From positions 1-64,000 of the forward strand of contig CAXXHA010000028.1 of the NCBI GenBank assembly GCA_963662265.2: a DNA stretch of 64,000 bases, given 5' to 3'. The notes beneath the pieces are model-generated. The model saw only the letters and a list, made by a program, of their open reading frames with translations. It ran no database searches and was not told the DNA's origin. This DNA is from Spirochaetia bacterium (GTDB lineage: Bacteria > Spirochaetota > Spirochaetia > CADAEX01). Positions 1-64,000 of this stretch are shown here, piece after piece. A program made the position numbers and the translations under genes. Within the stretch, counting starts at the first letter, position 1. The number at the start of each line of letters is the position of its first letter.

Positions 1-310
1 AATTCCACTGACCTTTTCCTTTCCCTTTTTCTCCAAGTACAGTAATAAATTTTCCATCAGCAGTAAATTTTGATAAATCAAAAGCTTTTGCTGCAACAAA
101 GATAGTACCATCTGAACTAACAGCAATTGGCTTAGGAGCAGTAAACTGTAAATTAGGACCATCAAATTCGTCCCCTTTTTCCCCCATCATCATTGCAGGC
201 ATTATAACTCCCTGATCAGCTTCAAAGCTTGTAAAATCAGGTGTTCCAGCGCATCCCATTGCTGTCATTACAACAGCTGCTGCAATAAAATAAAATAAAA
301 ACTTTTTCAT
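1..310 (-). CDS. Lipoprotein with probable NHL/beta-propeller repeats (5' part only; runs off left edge)
   Basis: Not in the ORF track. ATG at 310 follows a GGAGG RBS. It reads MKKFLFYFIAAAVVMTAMG-C (lipobox) ...FTAPKPIAVSSDGTIFVA...KFTADGKFITVLGEKGKEKGQW, a typical NHL-repeat pattern. Confidence 0.75.
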   Translation of the reverse strand, partial: MKKFLFYFIAAAVVMTAMGCAGTPDFTSFEADQGVIMPAMMMGEKGDEFDGPNLQFTAPKPIAVSSDGTIFVAAKAFDLSKFTADGKFITVLGEKGKGKGQWN

Positions 311-341
311 CAAATCCTCCTAACAAGATTTTCTTTTATAT

Positions 342-363
342 AACCGGCCCTATAAAGCCGGTT
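342..363. terminator. Intergenic hairpin between ABC ATPase and NHL lipoprotein genes
   Basis: AACCGGC-cctataaa-GCCGGTT inverted repeat; no strong U-tract, so it may be an mRNA-stabilising stem. Confidence 0.4.
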
Positions 364-386
364 TAGAAACTTTTTAATAGGGACCT

Positions 387-1475
387 TTAAAAGATCCTTT
401 TCTCTGTTTCAAGATCAAAGAGATTATATGTTTCACCTTTGACTCCGATCCGGATAGTCTCGCCCGGTTTGACCTTAATGTAATCCGGAGAAACCATTGT
501 AGCTTCATTAACACCATTTTCGAGGTTCAGGATCTGTGCAGGTCCTGTAGGAAGCTGTGTGATTACTCTGAATTCGCCTCCATTACTGTCAAGAATAAAA
601 TCTTCAGGCCTTACAGCAACCTTTACTTTATCTCTCTCTCCTATCAGCTCTGGATCTGTTTTTAATTTGATTCCTGAGAAAGAAACATAGGTCTTTCCAT
701 CTTCCCTGATAACATCACCATCATAGAAATTCATCTTTGGATTACTGATAAAATCTGCTACAAAAAGATCTGCAGGTTTTCTGTAAAGAACTTCCGGAGA
801 ATCCATCTGTCTTATAACACCGTCTTTCATAACGCATATATGGGTAGACATAGTCATTGCCTCTTCCTGGTCATGTGTAACATAAACAGTTGTAGCTCCT
901 GATTCCTGGTGAAGTCTTTTAACTTCACTTCTCATTTCCATTCTGAGCTTTGCATCAAGATTTGAAAGAGGTTCATCCATCAGGAAGATTCCCGGTTTTG
1001 TAATTAACATTCTTGCAATTGCTACTCTCTGCTGCTGTCCCCCGGAAAGCTCATTAGGAAACCTTTCTGCCAGGGAGTTAAGACTCACATTGTTAATTAT
1101 TTCGTCAACCTGATTCTGTATTTCCTCTTTAGGCAGTTTTTTCATTACAAGGCCGAATGCGATGTTGTCATATACTGTCATATGAGGCCAGAGTGCATAT
1201 GACTGAAAAATCAGACCGATACCCCTTTTAACAGGGTCCACTACAATTTCCTCTTTTTTTGAAAATACAACCTGATCATTTATGGAAATCTTTCCTTTTG
1301 TAGGATCTTCAAGTCCTGCGAGCGCCCTGAGAGTAGTTGTTTTCCCGCATCCTGACGGACCCAGGAGTGTTACAAAGCTGCCCTCTTCTATTTCCATTGA
1401 AATATTATCAACTGCCTTTACCTTGCCCCAGGCTTTGGTAAGATTCTCAACTTTGATTTTTACTTTGTTAGCCAT
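387..1475 (-). CDS. ABC transporter ATP-binding subunit (FbpC/AfuC/PotA family)
   Basis: Walker A GPSGCGKTT, LSGGQQQ signature, MDEPLSNLD Walker B/D-loop, C-terminal TOBE-like region. Confidence 0.95.
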   Translation of the reverse strand: MANKVKIKVENLTKAWGKVKAVDNISMEIEEGSFVTLLGPSGCGKTTTLRALAGLEDPTKGKISINDQVVFSKKEEIVVDPVKRGIGLIFQSYALWPHMTVYDNIAFGLVMKKLPKEEIQNQVDEIINNVSLNSLAERFPNELSGGQQQRVAIARMLITKPGIFLMDEPLSNLDAKLRMEMRSEVKRLHQESGATTVYVTHDQEEAMTMSTHICVMKDGVIRQMDSPEVLYRKPADLFVADFISNPKMNFYDGDVIREDGKTYVSFSGIKLKTDPELIGERDKVKVAVRPEDFILDSNGGEFRVITQLPTGPAQILNLENGVNEATMVSPDYIKVKPGETIRIGVKGETYNLFDLETEKRIF

Positions 1476-1477
1476 AA

Positions 1478-3334
1478 TTATTCTGCAACTCCTTTAGCCA
1501 AATCTTTTCCCTGAAACTTTTTAATTAGTAATGTTCCGCCCATACTTAAAATTACAAGAAGCATGGTTATTGCATCACCGTACTGGTGATACCCCCCCTC
1601 TGTGTATCTGAAAAGCATTGTTGTCAGAACTTTATTTGCAGGGGTTACAATCAGAACGATAAGAGATAATTCTCTCATTGTTGAAATAAATGACAGTAAA
1701 AAGCCTGATACAAAACCGCTTTTTGTCAGCGGATATATAAGCTTTTTAAACTTGGTCCAGAAACCTGCTCCGAACATGGTTGCAGCTTCTTCAAGAGATT
1801 TATCTATCTGCATCATCGCAGCAGAACCTGTTCTTGAAGAGAAAGGCATTCTCTTTGCCAGAGAAACAAGAACAAGCAGTGTAAATGTTCCATAAAGCGA
1901 AGGAATCGGTCCTATCCTTTGAGAAAACATACTCAGGTAAACTGCCCCGAACGCAATACCCGGGAAAATATACGGTGCAAAAGAAAGGACATCACAACCA
2001 ACAGAAAGTTTGGTACCCCTTCCCCTTACAATTGCATACCCCAGAAGGATTCCCAGTATTCCGGAAAGAACAGAAACTACCAGTGACAACTTAATAGAAT
2101 TCCAGGCACCTCTGTATATTTCAGGATCTCTTAAAATTCCGGCCTGACCTTCTCCAAGAAGAGTCCCTGATTTGCCCAATGCTCCTGATTCACCTATCCA
2201 GTAATGGAGAGTAAAGTTACTTAACGAATAATCGCCATTTACTTCCATAAATGTCTGCCATGTAAGAATATAAAGAGGAAGAAAAACAGCACAGATAAGG
2301 AAAATCGCAACAAGAACGAAAACAATCCATTTCCATTTCCCCAGATTCATGGGTTTAGATCTAAACCCTTTACCGCTGATTGTAACAAAACTTTTTCTTG
2401 CTCCTATTACTTTAACATTCATATAAATAGTAAGAGATGAAATCAGAATCATTACAATTGCGAGAAGGAATGCATCTCCTGCAAGATTGTTTTTTACATT
2501 TCCGTATATCTGTGTGGAAAGAGTATAAAACCTGACAGGGAGTCCCAGGAAAGCAGGTGTTCCGAAGGTACCAAGCCCCTTAGAAAATGTCAGAATAAAT
2601 GCAGATAATACTGCAGGTAAAACAAGAGGCAGAGTAACTTTTTTCATTACCTGCATTCTTGAAGCTCCAAGCAGGGCAGCTGTTTCTTCAAGCTGAGAAT
2701 CAATAGATGCTAACGCGCCTGAAACTGTAATAAAAGCAAAAGCGTAATAATGAAGAGACAGACATATTATAATAGGAATAGGTCCGTATGAAATCCAGTC
2801 GGGTGGAGCAACTTTAAAAAAGTACTGAAACAGTCCGGCTGTTCCCCCGATTTTAGAATTTTTAAACAATGTCAGCCACGCAAGTGCTATAGGCCACGAG
2901 GGAATGATATATGGAATCATTGCCACATTTGCAACCATCTTTTTGAAAGGCATATTTGTTCTTACTACCAGATATGCAAGTATACAGCCTATAAGCATAG
3001 ACAATACTGTCAGACCCAATGTTACAACTGCTGAATTAAACAGAGGAATAAGAAACATTTTCTTTGTCAGTTTACTTAAAAAAACCCTTTCAAAATGGAT
3101 CCAGGTAAAATGCCCCGGAACAACCTTAACTCCTCTATCAATAACTTCAGGAAGCCTTCTGTCAGAAAGAGAAAAGGAAAAACTTGTCAAAATCAGATTT
3201 ATAGCCGGCATAAGCACAAAAAAGACTAGAAGAGCCAGCAATATTATTCCGATAATTCTTTCCGGCTTGGAAAGCTCCCGGAGGGTTCTACGCATAAGAG
3301 GATTTCCGGGTTTAAAAGATACAGAACTACTCAT
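1478..3334 (-). CDS. ABC transporter permease, duplicated (FbpB/AfuB type)
   Basis: About 12 hydrophobic segments and two EAA loops (LEETAALLGAS; LEEAATMFGAG). Confidence 0.93.
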   Translation of the reverse strand: MSSSVSFKPGNPLMRRTLRELSKPERIIGIILLALLVFFVLMPAINLILTSFSFSLSDRRLPEVIDRGVKVVPGHFTWIHFERVFLSKLTKKMFLIPLFNSAVVTLGLTVLSMLIGCILAYLVVRTNMPFKKMVANVAMIPYIIPSWPIALAWLTLFKNSKIGGTAGLFQYFFKVAPPDWISYGPIPIIICLSLHYYAFAFITVSGALASIDSQLEETAALLGASRMQVMKKVTLPLVLPAVLSAFILTFSKGLGTFGTPAFLGLPVRFYTLSTQIYGNVKNNLAGDAFLLAIVMILISSLTIYMNVKVIGARKSFVTISGKGFRSKPMNLGKWKWIVFVLVAIFLICAVFLPLYILTWQTFMEVNGDYSLSNFTLHYWIGESGALGKSGTLLGEGQAGILRDPEIYRGAWNSIKLSLVVSVLSGILGILLGYAIVRGRGTKLSVGCDVLSFAPYIFPGIAFGAVYLSMFSQRIGPIPSLYGTFTLLVLVSLAKRMPFSSRTGSAAMMQIDKSLEEAATMFGAGFWTKFKKLIYPLTKSGFVSGFLLSFISTMRELSLIVLIVTPANKVLTTMLFRYTEGGYHQYGDAITMLLVILSMGGTLLIKKFQGKDLAKGVAE

Positions 3335-3354
3335 TAAAAAAACTCCAGTAAAAT

Positions 3355-4476
3355 TTATTTTCCAGCACTAAGTAAGTCGCTGCCTGCGAAATCTGCCCAG
3401 TCATATATTGTGAATTTTGATGCATCACCGTCATGACCAACTACAACCCCGTGTGGGAAACCGGGAAGCGGCGATGAATTCGCATCAACCCCGTCATCAT
3501 CATAGAGAACTTCTCCATCTGAATTCAGATGTATAACAGTTTTAACCAGTTCGTTAGTTACCCTGTCATATAATCTGAGAATCGAATATGTATCAGGCCC
3601 TTCACCCTGATCAACAACAATAATATAACCCTGTCCGTTACCCGCATCATAAAGAGCAAGCCCTTCTCGGTCTCTTCTATATCCGTCAGAAGGAGGCGCT
3701 ATTATTGAAACTGCTTTTGTGTCAGCATCAGGAGATGCCAGATATTTATAGACGCCTTTAGCATCTTCTGTTTCCTCGGAAACATAATAAAATCCAAGTT
3801 CATCATCACAGACCATACCTTCAATTTTATAATTTCCGTTAAAAGGAATATCTCTTACAGGTTTTACAGTTACAGCATTTCCTGCCGAATTACTTTCAAT
3901 CTGATACTGTCTGATTATTTCAGACGGTTCACCATTAGGAGATTCAAAACAGTACATCTTTCCTGTATCCTTATCTTTATAAAGAGTAAATCCGTAAGCA
4001 TCTTTCTGAAAATCATTTCCTTCAGACTTTCCGTCGCATAAAACAGTAAGAACATCTTTCCCCGATGTATAATCAGGATTTATCGCATAACATGCAAGCT
4101 TGCTGCCGCCCTTGTACTTAACCTTTCTGAGATTAAGTGCAACTATATCTACGTTCTTACCGGCTAGATCAAAACCGTATCTCACATCAATATTTCCCGG
4201 TTTTCCCCAAGGTGAAAAATGAGTAAGCTCCTTTCCATCCATTGTCCAGATCCAGACTCCTTCAAGCTTATCTACTCCGAATATAAGGCTTTTTGAGGGA
4301 TCTGTCGGATGAACCCATATAGCAGGATCATCTGCAGCTCCTGCAAGGGATTTTACTCCGGTCCGACCTGTTGTAATAACAGGTTTAACTTTTGGATATT
4401 TTGATAAATCTTCTGCCCAGGCAGAAAAAGCTATAACTGCTATAAAAAGAACTGCAGTTAATTTTTTGATATTCAC
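3355..4476 (-). CDS. phy: Secreted beta-propeller phytase (3-phytase, Bacillus PhyC family)
   Basis: Signal peptide ending AWA. Family motifs AADDPAIWVHPTDPSKSLIFG, NIDVRYGF, IEGMVCDDELG, DREGLALY, GFPHG. GTG start with AAGGAGG RBS. Confidence 0.88.
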   Translation of the reverse strand: MNIKKLTAVLFIAVIAFSAWAEDLSKYPKVKPVITTGRTGVKSLAGAADDPAIWVHPTDPSKSLIFGVDKLEGVWIWTMDGKELTHFSPWGKPGNIDVRYGFDLAGKNVDIVALNLRKVKYKGGSKLACYAINPDYTSGKDVLTVLCDGKSEGNDFQKDAYGFTLYKDKDTGKMYCFESPNGEPSEIIRQYQIESNSAGNAVTVKPVRDIPFNGNYKIEGMVCDDELGFYYVSEETEDAKGVYKYLASPDADTKAVSIIAPPSDGYRRDREGLALYDAGNGQGYIIVVDQGEGPDTYSILRLYDRVTNELVKTVIHLNSDGEVLYDDDGVDANSSPLPGFPHGVVVGHDGDASKFTIYDWADFAGSDLLSAGK

Positions 4477-4572
4477 AAAATCCTCCTTAGTAATTTTATA
4501 AATTTTTTAAAAAAACCAGACCTTTTTTAATTATTAAAACAGGGTTACTTTAAAAATGATTAACCCCGAATA

Positions 4573-5343
4573 TTAAACTTGCCCTGTTTTCACTGCCAGT
4601 AAATTTGATACAATATCCGGAAGCTCAAGCAAACTGCTTATAAGATATTCAGGTTCCGCATCGGAACAGATATCACTTGATGAATTAAAGTCATATGTTA
4701 TCTGAACTGCTCCAAGAAATCCGGCACTATGCGCACCCTTAATATCTTTCAGCGGGCTGTTTCCAACATAAAGGCATTCTTCCGGTTTTACACCTGCACA
4801 TTCTGCAGCATATGTAAATATAGAAGGATGGGGCTTCACCCGCCCAAAATCAGCAGAAGTAATAACCGGTGCAAAATATTTTTCAAGATCATATCTTTTC
4901 AGGTCCCGCGGGACCTGAGCAGAGCTTAAGACATTACTGATTATTCCCATTTTTAATCCGAAACTGTTCAATGTTTCCAAAGCTTGAGCAGCTTCAGGCC
5001 GCACAGTTCTGGAATGGAATCCTGCTTCAATAAGATAGGTAAGTTCACTGATAACAGAATCGCCGAGAAGCTCTTTTTTAGGTTCATCATAAAGGATGTA
5101 ATTTTTCCAAACATCCATCTCTGAAAGCTCTATAAGAGTTTCATATTTCCATTTTCTATAATCATTATTTTTAGTTCTTATGTGATTATAGAAATCCTCA
5201 CTGCTGTATTTATCCCGGAGGTCCAATCCGTTTTCGGCAAGAACATCAAGCATTTTTGAAGAAGCCTCAATACAATCTTCTAAAACTGTCGGATAAAGAT
5301 CCAGCGTCCCGCCGAAATCAAAAAATAATGCTTTTAAAGCCAT
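4573..5343 (-). CDS. HAD-superfamily hydrolase (subfamily IA)
   Basis: Motif I FFDFGGTL, motif II ISN, motif III KPHP, motif IV VGNSPLKDIKGA. Confidence 0.9.
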   Translation of the reverse strand: MALKALFFDFGGTLDLYPTVLEDCIEASSKMLDVLAENGLDLRDKYSSEDFYNHIRTKNNDYRKWKYETLIELSEMDVWKNYILYDEPKKELLGDSVISELTYLIEAGFHSRTVRPEAAQALETLNSFGLKMGIISNVLSSAQVPRDLKRYDLEKYFAPVITSADFGRVKPHPSIFTYAAECAGVKPEECLYVGNSPLKDIKGAHSAGFLGAVQITYDFNSSSDICSDAEPEYLISSLLELPDIVSNLLAVKTGQV

Positions 5344-5373
5344 AACATACCTCCGGGCAAATAAATCTTTAAT

Positions 5374-6561
5374 CTACTGATGCTGAATCCAGAAATCCCT
5401 GAACCTCATAACATTTAAATAGAGCCATTCAGCATCTTCTGACCATAATTTAAGTTCAGAAAGTTTTTTCTGTCCCTTAACTGGCGGAAGATCAGTTCTT
5501 GTCGGCCATGTTCCAGGTACATTATATGGAGCAAAACCGTTTCCGGCTTTTTCATCACCATACATCCATTTGATATAAAGTTTTGCAGCATTCGGATTTT
5601 TTGCGTGAACAGGTATACCTATAGCACTCTGAGTCATAAACATGTTAAAAGGTTCAATATCCCAGATAGGTTCAACGTAAAGAGTCTGTTCATCTTTAAG
5701 CTTAAGTTTTGATGGGCCGGTTATTCCTACAGGTGGTTTTTCCTGGCCAGGCATACCAACAGAAATAACAACATCATCTCCGCCTTTTGTAAGTACGATG
5801 TTATTTTCAAGCAGTCTTTTAATAAATTCATATCCTGCATTTTCACATCCTTCGCTTAAGACAATATCTTCACCGAATTCTGCCTTATAACCTTCTGCCA
5901 TTACATCTGAATATCGAAGAAACATTGCCATAAGGTTAATATCAGAACCGCCGAGCATAGGGTCTTTCATTATAAGACGGCCTTTCCATTCAGGTCTTGT
6001 AAGATCCCACCATGAATCGATTGGACTGCCGTTTGGATAAACTTCTGTATTATAGATAACACATTTTCCGCCGAGTTTAAGAATTGCAAGCTGTTCATCT
6101 TTATAAGCATCAGCTGTAACATCCTGAATCTCATTCGGGATATATTTAAAGATTTTGTCGTAATCAACAAATTCCTTGTAAAGTGTTGCAATCCCGGAAG
6201 TCTGGATAACATCTACATCATAAACGCCGGATGCCTGAAGCCGTGTAAGCTTTTCAAACATATCGCCGGTACCGATATCATTAGGAACAGCCTTAATCCC
6301 GTATTCATCATAAAAACTTCTGCAGCATTCATATACTTTTGATGAGTTTGAATAAACTACAAGAGTTCCTTCCTCTTTTGCAGCTTTTTCTATTGCATCC
6401 CAGTCTTCTTCTGCAGGTGCATATTTATCAAGCTGTGCGCTTTTAAGCCATGCATCAAGATCATTCCCAGCTTCTGCAGCAGAAGCAGCTTCTTTCTCGC
6501 CTCCTGCAAAAAGTGACGCTGAAAAAACAACCAGCATTAAAAGGAAAAATAATTTTCTCAT
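5374..6561 (-). CDS. ABC transporter substrate-binding protein (Fe3+/sugar-phosphate/2-AEP class)
   Basis: Spirochaete-style leader LFAGGEKE; AAKEEGTLVVYS, SWWDLTRPEWKG and NPNAAKLYIKW motifs. Confidence 0.88.
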   Translation of the reverse strand: MRKLFFLLMLVVFSASLFAGGEKEAASAAEAGNDLDAWLKSAQLDKYAPAEEDWDAIEKAAKEEGTLVVYSNSSKVYECCRSFYDEYGIKAVPNDIGTGDMFEKLTRLQASGVYDVDVIQTSGIATLYKEFVDYDKIFKYIPNEIQDVTADAYKDEQLAILKLGGKCVIYNTEVYPNGSPIDSWWDLTRPEWKGRLIMKDPMLGGSDINLMAMFLRYSDVMAEGYKAEFGEDIVLSEGCENAGYEFIKRLLENNIVLTKGGDDVVISVGMPGQEKPPVGITGPSKLKLKDEQTLYVEPIWDIEPFNMFMTQSAIGIPVHAKNPNAAKLYIKWMYGDEKAGNGFAPYNVPGTWPTRTDLPPVKGQKKLSELKLWSEDAEWLYLNVMRFRDFWIQHQ

Positions 6562-6652
6562 AAAAACCTCTCGTGAAAATATTTTTTATATTTTATTATA
6601 TGCCCGCGGATTCGCTCTGTAAAGAATTATTTCTTTCTTTTTGTTAATTTTT

Positions 6653-6668
6653 TGAAAATTTTCTTTCA
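6653..6668. promoter_or_regulatory. Candidate RpiR operator 1
   Basis: TGAAAATTTTCTTTCA pseudo-palindrome upstream of the SBP gene; 18/21 identical to the site at 7856 when the trailing TTTTT is included. Confidence 0.45.
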
Positions 6669-6851
6669 TTTTTGGCAATTAAGAGAAAATCAATATTAAA
6701 AATCATGAAAACTCTAACAGTATTTTGAAAGCTGATTATTAAAAATGATTGTAAGCGTACAGGAACGGCCTCTTTTGAAGCACCTCTTTGAGACTTATAT
6801 ATTCAAGTTGAGATATAATTTTTTTTCAGAAATATTATCAAACTTAAATAA

Positions 6852-7760
6852 TCATGAATTTTCATCTTCATCGACAATTTCATTTTCTTTTTTATAAGGA
6901 ACATAGGCATCTGCCATACCACGGTAATAACCTCTTCTCAGGGAACCGACTCTTGAAGTAAACTCCACTGCAGAATCACCGATAACCTCTGCTATACTGA
7001 GAATTAAAGCACTTGTAAAAGCGAAAGGAACAGTCAATGTATGATAATTATCCAGAGGTCCTCTGTTGACCGTGATTACCTGATCCACAGCTTTTACGAG
7101 ATCAAGCTTTTTGTTGTCTGTGATTAAAAAAATATTTGAATCAACTGTCTGTAGTGCATTTGTCAGACAGGAATAATCTGGAGACACTTTTAAAAAATGA
7201 TAAATAATTACAAGATCTTTATTACCAATAAAAGGAATTTCCTCCATCATGTTGATACCGGAATATGGTATTTCTCTGACTTTTTTTCCAAAACGGGATA
7301 GACGGAAACCAAGATAACTGACAAGAGATTCATTGCCTCTTCCCAGACTGAAAAGATATACTGTTTCAGCTTTACAGATAGAATCAACAAATTTCCAGAA
7401 AAGATCATGATTAACAGAGTCTATTGTATCTTCAATCATTTTAAGTTCATGACGCATTACCTTCTCAAAAGAAAAGTCTCCGCCTGCAAGAATCTGAATT
7501 GAATTTTTAAGCCGTTCACCGGGGGTAAGAAAATTCTGATAGTAGTGAACCAGGTCTTTTTTAAGTTCAGGGAACCCTTTATACCCTAAATTTTGTGAAA
7601 ACCGGACAATGGTTGCTTCACTTATCTCCAGGGCTGTTGCAAGTTTTGTTATGGAAAAGAAAATAACTTCATTAATATTTGAGACAATATAATCTGCAAT
7701 TTTTTTCTGCTGCTTCGGCAGAGTATCATAACTTGAAAGTATTTTTTTATAACAATTCAT
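6852..7760 (-). CDS. MurR/RpiR-family transcriptional regulator (HTH + SIS)
   Basis: SITKLA..ISEATIVRFSQNLGYKGFPELK is the RpiR HTH, followed by a SIS domain. The ATG at 7760 has a GGAG RBS and is preferred over 7790. Confidence 0.92.
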   Translation of the reverse strand: MNCYKKILSSYDTLPKQQKKIADYIVSNINEVIFFSITKLATALEISEATIVRFSQNLGYKGFPELKKDLVHYYQNFLTPGERLKNSIQILAGGDFSFEKVMRHELKMIEDTIDSVNHDLFWKFVDSICKAETVYLFSLGRGNESLVSYLGFRLSRFGKKVREIPYSGINMMEEIPFIGNKDLVIIYHFLKVSPDYSCLTNALQTVDSNIFLITDNKKLDLVKAVDQVITVNRGPLDNYHTLTVPFAFTSALILSIAEVIGDSAVEFTSRVGSLRRGYYRGMADAYVPYKKENEIVDEDENS

Positions 7761-7855
7761 TTTCTTCTCCAATAATCCTGAAAATAACATAAATTTTCTT
7801 TTTTATTAATATAAGCATATAAAAACAAATTAAGTATATCAAAATTATTCATTTA

Positions 7856-7871
7856 TGCAAATATTATTTCA
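7856..7871. promoter_or_regulatory. Candidate RpiR operator 2
   Basis: TGCAAATATTATTTCA in the divergent region between the regulator and the TIM-barrel gene. Confidence 0.45.
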
Positions 7872-7937
7872 TTTTTACACCAAAAAGGATGACTTTTTGA
7901 AAGTTTTATTGCATATTGTAAAGAGAGGACTTAAAAA

Positions 7938-8801
7938 ATGAAAATTGGTATATCACTGCCCTGGGCTTATCTTGCAGATATATATGACAGAGATAAAGCC
8001 AGCGAAACAATCTACAGAGACTGCGGAGAACCCCGGATATTTCTCGAAACATTGAAAAATCAGGGGTGCACTTCTGTTGAAATGAGACATTGGAATAAGG
8101 ACCTGACAGATAATGATATGACAAAAGCATTTGAAAATATAACAAATGCCGGACTTTCATTTTCCATACATGGAGATATAGATGAAAGTCATGTAGATAA
8201 AAATTTATATGATGCCTTTCCATGGTTTTCATCTGCTTTAAACGGGTTAAAAAAATCTCCGCAGAAAGAATTTATAATAACAATGCATCCTGTTAAAAAA
8301 ATCGACGGGAATAATGAACAGCTAAAATCACTATCAGAATCCATTCTAAAACATTACTGCATGGAAATCGAAAAAAACACACTGCCGATTAAAATTGCCT
8401 ACGAGAATCAGAGAGAAAAAGGATTCACTGATCCGGCAACGAAATTCACATCGATTTCTGCCTCTTTATCACTTATCAAAAGAAAAGAGATAGGTACATG
8501 CTGGGACATGGGACACAGTTATGCAAATTTCCTGAAAAACAAGTATGAAGAACTGCCAGATGATCTGTTTCTGGAAAATGCAATTCATACCCATATTCAT
8601 GACCTTGCAGAAAAAACAGGAGCAACTCACTGGCCTCTGATATTCGGAAACACTCCTGTAGAAAAATATATTGGAATTCTTAAAAAACACGGATACAGCG
8701 GTCTATATAATCTTGAACTGAGTACTGAAAGATTCCGCAATCTTAATGTAAAAAAAAGTATGCTGGAAAGTATTGATATTTTAAAAGGAATTCTAAAATG
8801 A
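7938..8801 (+). CDS. Sugar-phosphate isomerase/epimerase, xylose-isomerase-like TIM barrel (AP_endonuc_2)
   Basis: Metal-binding motifs IAYEN, CWDMGH, HTHIHD and YNLE. Confidence 0.85.
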   Translation: MKIGISLPWAYLADIYDRDKASETIYRDCGEPRIFLETLKNQGCTSVEMRHWNKDLTDNDMTKAFENITNAGLSFSIHGDIDESHVDKNLYDAFPWFSSALNGLKKSPQKEFIITMHPVKKIDGNNEQLKSLSESILKHYCMEIEKNTLPIKIAYENQREKGFTDPATKFTSISASLSLIKRKEIGTCWDMGHSYANFLKNKYEELPDDLFLENAIHTHIHDLAEKTGATHWPLIFGNTPVEKYIGILKKHGYSGLYNLELSTERFRNLNVKKSMLESIDILKGILK

Positions 8802-9544
8802 ATGAAGAAGTTAGACTAATAGCACTTGATATTGACGGTGTAATTTCCAGAGGAATGAAATCAAATTTTAATTATACAATCCTGAATATTCTGGCCAATA
8901 TTAATGTGAGAGCTAATAAAAACCCTGAATATCCGGCAGTAACTGTAATAACAGGCCGTCCGCAGCCTTATATTGAAGCTCTTCTTCAGGTAATTAAAGG
9001 CTTTGTCCCTGCAGTTTTTGAACAGGGGACCGGGTTTTATGACCCTGCTTCATATACAGTAGAAAAAAACCCCGAGCTCAAGAATACAGAAGCTTTTTAT
9101 GAAATGAGACAGAGCATTTTGAAGGAGATTCTTCCCAAAAACAGTTCTGTTTCCATACAGCCGGGAAAAGAATATACAATAAGCATATACAGCAGCAATA
9201 TAGATATTCATAATAATCTAAAAGAAATGATTCTTGAATTAAACAAAGAGTGGAATAGGGATTTTGATTTTATTTATTCTTCAAACTGTCTCAATATAAT
9301 CCCGAAAGGATTTCACAAGGGAAATGGAATTACACTTCTTTCTGATAAAACCGGAGTTCCCCTTGAAAATATACTTGGTGTAGGGGATTCAGATGTAGAT
9401 GTGCCTTTTCTTGAAAAGACAGGTTTCAGCGCTTCACCTGCAAACGGATCAGATAAAATAAAGAAGACTGCAAATTATATTTCATCAAGATATTATCATG
9501 ACGGCCTTTTCGAGATACTTGACCACTTCTCTCTGCTGCCATAA
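8798..9544 (+). CDS. HAD-superfamily phosphatase (IIB, Cof/SPP-like)
   Basis: DIDGVI, TGRP, KGNG and VGDSDVD motifs; start overlaps the upstream stop (translational coupling). Confidence 0.88.
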   Translation: MNEEVRLIALDIDGVISRGMKSNFNYTILNILANINVRANKNPEYPAVTVITGRPQPYIEALLQVIKGFVPAVFEQGTGFYDPASYTVEKNPELKNTEAFYEMRQSILKEILPKNSSVSIQPGKEYTISIYSSNIDIHNNLKEMILELNKEWNRDFDFIYSSNCLNIIPKGFHKGNGITLLSDKTGVPLENILGVGDSDVDVPFLEKTGFSASPANGSDKIKKTANYISSRYYHDGLFEILDHFSLLP

Positions 9545-9555
9545 TTTTTTAATAA

Positions 9556-9594
9556 AGACTTTCAGGGAGTTAATTAAATAATCCCTGGAAGTCT
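9556..9594. terminator. Probable bidirectional terminator between convergent genes
   Basis: AGACTTTCAGGGA...TCCCTGGAAGTCT inverted repeat. Confidence 0.6.
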
Positions 9595-9641
9595 ATAATA
9601 ATTAAAACCTTACTTAAAAAGATAAAAATTTCAGCTTAAAA

Positions 9642-10535
9642 TCAGAGCACAATCTCCATACCGTCATAACCGACCTCTATTCCGGATGGACCCAGAAGTC
9701 TTTCAAGTACATCGGGAGTGAAGTTTTTATGCCCGATATGAGAGACAATCATTCTTCCTTCAGGAAAATCATCTCTAAGCGCAAGCACGCTGTTAACATC
9801 CCCGTGCCCGCTTTCTAAATTACCTTCCCCGTAAGTGCAGTCTATGACAATGCAGTCAGGCCTGTTTTCCCTGAGAAATGAATATGTTTTTTCAGGCAGT
9901 ATTTCTGCTGCATCAACAAGATAGTACAGGTTTTTTCCGTTTTCCGAGAAACAGAAACCAAGAGTTTCCTCGCTGCATGAAGAGGGATCCCCGGATTTCA
10001 CTTTCAGATGATTTGTTTCAAGCGGAACAACCCTGCAGCTTCCAATATTTATTTCCTCCAGCTCCCCGATTTCCGTGAAATTAAAAACACCTTCAAGCTG
10101 TTTCAGTTTTTCAGGATCTGTCAGCGACTGGAATTTACTGTAAAGATATTTCCCTGTCACATTGCCGTGATATATATTAACAGGCACATCAATCACAGCA
10201 CCTTTCGACTTTTTAACAGAAAAAAGATGGAAAAGGCCAAGAAGATGATCATCATGACTGTGAGTAAGAAAAAGATGGCTGATATCAAGGTCATTGATAC
10301 CTGCTTCTTCAAGCTGACTCATGAACTGGGGCGGAGTATCTATGAGAAATTTATTACCATCAGATACTGTAACAACAGCACTGCTGTTTTTTCTTCTGTG
10401 TTTTTTCACACCGGATTTACGCGCCTGGCTGCAGACTGTGCAGCTGCATCTGAATGCAGGTATGTTCTGACTTGCGCCTGTTCCTGTCAGGATTATTTTC
10501 ATACTTCCTCCTGAAGAAGAAAATATCACAGACAA
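9642..10535 (-). CDS. PhnP-like metallo-beta-lactamase-fold phosphodiesterase
   Basis: GTGAS..P...CSCTVC Zn motif, THSHDDH, IDCT, H, SHIGH. The true start is probably MKIILTG at about 10502. Confidence 0.85.
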   Translation of the reverse strand: MSVIFSSSGGSMKIILTGTGASQNIPAFRCSCTVCSQARKSGVKKHRRKNSSAVVTVSDGNKFLIDTPPQFMSQLEEAGINDLDISHLFLTHSHDDHLLGLFHLFSVKKSKGAVIDVPVNIYHGNVTGKYLYSKFQSLTDPEKLKQLEGVFNFTEIGELEEINIGSCRVVPLETNHLKVKSGDPSSCSEETLGFCFSENGKNLYYLVDAAEILPEKTYSFLRENRPDCIVIDCTYGEGNLESGHGDVNSVLALRDDFPEGRMIVSHIGHKNFTPDVLERLLGPSGIEVGYDGMEIVL

Positions 10536-10676
10536 AAGCCCTTATGCAATATTATTTTCTTTTAACATTATTTTTGTAATTTTTCTTACATGCTTAAGGA
10601 TGTGATAAAACTTAATAATCCTGAAAATTGCAGCTTCATTCCTATAACCATTTCTGTTTTAAAATTCTTTGACAGG

Positions 10677-11369
10677 TCAGTAAATACTGTATTCAGATAT
10701 TTTTTCAGTATTCAGTTTTATCCTGACAGATGCAGTATAAAGACCTCCCCCATAGCTCATTACAGGAGGCTCTGCAAATACAAACTCCCCTTCAATTATC
10801 TGCGGTTTGTTATGCACCCTTGTTCTCAGGTAATTTCTGACAGCCTCTTTTATGCCGTTCTTAATGGCATCCTCTTTTCCTTCAAACCCCCTATGAAAAC
10901 CACCGTCAGCCTTCCCGCCGATCAGGGGAAAAGAGCCGGAGGACCAGTACATTATCCAGCTTTTCATACTGTCATCTGGATAATAGGAAAAATGGACAAG
11001 ATTCCTGTGTTCCTCCCGTCTTGTACTTCTTATCTTAAGACGGGGATCTCCCCAGGGAATTGTGCCGATAGGAGATATTTCAAAGACTTCATCAACATTA
11101 CGCCTTCTGTCGCCTGGAATATATTTGAATTCAAACCCGTAAAGCATTCCTGAAAAAATGAAAACAGCCTCTTTGAAAAGGTCCTTTTTTTCATCTGTTT
11201 TTTCAGCCTTGTCTTTCTCCCCATTTCCGAAATCGGGAGCTGAAAAAAAATCGGGACGGTTTTCAACAGGATAAAAGAGTTCCGCAGAGAAGACAGGAAG
11301 ATCCTGTGCAGATACAAATCCTGCAGTTATTAGTAAAATTACAGTTGATATGATTCTTGATATTCTCAT
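10677..11369 (-). CDS. Hypothetical exported protein
   Basis: 230-aa ORF with a signal peptide (..GFVSA-Q); no family recognised. Confidence 0.7.
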   Translation of the reverse strand: MRISRIISTVILLITAGFVSAQDLPVFSAELFYPVENRPDFFSAPDFGNGEKDKAEKTDEKKDLFKEAVFIFSGMLYGFEFKYIPGDRRRNVDEVFEISPIGTIPWGDPRLKIRSTRREEHRNLVHFSYYPDDSMKSWIMYWSSGSFPLIGGKADGGFHRGFEGKEDAIKNGIKEAVRNYLRTRVHNKPQIIEGEFVFAEPPVMSYGGGLYTASVRIKLNTEKISEYSIY

Positions 11370-11465
11370 TTAAAATATATTTCCAGTATTTACGTTTATA
11401 TTGCAGCCGTCAGAAAACAATTCAAGGCTTAACAATTCAAAAACCGGCTGTTAAATCAACAGCTC

Positions 11466-11536
11466 CTTTGTCACCAGTTCCGGCAGGTACTTGTTTTTTG
11501 CAGGCAGCAGGTTATCAGCCCCGACCTGCGAATAAA
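11466..11536 (+). repeat. Dispersed intergenic repeat, copy A (internally deleted)
   Basis: TTTGTCACCAGTTCC is shared with 29862; GACCTGCGAATAAA at 11523 is shared with 24325 and 30018. Confidence 0.75.
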
Positions 11537-11628
11537 GGGCAGAACAGTTAGAAAAGGGGAATAACCCTATGGATTATATATCGGCAGATTTAAAAAAAAC
11601 CTGCCGGATTTTATATATGGGGATTTAT

Positions 11629-12432
11629 TTAATTTGTGTATTTTTCGAGAACAGCGGCCAGGCCGCTTTCTGTATTGGGAGGAGCAATTATATCAGCAAG
11701 ATTTTTGAGTTTTTCATGGCCATTTTCCATGGCAACACCCAAACCTGCAAATTCAACCATCTCAAGGTCATTGAGGTTATCTCCTATACAGATAATTTCC
11801 TCAACAGGAATATCCAGATATTCAGACAGAACAGAAACAGCCTCCCCCTTGTTTACCCCTTTCGGCAGTATTTCAAGGTACTCCTCTTCCGACTGTACAA
11901 ATACAGGATAGTCTTTGCAGAAATTGTTATAAACTTCCCTGAATTTCGGAAAACAGCTGTTGTCGCCGATAAGAAGTATTTTAGTGACAGCTGATAAATC
12001 AATATCTGAGTAGTTATCAACTGTTTCAAGCTTTATTCCGTCTTTGGCAGAATATATTTCTGCAGTCCGGTTAATATCCCTGACAAAAGCCCTGCCTTTT
12101 GAATAAAAAACAGGAGTAACAGGATATTTATCAACTATTGAGGCAGCAGTTTTTGCCTGCTCTGCTGTAAGAAGTTTTTCATAAATAACACTGCTGCTGT
12201 TTATATCAACAACTTTTGCCCCGTTATAAAGAATAACAGGGGCATTAATAGAAAGTTCGTCATGATATTTTTTTACAGCCTCTTCAATTCTTCCTGTGGC
12301 AAGTGAAAAAACACCTCCCCTCTCCTGGAATTCCTTTATGGCTTTTTTATTGACCTCTGATATTTTCTGGCAGTCATCAACAAGAGTGCCGTCTATATCA
12401 GAGATCATCATCCTATATTTCTTCATCTGCAA
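11629..12432 (-). CDS. Cof-type HAD-IIB phosphatase
   Basis: SDIDGTL, LATGR, NGA, LEILPKGVNKG and IGDNLNDLEM motifs. Confidence 0.93.
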   Translation of the reverse strand: MQMKKYRMMISDIDGTLVDDCQKISEVNKKAIKEFQERGGVFSLATGRIEEAVKKYHDELSINAPVILYNGAKVVDINSSSVIYEKLLTAEQAKTAASIVDKYPVTPVFYSKGRAFVRDINRTAEIYSAKDGIKLETVDNYSDIDLSAVTKILLIGDNSCFPKFREVYNNFCKDYPVFVQSEEEYLEILPKGVNKGEAVSVLSEYLDIPVEEIICIGDNLNDLEMVEFAGLGVAMENGHEKLKNLADIIAPPNTESGLAAVLEKYTN

Positions 12433-13540
12433 GAATTCTCAAGCTGTTGAGATCAAAATTAATCCCGACTTCACTGCCTGGTGAGTATATTTTAATCTCC
12501 TGTGGACAGTATGCCTCAACCCTGAGAAGATTTCCGTTGAATTTAACATCATACTGAACAAAGTTGCCGTAGAATACAGCTTTTTCAATTCTTCCGGAGA
12601 AAAGCCCCTCACCCGGTTCTGTAACCTTTATATATTCAGGTCTCATTACAGCAACAGCATTTCCGCTGATTTCTGAAATATGTTTGCCGGGATTCGGTAC
12701 TTTTACAGTTTTTCCGACAATTTCAACTGCTGCATCTGACAGGCTGCTGCTGATTATTTTACAGTCAATAAAGTTTGATTTACCGATAAAATCCGCCACA
12801 AATTTTGACTCAGGATCTTCATAGAGATCTTTTGGAGAACCGACCTGCATGATTTTTCCCTTGTTCATCAGGACAACTTTGTCGGAAATTGCCATAGCTT
12901 CAGACTGGTCATGAGTTACATAGAGACTTGTAATACCGAGTCTCTTCTGGAGGCTCCTGAGCTCATCTCTCATATACTCTCTCAGTTTCGCATCAAGGTT
13001 TGAAAGAGGTTCATCAAAAAGAAGTACCTTGGGCTCGATAACAACAGCTCTCGCAAGCGCAACTCTCTGCTGCTGACCGCCGGAAATCTGAGAGGGAAGT
13101 CTTTTTTCCATTCCCTTGATCTGCATAAGTTCAATAATCTGCTCAGTTCTTTCCCTGATTTCCGTTGCAGGAAGTTTCTGAATTTTAAGGCCGTATGCAA
13201 TATTATCATAAACACTCATGTGAGGAAAAAGCGCATAGCTCTGAAACATCATTGCCATATCCCTCTTATTCGGAGGAACTGATTCAATTGATTCATTTCC
13301 AAGGAGAAGCTGACCTGAAGTTATACTTTCAAAACCGGCAACCATTCTTAGTGTTGTAGTTTTTCCGCAGCCTGACGGGCCAAGCATTGTTGTGAGTTCT
13401 CCTGATTTGATATCAAGATTTATTTTATCAACAGCTGTAAATTCGCCGCTGCCGTCAAGGCTCATAAATGTTTTTGTTATATCTACAAGCTTGAGGCCGC
13501 TTGAATGAGCCCCGAGCTTTTCTTCAATATTGGTATTCAT
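12413..13540 (-). CDS. ABC transporter ATP-binding subunit (AfuC/FbpC family)
   Basis: GPSGCGKTT, ISGGQQQ and FDEPLSNLD motifs. Confidence 0.95.
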   Translation of the reverse strand: MNTNIEEKLGAHSSGLKLVDITKTFMSLDGSGEFTAVDKINLDIKSGELTTMLGPSGCGKTTTLRMVAGFESITSGQLLLGNESIESVPPNKRDMAMMFQSYALFPHMSVYDNIAYGLKIQKLPATEIRERTEQIIELMQIKGMEKRLPSQISGGQQQRVALARAVVIEPKVLLFDEPLSNLDAKLREYMRDELRSLQKRLGITSLYVTHDQSEAMAISDKVVLMNKGKIMQVGSPKDLYEDPESKFVADFIGKSNFIDCKIISSSLSDAAVEIVGKTVKVPNPGKHISEISGNAVAVMRPEYIKVTEPGEGLFSGRIEKAVFYGNFVQYDVKFNGNLLRVEAYCPQEIKIYSPGSEVGINFDLNSLRILADEEI

Positions 13541-13552
13541 TATTAGTACCCC

Positions 13553-15229
13553 CTATTTGACAGATTTCATTCTGTCGAGTCTGTTAACCAGTTTGTTTAG
13601 AATAAAAATTGCTGTCATGATTACTGCAATCATTACAACGATATATGCTGCCGCATCACTGTACTGGCTCACTTCGAAGAGTGAGAAAATTCTTGTTGTA
13701 ACAACATTCCATCTTGCAGAAATAAGGAATATGATCGCACTTACAGCTGTCATTGATTTTACAAATGAATATACAAGTCCTGAAAAGAATGCCCCTTTTA
13801 TGAGAGGAAGAGTAACATCCTTGAAAGTCTGAAAACTGTTTGCACCGAGAGAAGTTGAGGCCTCTTCTATTGAAGGATCAATCTGCATGAGAGCGGAAAT
13901 ACCTCCCTCAATCCCTACAGGAATATTTCTGAAAACAAATACAATTACAAGAATTGCTGCAGTGCCTGTAAGGAGAAAAGGCTTGTCATTAAAGGCAAGA
14001 ATATAACTGATACCTACAACAGTTCCGGGAAGAGCAAATGTTAAAAGAGATGCAAGGCTCATATATTTTTTTCCTGGGAATTCTTTTCTTACTGTAAGGA
14101 AAGCAATTGTCATTCCAAGAAGTCCCGCTATTGGAGTTGCAAAAGCTGCAAGCATTACTGCATTTTTCAGAGGTTTCCATCCGATAGAAAATACATACTT
14201 GAAGTGATCAAGGGAAATTGAGCTGTCAACACCCCAGACTTTTACAAAAGCTCCGCAGAGTACAGTACCGTAAAACAGAATAATAACTGCACAGAAGAAA
14301 AGACAGACTGCAAAAAGAGGATAAACTATAGACTTCTCACTCAGTTTTTCCCTTGTCTGTGAGGGTTTTCCTGTTACAGTTACAAAACTCTTGCCGCTGA
14401 TCCAGTATTTCTGAAGCAGAAATGCACAGAGACTGGGAAGAAGCAGCATAACAGAAAGAATTGCACCGGTTTTAAGGTCATACATACCTGTAATTACACG
14501 GTATGCTTCAACACCCAGAGTAGGGAATCCTCCCCCGATTACTGCAGGATTACTGAAATCCTGAAGAGACTGTATAAAAACAAGAAGCAGAGCACTTATA
14601 ATTCCCGGAAGGGAAAGAGGAAGTGTTACTGTCTTGAATATTTTCCATCTTGATGCGCCGAGATTAAGAGCAGCATCCTCAACAGAGGAATCTATTGCTT
14701 CAAGAATACCTGAGAGAGTAAGAAATGCTACCGGGAAAAAAGACATAACCTGAACAAGTATCAGGCTGTGAAGACCGTAAACATTGAAATCTGTAATACC
14801 GAAAAGTCCGTTTGTAATGAGACCTTTTCTTCCGAAAAGAAAAATTATTGAAAGAGAAAGAACAAACGGCGGAGATATAATTGGCAGAGTTGCCATTGTT
14901 TTAAAAAAAGGTTTCCAGGGAATTGCTGTCCTGGTAATTGCAAATGCATAAATATATCCGACAATAGTTCCAAGAACAGCAGTAATTATTCCGAGCTTGA
15001 TGCTGTTCCAGAATGTAATTCTGTAACTGCTGTTTGCAAAAGTTTTCAAAAGTACTGATAACGAAAATTTTCCCTCTTCTGTTGTCAGACTGAAATAAAA
15101 CATCTTGAAAAACGGATATATAACAAAAATTGTCAGTGAAGCAAGTATCATCAGAATAAGAGTCATGAGAAGAGGCTCTTTTCTGATCATACTCAGTTTC
15201 CACATGAGATCTTTATATTTTTTAGCCAT
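13553..15229 (-). CDS. ABC transporter permease (AfuB/FbpB type)
   Basis: Two EAA loops (VEDAALNLGAS; IEEASTSLGAN) and about 12 TM segments. Confidence 0.93.
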   Translation of the reverse strand: MAKKYKDLMWKLSMIRKEPLLMTLILMILASLTIFVIYPFFKMFYFSLTTEEGKFSLSVLLKTFANSSYRITFWNSIKLGIITAVLGTIVGYIYAFAITRTAIPWKPFFKTMATLPIISPPFVLSLSIIFLFGRKGLITNGLFGITDFNVYGLHSLILVQVMSFFPVAFLTLSGILEAIDSSVEDAALNLGASRWKIFKTVTLPLSLPGIISALLLVFIQSLQDFSNPAVIGGGFPTLGVEAYRVITGMYDLKTGAILSVMLLLPSLCAFLLQKYWISGKSFVTVTGKPSQTREKLSEKSIVYPLFAVCLFFCAVIILFYGTVLCGAFVKVWGVDSSISLDHFKYVFSIGWKPLKNAVMLAAFATPIAGLLGMTIAFLTVRKEFPGKKYMSLASLLTFALPGTVVGISYILAFNDKPFLLTGTAAILVIVFVFRNIPVGIEGGISALMQIDPSIEEASTSLGANSFQTFKDVTLPLIKGAFFSGLVYSFVKSMTAVSAIIFLISARWNVVTTRIFSLFEVSQYSDAAAYIVVMIAVIMTAIFILNKLVNRLDRMKSVK

Positions 15230-15262
15230 ATTATGTTTCCTGTGATCAGATCTATTCAGTTG

Positions 15263-15288
15263 AAAAAGGCAGCCGGGACCGGCTGCCT
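15263..15288 (-). terminator. Intrinsic terminator or stabilising hairpin after the SBP gene
   Basis: AGGCAGCCG-ggac-CGGCTGCCT, followed by a U-run on the minus strand. Confidence 0.7.
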
Positions 15289-15301
15289 CTGAATATTTGT
15301 A

Positions 15302-16330
15302 TTATTTGAGGTTTTCCTTTGCTGCAACAACTTCGGAAAATTTCTCGATAAGTCTTTTTCTGTTATTTCCTGCCCATGTAAAATCGTAGTCAATAACTTT
15401 AAGATCAGCAATATTAACAGCACCTTCAGGAACTACTGCAGTTTTATTAACAGGAAGTCTGAAAGATTTGTTTGTAGAGTAAACATCCTGACCTGCTTTA
15501 CTTAAAGTAAAGTCGATGAATTTTTTAGCATTTTCAACTTCTTCTTCAGGACCGTTTTTGATAAGCGCAATTGCACCGATTTCATAACCAGTTCCTTCTG
15601 AAGGGAATGAAAGCTCTACAGGGTAGCCCTGAGCAGATGGCTTGAGACAGTCATGAGAGAAAGCAAGACCGATTGATGCTTCTCCGAGAGCAACATTTTT
15701 AGGAGGAGCTGATCCAGATTTTGTGTACTGTCTGATATTTTCATTGAAATTCTTGAAATATTCCATAGCTTCATCTTCACCTTTCTGCTGAACAATAGTT
15801 GCAAGAATTGTGTAGGCTGTTCCTGAGGAACCCGGATGAGCCATTGAAATCTGTCCCTTGAATTCAGGTTTGAGAAGATCTTTCCATGATTTCGGGTATT
15901 CAAGACCTTTTCCGGCAAACCACTCACTGTCAACAGCAAATGAAAGAGCACCCACATAAACCGGTGACCAGTATCCGTCAGGATCTGCATAGTTTGCAGG
16001 AATATTTTTAAGTTCAGCTGATTTATATGGTTCAAGAAGATCTGACTTGGCTGCTGCAATAAATGTATCACAGTTACCGCCGTACCATACACTTGCCTGA
16101 GGATTGTTTTTTTCCACCTGTATTTTTGAGAGAATCTCACCTGCTGATAATCTTACAAAATTAACAGTTATTCCTGTTTCAGCTTCAAAAGCGCTGAGAT
16201 AACTTGGAATTTCTGATTCCGGAAGTGCGCAGTAAATTGTAAGTTCATTACTTTTCTTTGAACTGCATCCTGTAAAAGCAACTAATGAAACAAGAACAAG
16301 ACAAATAACCAGAATTGTTGTTTTTTTCAT
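15302..16330 (-). CDS. ABC substrate-binding lipoprotein, AfuA-like (sugar-phosphate/Fe3+ class)
   Basis: Lipobox FTG-C; EKNNPQASVWYGG, PGSSGTAYT, YTKSGSAP, FSHD and EGTGYEIG motifs resemble AfuA. Confidence 0.88.
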   Translation of the reverse strand: MKKTTILVICLVLVSLVAFTGCSSKKSNELTIYCALPESEIPSYLSAFEAETGITVNFVRLSAGEILSKIQVEKNNPQASVWYGGNCDTFIAAAKSDLLEPYKSAELKNIPANYADPDGYWSPVYVGALSFAVDSEWFAGKGLEYPKSWKDLLKPEFKGQISMAHPGSSGTAYTILATIVQQKGEDEAMEYFKNFNENIRQYTKSGSAPPKNVALGEASIGLAFSHDCLKPSAQGYPVELSFPSEGTGYEIGAIALIKNGPEEEVENAKKFIDFTLSKAGQDVYSTNKSFRLPVNKTAVVPEGAVNIADLKVIDYDFTWAGNNRKRLIEKFSEVVAAKENLK

Positions 16331-16407
16331 TGTTTTCCTCCTTTGATGTGCGGCAGCTTACAGCTGCCTTTTAATGAGCTGCAGAAGAATAACTGACCAA
16401 ACCAGCT

Positions 16408-16461
16408 GCAACTCACACGTGTGCGTTGCTAAGTATAGAACAGGAAAAGATAATTTGTAAA
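16408..16461 (-). promoter_or_regulatory. Sigma70 promoter with LacI-type operator just downstream
   Basis: Minus strand TTTACA(16461-16456)-18 nt-TATACT(16437-16432). A 22-bp palindrome GCAAC-T-CACACGTGTG-C-GTTGC with central CG lies at 16408-16429. Confidence 0.7.
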
Positions 16462-16584
16462 GGATAAAAGCAATGCAGAAATCAAAATAATCATAAAATT
16501 TTTCAGAGCTATCTAGATGCACAGGGGACAGGTCAAACCTGGTTTCAGAGTTTTTAAATCTTTTATAAATAAAAATTGAAGGTT

Positions 16585-17613
16585 TTATCCAATATGTTTT
16601 GAGGAATCCCGTTCAATTACTGTAGGGGGGATTATAATTCTGCGTGATTTGATTTTTTTTGTACCTGACAGAAGATCAATCAGCCGTTCGCATGTAAGAA
16701 TTGAAACTTTCTCGGCTGGCTGTTCTATTGTGGATAGAGACGGGGTTGAAAAATTACAGAATTCAATTCCGTCATAACCGATGACAGCAATGTCTCCCGG
16801 AACTGATATCCCTTCCTCCTCGAGAGCTTTAAGTACTCCGAGAGCAATAAAATCTGTATGAGCAAATATACCGTTATAATTTCTTATTTTTAAAATATTA
16901 TTTTTTACAGCTTCATACCCTGTGTAGAAGGAATCTCCCCCCACAATTAAATCTTCCGATGTAAACTGGATATTTCTGTCCGACGCGGCAGAAACAAACC
17001 CCTCTGTACGCAAGGCAAATTCACTTCTCTTTTCCTTTCGGGTTATGCAGAGGAGTTTTGTGCACCCTTTATCCAGCAGATGATTTCCAGCAAGATACCC
17101 CCCCAGATAATGATCACAGTAAACACAGTCGACATCACTGAAAAATTTATCAGGCATCTGATGTGTAAAAACAAACGGGATTTTCATTCTTCTGAGATAA
17201 CTGTATGTGGAATGGGAAATGTTTGATTTTACAATTATTAATCCGTCAACTTTTCTCTTGTTGACAAGTCTTTCAATATTATCTATTCCATTTGATGCAT
17301 TGTGGGAAAAAGTGATTATAGTATCAAGGTCCTCCCTCTCAAGAATGCTCCTTATATAATTCTGAAACCTCACAGAAAAGGGATGGAGGCTGGAACTGGC
17401 ACTGTATTCATCATAGATTATCCCGATTGTACCGGTTTTTGCGGTGCTCAGGCTTCTTGCGTTGGCATTAAATTCAAATCCAAGCTCTTCTGCTATTTTC
17501 TTTATTCTCTGGAAAGTATCATCAGAATACCCCCCCTTGTTGTTGAGGCATCTGGAAACAGTGGAATGGCTTACTCCCGCAATTCTGGCTATGTCTTTGA
17601 TAGTAATAGGCAT
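16585..17613 (-). CDS. LacI-family transcriptional regulator
   Basis: TIKDIARIAGVSHSTVSRCLN HTH, NANARSL hinge, VPGDIAVIGYDG. Confidence 0.95.
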   Translation of the reverse strand: MPITIKDIARIAGVSHSTVSRCLNNKGGYSDDTFQRIKKIAEELGFEFNANARSLSTAKTGTIGIIYDEYSASSSLHPFSVRFQNYIRSILEREDLDTIITFSHNASNGIDNIERLVNKRKVDGLIIVKSNISHSTYSYLRRMKIPFVFTHQMPDKFFSDVDCVYCDHYLGGYLAGNHLLDKGCTKLLCITRKEKRSEFALRTEGFVSAASDRNIQFTSEDLIVGGDSFYTGYEAVKNNILKIRNYNGIFAHTDFIALGVLKALEEEGISVPGDIAVIGYDGIEFCNFSTPSLSTIEQPAEKVSILTCERLIDLLSGTKKIKSRRIIIPPTVIERDSSKHIG

Positions 17614-17622
17614 TAAAAAATT

Positions 17623-18255
17623 CTACCTCCGCCTGAAAAGAACATCTGCGGGGTTAATGGAAAGCCTGAACATGAAATAAATATAGGCAAATGCAAAACC
17701 GGCAAGATGTGTCAGGTGGGCGACACCGGAAACAGGATTTGTTATATGGGAAAAAAGTTCAATCGCAGTATATCCCAGTACAAGATAAACCGCTTTTATC
17801 GGGAAAATACCCATCAGATATATAATTGAATCGGGATAATATACCGCATATGCTAGAAGTATTGCAAAAACAACGCCGGAGGCGCCAAGAAGATATATGC
17901 CGGAAAACCCGGTATAAAGATATACAAAAAAAGAAAAAACGCCTGCAGCTATGCCGCAGAAAAAATAGAAAAGAAGGAATTCCGAACTGCCCATCCTTCT
18001 TTCAACCTGCAGACCGAAGAAGAACAGTCCAAGCATGTTGAAAAAGAGGTGCTGAAATCCCGCATGTGTAAACATATATGTAATAAACTGCCAGAAAGTT
18101 CCATGAAGCATTACATTCCTCGGATTCATGGCAAACATTACACCCAGTCCCGGCTTCAGCCTTATAAGCATGAATACAAGAAAATTTATCCCTATGAGGA
18201 TAAACAGATAATTATTGTACCTGTACGGGAAGGATTTTTTCAGTATATTTCTCAA
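17623..18255 (-). CDS. Rhomboid-family intramembrane serine protease
   Basis: WQFITYMFTH, HLFFNM, GASG catalytic Ser, AHLTHLAG His. Confidence 0.93.
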   Translation of the reverse strand: MRNILKKSFPYRYNNYLFILIGINFLVFMLIRLKPGLGVMFAMNPRNVMLHGTFWQFITYMFTHAGFQHLFFNMLGLFFFGLQVERRMGSSEFLLFYFFCGIAAGVFSFFVYLYTGFSGIYLLGASGVVFAILLAYAVYYPDSIIYLMGIFPIKAVYLVLGYTAIELFSHITNPVSGVAHLTHLAGFAFAYIYFMFRLSINPADVLFRRR

Positions 18256-18595
18256 TTTTTCACTCCAGTTTATTTAAATGCTGCCTGTTTGCACTCCCCT
18301 GAGAACTGATTCAGGGAACAAGTCTGCAGCCTGTCATTTTCATGATGTAAAGTATTATATCTGGATCAGCAAAAACAGCTGAAGACTGACTACTTTCAAG
18401 ACATAATTATACAATTCATTTTCTGCATGGCCGGCGCCCCGGCACAAGAAAGAACAGCATGGTGATAATAAATAATAAGTATTCAGGATAAAATCAAGTT
18501 CTGCTGTTCAAGAGTTATGCTGATTTCAATATAATAAACTTTTTTTATCAAAAGTCCCACTAAAAAAATAATACTGCGCCTGAAAAAGAACAAGT

Positions 18596-19636
18596 TTATT
18601 TTCCTGTAAAGGAATCAAACATGAAATTAATGAGATCAAGCGCTTCACACGGACTGTACTTCGAAACAATTTTTTTCCTGGAACTTTCAAGTATCTCAAC
18701 TGCCGTATTCTCAGCCTTTTCTATTGATCCCCGGACCTCCAGAAGGCGGATAGCCTCTTCAACAGCATCATTGCCTCTTTCGATTCCAAGAGATGAGGCA
18801 GTCCTGAAAAGAGAGGATAGAGTCTTTATGTCTCCCCCCTCCTGGTTGAAGAAGATTACAGGAAGGCTTTTTTTCCCCTCAACAATATCATCCCCTCTCT
18901 TCTTCCCGGGATTACCGGTTGTCAGGTTTGTTACATCATCCAGGATCTGGAATGCCACACCCATCTCCTCACACGCCTGTCCCATTTCAACAGCTCCTTT
19001 CTCACTGCCGCCCCCGGCAATCACCCCGAGTTCTGCAGCCATTCTTGCAAGAGAACCTGTTTTGTACCTGCACATCTGAAGATATTCATTCACATCAGGA
19101 TAAATATCATGATTATTGTGCCACTGGATATCGAGTCCCTGTCCCAGATGAAGACGTCTCATGTTTTCACAGTAATACCTGTAAAGCTTCAGCTTTACAC
19201 TGTCGGGAAAATCAGACTTCTCAATAAGAAAGGATGGAAGGAAATAGAGAAAATTACCGCTGTTTATTGCCATATCAACACCGTAAATAAGGTGAACAGC
19301 TTCCTTGCCCCTCCTGAGGTCAGCGCCATCCTCAATATCATCAATCATCAGGCTTCCGTTGTGTGGAAGTTCAACAAGCGGAGTAAGGGGAAGAACATTC
19401 TGACTGCCCGATTCAAGCTCACAGAATAGAAGCATCATCATAGGGCGCCACCGCTTCCCTCCCCTTTTTACAAGGTCAATTGAGGGAATATTTATATTGT
19501 TATAGAAATTTTCATCAACATTACAGAATACAGGCCCTGCCACATCTGAAACCCATCCGGATTTGGAAGATTCCGGCAGTACTGCATAAATATGGTGTTC
19601 TATTTTTTTCAATCTCTCATTATAATTATCAATCAT
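18596..19636 (-). CDS. Polyprenyl (geranylgeranyl-type) diphosphate synthase
   Basis: GGKRWRP, DDIED..LRRG (FARM), GQGLD, KT, FQILDDV, DDIVEGKK. Confidence 0.93.
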   Translation of the reverse strand: MIDNYNERLKKIEHHIYAVLPESSKSGWVSDVAGPVFCNVDENFYNNINIPSIDLVKRGGKRWRPMMMLLFCELESGSQNVLPLTPLVELPHNGSLMIDDIEDGADLRRGKEAVHLIYGVDMAINSGNFLYFLPSFLIEKSDFPDSVKLKLYRYYCENMRRLHLGQGLDIQWHNNHDIYPDVNEYLQMCRYKTGSLARMAAELGVIAGGGSEKGAVEMGQACEEMGVAFQILDDVTNLTTGNPGKKRGDDIVEGKKSLPVIFFNQEGGDIKTLSSLFRTASSLGIERGNDAVEEAIRLLEVRGSIEKAENTAVEILESSRKKIVSKYSPCEALDLINFMFDSFTGK

Positions 19637-19672
19637 AATACCTACTTTAAAGGGAATATAAAATAAGTCAAT

Positions 19673-20287
19673 ATGGGAAAATCAAATAATCCGCGGGGCG
19701 ACAACTACTGGACCCAGAAAGCAAAAAAAGAGGGGTATCCGGCAAGATCAGTTTACAAACTGATGGAAATAAACAAAAAATACAGACTCATAAAGCCTGA
19801 CAGCAGGGTACTTGATATCGGATCTGCCCCGGGCAGCTGGAGCCTCTATGTGCTGAAGACAATAAGCGACAAAGGTTATCTTACTGCCGTTGACCTGCAG
19901 GATATGAAAATAAACTGGACTAAAAACAACTATACTTTTTTCAAAGGCGATGCCTTCTCCGATGAAAACCTTGAAAAGATAAATTCCTACGGCCCCTACA
20001 CTCTTATTTTAAGCGATGCAGCGCCTGCAACTACCGGAAACAGGTCAATCGATACGGAAAGATCTCTACAGCTTGTCCATTCCGTGCTGGATACAGCTGA
20101 AAAACTTCTTGCACCCGGAGGAAGTACAGCAATAAAAATTTTCCAGGGGGGAGGAGAGAAAGAGGCTGTGGACAGGATGAAAAAGCTTTTCAAACAGGTG
20201 AAAATATTCAAGCCAGAGGCAGTAAGAAAGATATCTTTTGAAACCTACCTGATAGGGACCGGAAGGATACAGAACAGGGAAGAGTAA
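19673..20287 (+). CDS. rlmE: 23S rRNA Um2552 2'-O-methyltransferase RlmE/FtsJ
   Basis: AKKEGYPARSVYKL, LDIGSAPGSW, LSDAAP, KIFQG, KPEA..SFE.Y motifs. Confidence 0.95.
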   Translation: MGKSNNPRGDNYWTQKAKKEGYPARSVYKLMEINKKYRLIKPDSRVLDIGSAPGSWSLYVLKTISDKGYLTAVDLQDMKINWTKNNYTFFKGDAFSDENLEKINSYGPYTLILSDAAPATTGNRSIDTERSLQLVHSVLDTAEKLLAPGGSTAIKIFQGGGEKEAVDRMKKLFKQVKIFKPEAVRKISFETYLIGTGRIQNREE

Positions 20288-20369
20288 AAGCGCAGAATAT
20301 TATTAATATTTAACCTGCTCCCCTTCGATTATTAAAATATACAGAAGTAAAAAACCCCGGAGAAAAGAG

Positions 20370-21050
20370 TTGAAAAAAATAATAAGCCTTGTAATTCTTT
20401 CCGTTTCAGTTTTTATGTCCTGTACAACAACAGGGTCCGGAAGCATCAGTGACAGGGAAGAGGCCTTTTCCCTGAGAGAAGATAAAAAAGAAATCCGGGA
20501 AATTCAGAGTCTTTTAAAAGAAGCTGCATACAAGTACAGGGGAAGCAGTACTCTAACTGTAAGAGGACGGAAATTCAGAACAGACTGCTCCGGTGTTGTG
20601 ACTGCTCTTTATTACTACGCAGGCATTGATCTTCAGAAATATTACCCCGAATACACAGGATCCGGCACTGAAAGAATCTATAAAATGCTTGAAGAGAGGG
20701 ATCTTCTCGAAAAATCATGGCTCCCCGAGACAGGAGACATAATTTTCTGGGACAACACATATGATAAAAACAGAAACGGAAAAAGAGATGATATTCTGAC
20801 ACATATAGGAATGGTTGTGGAAAGAGACAAATACGGGAATATTGATTACATACACCACAACTACAAAAGCGGAATAGTCATAGAGAAGATGAATATCAGG
20901 TATAAGAATGATCACACATGGTCAAAGAAAGGGGTTGTAACAATAATAAACTCCCCTATGCGGAAAAAGGGCGGTCCAGCAAGAAGCAGAAGCAAGTGGC
21001 TCTCCGGCCAGCTTTACAACTCATCGGGAAAAGGGTACCTGGTTTATTAA
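20370..21050 (+). CDS. NlpC/P60 (CHAP-like) lipoprotein peptidoglycan hydrolase
   Basis: Lipobox FMS-C; DCSG catalytic Cys, GDIIFWDNTYD, THIG. Confidence 0.85.
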   Translation: MKKIISLVILSVSVFMSCTTTGSGSISDREEAFSLREDKKEIREIQSLLKEAAYKYRGSSTLTVRGRKFRTDCSGVVTALYYYAGIDLQKYYPEYTGSGTERIYKMLEERDLLEKSWLPETGDIIFWDNTYDKNRNGKRDDILTHIGMVVERDKYGNIDYIHHNYKSGIVIEKMNIRYKNDHTWSKKGVVTIINSPMRKKGGPARSRSKWLSGQLYNSSGKGYLVY

Positions 21051-21163
21051 TTATAAATATGAAAAATTGAACAAAAGAAATTCAGACAGAATTTCTGAAA
21101 ATATCAAAAAGATTGGAAATGGGTTAACAAAATTAAACAGATATCAGCAAGGCTGATGATAAA

Positions 21164-21676
21164 TTACTGATTCTCTTCCTTTTTCTTATCCAGACTGCTC
21201 TGAAGCAGTTCAACACAGCTCTTAAACACGGGAATATTCTTCTCTGAAACCCTCATCAGTGCCTTGTGAGCTTCAAGCATCATAAGTGTTCTTTCCCTTT
21301 CCTTTATTTCAGCAGGTGATATTTCTGCAATATCACTGAATGCATTTGCTTCATCCTTTACAATGACAAAGACTTCATCAAATCCCACACTTTCAAGAAC
21401 AGTATTAATCTCATTATTGGGGGAATAAATTGTTACCTTCTTGCAGTAGTTTTCACTCATAAACTCAGCAATCCTGGCAAGAAATCCCAGGTTTGTACTG
21501 TCTATATACTCAGCTTCTGAAAGGTCAATCATTGCATCTTCAAAACCCTTTTCAACTTCAAGAAGCTGATCCAGAAACGCATCAAATTTCCCACTGGAAA
21601 TATATTTAAGGTTGCCGGTCAGTTTGAAAAAGACCTTTTCCCCTTCCTTTGCAAAAAAATATTTCCCTTCAGCCAT
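21164..21676 (-). CDS. STAS-domain anti-sigma-factor antagonist (RssC-like)
   Basis: IDLSEAEYIDSTNLG phospho-Ser motif; C-terminal LEAHKALM..SEKN extension. Confidence 0.88.
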   Translation of the reverse strand: MAEGKYFFAKEGEKVFFKLTGNLKYISSGKFDAFLDQLLEVEKGFEDAMIDLSEAEYIDSTNLGFLARIAEFMSENYCKKVTIYSPNNEINTVLESVGFDEVFVIVKDEANAFSDIAEISPAEIKERERTLMMLEAHKALMRVSEKNIPVFKSCVELLQSSLDKKKEENQ

Positions 21677-21677
21677 A

Positions 21678-22985
21678 TCATCCCCCCTTCCTGATCATAA
21701 GGAAAGTAACATCATCCGGAAAAGAAGTCCTGTTGTCAAGCCCCATGATATTTACTGTCTTATCAATATCACTTCCGCCATGCTCAAGAAGGGAATGGAG
21801 AAACAGGGTCTTCTCATCAGTAGTCTTCTGGTTCAGAATTTCAAGGATACCATCGGAAATCATCATCATGGAGAAACTTTCAGGAAGCTCCAGTTCCTCT
21901 GCCCTGAAAATAGGCGACTTGAAAAGCCCTACAGGAGTACCTTTTCTGGAAATAATCTTTATACCGCTTCCGTCATGGTAATAGGGATACGGGAACTGGC
22001 CGCAGTTTGTATAATAGAGACGGTTAGATTCTGTATCTATTATGCCGTAAAATATTGTCAGGTACTTGCCGAAATTTTCCCTTATAAGTTCCTCATTCAG
22101 CCGTTTGCAGACAGCTTCAGGTTTAAGAATCATCGGATTATTTTCAAGCCTAAATTTTTCAAGCGCATTATCAACAAAATTTTTAAGAAGAACAGTTACA
22201 ATGGCAGAGGAAACACCGTGCCCGGAAACATCAGCTATATAAAAGCCTACATATTTTTCATTTATTTCAAAATAATCAAGAAAATCGCCGCTCAATGTCA
22301 GGGAGGGATACAGATGCCTGCTGAACTGGTAATCCTGGATCTTCAGCACAGGATCGGGAAGAAGCTTGTTCTGCATCTTGCGCCCTGCCTCCTGGTCTTC
22401 CTGAAGCAATGAGAGAGTGTATTTCAGTTTTTTGTTGGATTCGTTCAGATCAGAAACCCTGTCTGCAACTTTCTGCTCAAGAACATTGTTAAGCTCAGAA
22501 ATCTCATTAATATATTCGAAATTTCTGAGAGCAGATATTATGGAAGTAAACAGTTTCTGTGCAGAAAGCTCTGTCTTTTCCTTGTAATCATTTATATCAT
22601 AATTAATAATTACTTCCCGTTCAGGAGCATAACCAGGCTGGCCGGTTCTTAAAATTATTCTGAGAAGCTTGTTTTTAAGCTCATCGCGGATATATTCCAC
22701 AAGCTTGAGTCCGGAAGTATCCTCTTCCATGACAACATCGACAAGCGCAAGTGAAATATCATTATCTTTCTTAAGAATTTCCTTTGCTTCAGATGCGGAA
22801 TAAGCACTCATGAAATCAAGTTTCTTATTGTTGTATTCAAGGTCCCGCAGTACCATTTTTGTAACCTGATGCACCTGGGGCTCATCATCAACAATCAGGA
22901 TATTCCAGGTCCCTGCACTTCCGGATGTGTCATTCTCTTTCTCTTCGGCAAATATTAGAAGATCTTCCTGATTCAAAAAACTCAC
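21678..22985 (-). CDS. Response regulator with receiver domain and PP2C/SpoIIE phosphatase
   Basis: ILIVDDE, VDVVME and RTGQPG in the receiver; SGDFLDY, ADVSGHG, SDG and DDVT in the PP2C domain. Confidence 0.92.
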   Translation of the reverse strand: MSFLNQEDLLIFAEEKENDTSGSAGTWNILIVDDEPQVHQVTKMVLRDLEYNNKKLDFMSAYSASEAKEILKKDNDISLALVDVVMEEDTSGLKLVEYIRDELKNKLLRIILRTGQPGYAPEREVIINYDINDYKEKTELSAQKLFTSIISALRNFEYINEISELNNVLEQKVADRVSDLNESNKKLKYTLSLLQEDQEAGRKMQNKLLPDPVLKIQDYQFSRHLYPSLTLSGDFLDYFEINEKYVGFYIADVSGHGVSSAIVTVLLKNFVDNALEKFRLENNPMILKPEAVCKRLNEELIRENFGKYLTIFYGIIDTESNRLYYTNCGQFPYPYYHDGSGIKIISRKGTPVGLFKSPIFRAEELELPESFSMMMISDGILEILNQKTTDEKTLFLHSLLEHGGSDIDKTVNIMGLDNRTSFPDDVTFLMIRKGG

Positions 22986-23120
22986 TCCATTTTTTTAAAC
23001 TTCATAATAATTCTAATACAAATAGAAGTCAATAAAGTTATTAAATTAGAAATCTTTAACATGATTTTTTTATGAATAAATGTTATGCTAATGTTAAAAC
23101 TTATAAAAAGGGGGATTCAA

Positions 23121-23795
23121 ATGAATATTCTGATTTTTGGACCTAATGGAAGCGGCAAAGGAACTATGGGTGCTATTATTAAAGAAAAATATAAAATGGC
23201 TCATATTGAATCAGGCGCTATATTCAGGGAAAACATCAAGGGAGGAACAGACCTCGGAAAAAAAGCCAAAGAATTTATCGACAGAGGCGACCTTGTTCCT
23301 GATGAAATTACAATTCCTATGATTCTTGACAGACTTCAGAAAGATGACTGTAAAGACGGCTGGCTGCTCGATGGATTTCCAAGAAACAAGGTACAGGCTG
23401 AAAAACTTGATGAAGCTCTTAAAGCATCAGAAATCAAACTTGGTTATGTTGTGGAAATTCTTCTCGACAGAGAAATTGCAAGACAGAGAATTATGGGAAG
23501 AAGACTCTGTGAAAACGACAACAACCATCCAAACAATATCTTCTTTGATGCTATCAAACCGGATGGAGACAAATGCAGGGTCTGCGGAGGCGCACTTTCA
23601 ACAAGAGCAGATGACCAGGATGCAGATGCTATCAACAAGAGACACGGAATCTACTATGATGCAGAAACAGGAACTCTTGCTGCTGCATACTACTTCAAAG
23701 ATGTTGCTTCAAAAGCAGGTGTTAAATACATTGAAGTTCCGGGTGAAAAAAGTGTTAAAGAAGTTTCAGAACTTCTTCTTTCAAAACTCGACTAA
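23121..23795 (+). CDS. adk: Adenylate kinase with metal-binding LID
   Basis: GPNGSGKGT P-loop, GDLVPD, LDGFPR. The ATG at 23121 has an AGGGGG RBS. Confidence 0.96.
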   Translation: MNILIFGPNGSGKGTMGAIIKEKYKMAHIESGAIFRENIKGGTDLGKKAKEFIDRGDLVPDEITIPMILDRLQKDDCKDGWLLDGFPRNKVQAEKLDEALKASEIKLGYVVEILLDREIARQRIMGRRLCENDNNHPNNIFFDAIKPDGDKCRVCGGALSTRADDQDADAINKRHGIYYDAETGTLAAAYYFKDVASKAGVKYIEVPGEKSVKEVSELLLSKLD

Positions 23796-23834
23796 ATCTG
23801 ATTATAGAATCAGTTACAGAATCAAAAGATATAT

Positions 23835-23866
23835 GCTGCCAGGTTTAACAGCCTGCAGCTTTTTTT
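23835..23866 (+). terminator. Intrinsic terminator of adk
   Basis: GCTGCCAGG...CCTGCAGC followed by T7. Confidence 0.7.
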
Positions 23867-24180
23867 ATTTTTAGAGATTATTACAGCCTTTCCGGACAGG
23901 TTGTTCCCCCTTACCGGGCAATAAAGCTCCGAGCAACCAGGTACACCTTTCCGGGTTCACAAGGAAAGGACAATATCGGGAAAAAATACAGAACGTAAAG
24001 TTATTATACCTGAAAGGGCCAACTGTATTGCAGCATCTTAACCTTTACCGCAAAGGCAGAATATCCCATCCGAAGAACAGGAACTGTATAGAGAACAGCA
24101 GCTATCCGGGTATAGGAATTATCCTGACAACAATAGCTATACAGGTACAGATGTGAATACTGTATTGTTTCATCCGTAAA

Positions 24181-24338
24181 TCAACTACCCCGCTGGCGTC
24201 CGTTCCAGCTGGTACAGGCTTTTTACAAGCTGCGGAGTATTGTCAAACAGACGAGAGGAGTGACCGCGTTGTACACAGGCATTCCCAAGAGAGTGAAGAC
24301 AAGAAGGTAAGCCTTATCAGGCCCGACCTGCGAATAAA
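24181..24338 (+). repeat. Dispersed intergenic repeat, copy B
   Basis: Collinear with copy C through GTATTGTCAAAC (24237), GAGTGAAGAC (24291) and GACCTGCGAATAAA (24325). Confidence 0.85.
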
Positions 24339-24399
24339 AGAAGGTATCGAAAACTGAAAGCAGTTTCTGATACCCCTGATTAGTTGATATAAAAATTAT

Positions 24400-25818
24400 C
24401 TACAGCTTATCGATAAGCATTGAGCATTTTCCTGAAGGTATGGGAAGAGTCTTCTTCTTCAATCCCAGGATATTGATTGTAAAGTAGTAGAGCTTTTCAG
24501 ATTCAAGCCTGATCTCCCAGCCCCGCCCGCTTTTATTTCCAAGAATTGTAATCATATTTCTTTTAAGTGAAAGGTCTTCAATACCCATTATCTCAAGTGT
24601 CGGGATAATCCAGTCAACAGTTTTTCTAGGAAGACTGATATAGAGTCCTATCACATTTTCTATCATAAGCGTAATTGTGCTGAGGGCAGTATATGCAAGG
24701 AAATTTATTCTCGGGAATTCCTCGTTATCATCCCATTTCGCAGGGCCTTCTTTAAGGGGAGAATAAGCCTCATAGATATTACCCTTTCTTTCCCCTTCAG
24801 GATGAAGAGTATCGAGAATATAGTACAGGTGCCGGATTGAACATTCCCGTGCCAGATCATTCCTGGCATATTTCTCAAGCCCCTTGATAAGAATAAATGT
24901 AAGGTGGGGAAATACAGATCCCCGGAAACCGTTTCCGTTGCTGTCAAACCTCTCATCAGTAGTTGCAAGAGAGGGAAAAGGATTTTCCGTACCGAAAGTC
25001 TCATCAGTCAGTTTTTCGATAAGAGCATTCGCCTTGTCTTCATTGGGAATTTCCGCAAGCATTGTCCAGTATGATGCAATTGTCTGAACCTTTACACGCT
25101 CCTCATTTTCATCAAGATCATAGTAAAACTGATCCTCTTCATCCCACATGAGATTATTTATTCTTGTCTTGAGAGAAAAATATTTCCTTTTGTATCTGAA
25201 GCTGATTTCCTTGTCATTGAGAATATCACCGATAGCGGAGAGGTAAAGGGCATTCACTGCCTGCATTGTATTGAAGTCTATTAAATACTTTGCACCATCT
25301 CTCGGGGAGTTTCCCATCTGAACAGACGACAGGGGAACAGCATAAAGCCCGTTCTCTTCCTGAAAAGTATCTTCAAGCCATGAATAATATTTTTCAAGAA
25401 CAGGGACAACTTCCTTGAGTCTTTTTTTCTGACCAATCTTGTGGTAAATATTATATTCTGCCCATGAAAAAAGAGGAGCAGAAACTCCTTCGGGATTATC
25501 ATCAGTTAATACCGGGGATCCACTCTCCTCGCTGTACCGGCCCCTTATTGCCCCTGATTCCTCCTGTTTTGAATAAAAATTATCCAGCGCTGGAGTAGAC
25601 TGAAAAATATTATTGCTGTAAACAAGAAAAAATGTAGAAAGGCAGGCTTCATACTGGTCTATATAGGAGTTATCCTGATAGTTAAAATATTTTGACTGAA
25701 AGCCGTTATCTCTGGTTCCTTTTTTCCAGAAATCATAAAGCCATGTCCAGGTCTTGTTGTAAATATCAACAAAATCCTGGTCATAAAAATGTACAATTGG
25801 AAACCCAGTTTTGATCAC
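24400..25818 (-). CDS. (alpha/alpha)6 glycoside hydrolase, GH63/MGH1/trehalase-like
   Basis: APLFSWAEY, MGNSPR, INNLMWDEEDQFYYD, FRGSVFP, IYEAYSP motifs. Confidence 0.8.
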   Translation of the reverse strand: MIKTGFPIVHFYDQDFVDIYNKTWTWLYDFWKKGTRDNGFQSKYFNYQDNSYIDQYEACLSTFFLVYSNNIFQSTPALDNFYSKQEESGAIRGRYSEESGSPVLTDDNPEGVSAPLFSWAEYNIYHKIGQKKRLKEVVPVLEKYYSWLEDTFQEENGLYAVPLSSVQMGNSPRDGAKYLIDFNTMQAVNALYLSAIGDILNDKEISFRYKRKYFSLKTRINNLMWDEEDQFYYDLDENEERVKVQTIASYWTMLAEIPNEDKANALIEKLTDETFGTENPFPSLATTDERFDSNGNGFRGSVFPHLTFILIKGLEKYARNDLARECSIRHLYYILDTLHPEGERKGNIYEAYSPLKEGPAKWDDNEEFPRINFLAYTALSTITLMIENVIGLYISLPRKTVDWIIPTLEIMGIEDLSLKRNMITILGNKSGRGWEIRLESEKLYYFTINILGLKKKTLPIPSGKCSMLIDKL

Positions 25819-26205
25819 CTCAACTCCTCAACTTATATACTAAAAAAGACATAGATTCTATAATATTTAATTATTGAAAAGGTCCTGAATAATTTTCCTT
25901 CCGGCAGATTCATCACCGGAAATCCGGAAAAATTGAGATCCTGCACAGCTATTATGGATGGAATATATTTTCCGCAGCCGAAAAATCTTATATATTTATT
26001 TAGGTACCTGTAAACTCTTTAGAAATAACAACTTATTTTAATGTACAAATTTTTTAGAGAATAATAATATCATACAAATAAAAAAGACAGAAGTCAAATT
26101 TATAAAAAAGATTTATTACGAGGACAAAAATTTTTAAGGATATTGAGAGCATTATAATTAATAATTAAGATTATTACAAACATAAAATAACGGAGTATTT
26201 GGTTT

Positions 26206-28164
26206 ATGAAAAATTTTCTTCCAATGACACGTGAAGAACTTGCAAAAACGAGAAAAGAAAATGCGGATTTTATTATAGTCACAGGGGATGCCTATGTTGA
26301 CCACCCATCTTTCGGCGCTGCAGTAATCGGAAGAGTACTGGAAAACAGGGGATACAGCGTGGGAATAATCTCACAGCCGGACTGGAAGGAAAAAAAAGAT
26401 TTCATGAAGCTTGGCCGCCCGGCGTTAGGCTTCCTGGTCACATCAGGAAACATAGACTCCATGGTTGCCCATTATACTTCCATGAAAAAGACGAGAAAAT
26501 CAGACATGTATTCCCCTGAAGGAAAAACAGGAATGAGGCCTGACAGGGCTGTCATTGTATATACCTCGATGATCAGGAGCTGCTTTAAAAATATACCGGT
26601 AATTCTGGGGGGGATTGAAGCATCGCTCAGGAGGCTTTCCCATTATGATTACTGGAGCGGAAAAGTAAGAAGAAGCATACTCCTGGATTCAAAGGCAGAT
26701 ATCCTTGTATACGGGATGGGAGAAAGAGCAATAACAGAAATTGCTGACCGGCTTAAAAAGGATGAGGATGTAAAATCAATAAAAGGAATCAGGGGAACTG
26801 TTACAAGATGTTCAGAAAAACCTGTCTATCCCGATGCAGTTTTTCTGAACTCCTATGAGGATATTAAGAAAGATAAAAAACTCTATACGGAAAACTTCAG
26901 AAACGCCTATCACAATACAGACCCGATTAGTGCGAAAATACTGATAGAAAAGGCAGGGGAGCAGTTTGTAATACAAAATCCTCCACAGATGCCGCTTGAA
27001 ACCGGGGAGATGGACAGAGTCTACTCACTCCCGTATATGATGGCTCCGCACCCCTCATACGGAGGAACAGAAATACCTGCATTTAAAGAAGTTGAATTCA
27101 GTATTACCAGCTCAAGGGGATGTTTCGGCAGCTGCAGCTTCTGCGCCCTTGTTTTTCACCAGGGGAGAATCATACAGGCAAGAAGCCATGAATCAATAAT
27201 TGAAAGCGCAGAAGCTCTCACTGAATCAGAAAATTTCAAAGGGTATATTCATGACGTGGGGGGGCCGACAGCTAATTTCAGATCTCCATCCTGCAGAAAA
27301 CAGCTGAAAGCAGGAACCTGCAGAGACAGAAGATGCCTCTTTCCCTCCCCCTGCCCTTCACTTGAACCGGACCACCGGGACTATGTAACACTGCTTCGGA
27401 AACTGAGAAAACTGGACAGGGTAAAAAAAGTGTTTATAAGATCAGGTATCCGCTATGACTATCTTTTGAAAGACCCCGATGTAATAAAAGGAAGAAAAGG
27501 GAATTTTCTTGAAGAACTCTGTGCACACCATGTAAGCGGACAGCTGAAAATTGCACCTGAACATGTTTCAGCTAAAGTGCTGAAGGTGATGGGTAAACCG
27601 GGAAAAGAGATATATCTTGATTTTAAAAAGAAATTTGAATTAATTAACAGAAAAATCGGGAAAAAACAGTTTATTATCCCCTACTTCATATCTTCACACC
27701 CCGGGTCAGGACTGAAAGAGGCGATCGAGCTTGCCCTGTTCCTGAAAAAAGAGGGCTTTATTCCCGACCAGGTGCAGGATTTCTACCCGACTCCGGGAAC
27801 ACTTTCAACCTGTATATATTATACCGGGTTTGACCCCCTCACGGGGGAGGAAATATATGTTCCGAAAACAATTGAGGAAAAGCGGGAACAGAAAGCTCTT
27901 ATCCACTTTCATAAACCGGAGAATCACCAGCTTGTAAAAAAGGCTCTTATCAAGGCTGGCCGGAAAGACCTTATAGGTAAAGGAAGAGACTGCCTTATTC
28001 CGGAATACAGCAGAAAGAATAAAGAAAAAAGTAATAACAAAATAACTGCAGATAATGATTTCAAAGGGAAGGCAGATGGATTTTCCGGCAAGTATAAAAC
28101 TGAAAAACAGAAACAGCAGAGAAGAAACTTCAGGGGGAAAAATACAAAGTCAAAAAGGCAATAA
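26206..28164 (+). CDS. ygiQ: YgiQ-family radical SAM protein (UPF0313)
   Basis: TGDAYVDHPSFG, RGCFGSCSFC (CxxxCxxC), SGIRYD, LKIAPEH, QVQDFYPTP. Confidence 0.95.
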   Translation: MKNFLPMTREELAKTRKENADFIIVTGDAYVDHPSFGAAVIGRVLENRGYSVGIISQPDWKEKKDFMKLGRPALGFLVTSGNIDSMVAHYTSMKKTRKSDMYSPEGKTGMRPDRAVIVYTSMIRSCFKNIPVILGGIEASLRRLSHYDYWSGKVRRSILLDSKADILVYGMGERAITEIADRLKKDEDVKSIKGIRGTVTRCSEKPVYPDAVFLNSYEDIKKDKKLYTENFRNAYHNTDPISAKILIEKAGEQFVIQNPPQMPLETGEMDRVYSLPYMMAPHPSYGGTEIPAFKEVEFSITSSRGCFGSCSFCALVFHQGRIIQARSHESIIESAEALTESENFKGYIHDVGGPTANFRSPSCRKQLKAGTCRDRRCLFPSPCPSLEPDHRDYVTLLRKLRKLDRVKKVFIRSGIRYDYLLKDPDVIKGRKGNFLEELCAHHVSGQLKIAPEHVSAKVLKVMGKPGKEIYLDFKKKFELINRKIGKKQFIIPYFISSHPGSGLKEAIELALFLKKEGFIPDQVQDFYPTPGTLSTCIYYTGFDPLTGEEIYVPKTIEEKREQKALIHFHKPENHQLVKKALIKAGRKDLIGKGRDCLIPEYSRKNKEKSNNKITADNDFKGKADGFSGKYKTEKQKQQRRNFRGKNTKSKRQ

Positions 28165-28196
28165 ATCACCCGAAAAGTTATTAATATAAAATAATT

Positions 28197-28694
28197 TTAT
28201 TTCCGGTCGTAAATCTCAAGGACAAAATCATTGAAATCCTCAGAAGAGGAAAGAATCCATTCCGATTCATCAATTTCAGGAAAATAGACATCTCCCTCGT
28301 AATTCTTCTTCACTTTTGAAATATAGAGCCTGTCTGCATATTTCAGCGTATCTTTGTATACTGCTGCCCCCCCGATGATGAAAAGAGATTCATCCATTGA
28401 TGAAGCAGCATCTTCAGCATCCCTGAATGAGGAAAATATAAAAACATTCTCATTATTCCTGATTTCTTCAGAAATCCTCTCCGGGGCAGAGGTAAGAATA
28501 AAGTTTTTTCTTCCGGGAAGAGGTTTTCCGATTGATTCGAAAGTCTTTCGTCCCATCAGAATAATATTAGACATTGTAGTTTTCTTGAAATGCTTCAGGT
28601 CTTCGGGAATATGCCAGGGGAGCTCATTGCCTTTTCCGATTATCCCCTCACCTGTCATTGCTACAATCAGATTTATTTTTTTATTTTTCTTCAT
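28197..28694 (-). CDS. folA: Dihydrofolate reductase
   Basis: IG.GNELPWHIPEDLKHFK, MGRKTFES, LPGR, IGGA, GDVYFP. Confidence 0.96.
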   Translation of the reverse strand: MKKNKKINLIVAMTGEGIIGKGNELPWHIPEDLKHFKKTTMSNIILMGRKTFESIGKPLPGRKNFILTSAPERISEEIRNNENVFIFSSFRDAEDAASSMDESLFIIGGAAVYKDTLKYADRLYISKVKKNYEGDVYFPEIDESEWILSSSEDFNDFVLEIYDRK

Positions 28695-28896
28695 AATAAT
28701 CTCCCTGACCCTTTTCAGCCCTTTTCAGGGATCAGTTTTTTAATAATAATTTTTCAGCAGAACACTTACCAATAATACCTGGAAAATATTTCTGACCTGT
28801 CCGGAATAAAATACCGGAATATAAAACAGTATTTATCAAAAATAAATACAAACCGTAATATTGAAAGTATTCCTTATTATTAGGAAACTGAAAATA

Positions 28897-29760
28897 TCAG
28901 ACAGCAACCTCAAACTTGATGAAAGGCTGAGGATTGTAGTCTTTCAGCTTAATATCATCAAAATCAAGATCAAAGAAATTCTTGTCAGCAATTTCAAGTG
29001 TCGGGAGTTTTCCCGGTTTTCTTTCAAGCTGACCTTTTATAGCATCTATATGGTTTTCATAAATATGAGCATCAATAAGAGTATGCGCAAATTCTCCTGG
29101 CTGGAAACCTGTTTCCTTTGCAAGCATCATTGTAAGAAGAGAATAGCAGGCAAGATTGAAAGGCACTCCCAGGGCAATATCTGCCGACCTCTGGGTAAGG
29201 TGACAGTTGAGTTTCCCCCCTGTAACATTGAAACAGAAGCTGTAGTGGCACGGAGGAAGAAGACTCTCTGCCGCATTTCCAGGATGCCATGCAGTAACGA
29301 CAAGCCTTCTCAAAGCAGGTGAATCGGGGTTCTTTTTAAGATCATGAAGAGAATCAACAATATATTTTATCTGGTCAAATACTTTTTCCCCTGTTTCAGG
29401 ATCGCGGCTTACCCATTTATCGCCCCAGTTCTCCCCATCCAGTCCTTTTTCAGGCACAGGATAACGTCTCCAGAACCGGCCGTATGCTGTCTGAAGCCTT
29501 CCTTCGCTGTCTGCCCAGGCATCCCAGATTTTTGTATGTTCCCTCAGGGACCGGATATGCTCCTCTCCGGACAGATACCAGAAAACTTCTCTCAGCATGG
29601 AGTTGAAAAAAACTTTTTTTGTTGTAAGAAGAGGATATCCCTCTGATAGATTTACTTTATAAAAGCAAGCAAATGAACTTATAGTGGCAACCCCAGTCCT
29701 GTTTACCTTTCGTTCTCCGTTTTCAAGAACATGCTTTACAAGATCAAGATACTGTTTCAT
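28897..29760 (-). CDS. thyA: Thymidylate synthase
   Basis: NRTG, PLLTTKK, LPPCH, QRSAD..LGVPFN, DAHIYENH. Confidence 0.97.
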   Translation of the reverse strand: MKQYLDLVKHVLENGERKVNRTGVATISSFACFYKVNLSEGYPLLTTKKVFFNSMLREVFWYLSGEEHIRSLREHTKIWDAWADSEGRLQTAYGRFWRRYPVPEKGLDGENWGDKWVSRDPETGEKVFDQIKYIVDSLHDLKKNPDSPALRRLVVTAWHPGNAAESLLPPCHYSFCFNVTGGKLNCHLTQRSADIALGVPFNLACYSLLTMMLAKETGFQPGEFAHTLIDAHIYENHIDAIKGQLERKPGKLPTLEIADKNFFDLDFDDIKLKDYNPQPFIKFEVAV

Positions 29761-29850
29761 TTTTCAACTCCGGATATTTTAATTTCTAAATCAATTTTGA
29801 TAAACATTATTATATAATATAAATACTGTCTACGGCAGCAATAAAATAAT

Positions 29851-30031
29851 CACCCCCCCCTTTTGTCACCAGTTCCAGTGGGTACTGTTTTTCAAAAATA
29901 TCCGATTATTACCCCGCCCAAAAGCGGGTGTATTGTCAAACGAGCAGGATAAATGGTCGTGTTTTACGAATACATTACCGGACGAGTGAAGACAGGAAGG
30001 CCAGCCTTATTAGAGCAGACCTGCGAATAAA
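29851..30031 (+). repeat. Dispersed intergenic repeat, copy C
   Basis: TTTGTCACCAGTTCC (29862), ACCCCGC..GCGGG hairpin, GTATTGTCAAAC (29930), GAGTGAAGAC (29984), GACCTGCGAATAAA (30018). Confidence 0.85.
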
Positions 30032-30170
30032 CTCCGGGATACAGAATTAAAATAAAGAAACAGGAAGAATTAAAAAGAATTTTGGAAAGAATAAGTATAT
30101 AAATCCGGACGGAATATTTCAGACAAGATAATTTAAAACTTATAAGCATACAACCAGAAATGATTTATGT

Positions 30171-30282
30171 GCACCTCTGAAAACTCGCTTCTGCGAGTTT
30201 TTTCCTTAGATGCGTGCCCGCATGTCACCTGCCTCCGAAGGGGGGAATCTATAAGAAAAAAACTATGTTTTTAGATATTCCC
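30171..30282. repeat. Degenerate terminal-inverted-repeat element (REP/MITE-like)
   Basis: GCACCTCTGAAAAC ... GTTTTTAGATATTCCC imperfect terminal inverted repeats, with internal hairpin AAAACTCGC-ttct-GCGAGTTTT. Confidence 0.5.
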
Positions 30283-30363
30283 TTATATCAATCTGCAGCA
30301 TCCTATTAAGACATACAGTAAACTGCTGAATATACATGATGCTGCAGGTAAATATGATGAAAG

Positions 30364-30858
30364 CTATTTAAACACTCGCAGATAATAGCCGTCCAGCACG
30401 GGAACTGCGGTATTTCCCATAGTAATTACATTATTCAGCCTGGCTACAATAATAAGCCCCGAGTTGAGGGGAATCAGATCTCCGGCATTTCTCTTACTTC
30501 TTCTTGCAGGGAATTTTTTTACATATTCCTTTCCTTTGACAATTACAACACTCCTGAAAATATGGACATCGCTGACCCCTTCCCATTCTCCGTTCACAAG
30601 CAGCAATTCAACAGTATAGTTATCGGGATCCTTGTTAATAACAGTATATGAAGAAAGAGCACCGTCAAGTATAAGGTATTTGCCTTTTACCGATGAAATA
30701 TCTCCATCGGCAGCCATTTCAGTAAGTTTTTTCAGAGTAATGCTGAAGTCAGAAATTCTGTCAAAATCCGGCGCAGGGGATGCAAAAACTGCTCCTGAAA
30801 CGGTAAATATCAATACAAGAAAAGAAATAACAAAAACTCTTCTCACGGGAACCCCCAT
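30364..30858 (-). CDS. Hypothetical exported protein
   Basis: 164-aa ORF with a signal peptide (..AVFA-S); no family recognised. Confidence 0.7.
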   Translation of the reverse strand: MGVPVRRVFVISFLVLIFTVSGAVFASPAPDFDRISDFSITLKKLTEMAADGDISSVKGKYLILDGALSSYTVINKDPDNYTVELLLVNGEWEGVSDVHIFRSVVIVKGKEYVKKFPARRSKRNAGDLIPLNSGLIIVARLNNVITMGNTAVPVLDGYYLRVFK

Positions 30859-30951
30859 TTATATATCTTAATTAAAAAATAGTATAACATATTTAATAAA
30901 ATAATAAAAACAACCGATATGAATTTTATATAATTGAATAATTTATATTAT

Positions 30952-30980
30952 TTGACAAATGATATAGAAAACTTTATTAT
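30952..30980 (+). promoter_or_regulatory. Sigma70 promoter of the STAS gene
   Basis: TTGACA-17 nt-TATTAT, 47 nt upstream of ATG 31028. Confidence 0.7.
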
Positions 30981-31027
30981 AGATTTATTGTTTTCTGTAA
31001 AAACATAATACATTAAAAGGTATATAT

Positions 31028-31579
31028 ATGACAAATAATGAAATAGTACCTGGATTTGATGACGAAAAAGATGACAGCCTCAAAATAAAGCTTCAGAAAG
31101 TCGAATCAGATACAAACTGTCTGGTTCTCTATCTCACAGGTTATATAGATACTTATAACTCTAATTCGTTCCAGAAGCGTATATCACGAGCTGTTGATTC
31201 AGGATTTATCAAACTGATTTTCAACTGTAACGGACTGAACTATGTTTCCAGTACTGGTATTGGATCATTTACAGCCTTTTTAAAGACTGTAAAGCCGAAA
31301 GGTGGAGATCTGGTACTGCTTGAAATACAGCCGAAAGTTTATGAAGTATTTCAGTTGCTTGGTTTTTCTCAGTTTTTCAATATAAAGGATTCTCTTGAAG
31401 AAGCTGTTGAATTTTTTAATAAAGGCAATCCTCAGAAATCTTCTGATGTATTTCCTAAAATTTTCAAATGTCCTATATGTTCAAAAAAACTGAAAGCTGT
31501 AAAAGCAGGCCGGTTCAGATGTTCAGAATGCAAGACAATACTTGCAATAGACAATAACGGTCAGGTTTTTCTGGGATAA
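31028..31579 (+). CDS. STAS anti-sigma-factor antagonist with C-terminal zinc ribbon
   Basis: GYIDTYNS, LNYVSSTGIG, EVFQLLGF; CPIC...CSEC at the C-terminus. Confidence 0.9.
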   Translation: MTNNEIVPGFDDEKDDSLKIKLQKVESDTNCLVLYLTGYIDTYNSNSFQKRISRAVDSGFIKLIFNCNGLNYVSSTGIGSFTAFLKTVKPKGGDLVLLEIQPKVYEVFQLLGFSQFFNIKDSLEEAVEFFNKGNPQKSSDVFPKIFKCPICSKKLKAVKAGRFRCSECKTILAIDNNGQVFLG

Positions 31580-31812
31580 AGCAATCAGCTTTATCCTTTT
31601 TTTTGTTTCCGTATATATACAAGCCTTAACAAACAGAATCTTTTTTCCGGAATTTCAATAAAACCTGTTAATATATTTCCTGTTCCCGGTATTTTAAACT
31701 TCCATAAAAATATTAAACATACACATTCAATTGCCTTTTTTAAATTCAAACCTTTATAAAAAGCAGCATGCATTTTTCCTCTGTTTCTGATATTTCTGGC
31801 AAAAATTAAAAG

Positions 31813-32233
31813 TTATACAGATTTATTCACAGCTGTGTTAATAACTTGTGGATAATTTTCTTAATAATTTCAAGGACCAGTAATAACACTATAATTAAAC
31901 AATTCAGCAATAATAACAGTTTTAGAGATTAATACAGTAAATCATTATACTGTAAGTATTTACCATGTTAAAGCAAAATTCAAATGATAATATTTACTAA
32001 ATATCCCTGAATTTAACCTGTTGATAACTCCTGATTTTTTACACAATCGGGGGGGACAGCCTGTGGATAACTTGTGTACTTATACACAATTATCAACAAT
32101 CAGCTGCTAAGAAACTGTTTTATTGAATAATTATTGACGAAAAAAGCCTGTCCAGCTTTAAGGGTTCACCCGTAACAGGACAGGCTTTTAAACAGATAGA
32201 GTATATACAGTAATGGTTATTCCATTATCCACG
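31813..32233. promoter_or_regulatory. DnaA-box cluster (oriC-like or DnaA-titration locus)
   Basis: Exact TTWTNCACA matches at 31823, 31847(-), 32037, 32062(-) and 32080. One-mismatch boxes at 31813, 31836(-), 32019(-), 32090 and 32225. AT-rich spacer 31856-32018. Confidence 0.8.
32142..32189. terminator. Inverted repeat, possible bidirectional terminator
   Basis: AAAAGCCTGTCC ... GGACAGGCTTTT 12-bp perfect arms between convergent genes. Confidence 0.55.
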
Positions 32234-32376
32234 ATCAAATATTCTGATTCCAGATTTATAAAACATCACAAATTAACTCGATTCAGGAATAAGTCATTTG
32301 ATTTTCACCGGAAAAACAGGAATTCAGGTTCCGAATAATTTTCACTTCAGCAGCATCCGCTGAAAAGCCGCTGATG

Positions 32377-34356
32377 CTACTGTTTATTCTCAACAGACGG
32401 CAGAACAATAGAAAATTCACACATCCTGTCTTTTGATGAATTAATCCTGATTTTTCCCTTGTGTTTCTCAAGCCGTTCCTTAATCATACTGAGCCGATGC
32501 CTCTTCCTGCAGTCTGCGTAGCCTCACTAAGGGTTGAAAATCCCGGAGTAAATATATGTCTTGCAATATCGACAGGTTTCATCTGAGAAGGGACTGTTCC
32601 GTTATTCTGCTGGGCAAGTTTTTCCTGAATTTTCCTGATATCAAGACCCCTGCCGTCATCTCTGAACCTGTATTCAATGCTGTTATTCCTGATATCAGAT
32701 GAAAATTGTTATTACCCCATGTTCCTGTTTGTTTTTACTGAGCCTTTCCTCTGGAGTTTCAATACCATGAACAATTGAGTTTCTTGTCATCTGAATAAAT
32801 ACATCCTTAACAACTTTTTTATAATCATCAGGTATTTCAGCGCTGTTGAAATTCGAGAAATGGAGCTGAACTTTTTTGTTATGTTTTTTTGACTCCACCT
32901 GCAGAACCCTTTCAATTGATTTTTCAATAATACCCTTGTTTATCGATGATTCGGATTCAACAAAATCTGTCTTGAATTCGATGATTTTATTGATTAATGA
33001 CTTGATATCATTAATTTCAACCTGAATATTTCTCAGCGTTATTGCAAGATCAAGAATATCATCCCAGATTATCTCATCTCTCTCCAGAACCGCGGAAATA
33101 TCCTCCTCAACAGAATGAAGACTTGCAGAAAACTTTTTAATTCCAAGAATTACAGCATTACTCTTCATTGAATGAATTGACTGGTAAACACGGACAAGAA
33201 GGTCCCTGTAGTTGCTGTCTTTCTTTTTAAGGAGAGTATTTATTATTTCCATCTCCTCTTCACTGTCTTTCAGAAAATCTACCATCATTTTCGGATCTAC
33301 ATGTATTATATGAAAAAGGTTTTCCATACTTTTGGCGTTGCTTCTGGCTTCCTCTTCCAGCTGTTTGGAAAGAGCATGTTCATCTGTAATATCTTTTACA
33401 GAGCCCAGGATATATACAGATCCGTCATCCTCATAAATATGGCTGAATTTAAATGCTAGAAAATACTCACTGAAACTCTGATCATCAGAATCAAGACTTA
33501 CAGAAATACCTTCCAAAGGATTTATCTCTGACAACAGTTCAGGATTAATCCCTTTCTTGAAAAACATTTCAAGATAATCTTTGGTTGCCAGAAGATCTTT
33601 CTCAGGGATCCTGTTTTCAAGCAGATCAATGAAATTCATTTTTTCAAGATGATGATGGGGAAACAGAAATCTGAAATAATCTGAATACTGAGATTCAATA
33701 TCCAGACTGCTGTTCAGAAGAAAAATACCCTCATCTACATTGTGCATTATGCTGTCTGTCTGTTTTTTCTCCCTGACAAGCTCCTGTGATGTTGACTGCA
33801 GTGATTTCTGTGTTGACCTCTGGATAATTTCAAAAGTAAGACAGAATATATAAATAAAGAAGAAAATACCAAGTGTCCTGAGAATAAAGTCAAAAGAATA
33901 GGGAGTATATCCGCCAAAAGTTGTCAGATATGCAGCAGATGCATAAATAAAGAGTACTGCTGCAAAAGCAGATCCCGCAAAAGCACCCCCGAGAAAAATA
34001 CATATAATCGGGTATGATACAAACCAGAGAATACCTGCTCCGTTTATATCTACATTGTAAATAAGGTATACATTCAATATAAACATCAGAATAATTACAA
34101 AATAACTGATCATTGTAATTTTTCTGGTTTTTCGGAGAACAAAAAAAGCAAGAATTATTGATATAATAATCCCACCCAGAGCAATTGCAAGACCATATTC
34201 AGTAAGAAAATAATCCCGCACGGCAAAAACAGCCAGAAGAAAACTTCCGATAATCATAATCAGGTTAAGAAAGATCAGCCGGCTTCTCTCAGCAACCGGG
34301 AGTTCAGTATAAGTACCTGATGTGATAATATTTGAAAAAAAACTTTTACTTGACAT
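32377..34356 (-). pseudogene. Membrane-anchored CheA-like kinase (TM sensor-PAS-like-Hpt-HATPase, no CheW domain) interrupted by two compensating frameshifts
   Basis: ORF 32695-34356 has 5-6 TMs, the Hpt motif IHSMKSNA and the N-box RNSIVHGIETPEER. A shifted frame continues with DDGRG, IFTPGFST and GRGIG. The original frame resumes LSMIKERLEKHKGKIRI...LP to TAG at 32377. Confidence 0.8.
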
Positions 34357-34368
34357 TTTATCTCCAGA

Positions 34369-34854
34369 TTATTGTACTATTTCGTTGGTAATAATATTTT
34401 CAAGACCAACAGCAAGTGTAAAATCACCTTCTTCAATAGAAAAAGGAATACCAATTATCGGAACATCTTTCCCGGGCCAGGCAACATTATGGGCATTACC
34501 CTTTACAATGGAAGGGAGCGAAATCATGAGCCGGTAGGATTCAAAACCTTTTTTTGCATTGCCGGCAATAATATTAACAACTTCACCAATTGTATCGACA
34601 ACATCATCATTTATTTCAGCAACTGTGTTGTTTATCAGCCTGGAAGTCAGGCTGCATGCCATATCATCGCTGAAACTTATAACAACTACTCCCCTTGTCT
34701 GCCCTGCGATACCGATTACACCGGAAATATCCCAGTCAAGAGTTTCTGTCCTCTTTATCAGATAGGGATTGAGAAGTTTCGGTTTTTCATTAAAAAAATC
34801 CACAAAAACAGCCTCTGTAGCTTCAACAAAAGGCATAATATACTTTTTATCCAT
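34369..34854 (-). CDS. cheX: Chemotaxis phosphatase CheX
   Basis: ISGVIGIAG, DTIGEVVNIIAGNAK (ExxN motif), ISLPSIVKG. Confidence 0.93.
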   Translation of the reverse strand: MDKKYIMPFVEATEAVFVDFFNEKPKLLNPYLIKRTETLDWDISGVIGIAGQTRGVVVISFSDDMACSLTSRLINNTVAEINDDVVDTIGEVVNIIAGNAKKGFESYRLMISLPSIVKGNAHNVAWPGKDVPIIGIPFSIEEGDFTLAVGLENIITNEIVQ

Positions 34855-35237
34855 TATTTTACCTCTGTATACAATAACCGCTCAATCTTCTGCAGCAGCT
34901 TTTTTTCCGGCACCGGTTTGACAATATAATCACTGACTCCTGCCTTGAGAGCTTCAATAACATTATATTTTGCCGCTTCTGATGTAATCATTATGATTGG
35001 AAGAGATTCAAAAGCCTCAATCCGGCGAAGTTTTTTTACAAGATCGAGGCCATTTAATCTGGGCATATTCCAGTCAAGCAGGAGAATATCAATGTTGTTA
35101 TCTGTAATCTCCCTGAAAGCTGTTACACCGTCCTGTGCTTCAAAAAATTTTATTTTCCCGTATTTTCTGCTGTTATCAAGAGTATTCTTGATAATATTTC
35201 TCATGATTCTTGAGTCATCTACAACAAGTATATTCAT
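34854..35237 (-). CDS. cheY: Single-domain response regulator, CheY-like
   Basis: ILVVDDS, LDWNMP, MITSE, AGVSDYIVKP. Confidence 0.9.
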   Translation of the reverse strand: MNILVVDDSRIMRNIIKNTLDNSRKYGKIKFFEAQDGVTAFREITDNNIDILLLDWNMPRLNGLDLVKKLRRIEAFESLPIIMITSEAAKYNVIEALKAGVSDYIVKPVPEKKLLQKIERLLYTEVK

Positions 35238-35263
35238 ATAATTTCTCCGTTTCCTTATACAGA

Positions 35264-36142
35264 CTAGTCTGTATATGACCGGCCGATTCTGAAACCTATA
35301 AGAGCATTGTTATTATCTGCACCCTGAAATGAACGGCTGTATACTGTTATATATTTTGAACTGAGACTCCAGTTTCCTCCTCTGATTGACCTGAATGAAC
35401 TTTTTTCTGCACCTTTCGGATTTATTGTGGGTGATTTTCTGTAATAGACCGGAGAAAAACGATCCCAACACCATTCACTCACATTTCCGCTCATATCATA
35501 AATCCCAAGCTCATTACCCTTTTTTTGACCAACAGGATGACTGAGTCTCTTTGAAGTACTCTTATACCAGCTTATATCTTTGGGATCACTTCCGCCGGAA
35601 TAAATATTCCCTTCGGAAAAACTCCCCCCTTTCGCAGCATATTCCCACTCCGCCTCTGTAAGAAGTCGGTATCCGGCAGCATTGAAATTACAGACAACTA
35701 CCCATTTTTTCTTGTCATGAGAATCAGTATTATTTTTATCTTTTTCCCTCTTGTAGATTGTATAGCATGGTTCCAGATTATCCAGTTCACTCAGTTTATT
35801 ACAGAATTCTACAGCCTGATACCATGAAAGGTTATCAACAGGCCGCTTATCCCCTCTTACCTTTGAAGGATTTTTTTTCTCTGCATAATTCCACAATTTC
35901 TGGGTAACCTCAGTTGTCATAATCCAGAAGCTTCCTATTTCGACAGGATGTACAGGCTGCTCAATGCTGTAGCCCTCTTCTGAGCCGATATCAGAAACAC
36001 CCCCTTCGACTAGAACAAATTCCGCCAGCCCGCCAAGCCGGTTTTCCTTTTTTAAAAATTCATCATAGACATTTTGAGATGTTAAAACACTGACAGGAAT
36101 TATAAAAAACAACAGCAGTAAAATTTTCCTGAAAATCAACAC
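35264..36142 (-). CDS. Exported formylglycine-generating-enzyme (FGE/SUMF1)-fold protein
   Basis: TEVTQ, RPV, YRLLTEAEWEYAAKGG, NELGIYDMSGNVSEWC, RGG.W, GFR; signal peptide. Confidence 0.92.
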   Translation of the reverse strand: MLIFRKILLLLFFIIPVSVLTSQNVYDEFLKKENRLGGLAEFVLVEGGVSDIGSEEGYSIEQPVHPVEIGSFWIMTTEVTQKLWNYAEKKNPSKVRGDKRPVDNLSWYQAVEFCNKLSELDNLEPCYTIYKREKDKNNTDSHDKKKWVVVCNFNAAGYRLLTEAEWEYAAKGGSFSEGNIYSGGSDPKDISWYKSTSKRLSHPVGQKKGNELGIYDMSGNVSEWCWDRFSPVYYRKSPTINPKGAEKSSFRSIRGGNWSLSSKYITVYSRSFQGADNNNALIGFRIGRSYTD

Positions 36143-36606
36143 AACTCTCCTTAAATATTTGTTTTATGTTAAAACTGTATGAAAAATCCATTAGTATAAT
36201 ACCATATCATTTGACCATCGAATAAGAAAAAACTGTATATACTGAAAGAAAATAAAAAAAGGCTGTTATAAGCATGATTTTTTATTTTATCATGTCTTAC
36301 CGGTATCAAGATTCTGCATCATCTGCAGATTCAAGAAAAATATTTAATTGCATGTGCTTTAATGACATGATAGAATTTTCATATTGGGAAACTCTGTTTC
36401 ATTACAGGGGAAACAGGTTATCTTTACCCAGAAGGCATTATATATACGGGAGAAACTGAGATCCTTTCAGGCAGTATGGATATATAATCCCTTCAGGCCA
36501 TAGAAACCCTGCAGACCAGGTAGTTGAACAGTTGCTGAAGAAATAAAACATTTGTTTTGCTTTTGAAAATTACAACAGGCTACGTGTAAAATATCGGAGA
36601 AAAAAA

Positions 36607-37479
36607 ATAAAAGTTTTAAAAGAAATAATTAAAATTTTAATAATAGTCTTTATCTCATCTCTCTCGTTTTATGCATTCTCATATTACCCGGGAAGAGATG
36701 ATTTTCTGGATTTTTATACAGCCGATTTTGCAGAAATAATACTGACCAGTGCAGTTTTATATATTTTCATAATCTTCAGCAGAAGCAGAAAAGGAATTCT
36801 TCTTAAATCAGTCATGATATTTGCAGTTTCTCTGCCAGTAATATTCCTGTCCTTTCATCTGACATCAGGTATGGAAACAGTGGAAAACAAAATATCTCCG
36901 TATGAAAAAACTTTTTACGAAAATCCTGAATATTCACTGTATATCGTAAAAAGCTCTGAAAATATTATTTACCAGGGGCTTCTTATATCCAAACACGGCA
37001 ATAATGATTCATTCATGGAAATCAAAAACATGGATATCAGAATATCAGGAAAAAACAGTTTTTCCTGTTCAGTAGATAAAAATGAGCTGTTATTCAGGAT
37101 GAAAAAGGAATACCCTGTAACAATCAGGAATTTTTCAGGACTTATAGAGCGTTTTTCAGATGAATGGAAAAACGAAGCGCTGGAAAACAGCATAGTTCTC
37201 ATCATAAAAATAGGAATATTTTTACTCTTCATACTCAGTCTTACAGCCTTTTTCAGCATCAGCCAGTTTCCGGTTGTCAACTTTGTTTTTTATTCTGCTG
37301 TTTCAATTGCAGCGGTTTATTTTACAGTAATATACCAGAGGATAAACATTCCGGGAGGAATACTGAGTAAACTGCCCTCAAAAGCAGAACTTTACTGGGG
37401 ATATTTTCTACTGCTGTTCCTTTCTGCTGTTTTTTTGATGAAAAAATCAGTCTCAGCTGTCAGGAATCGGAAAAAATAA
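36607..37479 (+). CDS. Hypothetical integral membrane protein (start probably upstream of the track's 36814)
   Basis: The frame is open from 36547. A GGAG at 36596 precedes ATA-AAA-GTT at 36607, giving further hydrophobic N-terminal segments. Confidence 0.6.
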   Translation: MKVLKEIIKILIIVFISSLSFYAFSYYPGRDDFLDFYTADFAEIILTSAVLYIFIIFSRSRKGILLKSVMIFAVSLPVIFLSFHLTSGMETVENKISPYEKTFYENPEYSLYIVKSSENIIYQGLLISKHGNNDSFMEIKNMDIRISGKNSFSCSVDKNELLFRMKKEYPVTIRNFSGLIERFSDEWKNEALENSIVLIIKIGIFLLFILSLTAFFSISQFPVVNFVFYSAVSIAAVYFTVIYQRINIPGGILSKLPSKAELYWGYFLLLFLSAVFLMKKSVSAVRNRKK

Positions 37480-37480
37480 A

Positions 37481-39142
37481 ATGAAGAAAAACAATACACG
37501 TATAATAAAATACCTCATATTGGGAAATTTACTGGTACTACTGTTAATTGCAGCAGGAGTATACTTTTTTTCTGACAAATCAAAAGTTATTGATTCTCTC
37601 CTTCTTCCCTATAATATTATAAGTATTTTTATAATTTATACCTCTGTATTTCTTCCGGTTTCTGCCGGTGCAGTATTCTTTGTATACACATTGACGGAGG
37701 AGAAAAGTTTTGTTCCTGGATCAGTTAATTATTTCATAACATCGCTGAATTTGATCATATTGCCCCTGTTTGCGGTATATTCTTTTTTGATACTTTACAT
37801 GAATCCGGTTCTTATTGAGAAAAAAATATGGCTCGAAAACCTGTCAGAAACTGCAGAATTTTATCACAAGGAAATATACAGAAACATTGATAAGGATCCG
37901 GAGAAAGCCTATATATTTACAAATCTCTATCTTTACATAGATCCGGACAACAACGAAATAAACAATATAAACGAAAACCTGTACATAGGACTGCTGAGCA
38001 AAAACGGAATAAGCCATGAAAAAGGGGAACATGAAACTAAATTTGTTCCGCAGCTGCTTACCGGCAACAAACTGATTGAAATATCTGAAGATTTCCTCGC
38101 CAGGAAGGACTACAGTTCCGCCATCTATTACTCTGAACTTGCCGGGAATTTCCGTTATTCAAAGAAAAAGTCTGAAAGAATTGTTCAGGAAGCACAAACA
38201 TTGCTAAAAAGATATGTTGAATCAGATCCGGACAGGGAAATACTGTTTAACGGGAAAATCAGGATTGATAAGCTCTATAATGATAAAAAATATATTGATT
38301 CATACTATGAAACAGTCGACCTGATACAGCTTTTTCCGGAAGATACAGAACTGGCGACACACAAAGCAGCACTTCTTGAGAAAATGAAGGATATCTGCTT
38401 TTTTTATGAAGAAATAAAAGACTTTATCTTTATTCCCGGCAAGGAGAATATAATATTCAGGGAAACAATAAACAGCAGGGAAGCTGTTCTGTTGTGCAGA
38501 AAAATTGTATTTGCAGATAAGGAGACCTACCTCTTTAATATCAGCTGCTATTTTCCAGATAAGGGGGACAGCTGGACTGCTCCGTTCGGGAAAATCATCG
38601 GAAACAGCATAAACATGAACTGCATAGGCAGAACAGAGCGCCGTTATTTCCTTCCTGAACAATCTCGGCCGGGGGAAGAATTTGTTTCTGTAAAAACAGG
38701 CTATACAGGAGAGGATCTGATTAATTTTTCCGGAGAGATGAACAGTATAAGTAAAATTTCACTTCTGGATCTGATTACAAAAACAAAAACACTTGAAAGA
38801 GGAAAATACGGGAAAATAATGCTGATAACAGAAGGGGCAGAGAGGCTGATAAGATGCATTATCTTCCCCATGATACTGTTCATATCTGTATACACAGGTC
38901 TTTCATTCATGAAGAGAGGGCATGGGAAAAATTATCTGACATTACTGCTTTTTCCCCTTGTTCTGCTGTCTGCGGCTGCAGCCGAGTTTCTGATTTACAA
39001 TTTAAATGCAGAAATATTTCAGAACCTGATAAAGGAAACCGGAATTCTGAAAACACTGCTGATTTTCCCGCTCCTTATATCATTTGAATTCATAACAGCT
39101 CTCTACCTCACAATCAAAAAAAGCTCGGCAAGTCCAGACTAA
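37481..39142 (+). CDS. Hypothetical membrane protein with large soluble, possibly TPR-like, central domain
   Basis: 553 aa with 3 N-terminal and 3 C-terminal TM segments; starts 1 nt after the upstream stop. Confidence 0.75.
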   Translation: MKKNNTRIIKYLILGNLLVLLLIAAGVYFFSDKSKVIDSLLLPYNIISIFIIYTSVFLPVSAGAVFFVYTLTEEKSFVPGSVNYFITSLNLIILPLFAVYSFLILYMNPVLIEKKIWLENLSETAEFYHKEIYRNIDKDPEKAYIFTNLYLYIDPDNNEINNINENLYIGLLSKNGISHEKGEHETKFVPQLLTGNKLIEISEDFLARKDYSSAIYYSELAGNFRYSKKKSERIVQEAQTLLKRYVESDPDREILFNGKIRIDKLYNDKKYIDSYYETVDLIQLFPEDTELATHKAALLEKMKDICFFYEEIKDFIFIPGKENIIFRETINSREAVLLCRKIVFADKETYLFNISCYFPDKGDSWTAPFGKIIGNSINMNCIGRTERRYFLPEQSRPGEEFVSVKTGYTGEDLINFSGEMNSISKISLLDLITKTKTLERGKYGKIMLITEGAERLIRCIIFPMILFISVYTGLSFMKRGHGKNYLTLLLFPLVLLSAAAAEFLIYNLNAEIFQNLIKETGILKTLLIFPLLISFEFITALYLTIKKSSASPD

Positions 39143-39189
39143 GCATAAAAGAGTTTATTCTCATCTGGAAATATAGATAAAGAAAAAAA

Positions 39190-39222
39190 TTCCCCCTCAT
39201 GTTCTCAAAACATAAGGGGGAA
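39190..39222. terminator. Probable bidirectional terminator
   Basis: TTCCCCCTCATG...CATAAGGGGGAA between convergent genes, preceded by an A-run. Confidence 0.6.
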
Positions 39223-39351
39223 CATAATCTCCGCAGCCGGGAATTTGACTCGGCCTGAAAATTTAATCAGCTGTAATTATTTAAAGGTAAATAAAACTGA
39301 TAAACAAACATATAAAAATCTGAAATAAGATAAAATCTATATGAAAAAGAC

Positions 39352-40641
39352 TCAGGGACATTCAGATGTTTTCACCTTCTCTATCCTTGCACCAAGAGAA
39401 ACAAGTCTCCCGACAAGGTCTTCATAACCACGTTCTATCTGGTAAACATTCTTTATCTCGCTCTTTCCTTCAGCACACAGGGCTGCAATAACCATAGCCA
39501 TACCTGCCCTGATATCGGGAGAAACAAGTTCAGATCCCTTAAGCCTTGAAGGACCGGAGACAACAGCCCGGTGGGGATCACACAGAACAATCTTTGCACC
39601 CATGCCGATGAGTTTATCAACAAAAAACATCCTTGATTCAAACATCTTTTCATGAATAAGAATTGTCCCTTCAACCTGGGTTGCAACAACTGTCATTATA
39701 CTTGTAAGGTCAGGCGGGAATCCGGGCCAGGGGGCATCATCAATAGTGGGGATCTGCCCTCCAAGATCGGGAACAACCTTTAACGGCTGTCCGGGATTAA
39801 TTTTGATATTTTTCCCGTCGCTCTCCCAGTGGATTCCAAGCTTGTTGAAGCCGTTTCTTGTCATTCTCAAGTTTTCAGGATCAGCATCAATAATCTCAAG
39901 CTCGCCCCTTGTAACAGCAGCCAGCCCTATATATGAACCAACCTCGATAAAATCAGACCCTATCCTGAATTCAGTACCGGAAAGTTTTTTAACACCCTGT
40001 ATATTCAGGATATTTGATCCTATCCCGGTAATTTTAGCCCCCATGCTGTTAAGCATCCTGCACAGGTCCTGCACATGCGGTTCTGATGCCGCATTCTGGA
40101 TAACAGTGCTGCCTTCAGCAAGGACAGCAGCCATTACAGCATTCTCGGTAGCTGTAACAGAAGCTTCATCAAGAAAAAGATCCACCCCTGCAAGCTTGTT
40201 GGCAGAGACCCTGAATATCCCGTCGACATCAACCCTTGCTCCCAGTTCGGAAAAAGCAAGGAAATGGGTATCCAGCCTTCGCCGTCCTATAACATCACCG
40301 CCGGGAGGGGGGAATATAACCTTGCCTGTCCTGGCAAGAACAGATCCTGCAAAAAGAATTGAAGCTCTTACAGATTTCGCCTCTTCAACAGGAAGTTCAG
40401 ATGTTATATCACCTGTTTTTACTTCATACACACCGTTACTGATTTTTTTAACTGATGATCCGATTTTTTCAAGTATATCAAACATAACAGCAACATCCTG
40501 GATTTCAGGAACATTCTTCAGAACAACAGTCTCATCTGTCAGAAGAGTAGCTGCTATACATGGAAGTGCTGCATTCTTATTTCCGCTTGCTTTGATCTTC
40601 CCCTTAACAGGAAAAGAACCTTCAATAAAGTATTTGCACAT
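39352..40641 (-). CDS. murA: UDP-N-acetylglucosamine 1-carboxyvinyltransferase (Asp-type active site)
   Basis: [65 protein letters not shown]. Confidence 0.97.
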
Positions 40642-40718
40642 AGATGAAATCTACATTGTACAGTTGCAGTTGTCAATGTCAGTTTTAAAAGGCATTTCAG
40701 GTTTTATATCAATAACAA

Positions 40719-41954
40719 TCAGTTGATATGAAAAGAGAATCGCGGGGATGCAAATGGATTTGAATTCATATAGATTTTCACAAGATAAATTGCCTCTTCC
40801 CTGCTTTCACTGCTCACCCTTACATAGGTAGTGAAATTATAAATATTACGACGGTCAAACCGGAAAGGATTTTCAACAATTTCAGGAAAGACAAAATCAA
40901 TTTTACTGCCGTTTTTCATAAATACATTGATATCGGGAAACAGTTCACTTTCCTTTTTTACAGGATAGAAAATCTTTCTGATAATGTCCCTGCTTCCCAA
41001 ATTCCTCTCCCTAAGAGCTGTCAGTTTACCGGACGGAACAGAGTTTCTGAGAAAGGAATCAATATTTTTCGCTTCAAGTGTTTTTTCAGTATCTGCAAGA
41101 AATTCTTTCAGCCTTCGTATAACACTCAAAGAACCGGAAGATTCAAACGAACCGTTTTTGTATTCGAAAAGAGTTATAAAGGTATCATACCCCAGGCCTT
41201 CCTCAAAAAGGTTTTCATACCTGAGGATTTCTGTTTTACCGTCATTATCAATATCTTCAATTCTGTTGAATTCCGTGAGAGTGCTGTTCATGCTGAAAAC
41301 TGAATAATCACCGCTTGAGGATACAGTAATCAGGTTATCAGATAATCCCTCTTCTCCGGAAAATGAAACAACAACAGCTTTCTCTGATGAGTCAACAGAA
41401 AGTTTTACAACGGAAAATTCCCTGAAAACAGGGCGGTAACTTAGGGGAAGTATATCTTTCAGGACCAGGGAACTTTCTGAACCTGTATAAACAGCGGCAA
41501 GATACCTGTCAGCAAGAATTTCATCCTCATGACCTCTCCTTCCGGCAAGATAATCCTTCTCAGTCTCTTCTGATGATTCACCATACGAGTAAAGGATAAA
41601 ATATTCGGAAGGCCCTCTATTGTCGATATTTTCCTCAATATATTTGAGCCTTCCCTTTCTGTGAACAGGGTAAAAACGGGATTCCCTGTAAGTTATACCT
41701 GATTCAAGAAGCTTATCTGTATGGACATCAGTTAAAACAAATTTGTTTTCTGCGGTAACTGGCTCAGGATCTTCTTTTCCGGTCTCTTCCGACAGTATTT
41801 CCCTACCAGTTTCTGAAGAGGGAATATCCCTGATATACTGATCAGATTCGGCAACAGACGAATTACCGGATGTTTTACAGGAGCCAATGAGAAAAATTAT
41901 TAGAAATATCTGAATTAAAGTTTTTAACCTGAAATAAAAGGAATTCAATATCAT
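40719..41954 (-). CDS. Hypothetical lipoprotein
   Basis: Lipobox LIGS-C; DIDNDGKTEI Ca-binding-like (FG-GAP/VCBS) loop. Confidence 0.7.
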   Translation of the reverse strand: MILNSFYFRLKTLIQIFLIIFLIGSCKTSGNSSVAESDQYIRDIPSSETGREILSEETGKEDPEPVTAENKFVLTDVHTDKLLESGITYRESRFYPVHRKGRLKYIEENIDNRGPSEYFILYSYGESSEETEKDYLAGRRGHEDEILADRYLAAVYTGSESSLVLKDILPLSYRPVFREFSVVKLSVDSSEKAVVVSFSGEEGLSDNLITVSSSGDYSVFSMNSTLTEFNRIEDIDNDGKTEILRYENLFEEGLGYDTFITLFEYKNGSFESSGSLSVIRRLKEFLADTEKTLEAKNIDSFLRNSVPSGKLTALRERNLGSRDIIRKIFYPVKKESELFPDINVFMKNGSKIDFVFPEIVENPFRFDRRNIYNFTTYVRVSSESREEAIYLVKIYMNSNPFASPRFSFHIN

Positions 41955-42145
41955 AATCCTGAAATAAAATATACTGAATATATCTCTAAATGGGATTATA
42001 CAGTATAGAAAATAATTTGCCAGAACTTTTTTTAAATCAGATAAATTGTTTCATTCCTCCAATATTCATTTGAGGACAAAACCATAGAAAAAATATAAAT
42101 AACATGCTACAAATTACAGACAAATCATACACAGAGGGCATTAAA

Positions 42146-43528
42146 ATGAAAGTTATGAAATTCGGCGGAAGTTCAGTCCAGGATGCACAGCACATAAAGA
42201 ATGTATGTTCGATAGTACTTGAAGAGGCCGGAAAAGAAAAAACAGCAGTAGTTTTTTCTGCAATGAAGGGAATAACCAACCTTTTACTCGAATCAGCAGA
42301 TATTGCTTCAACAGGAAGCACGGAATATAAGGAAGCAATCGAAACGCTTTACAAAAGACAGGTTGAAGCAGTTAGCAGCCTGATGGAAGGGGAAGCGGCT
42401 GAAAAATGCCTTTCAGAAATCGATGAAATGGTTGAAGAACTCAAAAACATTCTGCACGGTGTAGAACTTGTAAAGGAATGTTCTCCCAGGAGCAAAGACC
42501 TTATTGTCAGCTTCGGAGAAAGGCTAAATAATTTTCTCATTACTTCATACCTTAACTCAACAGGGGCAAAAGCGGAATTTATAGATTCCAGAGATATTAT
42601 AAAGACAAACAGCCAGTACGGACGTGCTCAGGTTAAATATGATATTACCTATAAAAACATAAAGAAAAGAGTTTCCAAAGTTAAAGGAATAGCTGTAATT
42701 ACAGGATTTATCGCGTCTTCTGAAGACGGGGCAACAACAACACTAGGAAGAAACGGCTCAGACTTTACGGCTTCAATAATTGCTGCAGGAACAGGTTCAG
42801 ATCTCATTGAAATATGGACAGATGTAGACGGAGTCTTGAGTGCAGACCCCAGAATTGTGGGAAGTGCATTCGTAGTTCCTGAAATCAGCATTGAAGAGGC
42901 AATGGAGCTTTCATACTTCGGAGCGGAAGTTATCCACCCCTATACAATGATACCGGCAGTTGAGAAAAACATTCCAATATGCATAAAAAATACACTAAAT
43001 ACAAAAGCACCCGGTACATATATTGTGAAGAAACCGAAACCTCACAACAATCCTATTACAGGAATTGCAAGTATCAACAATGTTTCTCTTATTAATATCG
43101 AAGGGGGCGGAATGCTTGGAATACCGGGATTCGCTTCCAGGGTATTTGAAGTTCTTGCGAAGGCGGAAGTAAATGTAATAATGATTTCACAGGCATCAAG
43201 CGAACACACAATCTGCATAGTCTGCAGAGAGGATGATGCACTCAGGGCACTCGATGCAATGAAAAGCGAACTTCAGGATGAAATTACTTCCCGGAAAATA
43301 CAGAATTTTGATCTTGTTAAAAACCTTGAAATTGTTGCTATAATCGGTGAAAACATGAGAGGAACCCCGGGAATTGCAGGAAAGCTTTTCAGCACACTAG
43401 GTGAAAACGAGATAAACATCCTTGCAATTGCACAGGGATCATCAGAGAGAAATGTATCATTTGTAATCAGGAAGGATGAAACAGAAAAAGCTCTCAATGT
43501 GATACATAAATCATTTCTTGGCAAATAA
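42146..43528 (+). CDS. lysC: Aspartate kinase (monofunctional, two ACT domains)
   Basis: VMKFGGSSV, SFGE, TTLGRNGSDFTA, WTDVDGVLSADP, ELSYFGA.VIHP, SQASSE, QGSSE. Start at ATG 42146. Confidence 0.93.
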   Translation: MKVMKFGGSSVQDAQHIKNVCSIVLEEAGKEKTAVVFSAMKGITNLLLESADIASTGSTEYKEAIETLYKRQVEAVSSLMEGEAAEKCLSEIDEMVEELKNILHGVELVKECSPRSKDLIVSFGERLNNFLITSYLNSTGAKAEFIDSRDIIKTNSQYGRAQVKYDITYKNIKKRVSKVKGIAVITGFIASSEDGATTTLGRNGSDFTASIIAAGTGSDLIEIWTDVDGVLSADPRIVGSAFVVPEISIEEAMELSYFGAEVIHPYTMIPAVEKNIPICIKNTLNTKAPGTYIVKKPKPHNNPITGIASINNVSLINIEGGGMLGIPGFASRVFEVLAKAEVNVIMISQASSEHTICIVCREDDALRALDAMKSELQDEITSRKIQNFDLVKNLEIVAIIGENMRGTPGIAGKLFSTLGENEINILAIAQGSSERNVSFVIRKDETEKALNVIHKSFLGK

Positions 43529-43576
43529 AAGAGCCCGGTTGTATTATAATGACAGATACAACTTTTTTTTGTTAAG

Positions 43577-43602
43577 GCAAAGCAGATTTTTTTCTGCTTT
43601 GC
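43577..43602. terminator. Hairpin between lysC and thrC
   Basis: GCAAAGCAGA-tttttt-TCTGCTTTGC perfect 10-bp stem. Confidence 0.45.
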
Positions 43603-43719
43603 TGCAATTGACAGGCCGGACAGGGGATTTATCTCAAAGATTTCCGGAATGTCCGGTTACATAAATCATATTAAGAATTTTACAGAGATTATAAAACAGT
43701 TTAATTCAAGGAGTCTGTA

Positions 43720-45024
43720 ATGAAGTTTTCAAGTACAAGAAACAAGAACCACATAGTAAGTTTCAAAGAAGCAGTATTTCAGGGACTTTCACCGGAGGGA
43801 GGACTTTATAACCCTGTTGTAACTCCCGACCTTTCACTCCTTTTTCAGGGTATGGATAAAAACACATCATTTCTTGAGGCAGCTTCCCGCCTTACAGCAG
43901 AAATACTAAAGGAAGACCTGAGTGAGGAAAGAGCACGTGAAGTGTGTAAAAGAGCATTTCATTTCAAACCAGTACTCACAGACACAGGCAATGATATACA
44001 GATTATGGAGCTTTACCACGGCCCATCATGCGCTTTCAAGGATTTCGGCGCATCTTTCCTCGCATCATCTATGGAGGAATTCCTGAAAGGGGAAAGCAGG
44101 AAAGCTATAATCCTTACTGCAACATCAGGCGATACAGGAAGCGCAGTTGCACAGGCCTTCCATAAAAAAGAAAACATCGAAGTTGTAATTCTCTATCCTT
44201 CAGGAAGGGTAAGCCCTCTGCAGGAAAAACAGCTTACAACACTGGGTCATAATGTTACTGCACTCGAGGTAAAGGGATCATTCGATGACTGCCAGAGAAT
44301 GGTAAAAGAGGCATTTACAAGCGAAGACCTTAAGCATCTTCCGCTCACATCTGCAAACTCAATCAACCTCGGAAGACTCTTTCCCCAGTCATTCTACTAT
44401 GTTGATGCAGTCAACAAACTGAAAGAAGAATATAAAAACATAGTATTCTGCGTACCAAGCGGAAACTTCGGAAACCTTACAGCAGGTGTACTTGCTAACC
44501 AGTGGGGACTCCCTGTCAAGGAATTCATCGCAGCAACAAACCTCAACAAGGTAGTGCCTGAATACCTTGAATCAGGCATCTACAATGCAAGACCGTCAGA
44601 ACTTACATACTCCAATGCAATGGATGTTGGTAACCCGAGCAACTTCGAAAGGCTCAAAGATATTTTTGAAGGTGACTGCAGTAAGATGGGTGAAAGAATC
44701 AAGGGCGACTGGGTTGATGATGAGACAACACTTAAAGTAATAAATGAATATTACAATGATAAAGACAGTTTTATTGATCCCCATACAGCAGTAGCATATG
44801 AGGCATCAAGGAGATATAAGGCTGCAAATCCGGACAAGGATACAGTTGTTGTAAACCTTTCAACTGCACATCCCGGAAAATTCCTGGAAGTTGTTGAACA
44901 GGCAACAGGTGTAAGGCCGGAGCTTCCACAGCAGCTGAAAAAGATACTCAAGCTGGAAAAGGAGTCAGTTGTAATTGAAAACACAACTGAAGATTTAAAG
45001 ACATTTTTGATGAAGAGTTATTAA
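43720..45024 (+). CDS. thrC: Threonine synthase
   Basis: ELYHGPSCAFKDFG (PLP Lys), ATSGDTG, SANSIN, VPSGNFGN, DPHTA, STAHPGKF. Confidence 0.96.
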   Translation: MKFSSTRNKNHIVSFKEAVFQGLSPEGGLYNPVVTPDLSLLFQGMDKNTSFLEAASRLTAEILKEDLSEERAREVCKRAFHFKPVLTDTGNDIQIMELYHGPSCAFKDFGASFLASSMEEFLKGESRKAIILTATSGDTGSAVAQAFHKKENIEVVILYPSGRVSPLQEKQLTTLGHNVTALEVKGSFDDCQRMVKEAFTSEDLKHLPLTSANSINLGRLFPQSFYYVDAVNKLKEEYKNIVFCVPSGNFGNLTAGVLANQWGLPVKEFIAATNLNKVVPEYLESGIYNARPSELTYSNAMDVGNPSNFERLKDIFEGDCSKMGERIKGDWVDDETTLKVINEYYNDKDSFIDPHTAVAYEASRRYKAANPDKDTVVVNLSTAHPGKFLEVVEQATGVRPELPQQLKKILKLEKESVVIENTTEDLKTFLMKSY

Positions 45025-45039
45025 TTTTTAATATTACTG

Positions 45040-45078
45040 AAAAAAATCAGGAGCAGCCTGCCTGTTCCTGATTTTTTT
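45040..45078 (+). terminator. Intrinsic terminator of thrC
   Basis: A7-TCAGGAGCAG...CTGTTCCTGA-T7. Confidence 0.8.
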
Positions 45079-45457
45079 GTCTTAACCCCGGCAGGTGATG
45101 ATTTTATTTTTAAAGGAAACGGAATTGCAATATCTGTTACTGTTCTTTGTTTTATTATGATGTTTCCGAAAAAGCAATGAAAAACAGAGGCCTTTTTATG
45201 TAATAAAAGGTCAGTTCTTTACCCATAAACAATAGTCAAAAAACCTGATAATTCCTGTTTTCAGAAAAAACAAGCCCCTGAACTTTTCCAGGGGCCTTTT
45301 TTTACAGAACAAAATGCTTATTTAATGCGTTGTTTCAGATCTTTATATGTAATATGGTTATTACAATTTCAGATATAATAATTTATTTTACACATTACTG
45401 GTTCTGTAATATTTATTACAACAATCTATATTCAGTAAATTTCAAGAATAATTAAAA

Positions 45458-46144
45458 TCATGGAACCGAGATTGTCAGATCATACTTGTTGTCCTTGAAT
45501 CTGTCATCCAGGGCCTTTATATATGCATTAAAAGCATCTTCATCTGAAACATTTATTTTGTATTTAATCCTCTGCCTGTTTTTCGATGTCCTGTATTCAA
45601 TAAAAGAGCTCTTGAAATTTTTAAACCCCTCAATATCACGGAACAGCTCTTCAGATAAAGGTTCTTCCCCTTTAACCTCAAGTGTAAGAATATATTCATT
45701 CGATGTGGGGGGGGACATACCGAATTTAAGAAAATTAAGAACCAGCATAAGTGCCCCGACAAACAGGGTGATAAGAACAGCAACAGAATAAAAATCAAGG
45801 CCGGAAGCCATACCTACTACAATGGAAACAAAGATAAAAGACATATCAATATAGTTTCTTACAGCTGTCCTGAAACGAATAATTGAAACTGCCCCGACAA
45901 GACCAAATGCTATGGCAAGGTTGTTTCCAATAACCATCATTGCCCCGGCAAGGATTACTGAAATGAAAATCATTGAATGCATGATGACATGGCAGTCCTC
46001 TTTTTCCCTGTGGATAACTTTATATATAAGGGCAAGGATAAATGTCAGAACAAAGGCTGTAAACAGTCCAAGTACTGCATGAAAAAGTGTTAATTCCCCA
46101 GCAAGAGATATTTCATTTATATGTTTGGTTATTTCATTCTGCAT
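45458..46144 (-). CDS. DUF4956-family membrane protein (MgtC-like TM domain + ACT-like C-terminus)
   Basis: Signature MMVIGNNLAIAFGLVGAVSIIRFRTAV...F....VGMASG. Confidence 0.88.
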   Translation of the reverse strand: MQNEITKHINEISLAGELTLFHAVLGLFTAFVLTFILALIYKVIHREKEDCHVIMHSMIFISVILAGAMMVIGNNLAIAFGLVGAVSIIRFRTAVRNYIDMSFIFVSIVVGMASGLDFYSVAVLITLFVGALMLVLNFLKFGMSPPTSNEYILTLEVKGEEPLSEELFRDIEGFKNFKSSFIEYRTSKNRQRIKYKINVSDEDAFNAYIKALDDRFKDNKYDLTISVP

Positions 46145-46236
46145 ATATTAAACTCCGATTATTAAAGACCGCAATTATTTGTAAATTGACAGGCAATATC
46201 CTAATATAATTGTATAACCTATTGTAAGGCAAGAAA

Positions 46237-46739
46237 ATGAAAAATAAAATTATTTTGATTGTTTTAGTTATTATTTTTACAGGAATAAAAGGATACAGCA
46301 GCAGTTTTAACGAGGAACCCGATTTATCCGGAAGGCTTGGTATAACATTCTCATTTGACGACCTTCTCCATCCTCTTGAAACCTACACAGACAGCATACA
46401 GTCCGGCATTGGATTGGTTTATATTTATTCTCCCTTTATGCTTAAAGCTCTTGTTAATACAACACATATAGATTCTACAAAAGATCAGTTCGGAGGATCT
46501 GTTTTAGCCGCATACCGCTTTAAAAAAGCAGTTATTCACCATATACAGGATAAATAGCAGGTTTCGAAAATCTTGAAGGAAATAATGATTTAAAATATTA
46601 TGCAGGATTAAATCTCGGAATAAGCTATATTGCATGGAATTCAATATTTCTATCCGGAGAATATATGCTTTATGTAGTGAAAAATTTTGCCAGTTTTATG
46701 AGCTTTACATCAAATATCTCAGTAGGCTTTTTATTCTGA
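46237..46739 (+). pseudogene. Disrupted small outer-membrane beta-barrel protein
   Basis: Signal peptide followed by amphipathic strands. After a frameshift near 46535 it reads SPYTG*IAGF...YAGLNLGISY. After a second shift it ends FTSNISVGFLF* with a C-terminal Phe. Confidence 0.55.
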
Positions 46740-46877
46740 TAATAAATTTCAATATTTTAACAGAACATTCTGCGGCAGAATACAGAACTACTCATATAAA
46801 TAGATTTCCCGGTAAGTTATAATACAGAACATTTCATATTTAAAGACATTCAAATAAGTAATATAAAAGAATAAAAT

Positions 46878-48050
46878 CTAATGAAGCCAGGCTGGGATTT
46901 CGCTTTCTCTCTCATTAAGAAATATATCAATCAGTCCGCCGGAACTCATATCCTCTTCAAAAACATCATAACTGTAGTACCTGTTATTGTCATATTTAAC
47001 AGCGTTTTTTACTTCACTATAAAATTCGTCTTTCTTTGCTCTTATTTTATCTATAATCGGTTCAGAACCGACATTAGTAATTTCATCCTTAAAAATCTGT
47101 ATATATTTATCTTTAACAGGAGATCCGTCCATCAGAAGACGTCGCATCAGCATGTTGTCGCCTTTAAAGGAATCAGATGAAGAATCTACAGCACTCCCGT
47201 TGTAGTTACGCCTCATGTTTGCTTCATGATCCCACGGCAGAAGAGCATATTTGCCGTTGTAGACTACATTGAAGTTCTTTTGAGTTGTATCTGTAACAGA
47301 AAGGAAGCTGTGGACAAAAAGGTATTTTGCTGTCTCTTCTATAAGAAAATTGTTTTCAACAAAATCCAGCCACTGGCTGTCAGTCATGTTTTTTGCATAT
47401 GAGAGAAGACGGCTCAGACTGGAAAAATCATCATCTTCAATAATTTTCTTTTCAGAAAGATGATATATGGGAAAGTCACTCCCCATTTCCTCGAACTTAC
47501 ACTTAAACATTTCACATTTTCCAAATACAGTATTAAGCATATCAGCAGTATAAAGTTCTATCTTTGTATAGCACCCGATATAAACATCATTTATAAAAAG
47601 AGCAGTCCCCTCGGTTGAAGGTACAGACAGCCCCATGTACCGGTAAGCCTCAAAAGCAAGACGGTTTCTTGCCTGTGAAGGATCTTTATATGATGCATCG
47701 AGTGAATATTTTTTTTCATCTCCGTCACGTGTAAATTTAAGAGTAAATGATTTTTTCGGATATCCCCTTGATAAGTCGCCCCGGATTTTTATCCATGCAT
47801 CATATACATGCCCATCCTCCTTATAAGTGCAGTGGGCATAATCATGGTCAAAAAGAGAGTTATAAAGCTTGTTTTTTTCCTCTTCAGACAGATAAATTTT
47901 TATTTTTTTGATATTGCCGAGATCAGGCTGGTCAGGATCATCGAAGCCGATGAACTCGCCGCATGAAGTAAGTGAGAAACATATTAAACTGATAAAGACC
48001 GGCAGCAGGAGTCTTAAAAAGAAGCCAGGCCGGGAATTAAACAACATCAT
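46878..48050 (-). CDS. CotH-family kinase lipoprotein (copy 1)
   Basis: Lipobox LTS-C; IRGDLSR..PKKSFTLK, INDVYIGCY..IE, MFK, TDTTQKNF, LPWDHE. Confidence 0.85.
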   Translation of the reverse strand: MMLFNSRPGFFLRLLLPVFISLICFSLTSCGEFIGFDDPDQPDLGNIKKIKIYLSEEEKNKLYNSLFDHDYAHCTYKEDGHVYDAWIKIRGDLSRGYPKKSFTLKFTRDGDEKKYSLDASYKDPSQARNRLAFEAYRYMGLSVPSTEGTALFINDVYIGCYTKIELYTADMLNTVFGKCEMFKCKFEEMGSDFPIYHLSEKKIIEDDDFSSLSRLLSYAKNMTDSQWLDFVENNFLIEETAKYLFVHSFLSVTDTTQKNFNVVYNGKYALLPWDHEANMRRNYNGSAVDSSSDSFKGDNMLMRRLLMDGSPVKDKYIQIFKDEITNVGSEPIIDKIRAKKDEFYSEVKNAVKYDNNRYYSYDVFEEDMSSGGLIDIFLNERESEIPAWLH

Positions 48051-48180
48051 CTACAATATTTCTATGAATCTAATCAATAATATATTAATTTAATAAAGGA
48101 TTATCCATATTTATCCACAACTTATCAGGCTGAAAAAACCGGGATGAACAGAATCCGAAACATAAATAAATCCAGCAGTC

Positions 48181-48738
48181 TTAATAATCCTTTTCCACAA
48201 GCTCGCAGATGATATGATAAATCATAAGGTGCATCTCCTGCACCCTTGCTGTTGTTTCAATCTCAACTGTTATTGAAACATCGCACTTATCTTTCAGAAG
48301 ACCTCCGTCCCTGCCCAGGAATCCGATTGTCCGGCATCCTGCAGCAGACGCAGCATCAGCCGCCTCAATAACATTAGTACTGTTTCCCGATGTGGAAAAA
48401 CAGATTACAGCATCCCCTTCTTCGCCGAGCGCCTCGACCTGCCGTGAAAACACCTTATCATAACCGTAATCATTACCAACAGCAGTAAGAATTGAAGTAT
48501 CTGTAGAAAGAGCGATTGCAGGAAGCGCCTTCCTGTTTTTCTGGAAACGGCCCACAATTTCAGCAGCAAAATGCTGGCTGTCTGCAGCGCTTCCCCCGTT
48601 ACCCATAATAAGAAGTTTCTTCCCTTTATTCAGGGTATCTATAATTATATCTGCAATTTCCTTTATCTTTTCATTCTGGTTTTTAACCAGATCGAGAGCT
48701 TTCTGATGCTCATCTATAATTCTTTTTATATCTTCCAT
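48181..48738 (-). CDS. gmhA: D-sedoheptulose-7-phosphate isomerase
   Basis: [41 protein letters not shown]. Confidence 0.96.
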
Positions 48739-48965
48739 TTATACTTCCTGTTATATTTCTATAATTATCAGCACTCCGGATAATTATAGAAAAACACCGG
48801 CTTGAATCATTATGCTGTCATACCGGAATAAAATATTTCATTATTACAACTGCATTTTATCAGAATCATATATAAAAATATATATCTTTTCTATCTATGT
48901 GCGGAACTGCCTGTGATATCTGTCATTATTTTCTATTTACAGCATTATGATTTATAAGTACTATT

Positions 48966-49985
48966 TTGAGTATTATGACTGATAAAACTAAACTGCTTAT
49001 TTTAATTATACTGATTTTTTCCGCATCCATACTTCAGGCAGAAAACAACAACCTGCCTTTTGATCTTGATGCGCGTTTTTCCTTTTCAACAAATGATGAA
49101 ATTACATATTCAGACCAGTATCAGCTTAAAGCTGAACTTGAGTTTCAGTTTCCGGTAACTGAAGATTTTGAATGCGAACTTGAACTTGAAGCAGATAAGT
49201 ATGAAATAGATGTCGAAGAAGTATTCTTCCGGTTTAAGAGAGACGGATATGATATCCTTGCAGGAAAATATTCGAATACACTTCTTTTAAGTAATATTCT
49301 AAGCAGCAAAAAAAATCCGCTGGCATTCGGAAGCGCAACAGACAGGCTTCTCGTGGATATGAGCTATATCAATCATGCAATAGGCGCCGGAATAGAAGCA
49401 GATGAAGTTAATTATTTTTATTTCAATATTCAGTCAATAGAAGCCCAGTTTTTCGAGCCTCAGTTTAACGGCGGGTACCTGTATCAGTTTTCAAACAAGA
49501 TATGGGCAGGACTTACAGGATGCTATTTTCCTTTCTTTATAAAAGACAGCTATATCGGAGACTTTGATAATGTTGAAAATAATTTTCTGATAAATGCTGT
49601 TACCTACAAACATGAAGGTTTTCTTGTATATGGAAGCGAAGTAACATTCGGAAAAAATATTGAAGATCCGATAGGAATACTTAATTCCGGTGTAAATTCA
49701 GACAGGGAATATTTCCTGGGAGGTGACTTCTATGGAGGAGTAAGAGTCTATGCTGAAAAAACAGAGCTTATTCCTCTTTTAAGAACTTCCCTGCTGTTTC
49801 CTGATACAGAAGATTTAAAATGCAGCCTTATTGAGACAAGTTTCAACAGCAAGATAGGATTCAGTGAAAATGTAAGACTTGATTTTGCGGCAGGACTTCA
49901 GATTAAGACTGAGTATGATTATAAGGAGGACCTTATAACTTCACTCGACCCGCTGTGGAATATTGGGTTTAAGGTTTTTATATAA
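48966..49985 (+). CDS. Porin-like outer-membrane beta-barrel protein (copy 1)
   Basis: Signal peptide (ILQA-E), amphipathic strands and an aromatic C-terminal strand WNIGFKVFI; paralog of 51242-52267. Confidence 0.65.
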   Translation: MSIMTDKTKLLILIILIFSASILQAENNNLPFDLDARFSFSTNDEITYSDQYQLKAELEFQFPVTEDFECELELEADKYEIDVEEVFFRFKRDGYDILAGKYSNTLLLSNILSSKKNPLAFGSATDRLLVDMSYINHAIGAGIEADEVNYFYFNIQSIEAQFFEPQFNGGYLYQFSNKIWAGLTGCYFPFFIKDSYIGDFDNVENNFLINAVTYKHEGFLVYGSEVTFGKNIEDPIGILNSGVNSDREYFLGGDFYGGVRVYAEKTELIPLLRTSLLFPDTEDLKCSLIETSFNSKIGFSENVRLDFAAGLQIKTEYDYKEDLITSLDPLWNIGFKVFI

Positions 49986-50130
49986 TAAGAAGTCTTTTTC
50001 TTTACTTGAATTGTTAAGGAACACATCATTTGCTGTTAATTTCTTATAAACAGGCAGACTTATGTCTCTGAATTCTAATTATTAGATGATATTTCTGGTT
50101 CCTGTTTAATGCAAAAACAGATACTTATGT

Positions 50131-51249
50131 TTATGGAATATGAGGTGCAATTTTTGCAGACCTCTGGTCGATGAAATCATCAATATGCTTTTTCATTTTC
50201 TCAAAATCATCTATATCATGGTAAAAAACCGGATCATGTTTTACAGCACTTTTTGATTCATTATAATACTTCTGAACAACAGATTTTAAATGACCAAGAA
50301 AAGCATTATCAGTTCTGAATTCTGTCATTGCATTCTCATAATCTGTCCTGACAGAAGGTATTTCCAGAATCCTCTTTGTCAGTTCATTGTGACCGTAAAA
50401 ATCGCTGAAATCAAGATCCATTCCAAGCTCATTATCCCAGGGAAGAATAATCATTTTTCCATAGTTATAAATATAATAATTCTGAATTGTAGTATCTGTA
50501 ACACCGAAAAAATCATGTACAACCATATACCGGATAAAATCATCAAGCTCAATATATGTTTTTACCCAGTTCTCCCATTCAGAATCAGACATTGTTTTAA
50601 CATTATAAACCAGTGCCTCGAGAGATGAATAGTTATCATCATCCGGGAATTTCTTCTCGCTTCTGGAATACAGCGGAGTCTCACTGTATGATTCAAGATG
50701 AACCTTGAAAAGTTCTGATTCAGATCCCTTCCTGTATGACTCAAGAGAGTCCTGAGTATATATATCAACCTTTGAGTAGTAACCGATATATTCATCATTT
50801 ACAAATAGGGCAGATGCTTCTGTTTCAGGAGCAGCGGTTAGAGCTGTCCCCTTGTATTTGTAGTTATTGTAAGCATACATCACGATCCGGTTTTTCATCC
50901 AGGTTCCGGCTTCTGTCATCAACGCAAAGGGAACCTCTTCACCGTTTGAGTCAATCAGTCGAAGTGTATAGTTTTTCTTGGGTTCAGTCCTTGATGTATA
51001 TCCTCTGACCCTCATAAGAGCATCAGCATGTTTACCGCCTATAACAGTTCTGCAGGGGACAAAATTCTCTTCAGGTTTTGATGCAGTATTCTGGAATTTT
51101 ACAAGGTTTTCCTCTGTAAACAGCGATTCAATTTTAAGAACATTTCCAATATCAGGTTCTGCAAAATCATCTGTACCGATAAACTGGCCGCAGGAAAGAA
51201 TAGAGAGAAACAAAACTGTAAATATTGAAAATGATAAAAATCTAGCCAT
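50131..51249 (-). CDS. CotH-family kinase lipoprotein (copy 2)
   Basis: Lipobox ILS-C; VRGYTSR..PKKNY, VNDEYIGYY, LFK, TDTTIQNYY, LPWDNE. Confidence 0.85.
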   Translation of the reverse strand: MARFLSFSIFTVLFLSILSCGQFIGTDDFAEPDIGNVLKIESLFTEENLVKFQNTASKPEENFVPCRTVIGGKHADALMRVRGYTSRTEPKKNYTLRLIDSNGEEVPFALMTEAGTWMKNRIVMYAYNNYKYKGTALTAAPETEASALFVNDEYIGYYSKVDIYTQDSLESYRKGSESELFKVHLESYSETPLYSRSEKKFPDDDNYSSLEALVYNVKTMSDSEWENWVKTYIELDDFIRYMVVHDFFGVTDTTIQNYYIYNYGKMIILPWDNELGMDLDFSDFYGHNELTKRILEIPSVRTDYENAMTEFRTDNAFLGHLKSVVQKYYNESKSAVKHDPVFYHDIDDFEKMKKHIDDFIDQRSAKIAPHIP

Positions 51250-52267
51250 TTATAATCAGTGTTACACTCCACCGCCATTCCAGCTTTGTCTTTAATTCAT
51301 TATCGCCGTATGTATCATAACGGGTTATAAATCCGGGACCTCCGTCTACATGAAGCTTTACATTTTCCTTGTAGCTGAGCTGGTTTGCAATAAGAACATC
51401 AACAAACCGGCATTCAAATTCCGATACAGCAGGCTCAAGAACTGTTGTTCTAATCATCGGGATCCAGTAAATTGAATCCTTCTCTTTAATTACAAACCTT
51501 AGTCCTGCATGAAGATCGAGTCCGAGAAATACCGGGTAATCATTATTAGGCTTATGATTGATAAGTCCTAAAGGGGTTACAAGATTGGATCCTGCGGTAA
51601 ACTCTGCTCCGTAAAGAAAACTTCCTGTATAATCTGTATAAACTAAATCAACAAGAAAGTTGTGAATATTTGAATAAGAATCCTCGCCGTCCCATGCATC
51701 ATGATTTATAAAAGGATAGTAGGAGGCAAAAATACCTGCAAGCTTTAGATCATTCTTTTCCCTGTTAAGTAATCCGAAGTTGAGCTGCGGTTCAAACTGG
51801 GACGGGATATAGATGAAATGGCCGAAATAACTTATATCATCCTGTTTCCTGTTTTTTCTTTCATATTTGAATCCGACAGATCTTGCAGTATATCCCTGTC
51901 TTTGTATTTCTCTTGTTACAATATTTGTCCTTGCAAAAAGAGAATCAAAATCACCCAGATATTCATCCAAAGTAAGATCATTACTGAATTTTCCGACTTT
52001 AATACAGTTTTTTCCGTCAATGCTGAATCTTGCAGATAATTCTTCAACATCAACTTCTCTCTTATCAAGCTCTGTCTTAAAAATAAGCTCAATATCATCA
52101 GTTGCGGGGAATTTTATTCTGAGATCACCTTTTATATCATAGAAATCATCTACAGTAAGATCATCGTTAGTTGTGATTTTCAGCTCGGGATCAAATTCCG
52201 GTTCTGCCGCTGTTACAAAGGAAATAGAAATAAGTAATATAATAATTATAAGTGCTGTCTTTTTCAT
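51242..52267 (-). CDS. Porin-like outer-membrane beta-barrel protein (copy 2)
   Basis: Signal peptide; collinear motifs with 48966-49985; its stop overlaps the CotH start. Confidence 0.65.
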   Translation of the reverse strand: MKKTALIIIILLISISFVTAAEPEFDPELKITTNDDLTVDDFYDIKGDLRIKFPATDDIELIFKTELDKREVDVEELSARFSIDGKNCIKVGKFSNDLTLDEYLGDFDSLFARTNIVTREIQRQGYTARSVGFKYERKNRKQDDISYFGHFIYIPSQFEPQLNFGLLNREKNDLKLAGIFASYYPFINHDAWDGEDSYSNIHNFLVDLVYTDYTGSFLYGAEFTAGSNLVTPLGLINHKPNNDYPVFLGLDLHAGLRFVIKEKDSIYWIPMIRTTVLEPAVSEFECRFVDVLIANQLSYKENVKLHVDGGPGFITRYDTYGDNELKTKLEWRWSVTLIING

Positions 52268-52336
52268 ACAGTAAAAATATACAGGGAAATTGATATTCTG
52301 TTAATAGGATTATTTTAAAGAGAACTATCTATAAAC

Positions 52337-53392
52337 CTATTTTACCAAAACTTTGAAAGAAGAGGTTGATTCATCAATACCGCAAAATCCAATTGCAAGG
52401 TTATTTTCCAGCTTTATATATCCCTTCCTTCCAGCTGATATTTCTCTTATACTAATAGGCCGCCTATTTGTATATAATTTACAGTTTGTTATATTAATAG
52501 AAACTGGTAACGAATTACTACTCAAATTAGCAAAATAACAAAGTATTCCTGGCCCAAAATTGTATCGCAAAACACAACTGTCAATTATACAATTAATAAG
52601 TCTCTGATTATCATTATTTGGTTCAAAGTCTATACCTGCAGAAGGGAGGTGTGTTCCTGTATTCTCTATTATACAGTCTTTAATTAAAATATTTTCACCA
52701 CTGATAATAGAGATTCCCTGCCGATAATGACCGGAAAGCAATATATCTTCAATTATAATATCTTTACAAAAATTTACTAAAGATTCTTTTCCGGAAGATC
52801 CAATATAAATTCCATCCCCTCCGCTATCTTTAATAGACAGGCCCTTAATTGTCACATTTTTGCAACTTGTAAAAGAAAGACAATGTCTCCACTGCCCTTC
52901 TTTATAAGGAGGATATGTATAATCAGCTCTATTCATCCGTAATTCAGCACCAGATCCATATAGGTGTATATTCTCTTTATCAATTGCACTTATTAATTTA
53001 TCCCCACTGTTCTTAAAACTCTTTTTTTTTGCTGTAATTACAACGCCGCGATCAAAAAAAATAATTGTATCAGATTCAAGAAATAGAGGCTCTGTTACCC
53101 AAGGTCTACCTATATTAGTTATCGAAATAAAATCAGCTCCTGAAGATAAAGCATTCTGAAGAACAAAAGTATCAGAAAGGTTTTTATTCTGCATATAATC
53201 TTCATCAAGTAGCCACCATTCAGCAAGCGCATAATTGATTTTTCCAGCTTTTAAAAGTGATATATGATATGCATCATAAGAAAAAACAGAAAAAGAAATC
53301 AGTTGAAACAGAAATATTAAAAGACTCTTTCTATATTTAATTATTAATAATTTATAGAGTTTAATAATTCTGTCTTTAGCAATAATTAACAT
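52337..53392 (-). CDS. Right-handed parallel beta-helix protein (pectate-lyase/depolymerase-like), exported
   Basis: NVTIKGLSIKDSGGDGIYIG, RQGISIISGENILIKDC, AGIDFEPN beta-helix repeats. Confidence 0.82.
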   Translation of the reverse strand: MLIIAKDRIIKLYKLLIIKYRKSLLIFLFQLISFSVFSYDAYHISLLKAGKINYALAEWWLLDEDYMQNKNLSDTFVLQNALSSGADFISITNIGRPWVTEPLFLESDTIIFFDRGVVITAKKKSFKNSGDKLISAIDKENIHLYGSGAELRMNRADYTYPPYKEGQWRHCLSFTSCKNVTIKGLSIKDSGGDGIYIGSSGKESLVNFCKDIIIEDILLSGHYRQGISIISGENILIKDCIIENTGTHLPSAGIDFEPNNDNQRLINCIIDSCVLRYNFGPGILCYFANLSSNSLPVSINITNCKLYTNRRPISIREISAGRKGYIKLENNLAIGFCGIDESTSSFKVLVK

Positions 53393-53512
53393 TTAATATA
53401 ATTATTATACAAACAGATAATAAAATAAAGGATAAAAAAACCTGAAATGCATAATTTCAGATCAGGTTCTCAGAGATTAAGAACAAACACTTAATGTTTA
53501 TAATCGAGAATT

Positions 53513-54463
53513 TTACAGGAATTCCGCTTTTATAGTTTCTGCAAGAGCCTCTTCAATTTTAACAGGTGCATTATAACCTGTCTCTGAAATAAATGAAGAA
53601 GTAAAATGAGAATCAGAACAGAATTTCTTTACCCTGATTACACTTATAGGGAATTTCTTTCCTGTAATCTTTGAGAGAAGATCAAATACAGAAGCACCTG
53701 CAATCCCCAGCCACATTGGAAAGTGTATTCCTGAATACTTTCGCCCAAGGGAACTGTAAACAGTTTCAACAAGAGAATTCATATCAAAATCAGGCTTATC
53801 AACATAATTACAGACAATATATCTCTTTTCAAAAGATAAAAGATGTTCAAGAAATGCTGCAACATTTTCAACATATGCCATTGATTTCTTATTATTACCC
53901 TTACCAACCATAAGAAATTTTCCAGAAGCAATCTGTCTTAGAAGGTTATAGACATTTCCCCTGTTACTTTTACCGAAAACAACTGAAGGTCTTATGATCT
54001 GAAGTGAATTATCTTCTGACTTTTCAAGCCAGGCTCTGTATACTTTTTCAGCCTCATATTTTGTTCTGCCGTACTCATTAAAATAATTAAAACTGCCGCG
54101 TTCATCTGTTTCTCCAACAGAATTACCATAGACAGCAACAGAGCTTGTAAATATAATTTTTTTAATTCCGTTAGCCTCAGCTGCGTCACAGACATTGGAA
54201 GCTCCATCAACATTGACTTGCTGATACAGTTCAACAGGGGTTACATTGTCCTTATGCTCTGCTGCAAGATTAATTACAACTTCAAAACCATTAAGAAGCC
54301 GGATAAGGTCATCTTTATCAAGGATATTAACCTTAATTGTTTCATTAGGATAAGTACTGCTAATTTCCTTATCAAAAATTGTAAAATCAATATTATTTTT
54401 TTTAAAATTTCCAGCAAGTACAGTTCCAATAAAACCACTTCCGCCAATCAATGCTATTTTCAT
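53513..54463 (-). CDS. gnu: Gnu-like GlcNAc-PP-undecaprenol 4-epimerase (extended SDR)
   Basis: GGSGFIG, LAAEHKDNVTP..LY..VNV.G, TSSVAVYG, YGRTK, NRGNVYNLLRQIASGKF, KSMAYV, NYVDKPD, RVKKFC match E. coli O157 Gnu as recalled. Confidence 0.75.
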   Translation of the reverse strand: MKIALIGGSGFIGTVLAGNFKKNNIDFTIFDKEISSTYPNETIKVNILDKDDLIRLLNGFEVVINLAAEHKDNVTPVELYQQVNVDGASNVCDAAEANGIKKIIFTSSVAVYGNSVGETDERGSFNYFNEYGRTKYEAEKVYRAWLEKSEDNSLQIIRPSVVFGKSNRGNVYNLLRQIASGKFLMVGKGNNKKSMAYVENVAAFLEHLLSFEKRYIVCNYVDKPDFDMNSLVETVYSSLGRKYSGIHFPMWLGIAGASVFDLLSKITGKKFPISVIRVKKFCSDSHFTSSFISETGYNAPVKIEEALAETIKAEFL

Positions 54464-54484
54464 CAGTCACTCCTGAACAGTTTT

Positions 54485-55585
54485 TTATTTAGTAATATAT
54501 TCGAGAAATTTACCAATAAGATAATCCCAATTAAAATAATTTTCAGCCCGAGATTTTCCATATTCGCCAATATTTTTAGAAACTTTTTTATTTTCTATTA
54601 GATATGCTATCTTTTCTTTAAGATCTTCAACAGAGTATGGATCAACAAGATAACCGCTTTTACCATCTTCTATTGCATCAATAACCCCGCCTGAACGACC
54701 TCCAATCACAGGTTTATTATATAAATTAGCTTCTAAAAATGTGATCCCGAAACCTTCAACATCATTATTAGATAATATTCTGTTTGGCATCACATATAAA
54801 TCACATAGCTTATATAAAACTTTTTTTTCTTCATCTGTTACAGATCCAATAAATAAAATATTTGTTAATTGCATGGATTTTGCTAATTTTTTTAATTCAT
54901 TTAAATAAGGACCTTCTCCTGCAATTATATATGTTATTGGTTTTTTAATAAGTGATAAGGCAGAAATTGTTGTATCCAAGCCTTTTCTCTCTACAATCCG
55001 GCATAACGACAGTATAATAGTTTTTTCTTCATCAATATGATACCTGTCAATTGTTGTCCTGTATAATTTTTCATCATAAGTATCATCAGCTACTACACCT
55101 GGATTAAGTATAAAAGTTTTTTTTCTTTTTACACCTTTATTAACAACAACTTCCTGTGTATAAGAACTGTTACAGATTACTAAATTAGAATGTTTTAATG
55201 ATATTTTTATTTTTAACTGATTATTATTTGTATCTGTTATTTCAAGACCATGAGCAATTAAACATAATTTTGAACGAAGCAATTTGCTTAATATAAAAGA
55301 TTTATCCCAGTCACTGCCACATTTATTAACAATAATATAGTCAAATCGGTTTTCAGGTTTTATATTTATAATTTCCTGAAAAAAATTATTCTTAATTCTA
55401 TATATTTTATATCCGGCATTTAAATCAAAACTTTCTGAATCATCCACAGTTCTTGATACTACCAGAACATTATGCCCTGCATTTTTCAAAGATAATGCCA
55501 GATTATGCGTATATTCAGCAACTCCGCCTACAGAAGGTTTAAAATCTCTTGTTGCAACTATTAAAAAACTTTTTTCATTATTCAT
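54485..55585 (-). CDS. GT4 glycosyltransferase (PimB-like)
   Basis: DFKPSVGGV, HGLE, RIVERKG, VEGFGITFLEA. Confidence 0.9.
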   Translation of the reverse strand: MNNEKSFLIVATRDFKPSVGGVAEYTHNLALSLKNAGHNVLVVSRTVDDSESFDLNAGYKIYRIKNNFFQEIINIKPENRFDYIIVNKCGSDWDKSFILSKLLRSKLCLIAHGLEITDTNNNQLKIKISLKHSNLVICNSSYTQEVVVNKGVKRKKTFILNPGVVADDTYDEKLYRTTIDRYHIDEEKTIILSLCRIVERKGLDTTISALSLIKKPITYIIAGEGPYLNELKKLAKSMQLTNILFIGSVTDEEKKVLYKLCDLYVMPNRILSNNDVEGFGITFLEANLYNKPVIGGRSGGVIDAIEDGKSGYLVDPYSVEDLKEKIAYLIENKKVSKNIGEYGKSRAENYFNWDYLIGKFLEYITK

Positions 55586-56742
55586 TTGGGTATACCTAAA
55601 ATAAAATCAGTTAATTCTTCCAGATCTTCGAGTTCTCTTTGTCTAAGATTTTCAGCATGCTCTGGCCCCTCAGCTATAAGTTTTCTTCTCAGTTTCTCAT
55701 CATATACTACCTGCAGCATTCTGTTTTTGATTTCCCGTATTGAATAAGGATTAAAATATAGAACCTTGTCTTTTTGCAGTTCAGGAATAGAATTTATAGA
55801 AGAAGCAATAACAGGTGTTCCATATTTCATGCAATCTATCGGAGGATATCCAAATCCTTCATTTAAAGTTGGGTAAATAAAAGAAAATGCATATTTATAT
55901 AACGTCTCAAGCATATTCCTGTCAACATAATCAAGTACAATAATTTTATCAATTCCTTTAACCATCTTTCTGTTTTTTAAACCTACCACTACCATCTGGT
56001 AATCAAACTCTTTAAACTTATCAACTATTTGTTTATATGCTATAATTGCTCTATATGCATTTTTCTCCCACCGATTGGCGCTTATTATTAAGAAATATTT
56101 TTTTTCTTTAATACCATACTGTGTTAATAAATCTTCACTATACGGATTTTCAATACTTAATGGAGGAGCATAAAACTTTAAAACCTTATCTTTTTTTAGT
56201 TCAGGATATTCTTCTATTACAGAATAACGGCTGTGGTTTGAAACAGTAACTACATAAAAATTCTTAGATGAATGAAACAGCTTTTGGAACTCTTCATGCC
56301 TGTATTTTAAATATGGCTTGCGTAAATATTTTTTAACAGCATATTTAAGATAATCTTTTATTTTAACTGCATATTTTAATTCATAAATATCATTTGAAAG
56401 CTCAAGAGGGCGTAGTCCATGAATAGTTAATATATATTTTGTATTTATCGATAATTTCTTGAACTTAAGAGGCAATGCTGAATAGAATACATCTATTTCA
56501 TAATTATCTATAATTTTTTCAATTTCTTCAATATTTTTTATTTTAATTATTTTGTAAGCTTTATGAAATAATTTTGTAACTTGTTCATCAATATATTTTT
56601 TATCATCATATATACAAAATATTTTATTTTCTGTACTTTTATCAATTATTTTTTTAAAAACTTCTTTGGCATATTCTCCACCACCATGATACTTGGCATT
56701 TCCAACAGGCTGTGTTGCAATCAAATCAAACAGAATATTCAA
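55582..56742 (-). CDS. GT4 glycosyltransferase (WbdB/MtfB-like)
   Basis: TIHGL, VTVS, WEKN, YPTLNEGFGYPPIDCM. Confidence 0.88.
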   Translation of the reverse strand: MNILFDLIATQPVGNAKYHGGGEYAKEVFKKIIDKSTENKIFCIYDDKKYIDEQVTKLFHKAYKIIKIKNIEEIEKIIDNYEIDVFYSALPLKFKKLSINTKYILTIHGLRPLELSNDIYELKYAVKIKDYLKYAVKKYLRKPYLKYRHEEFQKLFHSSKNFYVVTVSNHSRYSVIEEYPELKKDKVLKFYAPPLSIENPYSEDLLTQYGIKEKKYFLIISANRWEKNAYRAIIAYKQIVDKFKEFDYQMVVVGLKNRKMVKGIDKIIVLDYVDRNMLETLYKYAFSFIYPTLNEGFGYPPIDCMKYGTPVIASSINSIPELQKDKVLYFNPYSIREIKNRMLQVVYDEKLRRKLIAEGPEHAENLRQRELEDLEELTDFILGIPK

Positions 56743-56762
56743 ACTATATGCTCCTTTATTTA

Positions 56763-57713
56763 TTATCCTGCTTTATTTAATAGTATATGCAGTAATTTTT
56801 TTATTTTTATCACACTGCTGTATTTGATAAAAAAAGACAATCCTTCAATATAATTCAACATATTTAAAGGTCGATTTTTTACAGATTTAATAAAATACCA
56901 GAATGCAGTTTTTTTATCGGCTAGCAATATATATTCCCTGCATAAAGTTAAATTATGACTATTAAGAATTCTATTAATTTCTTTTTTTGTCAGTAAATTA
57001 AAATGATTTTTTTTAATTTCAAGAAGGTATTCCCTTCCTTTAATAATTTTCTCGTTAGTGTTAATTCTTTCTTCATCATGGAGATAAACTGAAGTCAGTA
57101 TTTCATCAACATAATCAACTTCGTAACCATTTAAAAGGATCCTTAGAACAAGATCATATTCTTGCCCGCAGATGAGATCCCGGAATCCATGGACCTCTTC
57201 AACAATATCTTTTTTAAAAAGCATTGTTGATGTAATAGCAATATTCCTCAACAATTGATACTTAACTGCATTCCCCCGAACATTAGCTACACTGTATCTC
57301 AGGATTTTATCATTATCATCAAGGTAATTGTTTTTACAATAAACAATTGCAAGTTTTTCATTATCTTTTTCTTTAAAAAGATTAACCTGTTTTTCAATTT
57401 TTGTCGGAAATAGATAATCATCATCATCAAGAAATGATATGAATGTACAAGAAGCATATTTTAAGCCAGTATTTCTTGCGGCTGGAGCACCCATGTTTTT
57501 TTCATGTTTTATATATTTTATTCTTTTATCAGTTAACAATACTTCAACAGCGGCTTCTGTATTTTTTCTTTCTTCAGAACCAGGATTATTATCATCAACT
57601 ATTATTATTTCAATATTTGTAAATGTCTGCCTGAAAACACTCTCAACAGTTTTTTTAAGCCTTTCAGGTCTCTTATAAGTAGGAATTACAACAGTAACTT
57701 TATCCACGTACAA
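56763..57713 (-). CDS. GT2 glycosyltransferase
   Basis: VVIPTYKR, IVDD, GAPAARN, FLDDDD, QEYDL. Confidence 0.92.
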   Translation of the reverse strand: MYVDKVTVVIPTYKRPERLKKTVESVFRQTFTNIEIIIVDDNNPGSEERKNTEAAVEVLLTDKRIKYIKHEKNMGAPAARNTGLKYASCTFISFLDDDDYLFPTKIEKQVNLFKEKDNEKLAIVYCKNNYLDDNDKILRYSVANVRGNAVKYQLLRNIAITSTMLFKKDIVEEVHGFRDLICGQEYDLVLRILLNGYEVDYVDEILTSVYLHDEERINTNEKIIKGREYLLEIKKNHFNLLTKKEINRILNSHNLTLCREYILLADKKTAFWYFIKSVKNRPLNMLNYIEGLSFFIKYSSVIKIKKLLHILLNKAG

Positions 57714-59106
57714 CCTTCTTTATTTTTTTGAAATTATCAATAATTTCATTTTTATATATAAAAACAAATACTACAAACGGAATTATCTGCTGATATTTAA
57801 ACCCCGAATAATCAAGTATACATGTAGCAATAAAAAGCAGAACTGAAGAATATATTTTTATCCAGTTGATTCCATATTTATAATATTTATCTGCAATATG
57901 AGACCTTAAAATGAAAAATACAATATAAGAAAAACCTATTGATATAGATGCTCCCCATATACCATATGCTTTAATAAATATATAATTTGATACAATATTC
58001 ACTATTAATACAATAAGTGTAATAACAACATGCCAGTAAGTTTTTTTGGCAAAGTTGATACCTACAACAGTAATTTCCGATAAAATATTCATTACAGGAA
58101 CAAGCAAAAGAAATGGAATCACAAAAACAGCATTGCTGTACTCTGCAGAGATAATCTTAATTATTATATTTTTAGAAAAGACAACCATATACGCAAAGAA
58201 AAACATTATAAAAGTCATCAAATTAGCAACTTTTTTATAAAAATATTTATTATCCTCTTTTTCAAATTTTTCAAATGCTACAGGAATCCAGAAAGTTTGA
58301 AATGTTGTCTGAATAATTTTTAAAGCACCTACAATTTTAAATCCGACACTGTAAATACCAAGGTCTTCAAAAGAACAAAGTGATCTAATAAATATTTTAT
58401 CTGTGCTTTCAAAAACAAAATAAAGTATCTGTGACGGAATAAAGGGGAGTCCGTATAAGAAAAGGTTTTTAAAACTAATATGTATTTTTCTGAAATTTTT
58501 CAGCAAACTGATCCAGTATTTTCTGCTGAAATAAAATCCTGTCAGCATTGAACCGAATATACTTAAAATATAAGCAATAACTATAGAATCATAACTTTTT
58601 GATACAAACATCGTAAGAAAAATAGCTATAGATGTATTCAATAATGCCTGAACAAAATTCAGTATTGAACAATGAATTCCTTTCTGCTGCATTCTTAAAA
58701 CCAGAAATACATATCTGTAAATTATAGAAAATAAAACAGCAACAAAAAGCATTATAAAAACTTTTAAACTGTAATTTTCAAATAAATAAGAAGTAATTTC
58801 TTTATAAAAATTTACAGAAATAATAAAAGTCAGAAGCAACAAAACAACACTGTAATTTATTGCTTTAAAAATTATTGCCTTTTGAGTTAAGTCATCTTTC
58901 TCATAAAAGACCCTCATAAATGAAGCATCAAGTCCCATTAACATTATAGTAAGAAGTATTTTATGAGCCAGAATAAACATGGATGACTTACCCAGTTCAT
59001 CAGGCAGAATCAGCCAAGTCAGTACTGGAACAAGAAAAATATTAATAACTGCTGCGAAATAGGATCCTATAGAAAATGAAAAATATTTTTTTACTAATTT
59101 AGACAT
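57700..59106 (-). CDS. wzx: Oligosaccharide flippase (Wzx/MOP family)
   Basis: About 12-14 TM segments; YGLPF, DKIFI..DLGIYSVG, YGIWGA motifs. Confidence 0.88.
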   Translation of the reverse strand: MSKLVKKYFSFSIGSYFAAVINIFLVPVLTWLILPDELGKSSMFILAHKILLTIMLMGLDASFMRVFYEKDDLTQKAIIFKAINYSVVLLLLTFIISVNFYKEITSYLFENYSLKVFIMLFVAVLFSIIYRYVFLVLRMQQKGIHCSILNFVQALLNTSIAIFLTMFVSKSYDSIVIAYILSIFGSMLTGFYFSRKYWISLLKNFRKIHISFKNLFLYGLPFIPSQILYFVFESTDKIFIRSLCSFEDLGIYSVGFKIVGALKIIQTTFQTFWIPVAFEKFEKEDNKYFYKKVANLMTFIMFFFAYMVVFSKNIIIKIISAEYSNAVFVIPFLLLVPVMNILSEITVVGINFAKKTYWHVVITLIVLIVNIVSNYIFIKAYGIWGASISIGFSYIVFFILRSHIADKYYKYGINWIKIYSSVLLFIATCILDYSGFKYQQIIPFVVFVFIYKNEIIDNFKKIKKVVRG

Positions 59107-59107
59107 A

Positions 59108-60130
59108 TTAACTTTTCACATCTGCATTATAATATTCTTTATACCAGCTTACAAATTCTTTTAAACCATACTCAAGATCAATACAAGGTTCATAATTATA
59201 ATCTTTTTTAAGTTTATCGATATCTGCATATGTCTCTGGAACATCGCCTTTCTGAATAGGCATCATCTTTTTAACAGCCTTAATCCCTATAAGTTTTTCA
59301 ATAATCCTGATAAACTCCATAAGATCAACAGGATTACCACGGCCGATATTATAAACAGCAGACAATTCTGAACACTTGGATTTATTTTTAATTATTGAAC
59401 ATATTCCATTTATAATATCATCAATATATGTAAAATCTCGTTTCATATTACCATTGTTAAAAACCTTAATCGGAATACCTTCAATTATATTTTTTAGAAA
59501 TGAATAATATGCCATATCCGGTCTTCCCCAGGGGCCATACACAGTAAAGAATCTCAATCCTACAGTCTGAATATTATAAAGTTTTGAATATGTATAAGCC
59601 ATCAATTCATTGCTTTTTTTTGTTGCAGCATACAAGCTTTCCGGGTGATCAACTATATCCTCTTCTGAAAAAGGCTGTTTTTCATTACCGCCGTAAACAC
59701 TTGAACTACTTGCATATACAAGCTTTTTTATATTGTTTTCTCTACAGACTTCAAGAACATTAAAATAACCGGTAATATTATTTTCAATATATGATCTGGG
59801 ATTAATCAGAGAATATCTAACACCTGCCTGAGCAGCAAGATGACATATAAGATCAATATTCTCATCCTGGATTATTTTATTTAATGAATCAAAGTTTTTA
59901 ATATCAGTCTTGTAAAACATTATATTATTATATTTGCAGGATAGATTTTTTAAATTATCCCGAATATCTTCTCTGTAGAAGCCAAGATTTTTTAACCGGT
60001 CATATTTCAGCTCAATGTCATAGTAATCATTAATATTATCAATGCAAATGATCTTGTAATTCTCACTTTTCAATTTTTCAGTCAGCTGATAACCTACAAA
60101 GCCAGCAGCTCCTGTAACTAGTATATTCAC
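59108..60130 (-). CDS. UDP-glucuronate 4-epimerase
   Basis: TGAAGFVG, HLAAQAGVRYSL.NP, ASSSSVYG, YAATKK, LRFFTVYGPWGRPDMA, RDFTYIDD. Confidence 0.9.
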   Translation of the reverse strand: MNILVTGAAGFVGYQLTEKLKSENYKIICIDNINDYYDIELKYDRLKNLGFYREDIRDNLKNLSCKYNNIMFYKTDIKNFDSLNKIIQDENIDLICHLAAQAGVRYSLINPRSYIENNITGYFNVLEVCRENNIKKLVYASSSSVYGGNEKQPFSEEDIVDHPESLYAATKKSNELMAYTYSKLYNIQTVGLRFFTVYGPWGRPDMAYYSFLKNIIEGIPIKVFNNGNMKRDFTYIDDIINGICSIIKNKSKCSELSAVYNIGRGNPVDLMEFIRIIEKLIGIKAVKKMMPIQKGDVPETYADIDKLKKDYNYEPCIDLEYGLKEFVSWYKEYYNADVKS

Positions 60131-60140
60131 AATCAGTTTC

Positions 60141-61277
60141 CTATTTTTTTCTTATTTCTATTTCTTCCAGATATATTTTTTTCAAATAATCAACTACTTT
60201 ATTTTCATCACAATGTTCTAGACAGTATTTTCTGGCATTTTCACTAATTTTTTTTGCCAGAGTATTATCATTAAGAATATCATAAATCCTATCAGCCATC
60301 ATTTCATGATTATTCAAAGGTACCAAGTAACCATTTTTACCATTTTCAATTAACTCATTAGAACCTATCACATCAGTGGCAATACAAGGGATGCCAAAAT
60401 ACATTGATTCCATAATGCTTCGCGGTTTACCTTCTTTTATTGAAGAAAGAACAGAAATATCAGCAGATGCAAGATATCTTTTTATTTCATCTCTATCCAG
60501 TTTTCCTGTAAATACTACTTTATCTGTTAATCTGTATTTTTTTATTTTATCAGAAATTAATTCCCGATCCCCTTCCCCTATCAGATAAAGCTTATAGTTT
60601 TTAAATTGATGTTTTTGCTCGAGAATATTTAAAGCTTCAATCAGCATTACATGATTTTTTACAGGCTCAATACGAGCAACACAGATTATTTTTTTAATAT
60701 TTTCATTTGATTTTTTTTTATCAATTTTATTAAACTCATCAAAATTAATTCCATTACTAATATAAATCAGTTTACATTTCTTTAAATTAAAACTATATGC
60801 TAATTCATATTCATATCTATTCTGAAAAAGAAGTATATCTGTAAGCAAACCCAGTATTCTTTCAATGATATAAAATATTTTTCTTTTAATACCATTATAT
60901 TTAGTAAAATGAAAACCATGCACCTGATGAATAATAATCATCTTTTTTTGATGGAAAAAATTGTACATCCAGCAAATAATACGTCCAATAGCTCCGGCTT
61001 TTGAGTTGTGAGTATGAATTATATCAGGATTCTCACTCTTAATAGTCTTAAATAAAACAATTGATTCCTTAATAATATTTAAGATTCCCAATCCTCTTGT
61101 AACATCTATTGTTTTTACTTGAACACCACTATTCCTGATTACTTCTGCATCCGGACCTTCTGGACAAAGAATAATATTATTTATATCTGATCCTTCATTG
61201 ATCTTTTTAACACGTGACAAAAGCAACCGCAATGCACCCTGTGTAGTTGTCGAAAAATCTATTATTTTTATAGACAT
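60141..61277 (-). CDS. GT4 glycosyltransferase
   Basis: HTHNSKAG, VHGFHF, ARIEPVKNH, EGKPRSIMESM. Confidence 0.9.
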   Translation of the reverse strand: MSIKIIDFSTTTQGALRLLLSRVKKINEGSDINNIILCPEGPDAEVIRNSGVQVKTIDVTRGLGILNIIKESIVLFKTIKSENPDIIHTHNSKAGAIGRIICWMYNFFHQKKMIIIHQVHGFHFTKYNGIKRKIFYIIERILGLLTDILLFQNRYEYELAYSFNLKKCKLIYISNGINFDEFNKIDKKKSNENIKKIICVARIEPVKNHVMLIEALNILEQKHQFKNYKLYLIGEGDRELISDKIKKYRLTDKVVFTGKLDRDEIKRYLASADISVLSSIKEGKPRSIMESMYFGIPCIATDVIGSNELIENGKNGYLVPLNNHEMMADRIYDILNDNTLAKKISENARKYCLEHCDENKVVDYLKKIYLEEIEIRKK

Positions 61278-62507
61278 CTATCTAATTCTCTTTTTTTTCC
61301 AGATTATTTTGTTATACATTAGCCAATTGTAAGGAACAACAAGTAAGCCTATCGCTAAAATAAGAGATACCTGCCGAACAAAAACAGTATCTGATATTAA
61401 TATTGTTGCCAACCCTATAAACACAAACTGGATGATAATTGCGCCAAATGAAGTTAAATTAAATTTAAGAAAACTGGAAAGTACATGTTTTATTCTGTTT
61501 AATTTTCTATCTGAAAAAGTCCAGTTATTGTTTAGTATGTAATTTGATATTATTGCCATTTCTGTAGCCATTCCAGCGGCCCATGAAGATGGATTTGATA
61601 ATAAATTAATAGGTTTTCCTGTTAATTTAATAATTACATCTGATATATTTACAGCAATACTGTTTCTAAATACTTCCATAAACACAGCATTTACCAAAAA
61701 TCCGATGAAGCCGACAATTCCAAATTTTACAAACCGTCTTGTTTCTTTATCGCAGCATCTAAGTCGGATAACTGTCTTTAAAATCTCAACAGGAGTCTGG
61801 CCAGTTATTTTAGATTCACCTTCTTCTCTTAATTTAAAATTCAAAGGGATTTCCTTAACATTTGCACCGCTTTTTACTGTTCGGAAAAGCCATTCCAGCT
61901 TATATCCAAATCCTCTTGAATATATCTGTTCATAGTTTATTTTATTTAATACTGGATATACTCTTGTCGCTTTTAACCCGGTTGTAGGATCTGTAACTTT
62001 AAAAAAATCTTTTGTCGGGAAAAAAAGAATCATTCTTGCAACAAATCCACCAAAAACACTGAAGAATAATCGCTTTAATCCCCAATTTTCAGGGAATCCT
62101 CCCCCTTTTACCCTTCTGGAGCCCAATACATAATCATATCCGTTATCAATTTCCTCAAGCATTACAGGTATTGTTTCGGGAGGATGCTGAAAATCTCCAT
62201 CAAATTCAAATACAACATCTGCATCCAATTCATTAACTGCATATTTAAAACCTTTTATATATGCTGCGCCAATACCTTCTTTTTCTTTTTCTTCATATAA
62301 GAATAAATCTTTATATTTTTCCTTTCTTTTTTTTACTTCTTCCGCAGTACCATCAGGAGACTGTCCGTCTACTATCAATATTTTTAATATCCAGTTTTTA
62401 ACAGGAATTATTTTGCTAAAGAGATAATCAATCATTTTACCGATCGATTCTTTTTCATTATATGTCGGTATTACTACTACAGCTGTTTTTTCATTTTGTG
62501 TTTTCAT
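61278..62507 (-). CDS. Polyprenol-phosphate glycosyltransferase (DPM1-like GT2) fused to a GtrA domain
   Basis: IPTYNEK, VDGQSPDGT, GIGAAY, FDGDFQHPP, GSR, DPTTG; C-terminal RFVKFGIVG...NNNWTF...KFN GtrA pattern. Confidence 0.9.
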   Translation of the reverse strand: MKTQNEKTAVVVIPTYNEKESIGKMIDYLFSKIIPVKNWILKILIVDGQSPDGTAEEVKKRKEKYKDLFLYEEKEKEGIGAAYIKGFKYAVNELDADVVFEFDGDFQHPPETIPVMLEEIDNGYDYVLGSRRVKGGGFPENWGLKRLFFSVFGGFVARMILFFPTKDFFKVTDPTTGLKATRVYPVLNKINYEQIYSRGFGYKLEWLFRTVKSGANVKEIPLNFKLREEGESKITGQTPVEILKTVIRLRCCDKETRRFVKFGIVGFIGFLVNAVFMEVFRNSIAVNISDVIIKLTGKPINLLSNPSSWAAGMATEMAIISNYILNNNWTFSDRKLNRIKHVLSSFLKFNLTSFGAIIIQFVFIGLATILISDTVFVRQVSLILAIGLLVVPYNWLMYNKIIWKKKRIR

Positions 62508-64000
62508 TAATTTCCATCTTTTCTTTTATATATTTTACAGTTATTTACAACCTTAACAGGTATATAATTCATTTCAATAATCTTATGAAATTTATCTAAA
62601 TTATTCTGTATATATTCATTGACAATCCTTCCATCTGAATCAAAATATTCAGTTTTGTCTATAATCAAAACAGGAGGATTATCATTAAATTTTTCAAAAA
62701 AATAATTGTAAACAAGATCTGCACTTTCCCTGGTTCTTAGATAATTATTTCCAAGTAAATGACCGCTGGGATCATATACAGGATTTGCTAATAATCTATC
62801 TGAGGCAAAATAATATGCGCCGCCAAAAGGCCATACAAATATTTTGTCATCCTTTGATGTATTAGATTTTATATATTCTATAACATTGTTCTTATTATTC
62901 ATATATTCTGTCCATGTGGGAGGATGATGCATTATATTAAAATGTAAATGAAGGAAAGGTGGAAATGATAATAATACAACAATAAAACAATAAATGATTT
63001 TTTTGTTTACTGTTTTATTAAATATAATATTTATATTGTCAATAAAAATAGAAAGTCCAGCTGCACAAATTGGAATAATTGATAAAAAAGTCAAATAATA
63101 ATATCGTTCTACATGCTTTCCGCCGGAAAATGCTGATAGATAAGTAAATAAGAAAACTAATAATAAAAATAGATTCTCTTTTTCCCTTAATTTTTTTCGT
63201 TTGGATATCAGATAATAACATCCAAAAATCAGGATTGGAACTAATCCAACTAAAAACCGAAGGACTAGAATTCCCCGTGCTATTCTTTTAAAGAGTGAGT
63301 AAGCACCAACATAATACCCTGAAAAAGAATACTGCCATAGAAGCAAATCATCTAAAGAGTTATTCAATTTATAATATAATAAAACCATTAGCGGAGGTAA
63401 CAAAAAAAACACAGCTGAAGTAATAATTTTTAATACTTTTTTTATTGAAGTGTTGTTTGATAACGCAACTATGACAACATATGGAATAACTAATATTCCG
63501 ATTCGCATGTTAATTAAAAATGCAAAAGATAAAAATAATGAAGATAATAGTAAATTACTCCATGAAAGTTCCATTTTTTTTCTAACAAAAAAATACATAC
63601 TGATTGAAGTAAAAAAAACTACAAAAACTTCGGTATTTGCAGCAAGAACTTCACTAGCCCTTACACAGGTGCTGTATGAAGCAAATAATAAAGCTGCCAA
63701 AAACCCTGCTTTTTTGTTAAACAACTCTTTTGTAATCAGCCAGAAAAAAACAGAAATTGAGAAAACACAACAAATATTTACAATTTTAAGCACAAAAAAA
63801 TCATTTTGAAAATTATCACCACCAAGAAAATCAATAAAAGAATAGATATAAAAAATTCCAGGAGATTTAATATCTGCAAAATCTTGATAAGGAAGACCAC
63901 CTGCATTAATAATTTTTGCAGCAGTCATATAAAAAAATTCGTCTTCTTTCCAAGAGTAATAAGGGAAAATTACAGATCTGAAAAGTATAACTGTAAATAT
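62507..64000 (-). CDS. GT-C fold membrane glycosyltransferase (ArnT/PMT-like); 5' end lies beyond the window
   Basis: The frame stays open to 64000 (IFTVILFR...WKEDEFFY, acidic DE motif). PY.D..DIKSPG and ANTE motifs; many TM segments and a soluble C-terminal domain. Confidence 0.85.
   Translation of the reverse strand: MFTVILFRSVIFPYYSWKEDEFFYMTAAKIINAGGLPYQDFADIKSPGIFYIYSFIDFLGGDNFQNDFFVLKIVNICCVFSISVFFWLITKELFNKKAGFLAALLFASYSTCVRASEVLAANTEVFVVFFTSISMYFFVRKKMELSWSNLLLSSLFLSFAFLINMRIGILVIPYVVIVALSNNTSIKKVLKIITSAVFFLLPPLMVLLYYKLNNSLDDLLLWQYSFSGYYVGAYSLFKRIARGILVLRFLVGLVPILIFGCYYLISKRKKLREKENLFLLLVFLFTYLSAFSGGKHVERYYYLTFLSIIPICAAGLSIFIDNINIIFNKTVNKKIIYCFIVVLLSFPPFLHLHFNIMHHPPTWTEYMNNKNNVIEYIKSNTSKDDKIFVWPFGGAYYFASDRLLANPVYDPSGHLLGNNYLRTRESADLVYNYFFEKFNDNPPVLIIDKTEYFDSDGRIVNEYIQNNLDKFHKIIEMNYIPVKVVNNCKIYKRKDGN

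What the first reader, a model, noticed from the sequence alone, without database searches (positions are those of the whole stretch)
1..10535. Candidate phytate/inositol-phosphate uptake and catabolism system built on an Afu/Fbp-type ABC transporter
Seen: one minus-strand run of RpiR, SBP, HAD phosphatase, secreted beta-propeller phytase, permease, ATPase and an NHL lipoprotein. A TIM-barrel + HAD pair is divergent from it and a PhnP-like phosphodiesterase lies next door. The phytase sits between the transporter subunits. Known: beta-propeller phytases remove alternate phosphates from Ca-phytate and stop at InsP3. Transporters of the AfuABC class can carry sugar phosphates although usually annotated as iron transporters. 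IolE and IolI belong to the same TIM-barrel superfamily. Inference: the phytase trims InsP6 outside the cytoplasm, the ABC system imports lower inositol phosphates, and cytoplasmic HADs finish dephosphorylation under a phosphosugar-sensing RpiR. I know of no description of this arrangement in spirochaetes, but I could not search.
Basis: partly seen in the sequence, partly recalled or inferred. Interest (0 to 1): 0.78.

Follow-up and report, generated by a model that had tools for sequence, protein, structure and literature searches.

The report
Phytase-linked inositol-phosphate uptake operon
A free-living spirochaete carries a secreted phytase gene wedged between the parts of a nutrient importer, an arrangement that most likely lets it strip phosphate from phytate outside the cell, import the leftover inositol phosphates and burn the inositol.

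Summary
On the minus strand lie RpiR, a solute-binding protein (SBP), a HAD-IA protein, a signal-peptide beta-propeller phytase (BPP), a fused permease, an ATPase and the start of an NHL lipoprotein. The window begins at a contig end that cuts the NHL gene.

The phytase keeps all 46 columns that are at least 85% conserved over 120 BPPs. SBP-phytase-permease linkage occurs in all 10 loci of one spirochaete phytase clade. It occurs in none of the other BPP loci fetched (0 of 78 and 0 of 76).

Independent support: in another spirochaete genus a separate clade of the same importer family sits in an iolD-iolG operon. There it is flanked by an unrelated secreted phytase, a MINPP. The window's genome has a canonical iolB-D-E-G cluster.

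Corrections:
- The SBP is Afu/Fbp-like only in fold; the true AfuA ortholog is the neighbouring system at 11629-17613.
- The TIM barrel is not IolE. It has a His-rich, endonuclease-IV-like metal pattern.
- The embedded HAD-IA lacks the second Asp of motif I.
- In complete relatives the operon continues with 2-3 phosphohexomutase paralogs, more HADs and a PfkB kinase, which nobody's model explains.

Verdict: probable inositol-phosphate importer (about 0.65). No substrate was tested.

The parts
2..313 (-). N-terminal 104 residues of a periplasmic NHL-repeat lipoprotein, last gene visible in the operon; cut by the contig start
   Evidence: The lipobox ..TAMGC is seen in the translation. The fragment is 77% identical to the first 102 residues of the 330-aa ortholog in G409. 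That ortholog has NHL/DUF5128 hits and a weak PF13449 'Phytase-like' hit. An ortholog follows the ATPase in 4 of 4 related loci that have downstream sequence.
387..1475 (-). ABC ATPase (MalK/UgpC-like, with a C-terminal regulatory domain)
   Evidence: ABC_tran 127 bits. The best NCBIfam hit is UgpC at 347 bits, below the cut-off of 432.
1478..3334 (-). Fused double permease, 618 aa
   Evidence: Two BPD_transp_1 stretches. It is 66-90% identical in the phytase-linked loci.
3355..4476 (-). Secreted beta-propeller phytase, 373 aa
   Evidence: PF02333 153.9 bits. E 4e-37 to 3amr over residues 42-351. All 46 columns that are at least 85% conserved across 120 BPPs are kept, one as V->I. The N-terminus reads as a signal peptide. 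It is the only phytase homolog in the genome.
4573..5343 (-). HAD-IA family protein with atypical motifs (motif I DFGGT, motif IV GNSxxxD)
   Evidence: Pfam Hydrolase/HAD_2. The motifs were read from an alignment of 10 homologs. The same DxGG(T/V) subfamily accompanies this importer family in other genomes.
5374..6561 (-). Solute-binding protein of the importer (cluster-D fold), 395 aa, with a signal peptide
   Evidence: SBP_bac_1/11. AlphaFold2 model with pLDDT 92.4. Nearest folds are MctA, the G6P-binding VcA0625, FbpA, AfuA and P5PA at 13-19% identity. The phytase-linked SBPs form one clade (SH-aLRT 98, quick tree).
6595..6623 (-). Best sigma-70-like promoter match, upstream of the SBP gene
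   Evidence: TTTACA-17-TATAAT, 11 of 12. This is a consensus match only.
6852..7790 (-). RpiR/MurR-family regulator
   Evidence: HTH_6 78.6 bits; SIS 18.6 bits, below its cut-off. Orthologs lie in the syntenic position in G409, G408, G411, L095 and L096.
7938..8801 (+). Clade-specific TIM barrel (AP_endonuc_2 superfamily), probable metal-dependent phosphoesterase
   Evidence: AP_endonuc_2 43 bits. Weak CbiR phosphodiesterase hit at 1.4e-5. Invariant H78 H117 E156 D190 H193 H219 H221 H231 E260, with D222 at 90% or more, over 16 sequences. Model pLDDT 95.9. The top Foldseek hit is the ASFV endonuclease-IV-type AP endonuclease, followed by ketose 3-epimerases. The IolE model does not match it.
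8798..9544 (+). HAD-IIB phosphatase with canonical DIDGV motif, translationally coupled to the TIM gene
   Evidence: Hydrolase_3 62 bits. Motif read. Syntenic in G409, G408 and G411.
9642..10535 (-). PhnP-like MBL-fold hydrolase (neighbour; membership of the system uncertain)
   Evidence: Lactamase_B_2. PhnP model 119 bits against a cut-off of 272. Syntenic within the family. Not found in L007 by tblastn.
11629..17613 (-). Adjacent true AfuABC-type hexose-phosphate importer: Cof HAD 11629-12432, ATPase 12413-13540, fused permease 13553-15229, AfuA-like SBP 15302-16330, LacI regulator 16585-17613
   Evidence: The SBP matches VcA0625 (named a G6P-binding protein in the fold-search listing) at E 6e-76 and AfuA 4r72 at 1.6e-72. 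Pfam hits. The permease and ATPase are syntenic in G409 and G408.

Best explanation
This is a phytate / inositol-phosphate acquisition operon.

Proposed mechanism:
1. A Ca-dependent beta-propeller phytase is exported to the periplasm and removes part of the phosphates of phytate (InsP6).
2. A dedicated ABC importer takes up the remaining lower inositol phosphate(s). The importer consists of a cluster-D binding protein, a fused permease and an ATPase.
3. Cytoplasmic phospho-transfer enzymes encoded around the importer release the last phosphates. These are HAD-IIB, atypical HAD-IA proteins, an endonuclease-IV-like TIM-barrel phosphoesterase and, in complete relatives, PMM/PGM paralogs and a PfkB kinase.
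4. myo-Inositol then enters the canonical iol pathway encoded elsewhere in the genome.
5. An RpiR-family regulator controls the operon.

Shown here: gene content, intact phytase motifs, conserved linkage, the independent MINPP/iol linkage of the same importer family, and the presence of iol genes.

Inferred: the transported species, the order and specificity of the cytoplasmic steps, and the regulator's effector.
For: 1. The phytase is a full-length BPP. PF02333 scores 153.9 bits and it matches solved Bacillus BPPs at E 4e-37. All 46 family-conserved columns are kept. Among them are D49 D50 K70 R117 E219 D224 E235 D269 E271 D328, which equal Bacillus rugosus D54 D55 K75 R121 E210 D215 E226 D257 E259 D313. 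It has a signal peptide.

2. Linkage is conserved. Ten loci hold phytases of this clade (about 45-85% identical to the window's): the window, L091, L092, L093, L007, L008 and L094, L095, L096, L101. All 10 have importer parts adjacent. Of the remaining BPP loci fetched, 0 of 78 (genome contigs) and 0 of 76 (metagenome contigs) do. In addition, 16 contig lengths are shared between the SBP hit list and the phytase hit list, including adjacent locus tags DRP70_04745 and DRP70_04750.

3. Non-homologous replacement. In G250 one strand carries iolD (906 bits, cut-off 715), iolG (479.5 bits, cut-off 355), an EEP-family protein, a HAD-IA (DxGGT), permease, ATPase, four tandem SBPs of this family and a signal-peptide MINPP. 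The MINPP matches the chain deposited as 'putative multiple inositol polyphosphate histidine phosphatase 1' (4fdt) at E 7e-36 and carries RHGSRN and HAE motifs. All 3 of 3 MINPP-bearing genomes of that family sample show SBP-MINPP adjacency. BPP-linked and MINPP-linked SBPs are separate clades (SH-aLRT 98 and 100, quick tree).

4. The importer family keeps company with phosphatases. In G000, 5 of 7 paralogous loci have a phosphatase or mutase neighbour: BPP+HADs, HAD-IA, His_Phos_1 plus a HAD-IIB/PMM-like protein, IMPase, and PGM+HAD.

5. G000 has iolB, iolD, iolE and iolG side by side at C35:60.6-65.5 kb, all above their curated cut-offs. IolD is found in 4 of 4 phytase-bearing genomes of the order and in 2 of 16 others. 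These genomes are kin and not independent.

6. The SBP fold class holds binders of anionic ligands: metal-citrate, hexose phosphates, PLP, phosphonate and Fe3+. AfuA as a sugar-phosphate binder comes from the PMC4546632 abstract and P5PA from the PMC8427247 abstract.

7. RpiR-family regulators do control inositol catabolism in Caulobacter (PMC2597717, passage read).
Against: No ligand binding, transport or enzyme activity was measured.

The 39 positions conserved in phytase-linked SBPs and different in paralogs include only one Lys (K248) and one His (H394). Those that align with probed MctA ligand residues are N72, S122 and G204-G205-S206. The mature protein has a net charge of about -19. That is not what a simple 'basic pocket for a polyphosphate' predicts, although phosphate-binding proteins often use backbone amides and Ser/Thr (recalled).

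The embedded HAD-IA and its paralogs lack the D+2 general acid/base.

The phytase-linked loci carry 2-3 PMM/PGM-type phosphohexomutases with intact TASHNP and DGDxDR motifs, plus a PfkB kinase. The sister orphan SBP (C12) lies beside a PGM and a beta-PGM-like HAD. This points towards hexose phosphates.

How phytate crosses the outer membrane is unknown.

The phytase is rare. It was found in 0 of 400 other genomes of the phylum sample and in 3 of 19 others in the order.
Confidence: 0.65

Rival explanations
1. The importer carries hexose or other sugar phosphates, like AfuABC. The PMM/PGM paralogs, PfkB kinase, HADs and RpiR process these. The phytase is merely co-regulated as a second phosphorus-scavenging device and does not feed the transporter.
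For: There are 2-3 PMM/PGM paralogs with intact catalytic motifs in 4 of 4 phytase-linked loci that have enough flank. A PfkB kinase follows them. The sister SBP lies beside PGM and a beta-PGM-like HAD. RpiR regulators classically sense phosphosugars (recalled). The SBP-specific residues are small and polar plus Trp/Tyr, as in sugar binders.
Against: A bona fide AfuA ortholog with its own permease, ATPase, Cof phosphatase and LacI regulator already sits next door. The phytase is inserted between SBP and permease in all 10 clade loci, down to 48-50% identity. A separate clade of the same family is embedded in an iolD-iolG operon with a MINPP.
Confidence: 0.17
2. The importer carries free myo-inositol or another uncharged cyclitol. 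Complete dephosphorylation happens in the periplasm, by the phytase plus the NHL lipoprotein or other phosphatases.
For: The G250 and G456 members lie in or next to iol genes. The phytase-linked-specific pocket candidates are non-basic, with conserved Trp/Tyr. The NHL lipoprotein has a weak PF13449 'Phytase-like' hit.
Against: Cytoplasmic phosphatase-family genes accompany the importer in most loci. The solved relatives of this fold class that are listed bind anions. BPPs are reported to stop at InsP3 (recalled, not checked in a paper here).
Confidence: 0.1
3. It is a ferric-iron (Fbp/Sfu/Yfu-type) transporter, as automatic annotation says. Phytate hydrolysis would serve to free chelated iron.
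For: One source names 13 of the 120 listed homologs 'iron(III) transport system substrate-binding protein'. The weak sequence hits are to YfuA and other Fe3+ binders at E about 1e-3. Phytate is a strong iron chelator (recalled).
Against: Identity to solved Fe3+ binders is only 13-17%. MctA, G6P-binding, AfuA and P5PA proteins score as well or better. Every conserved neighbour is a phospho-sugar-type enzyme or regulator, and no iron-related gene was seen. The Fe3+ ligand residues were not examined.
Confidence: 0.03

Closest known systems
AfuABC hexose/heptose-phosphate importer of Actinobacillus and its relatives (VcA0625, P5PA)
   Same: It is an ABC importer that automatic annotation calls an iron transporter, yet it carries organophosphates (abstracts of PMC4546632 and PMC8427247). 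It has a cluster-D SBP fold, a fused double permease and a single ATPase.
   Different: The window's SBP is about 75 aa longer than the AfuA chain (395 vs 321). It is only 19% identical to AfuA in the fold alignment, and a profile of the family reaches 4r72 only at E 1.5e-8. The true AfuA ortholog is the neighbouring gene at 15302-16330. No Afu operon is known to me with an embedded secreted phosphatase (recalled).
Bacillus beta-propeller phytase PhyC / TS-Phy (3amr, 1poo, 1h6l)
   Same: Same Pfam family, alignable over the whole propeller, conserved acidic and basic residues kept, secreted.
   Different: The window's phytase is 31% identical to the Bacillus rugosus phytase locus L046 by tblastn. 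It is embedded between transporter genes instead of standing alone. Two Bacillus lysines that I recall as part of the second phosphate site correspond to L71 and E183 here (read from the alignment; their role is recalled, not verified).
Secreted MINPP phytase (chain 4fdt)
   Same: It is a secreted bacterial phytase. A homolog (E 7e-36) is linked to the same importer family in G250, G456 and G465.
   Different: It belongs to a different superfamily (histidine phosphatase branch 2) and is not present in the window. I recall 4fdt as the Bacteroides thetaiotaomicron enzyme, delivered in outer-membrane vesicles and not known to be coupled to an importer.
UgpBAEC glycerol-3-phosphate importer coupled to periplasmic/cytoplasmic phosphodiesterases (recalled)
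   Same: The logic is the same: uptake of an organophosphate ester and cytoplasmic release of phosphate. The ATPase's best model is UgpC.
   Different: The ATPase score is below the UgpC cut-off (347 against 432 bits). The SBP fold class, permease architecture and accessory enzymes all differ.

Membership tests
Beta-propeller phytase (PF02333) | Match to the family model above the curated threshold | tested here: met
   153.9 bits against a cut-off of 21, residues 19-352
Beta-propeller phytase (PF02333) | Family-conserved Ca2+/phosphate-site residues retained | tested here: met
   46 of 46 columns that are at least 85% conserved over 120 sequences are kept, one as V->I. Which residues bind which Ca2+ is recalled, not checked.
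Beta-propeller phytase (PF02333) | Export signal | tested here: met
   N-terminus MNIKKLTAVLFIAVIAFSAWA/ED read. No predictor was run.
Beta-propeller phytase (PF02333) | Ca-dependent hydrolysis of phytate | not testable with these tools
   Needs an enzyme assay.
AfuABC / FbpABC-type importer | Cluster-D SBP fold with a fused double permease | tested here: met
   Foldseek probability 1.00 to MctA, VcA0625, FbpA, AfuA and P5PA. The permease has two BPD_transp_1 stretches.
AfuABC / FbpABC-type importer | Sequence-level orthology to AfuA or to an Fe3+ binder | tested here: not met
   The single sequence gives E 7e-4 at best. The family profile reaches 4r72 at 1.5e-8 over the N-lobe only. The neighbouring SBP reaches 1.6e-72.
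AfuABC / FbpABC-type importer | Fe3+ ligands (Tyr-Tyr, His, Glu) present or absent | not tested
HAD phosphatase | Motif I DxDx(T/V) with the D+2 general acid/base | tested here: not met
   HAD-IA 4573-5343 has DFGGT. The change is conserved in the 8 homologs of 10 whose N-terminus is aligned and in 4 further homologs. HAD-IIB 8798-9544 (DIDGV) and Cof 11629-12432 (DIDGT) do meet the feature.
RpiR/MurR regulator | HTH_6 plus SIS domain | tested here: inconclusive
   HTH_6 78.6 bits; SIS 18.6 bits, below the cut-off of 25.
IolE / IolI (inositol-pathway TIM barrels) | Match to the IolE equivalog model | tested here: not met
   TIGR04379 hits only C35:63430-64293 (412 bits) and weakly C11; nothing in C28. 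IolI (1i60) is only rank 18 of the fold hits.
PhnP (phosphonate pathway phosphodiesterase) | Match above the equivalog cut-off | tested here: not met
   119 bits against 272. No phn genes were seen among the window ORFs scanned up to about 28 kb.

The most novel reading that the evidence does not exclude
The cytoplasmic half of the system may be a new pathway for the alternate-position InsP3 that beta-propeller phytases leave behind. In this reading the 2-3 PMM/PGM-type paralogs act as inositol-phosphate mutases that move phosphates to positions the phosphatases can attack. That activity is not known for this superfamily. The DxGGT HAD-IA proteins and the endonuclease-IV-like TIM barrel would act as position-specific phosphoesterases.

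The PGM paralogs are present in 4 of 4 BPP-linked loci with enough flank. No PGM homolog was found by blastp in the two MINPP-linked loci L207 and L220. This fits a need created by the BPP's particular end product.
Probability: 0.12. Interest if true: 0.85.

Novelty: new variant of a known kind. Interest (0 to 1): 0.62.

Why it matters
Phytate is a major organic phosphorus store in soils, sediments and feeds. Its extracellular hydrolysis is well studied, but I know of no characterised bacterial importer for inositol phosphates (recalled).

None of the literature searches that bear on this returned a description of a phytase embedded in an ABC importer operon. The library covers open-access papers and bioRxiv only.

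The finding supplies concrete candidates:
- an SBP family, with two independent phytase partners;
- an unusual HAD-IA subfamily;
- a clade-specific TIM barrel;
- extra phosphomutases.

Together these make 'how do bacteria take up and finish off phytate products' directly testable. The finding also flags another set of 'iron(III) transporter' annotations that are probably wrong.

Tried and rejected
- The paper PMC2655465, wanted for published BPP motifs, is not held. A search for papers naming the BPP site residues gave nothing relevant. The site-residue roles are therefore recalled only.
- The literature search was badly posed (min_terms 2) and returned irrelevant papers.
- No RNA holder was listed for the window, so no expression check was made and read laying was not used.
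A conservation proxy was used instead.
- The TIM barrel has no sequence match in the PDB. The fold search could not separate endonuclease-IV-like from epimerase-like neighbours.
- The EEP-family protein of G250 has no PDB sequence match.
- The careful tree did not finish, so the quick IQ-TREE result was used.
- Complex prediction was not used, because no protein-protein contact is claimed.
- Inverted repeats in the two intergenic regions are AT-rich and unconvincing as operators.

Full report
**What is there**

The window is the first 64 kb of contig C28 of a 3.77-Mb, 41-contig spirochaete assembly.

On the minus strand:
- RpiR regulator 6852-7790
- SBP 5374-6561
- HAD-IA 4573-5343
- PF02333 phytase 3355-4476
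- fused double permease 1478-3334
- ATPase 387-1475
- the first 104 residues of a lipoprotein at 2-313, whose full-length orthologs carry NHL repeats

Divergent from RpiR are a TIM barrel (7938-8801) and a 4-base-overlapping HAD-IIB (8798-9544). A PhnP-like MBL hydrolase follows at 9642-10535; it scores below the PhnP cut-off. Gaps from SBP to NHL are 2-96 bases. The best promoter-like match of the region lies just upstream of the SBP gene (consensus match only).

**The phytase looks functional**

It aligns with solved Bacillus beta-propeller phytases over residues 42-351 (E 4e-37). In an alignment of 120 family members, including the Bacillus rugosus enzyme from L046, 46 columns are at least 85% conserved. 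The window protein keeps all of them, one as V->I. They include the Asp/Glu/Lys/Arg residues that I recall as the Ca2+ and phosphate ligands; those roles were not verified in a paper. It has a signal peptide and is the only phytase homolog in the genome.

**The linkage is conserved, but only in one clade**

- Genome collection: of 80 BPP loci, only the two spirochaete ones (L007, L008; 50-52% identical phytases) have SBP-phytase-permease in a row. The other 78 have neither SBP nor permease homologs.
- Metagenome collection: of 80 loci, four (L094, L095, L096 and the fragmentary L101) show RpiR, SBP, HAD-IA or permease beside the phytase. The other 76 do not. Many of those loci are short contigs, so absence there is weak evidence.
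- Phylum sample: the phytase was found in 0 of 400 other genomes.
- Order: it was found in 3 of 19 others. All three (G409, G408, G411) are syntenic gene for gene with the window.
- Hit lists: 16 contig lengths recur in both the SBP and the phytase hit lists.

**The operon is longer than the window shows**

In the one-contig genome G409 it continues after the NHL lipoprotein as follows:
- PMM/PGM paralog a
- a second DxGGT HAD-IA
- a 364-aa protein without a Pfam hit, called HAD-IIB/PMM-like by the protein atlas (a lead only)
- PMM/PGM paralog b
- a PfkB kinase
- a chemoreceptor

G408 and G411 add a third PMM/PGM between RpiR and the SBP. L007 has two PMM/PGM, a second TIM barrel and a PRK-family protein.

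In G000 contig C37 ends inside the PfkB gene and C28 begins inside the NHL gene. About 5.5 kb is therefore probably lost in an assembly gap.

The PGM paralogs are 43-44% identical to each other. They keep the TASHNP, DGDxDR and GE..G motifs (one paralog has AELAG) and an RxSxxEP-type phosphate loop. They are closest to Xanthomonas and Pseudomonas PMM/PGM.

**The importer family**

The SBP model is confident (pLDDT 92.4). Its nearest solved folds are:
- the metal-citrate binder MctA
- the glucose-6-phosphate binder VcA0625
- a putative aminoethylphosphonate binder
- Fe3+ binders
- AfuA
- the PLP binder P5PA

All are at 13-19% identity. It is 'Afu/Fbp-type' only at the level of fold. The SBP of the adjacent system (15302-16330) is the real AfuA ortholog (E 1.6e-72 to 4r72 and 6e-76 to 8x1a). 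That system has its own permease, ATPase, Cof phosphatase and LacI regulator.

G000 holds seven loci of the phytase-linked importer family:

| Contig | Content |
|---|---|
| C28 | this operon |
| C10 | SBP-permease-ATPase-RpiR-HAD-IA |
| C37 | RpiR, SBP-permease-ATPase, the unk350 homolog of unk364, His_Phos_1 |
| C3 | permease end-ATPase-IMPase, at a contig start |
| C12 | orphan SBP beside PGM and a beta-PGM-like HAD |
| C35 | importer genes only |
| C29 | importer genes only |

Five of the seven thus carry phosphatase or mutase neighbours.

**Independent support from a second phytase class**

The SBP profile hits 8 of 400 other genomes of the phylum sample. In G250 one strand carries, in order:
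- iolD and iolG, both above their equivalog cut-offs
- an EEP-family protein
- a DxGGT HAD-IA
- permease and ATPase
- four tandem SBPs
- a signal-peptide MINPP-type histidine phytase (E 7e-36 to chain 4fdt; RHGSRN and HAE motifs)

The same arrangement is seen in G456, and its end in G465. That makes 3 of 3 MINPP-bearing genomes among 151 searched.

In a quick maximum-likelihood tree the BPP-linked SBPs (support 98) and the MINPP-linked SBPs (support 100) are separate clades. The orphan C12 type is sister to the BPP-linked clade (midpoint-rooted, careful search unfinished).

Two unrelated phytase families recruited next to two branches of one importer family, one of them inside an inositol catabolic operon, is the strongest argument that the family carries inositol phosphates.

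**Downstream catabolism exists**

G000 has iolB, iolD, iolE and iolG in a row on C35. IolD is present in all four phytase-bearing genomes of the order and in two of the sixteen others. These are related genomes, so this is not a statistical test.

**What does not fit neatly**

- SBP pocket. Positions conserved in the 8 verified phytase-linked SBPs and different in 8 paralogs are mostly Gly, Ser, Asn, Trp, Tyr and Glu, with a single Lys. Three of them (N72, S122, G204-S206) align with MctA residues whose mutants were crystallised, S26, S79 and S164. So they probably line the pocket, and it is not obviously basic. Basic residues invariant across the whole family (K104, K327, R355; nearly so R249, K285) could hold one phosphate common to all paralog ligands. 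That would favour a lowly phosphorylated ligand or a metal-bridged one.
- HAD-IA. The HAD-IA proteins that most faithfully accompany the family lack the second Asp of motif I. The embedded one also has Asn for the first Asp of motif IV.
- TIM barrel. It belongs to a small clade: 16 proteins were found, several on contigs whose lengths recur in the phytase or SBP hit lists. Its invariant H78, H117, E156, D190, H193, H219, H221, H231 and E260, with near-invariant D222, match in order and spacing the nine metal ligands of endonuclease IV as I recall them. Its top fold hit is an endonuclease-IV-type AP endonuclease, but ketose epimerases score nearly as well. I read it as a probable phosphoesterase, not as IolE or IolI.
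- Phosphohexomutases. The multiple PMM/PGM paralogs are unexplained by a simple dephosphorylation model.

**Literature**

I saw the search-listing abstracts of PMC4546632 (AfuABC carries hexose/heptose phosphates) and PMC8427247 (P5PA). I read passages of PMC9414882 (general BPP features) and PMC2597717 (the RpiR-family IolR of Caulobacter).

None returned a description of a phytase embedded in an ABC importer operon, or of a bacterial inositol-phosphate ABC importer. Searches asked other questions, and one search was badly posed. The library lacks most subscription journals, so this is not proof that no such description is in print.

**Verdict**

It needs correction in its family assignments, and it is incomplete on the cytoplasmic side.

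Noticed in passing
window 11629-17613 (-): A complete AfuABC-type system with LacI regulator and Cof-type HAD. Its SBP (15302-16330) matches the G6P-binding VcA0625 and AfuA at E 1e-72 to 1e-76. It is probably a hexose-phosphate importer that automatic annotation would call an iron transporter. Its permease and ATPase keep their position next to the phytase operon in G409 and G408.
   Followed up: partly
G000 contigs C10, C37, C35, C29, C12, C3 (loci L001-L006): Six further loci of the same SBP / fused-permease / ATPase family lie in one genome. Their partner enzymes differ: HAD-IA, His_Phos_1, IMPase, and PGM with a beta-PGM-like HAD. This suggests a diversified set of organophosphate importers.
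   Followed up: partly
G000 C37 end (about 59435-60139) and window 1-313: Contig C37 ends inside a PfkB gene and C28 starts inside the NHL gene. In G409 these two genes are about 5.5 kb apart, with PGM, HAD-IA, unk364 and PGM between them. No close copies of those genes were found elsewhere in the G000 assembly, so they probably fall in an assembly gap.
   Followed up: partly
L207 (G250:C1:2503001-2523000), L220 (G456): Four tandem paralogous SBPs serve one permease/ATPase in an iolD-iolG operon that also holds a secreted MINPP and a cytoplasmic EEP-family protein. The four may divide up different inositol phosphate isomers.
   Followed up: partly
window 10677-11369 (-): A 230-aa ORF without any Pfam or NCBIfam hit lies between the PhnP-like gene and the Afu-type system. 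It is conserved in position in G409 (64%), G408 (53%) and G411 (40%).
   Followed up: no
L002:4330-5382 (G000 C37), L091:17552-18646, L007:5612-6649: A family of proteins of about 350 aa without a Pfam hit (56-60% identical to each other) accompanies both the phytase-linked locus and the His_Phos_1-linked paralog locus. The protein atlas places it near HAD-IIB / eukaryotic-type PMM clusters (score 0.95; a lead only).
   Followed up: partly
L206 (G250:C1:171001-191000): A phytase-less locus: SBP-permease-ATPase-RpiR-HAD-IA(DxGGT)-TIM-PfkB. The TIM is 37% identical to the window's and the PfkB 58% identical to G409's. The TIM, HAD-IA, PfkB and RpiR set is therefore a recurring module of this importer family, independent of the phytase.
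   Followed up: no
window 24400-25818 (-): An MGH1-like / GH63-type glycoside hydrolase (mannosylglycerate-hydrolase-like). It appears unrelated to the operon.
   Followed up: no
L184:3052-5244 (G409): A methyl-accepting chemotaxis protein directly follows the PfkB gene at the end of the extended phytase operon. It could be a chemoreceptor for the same substrate class.
   Followed up: no
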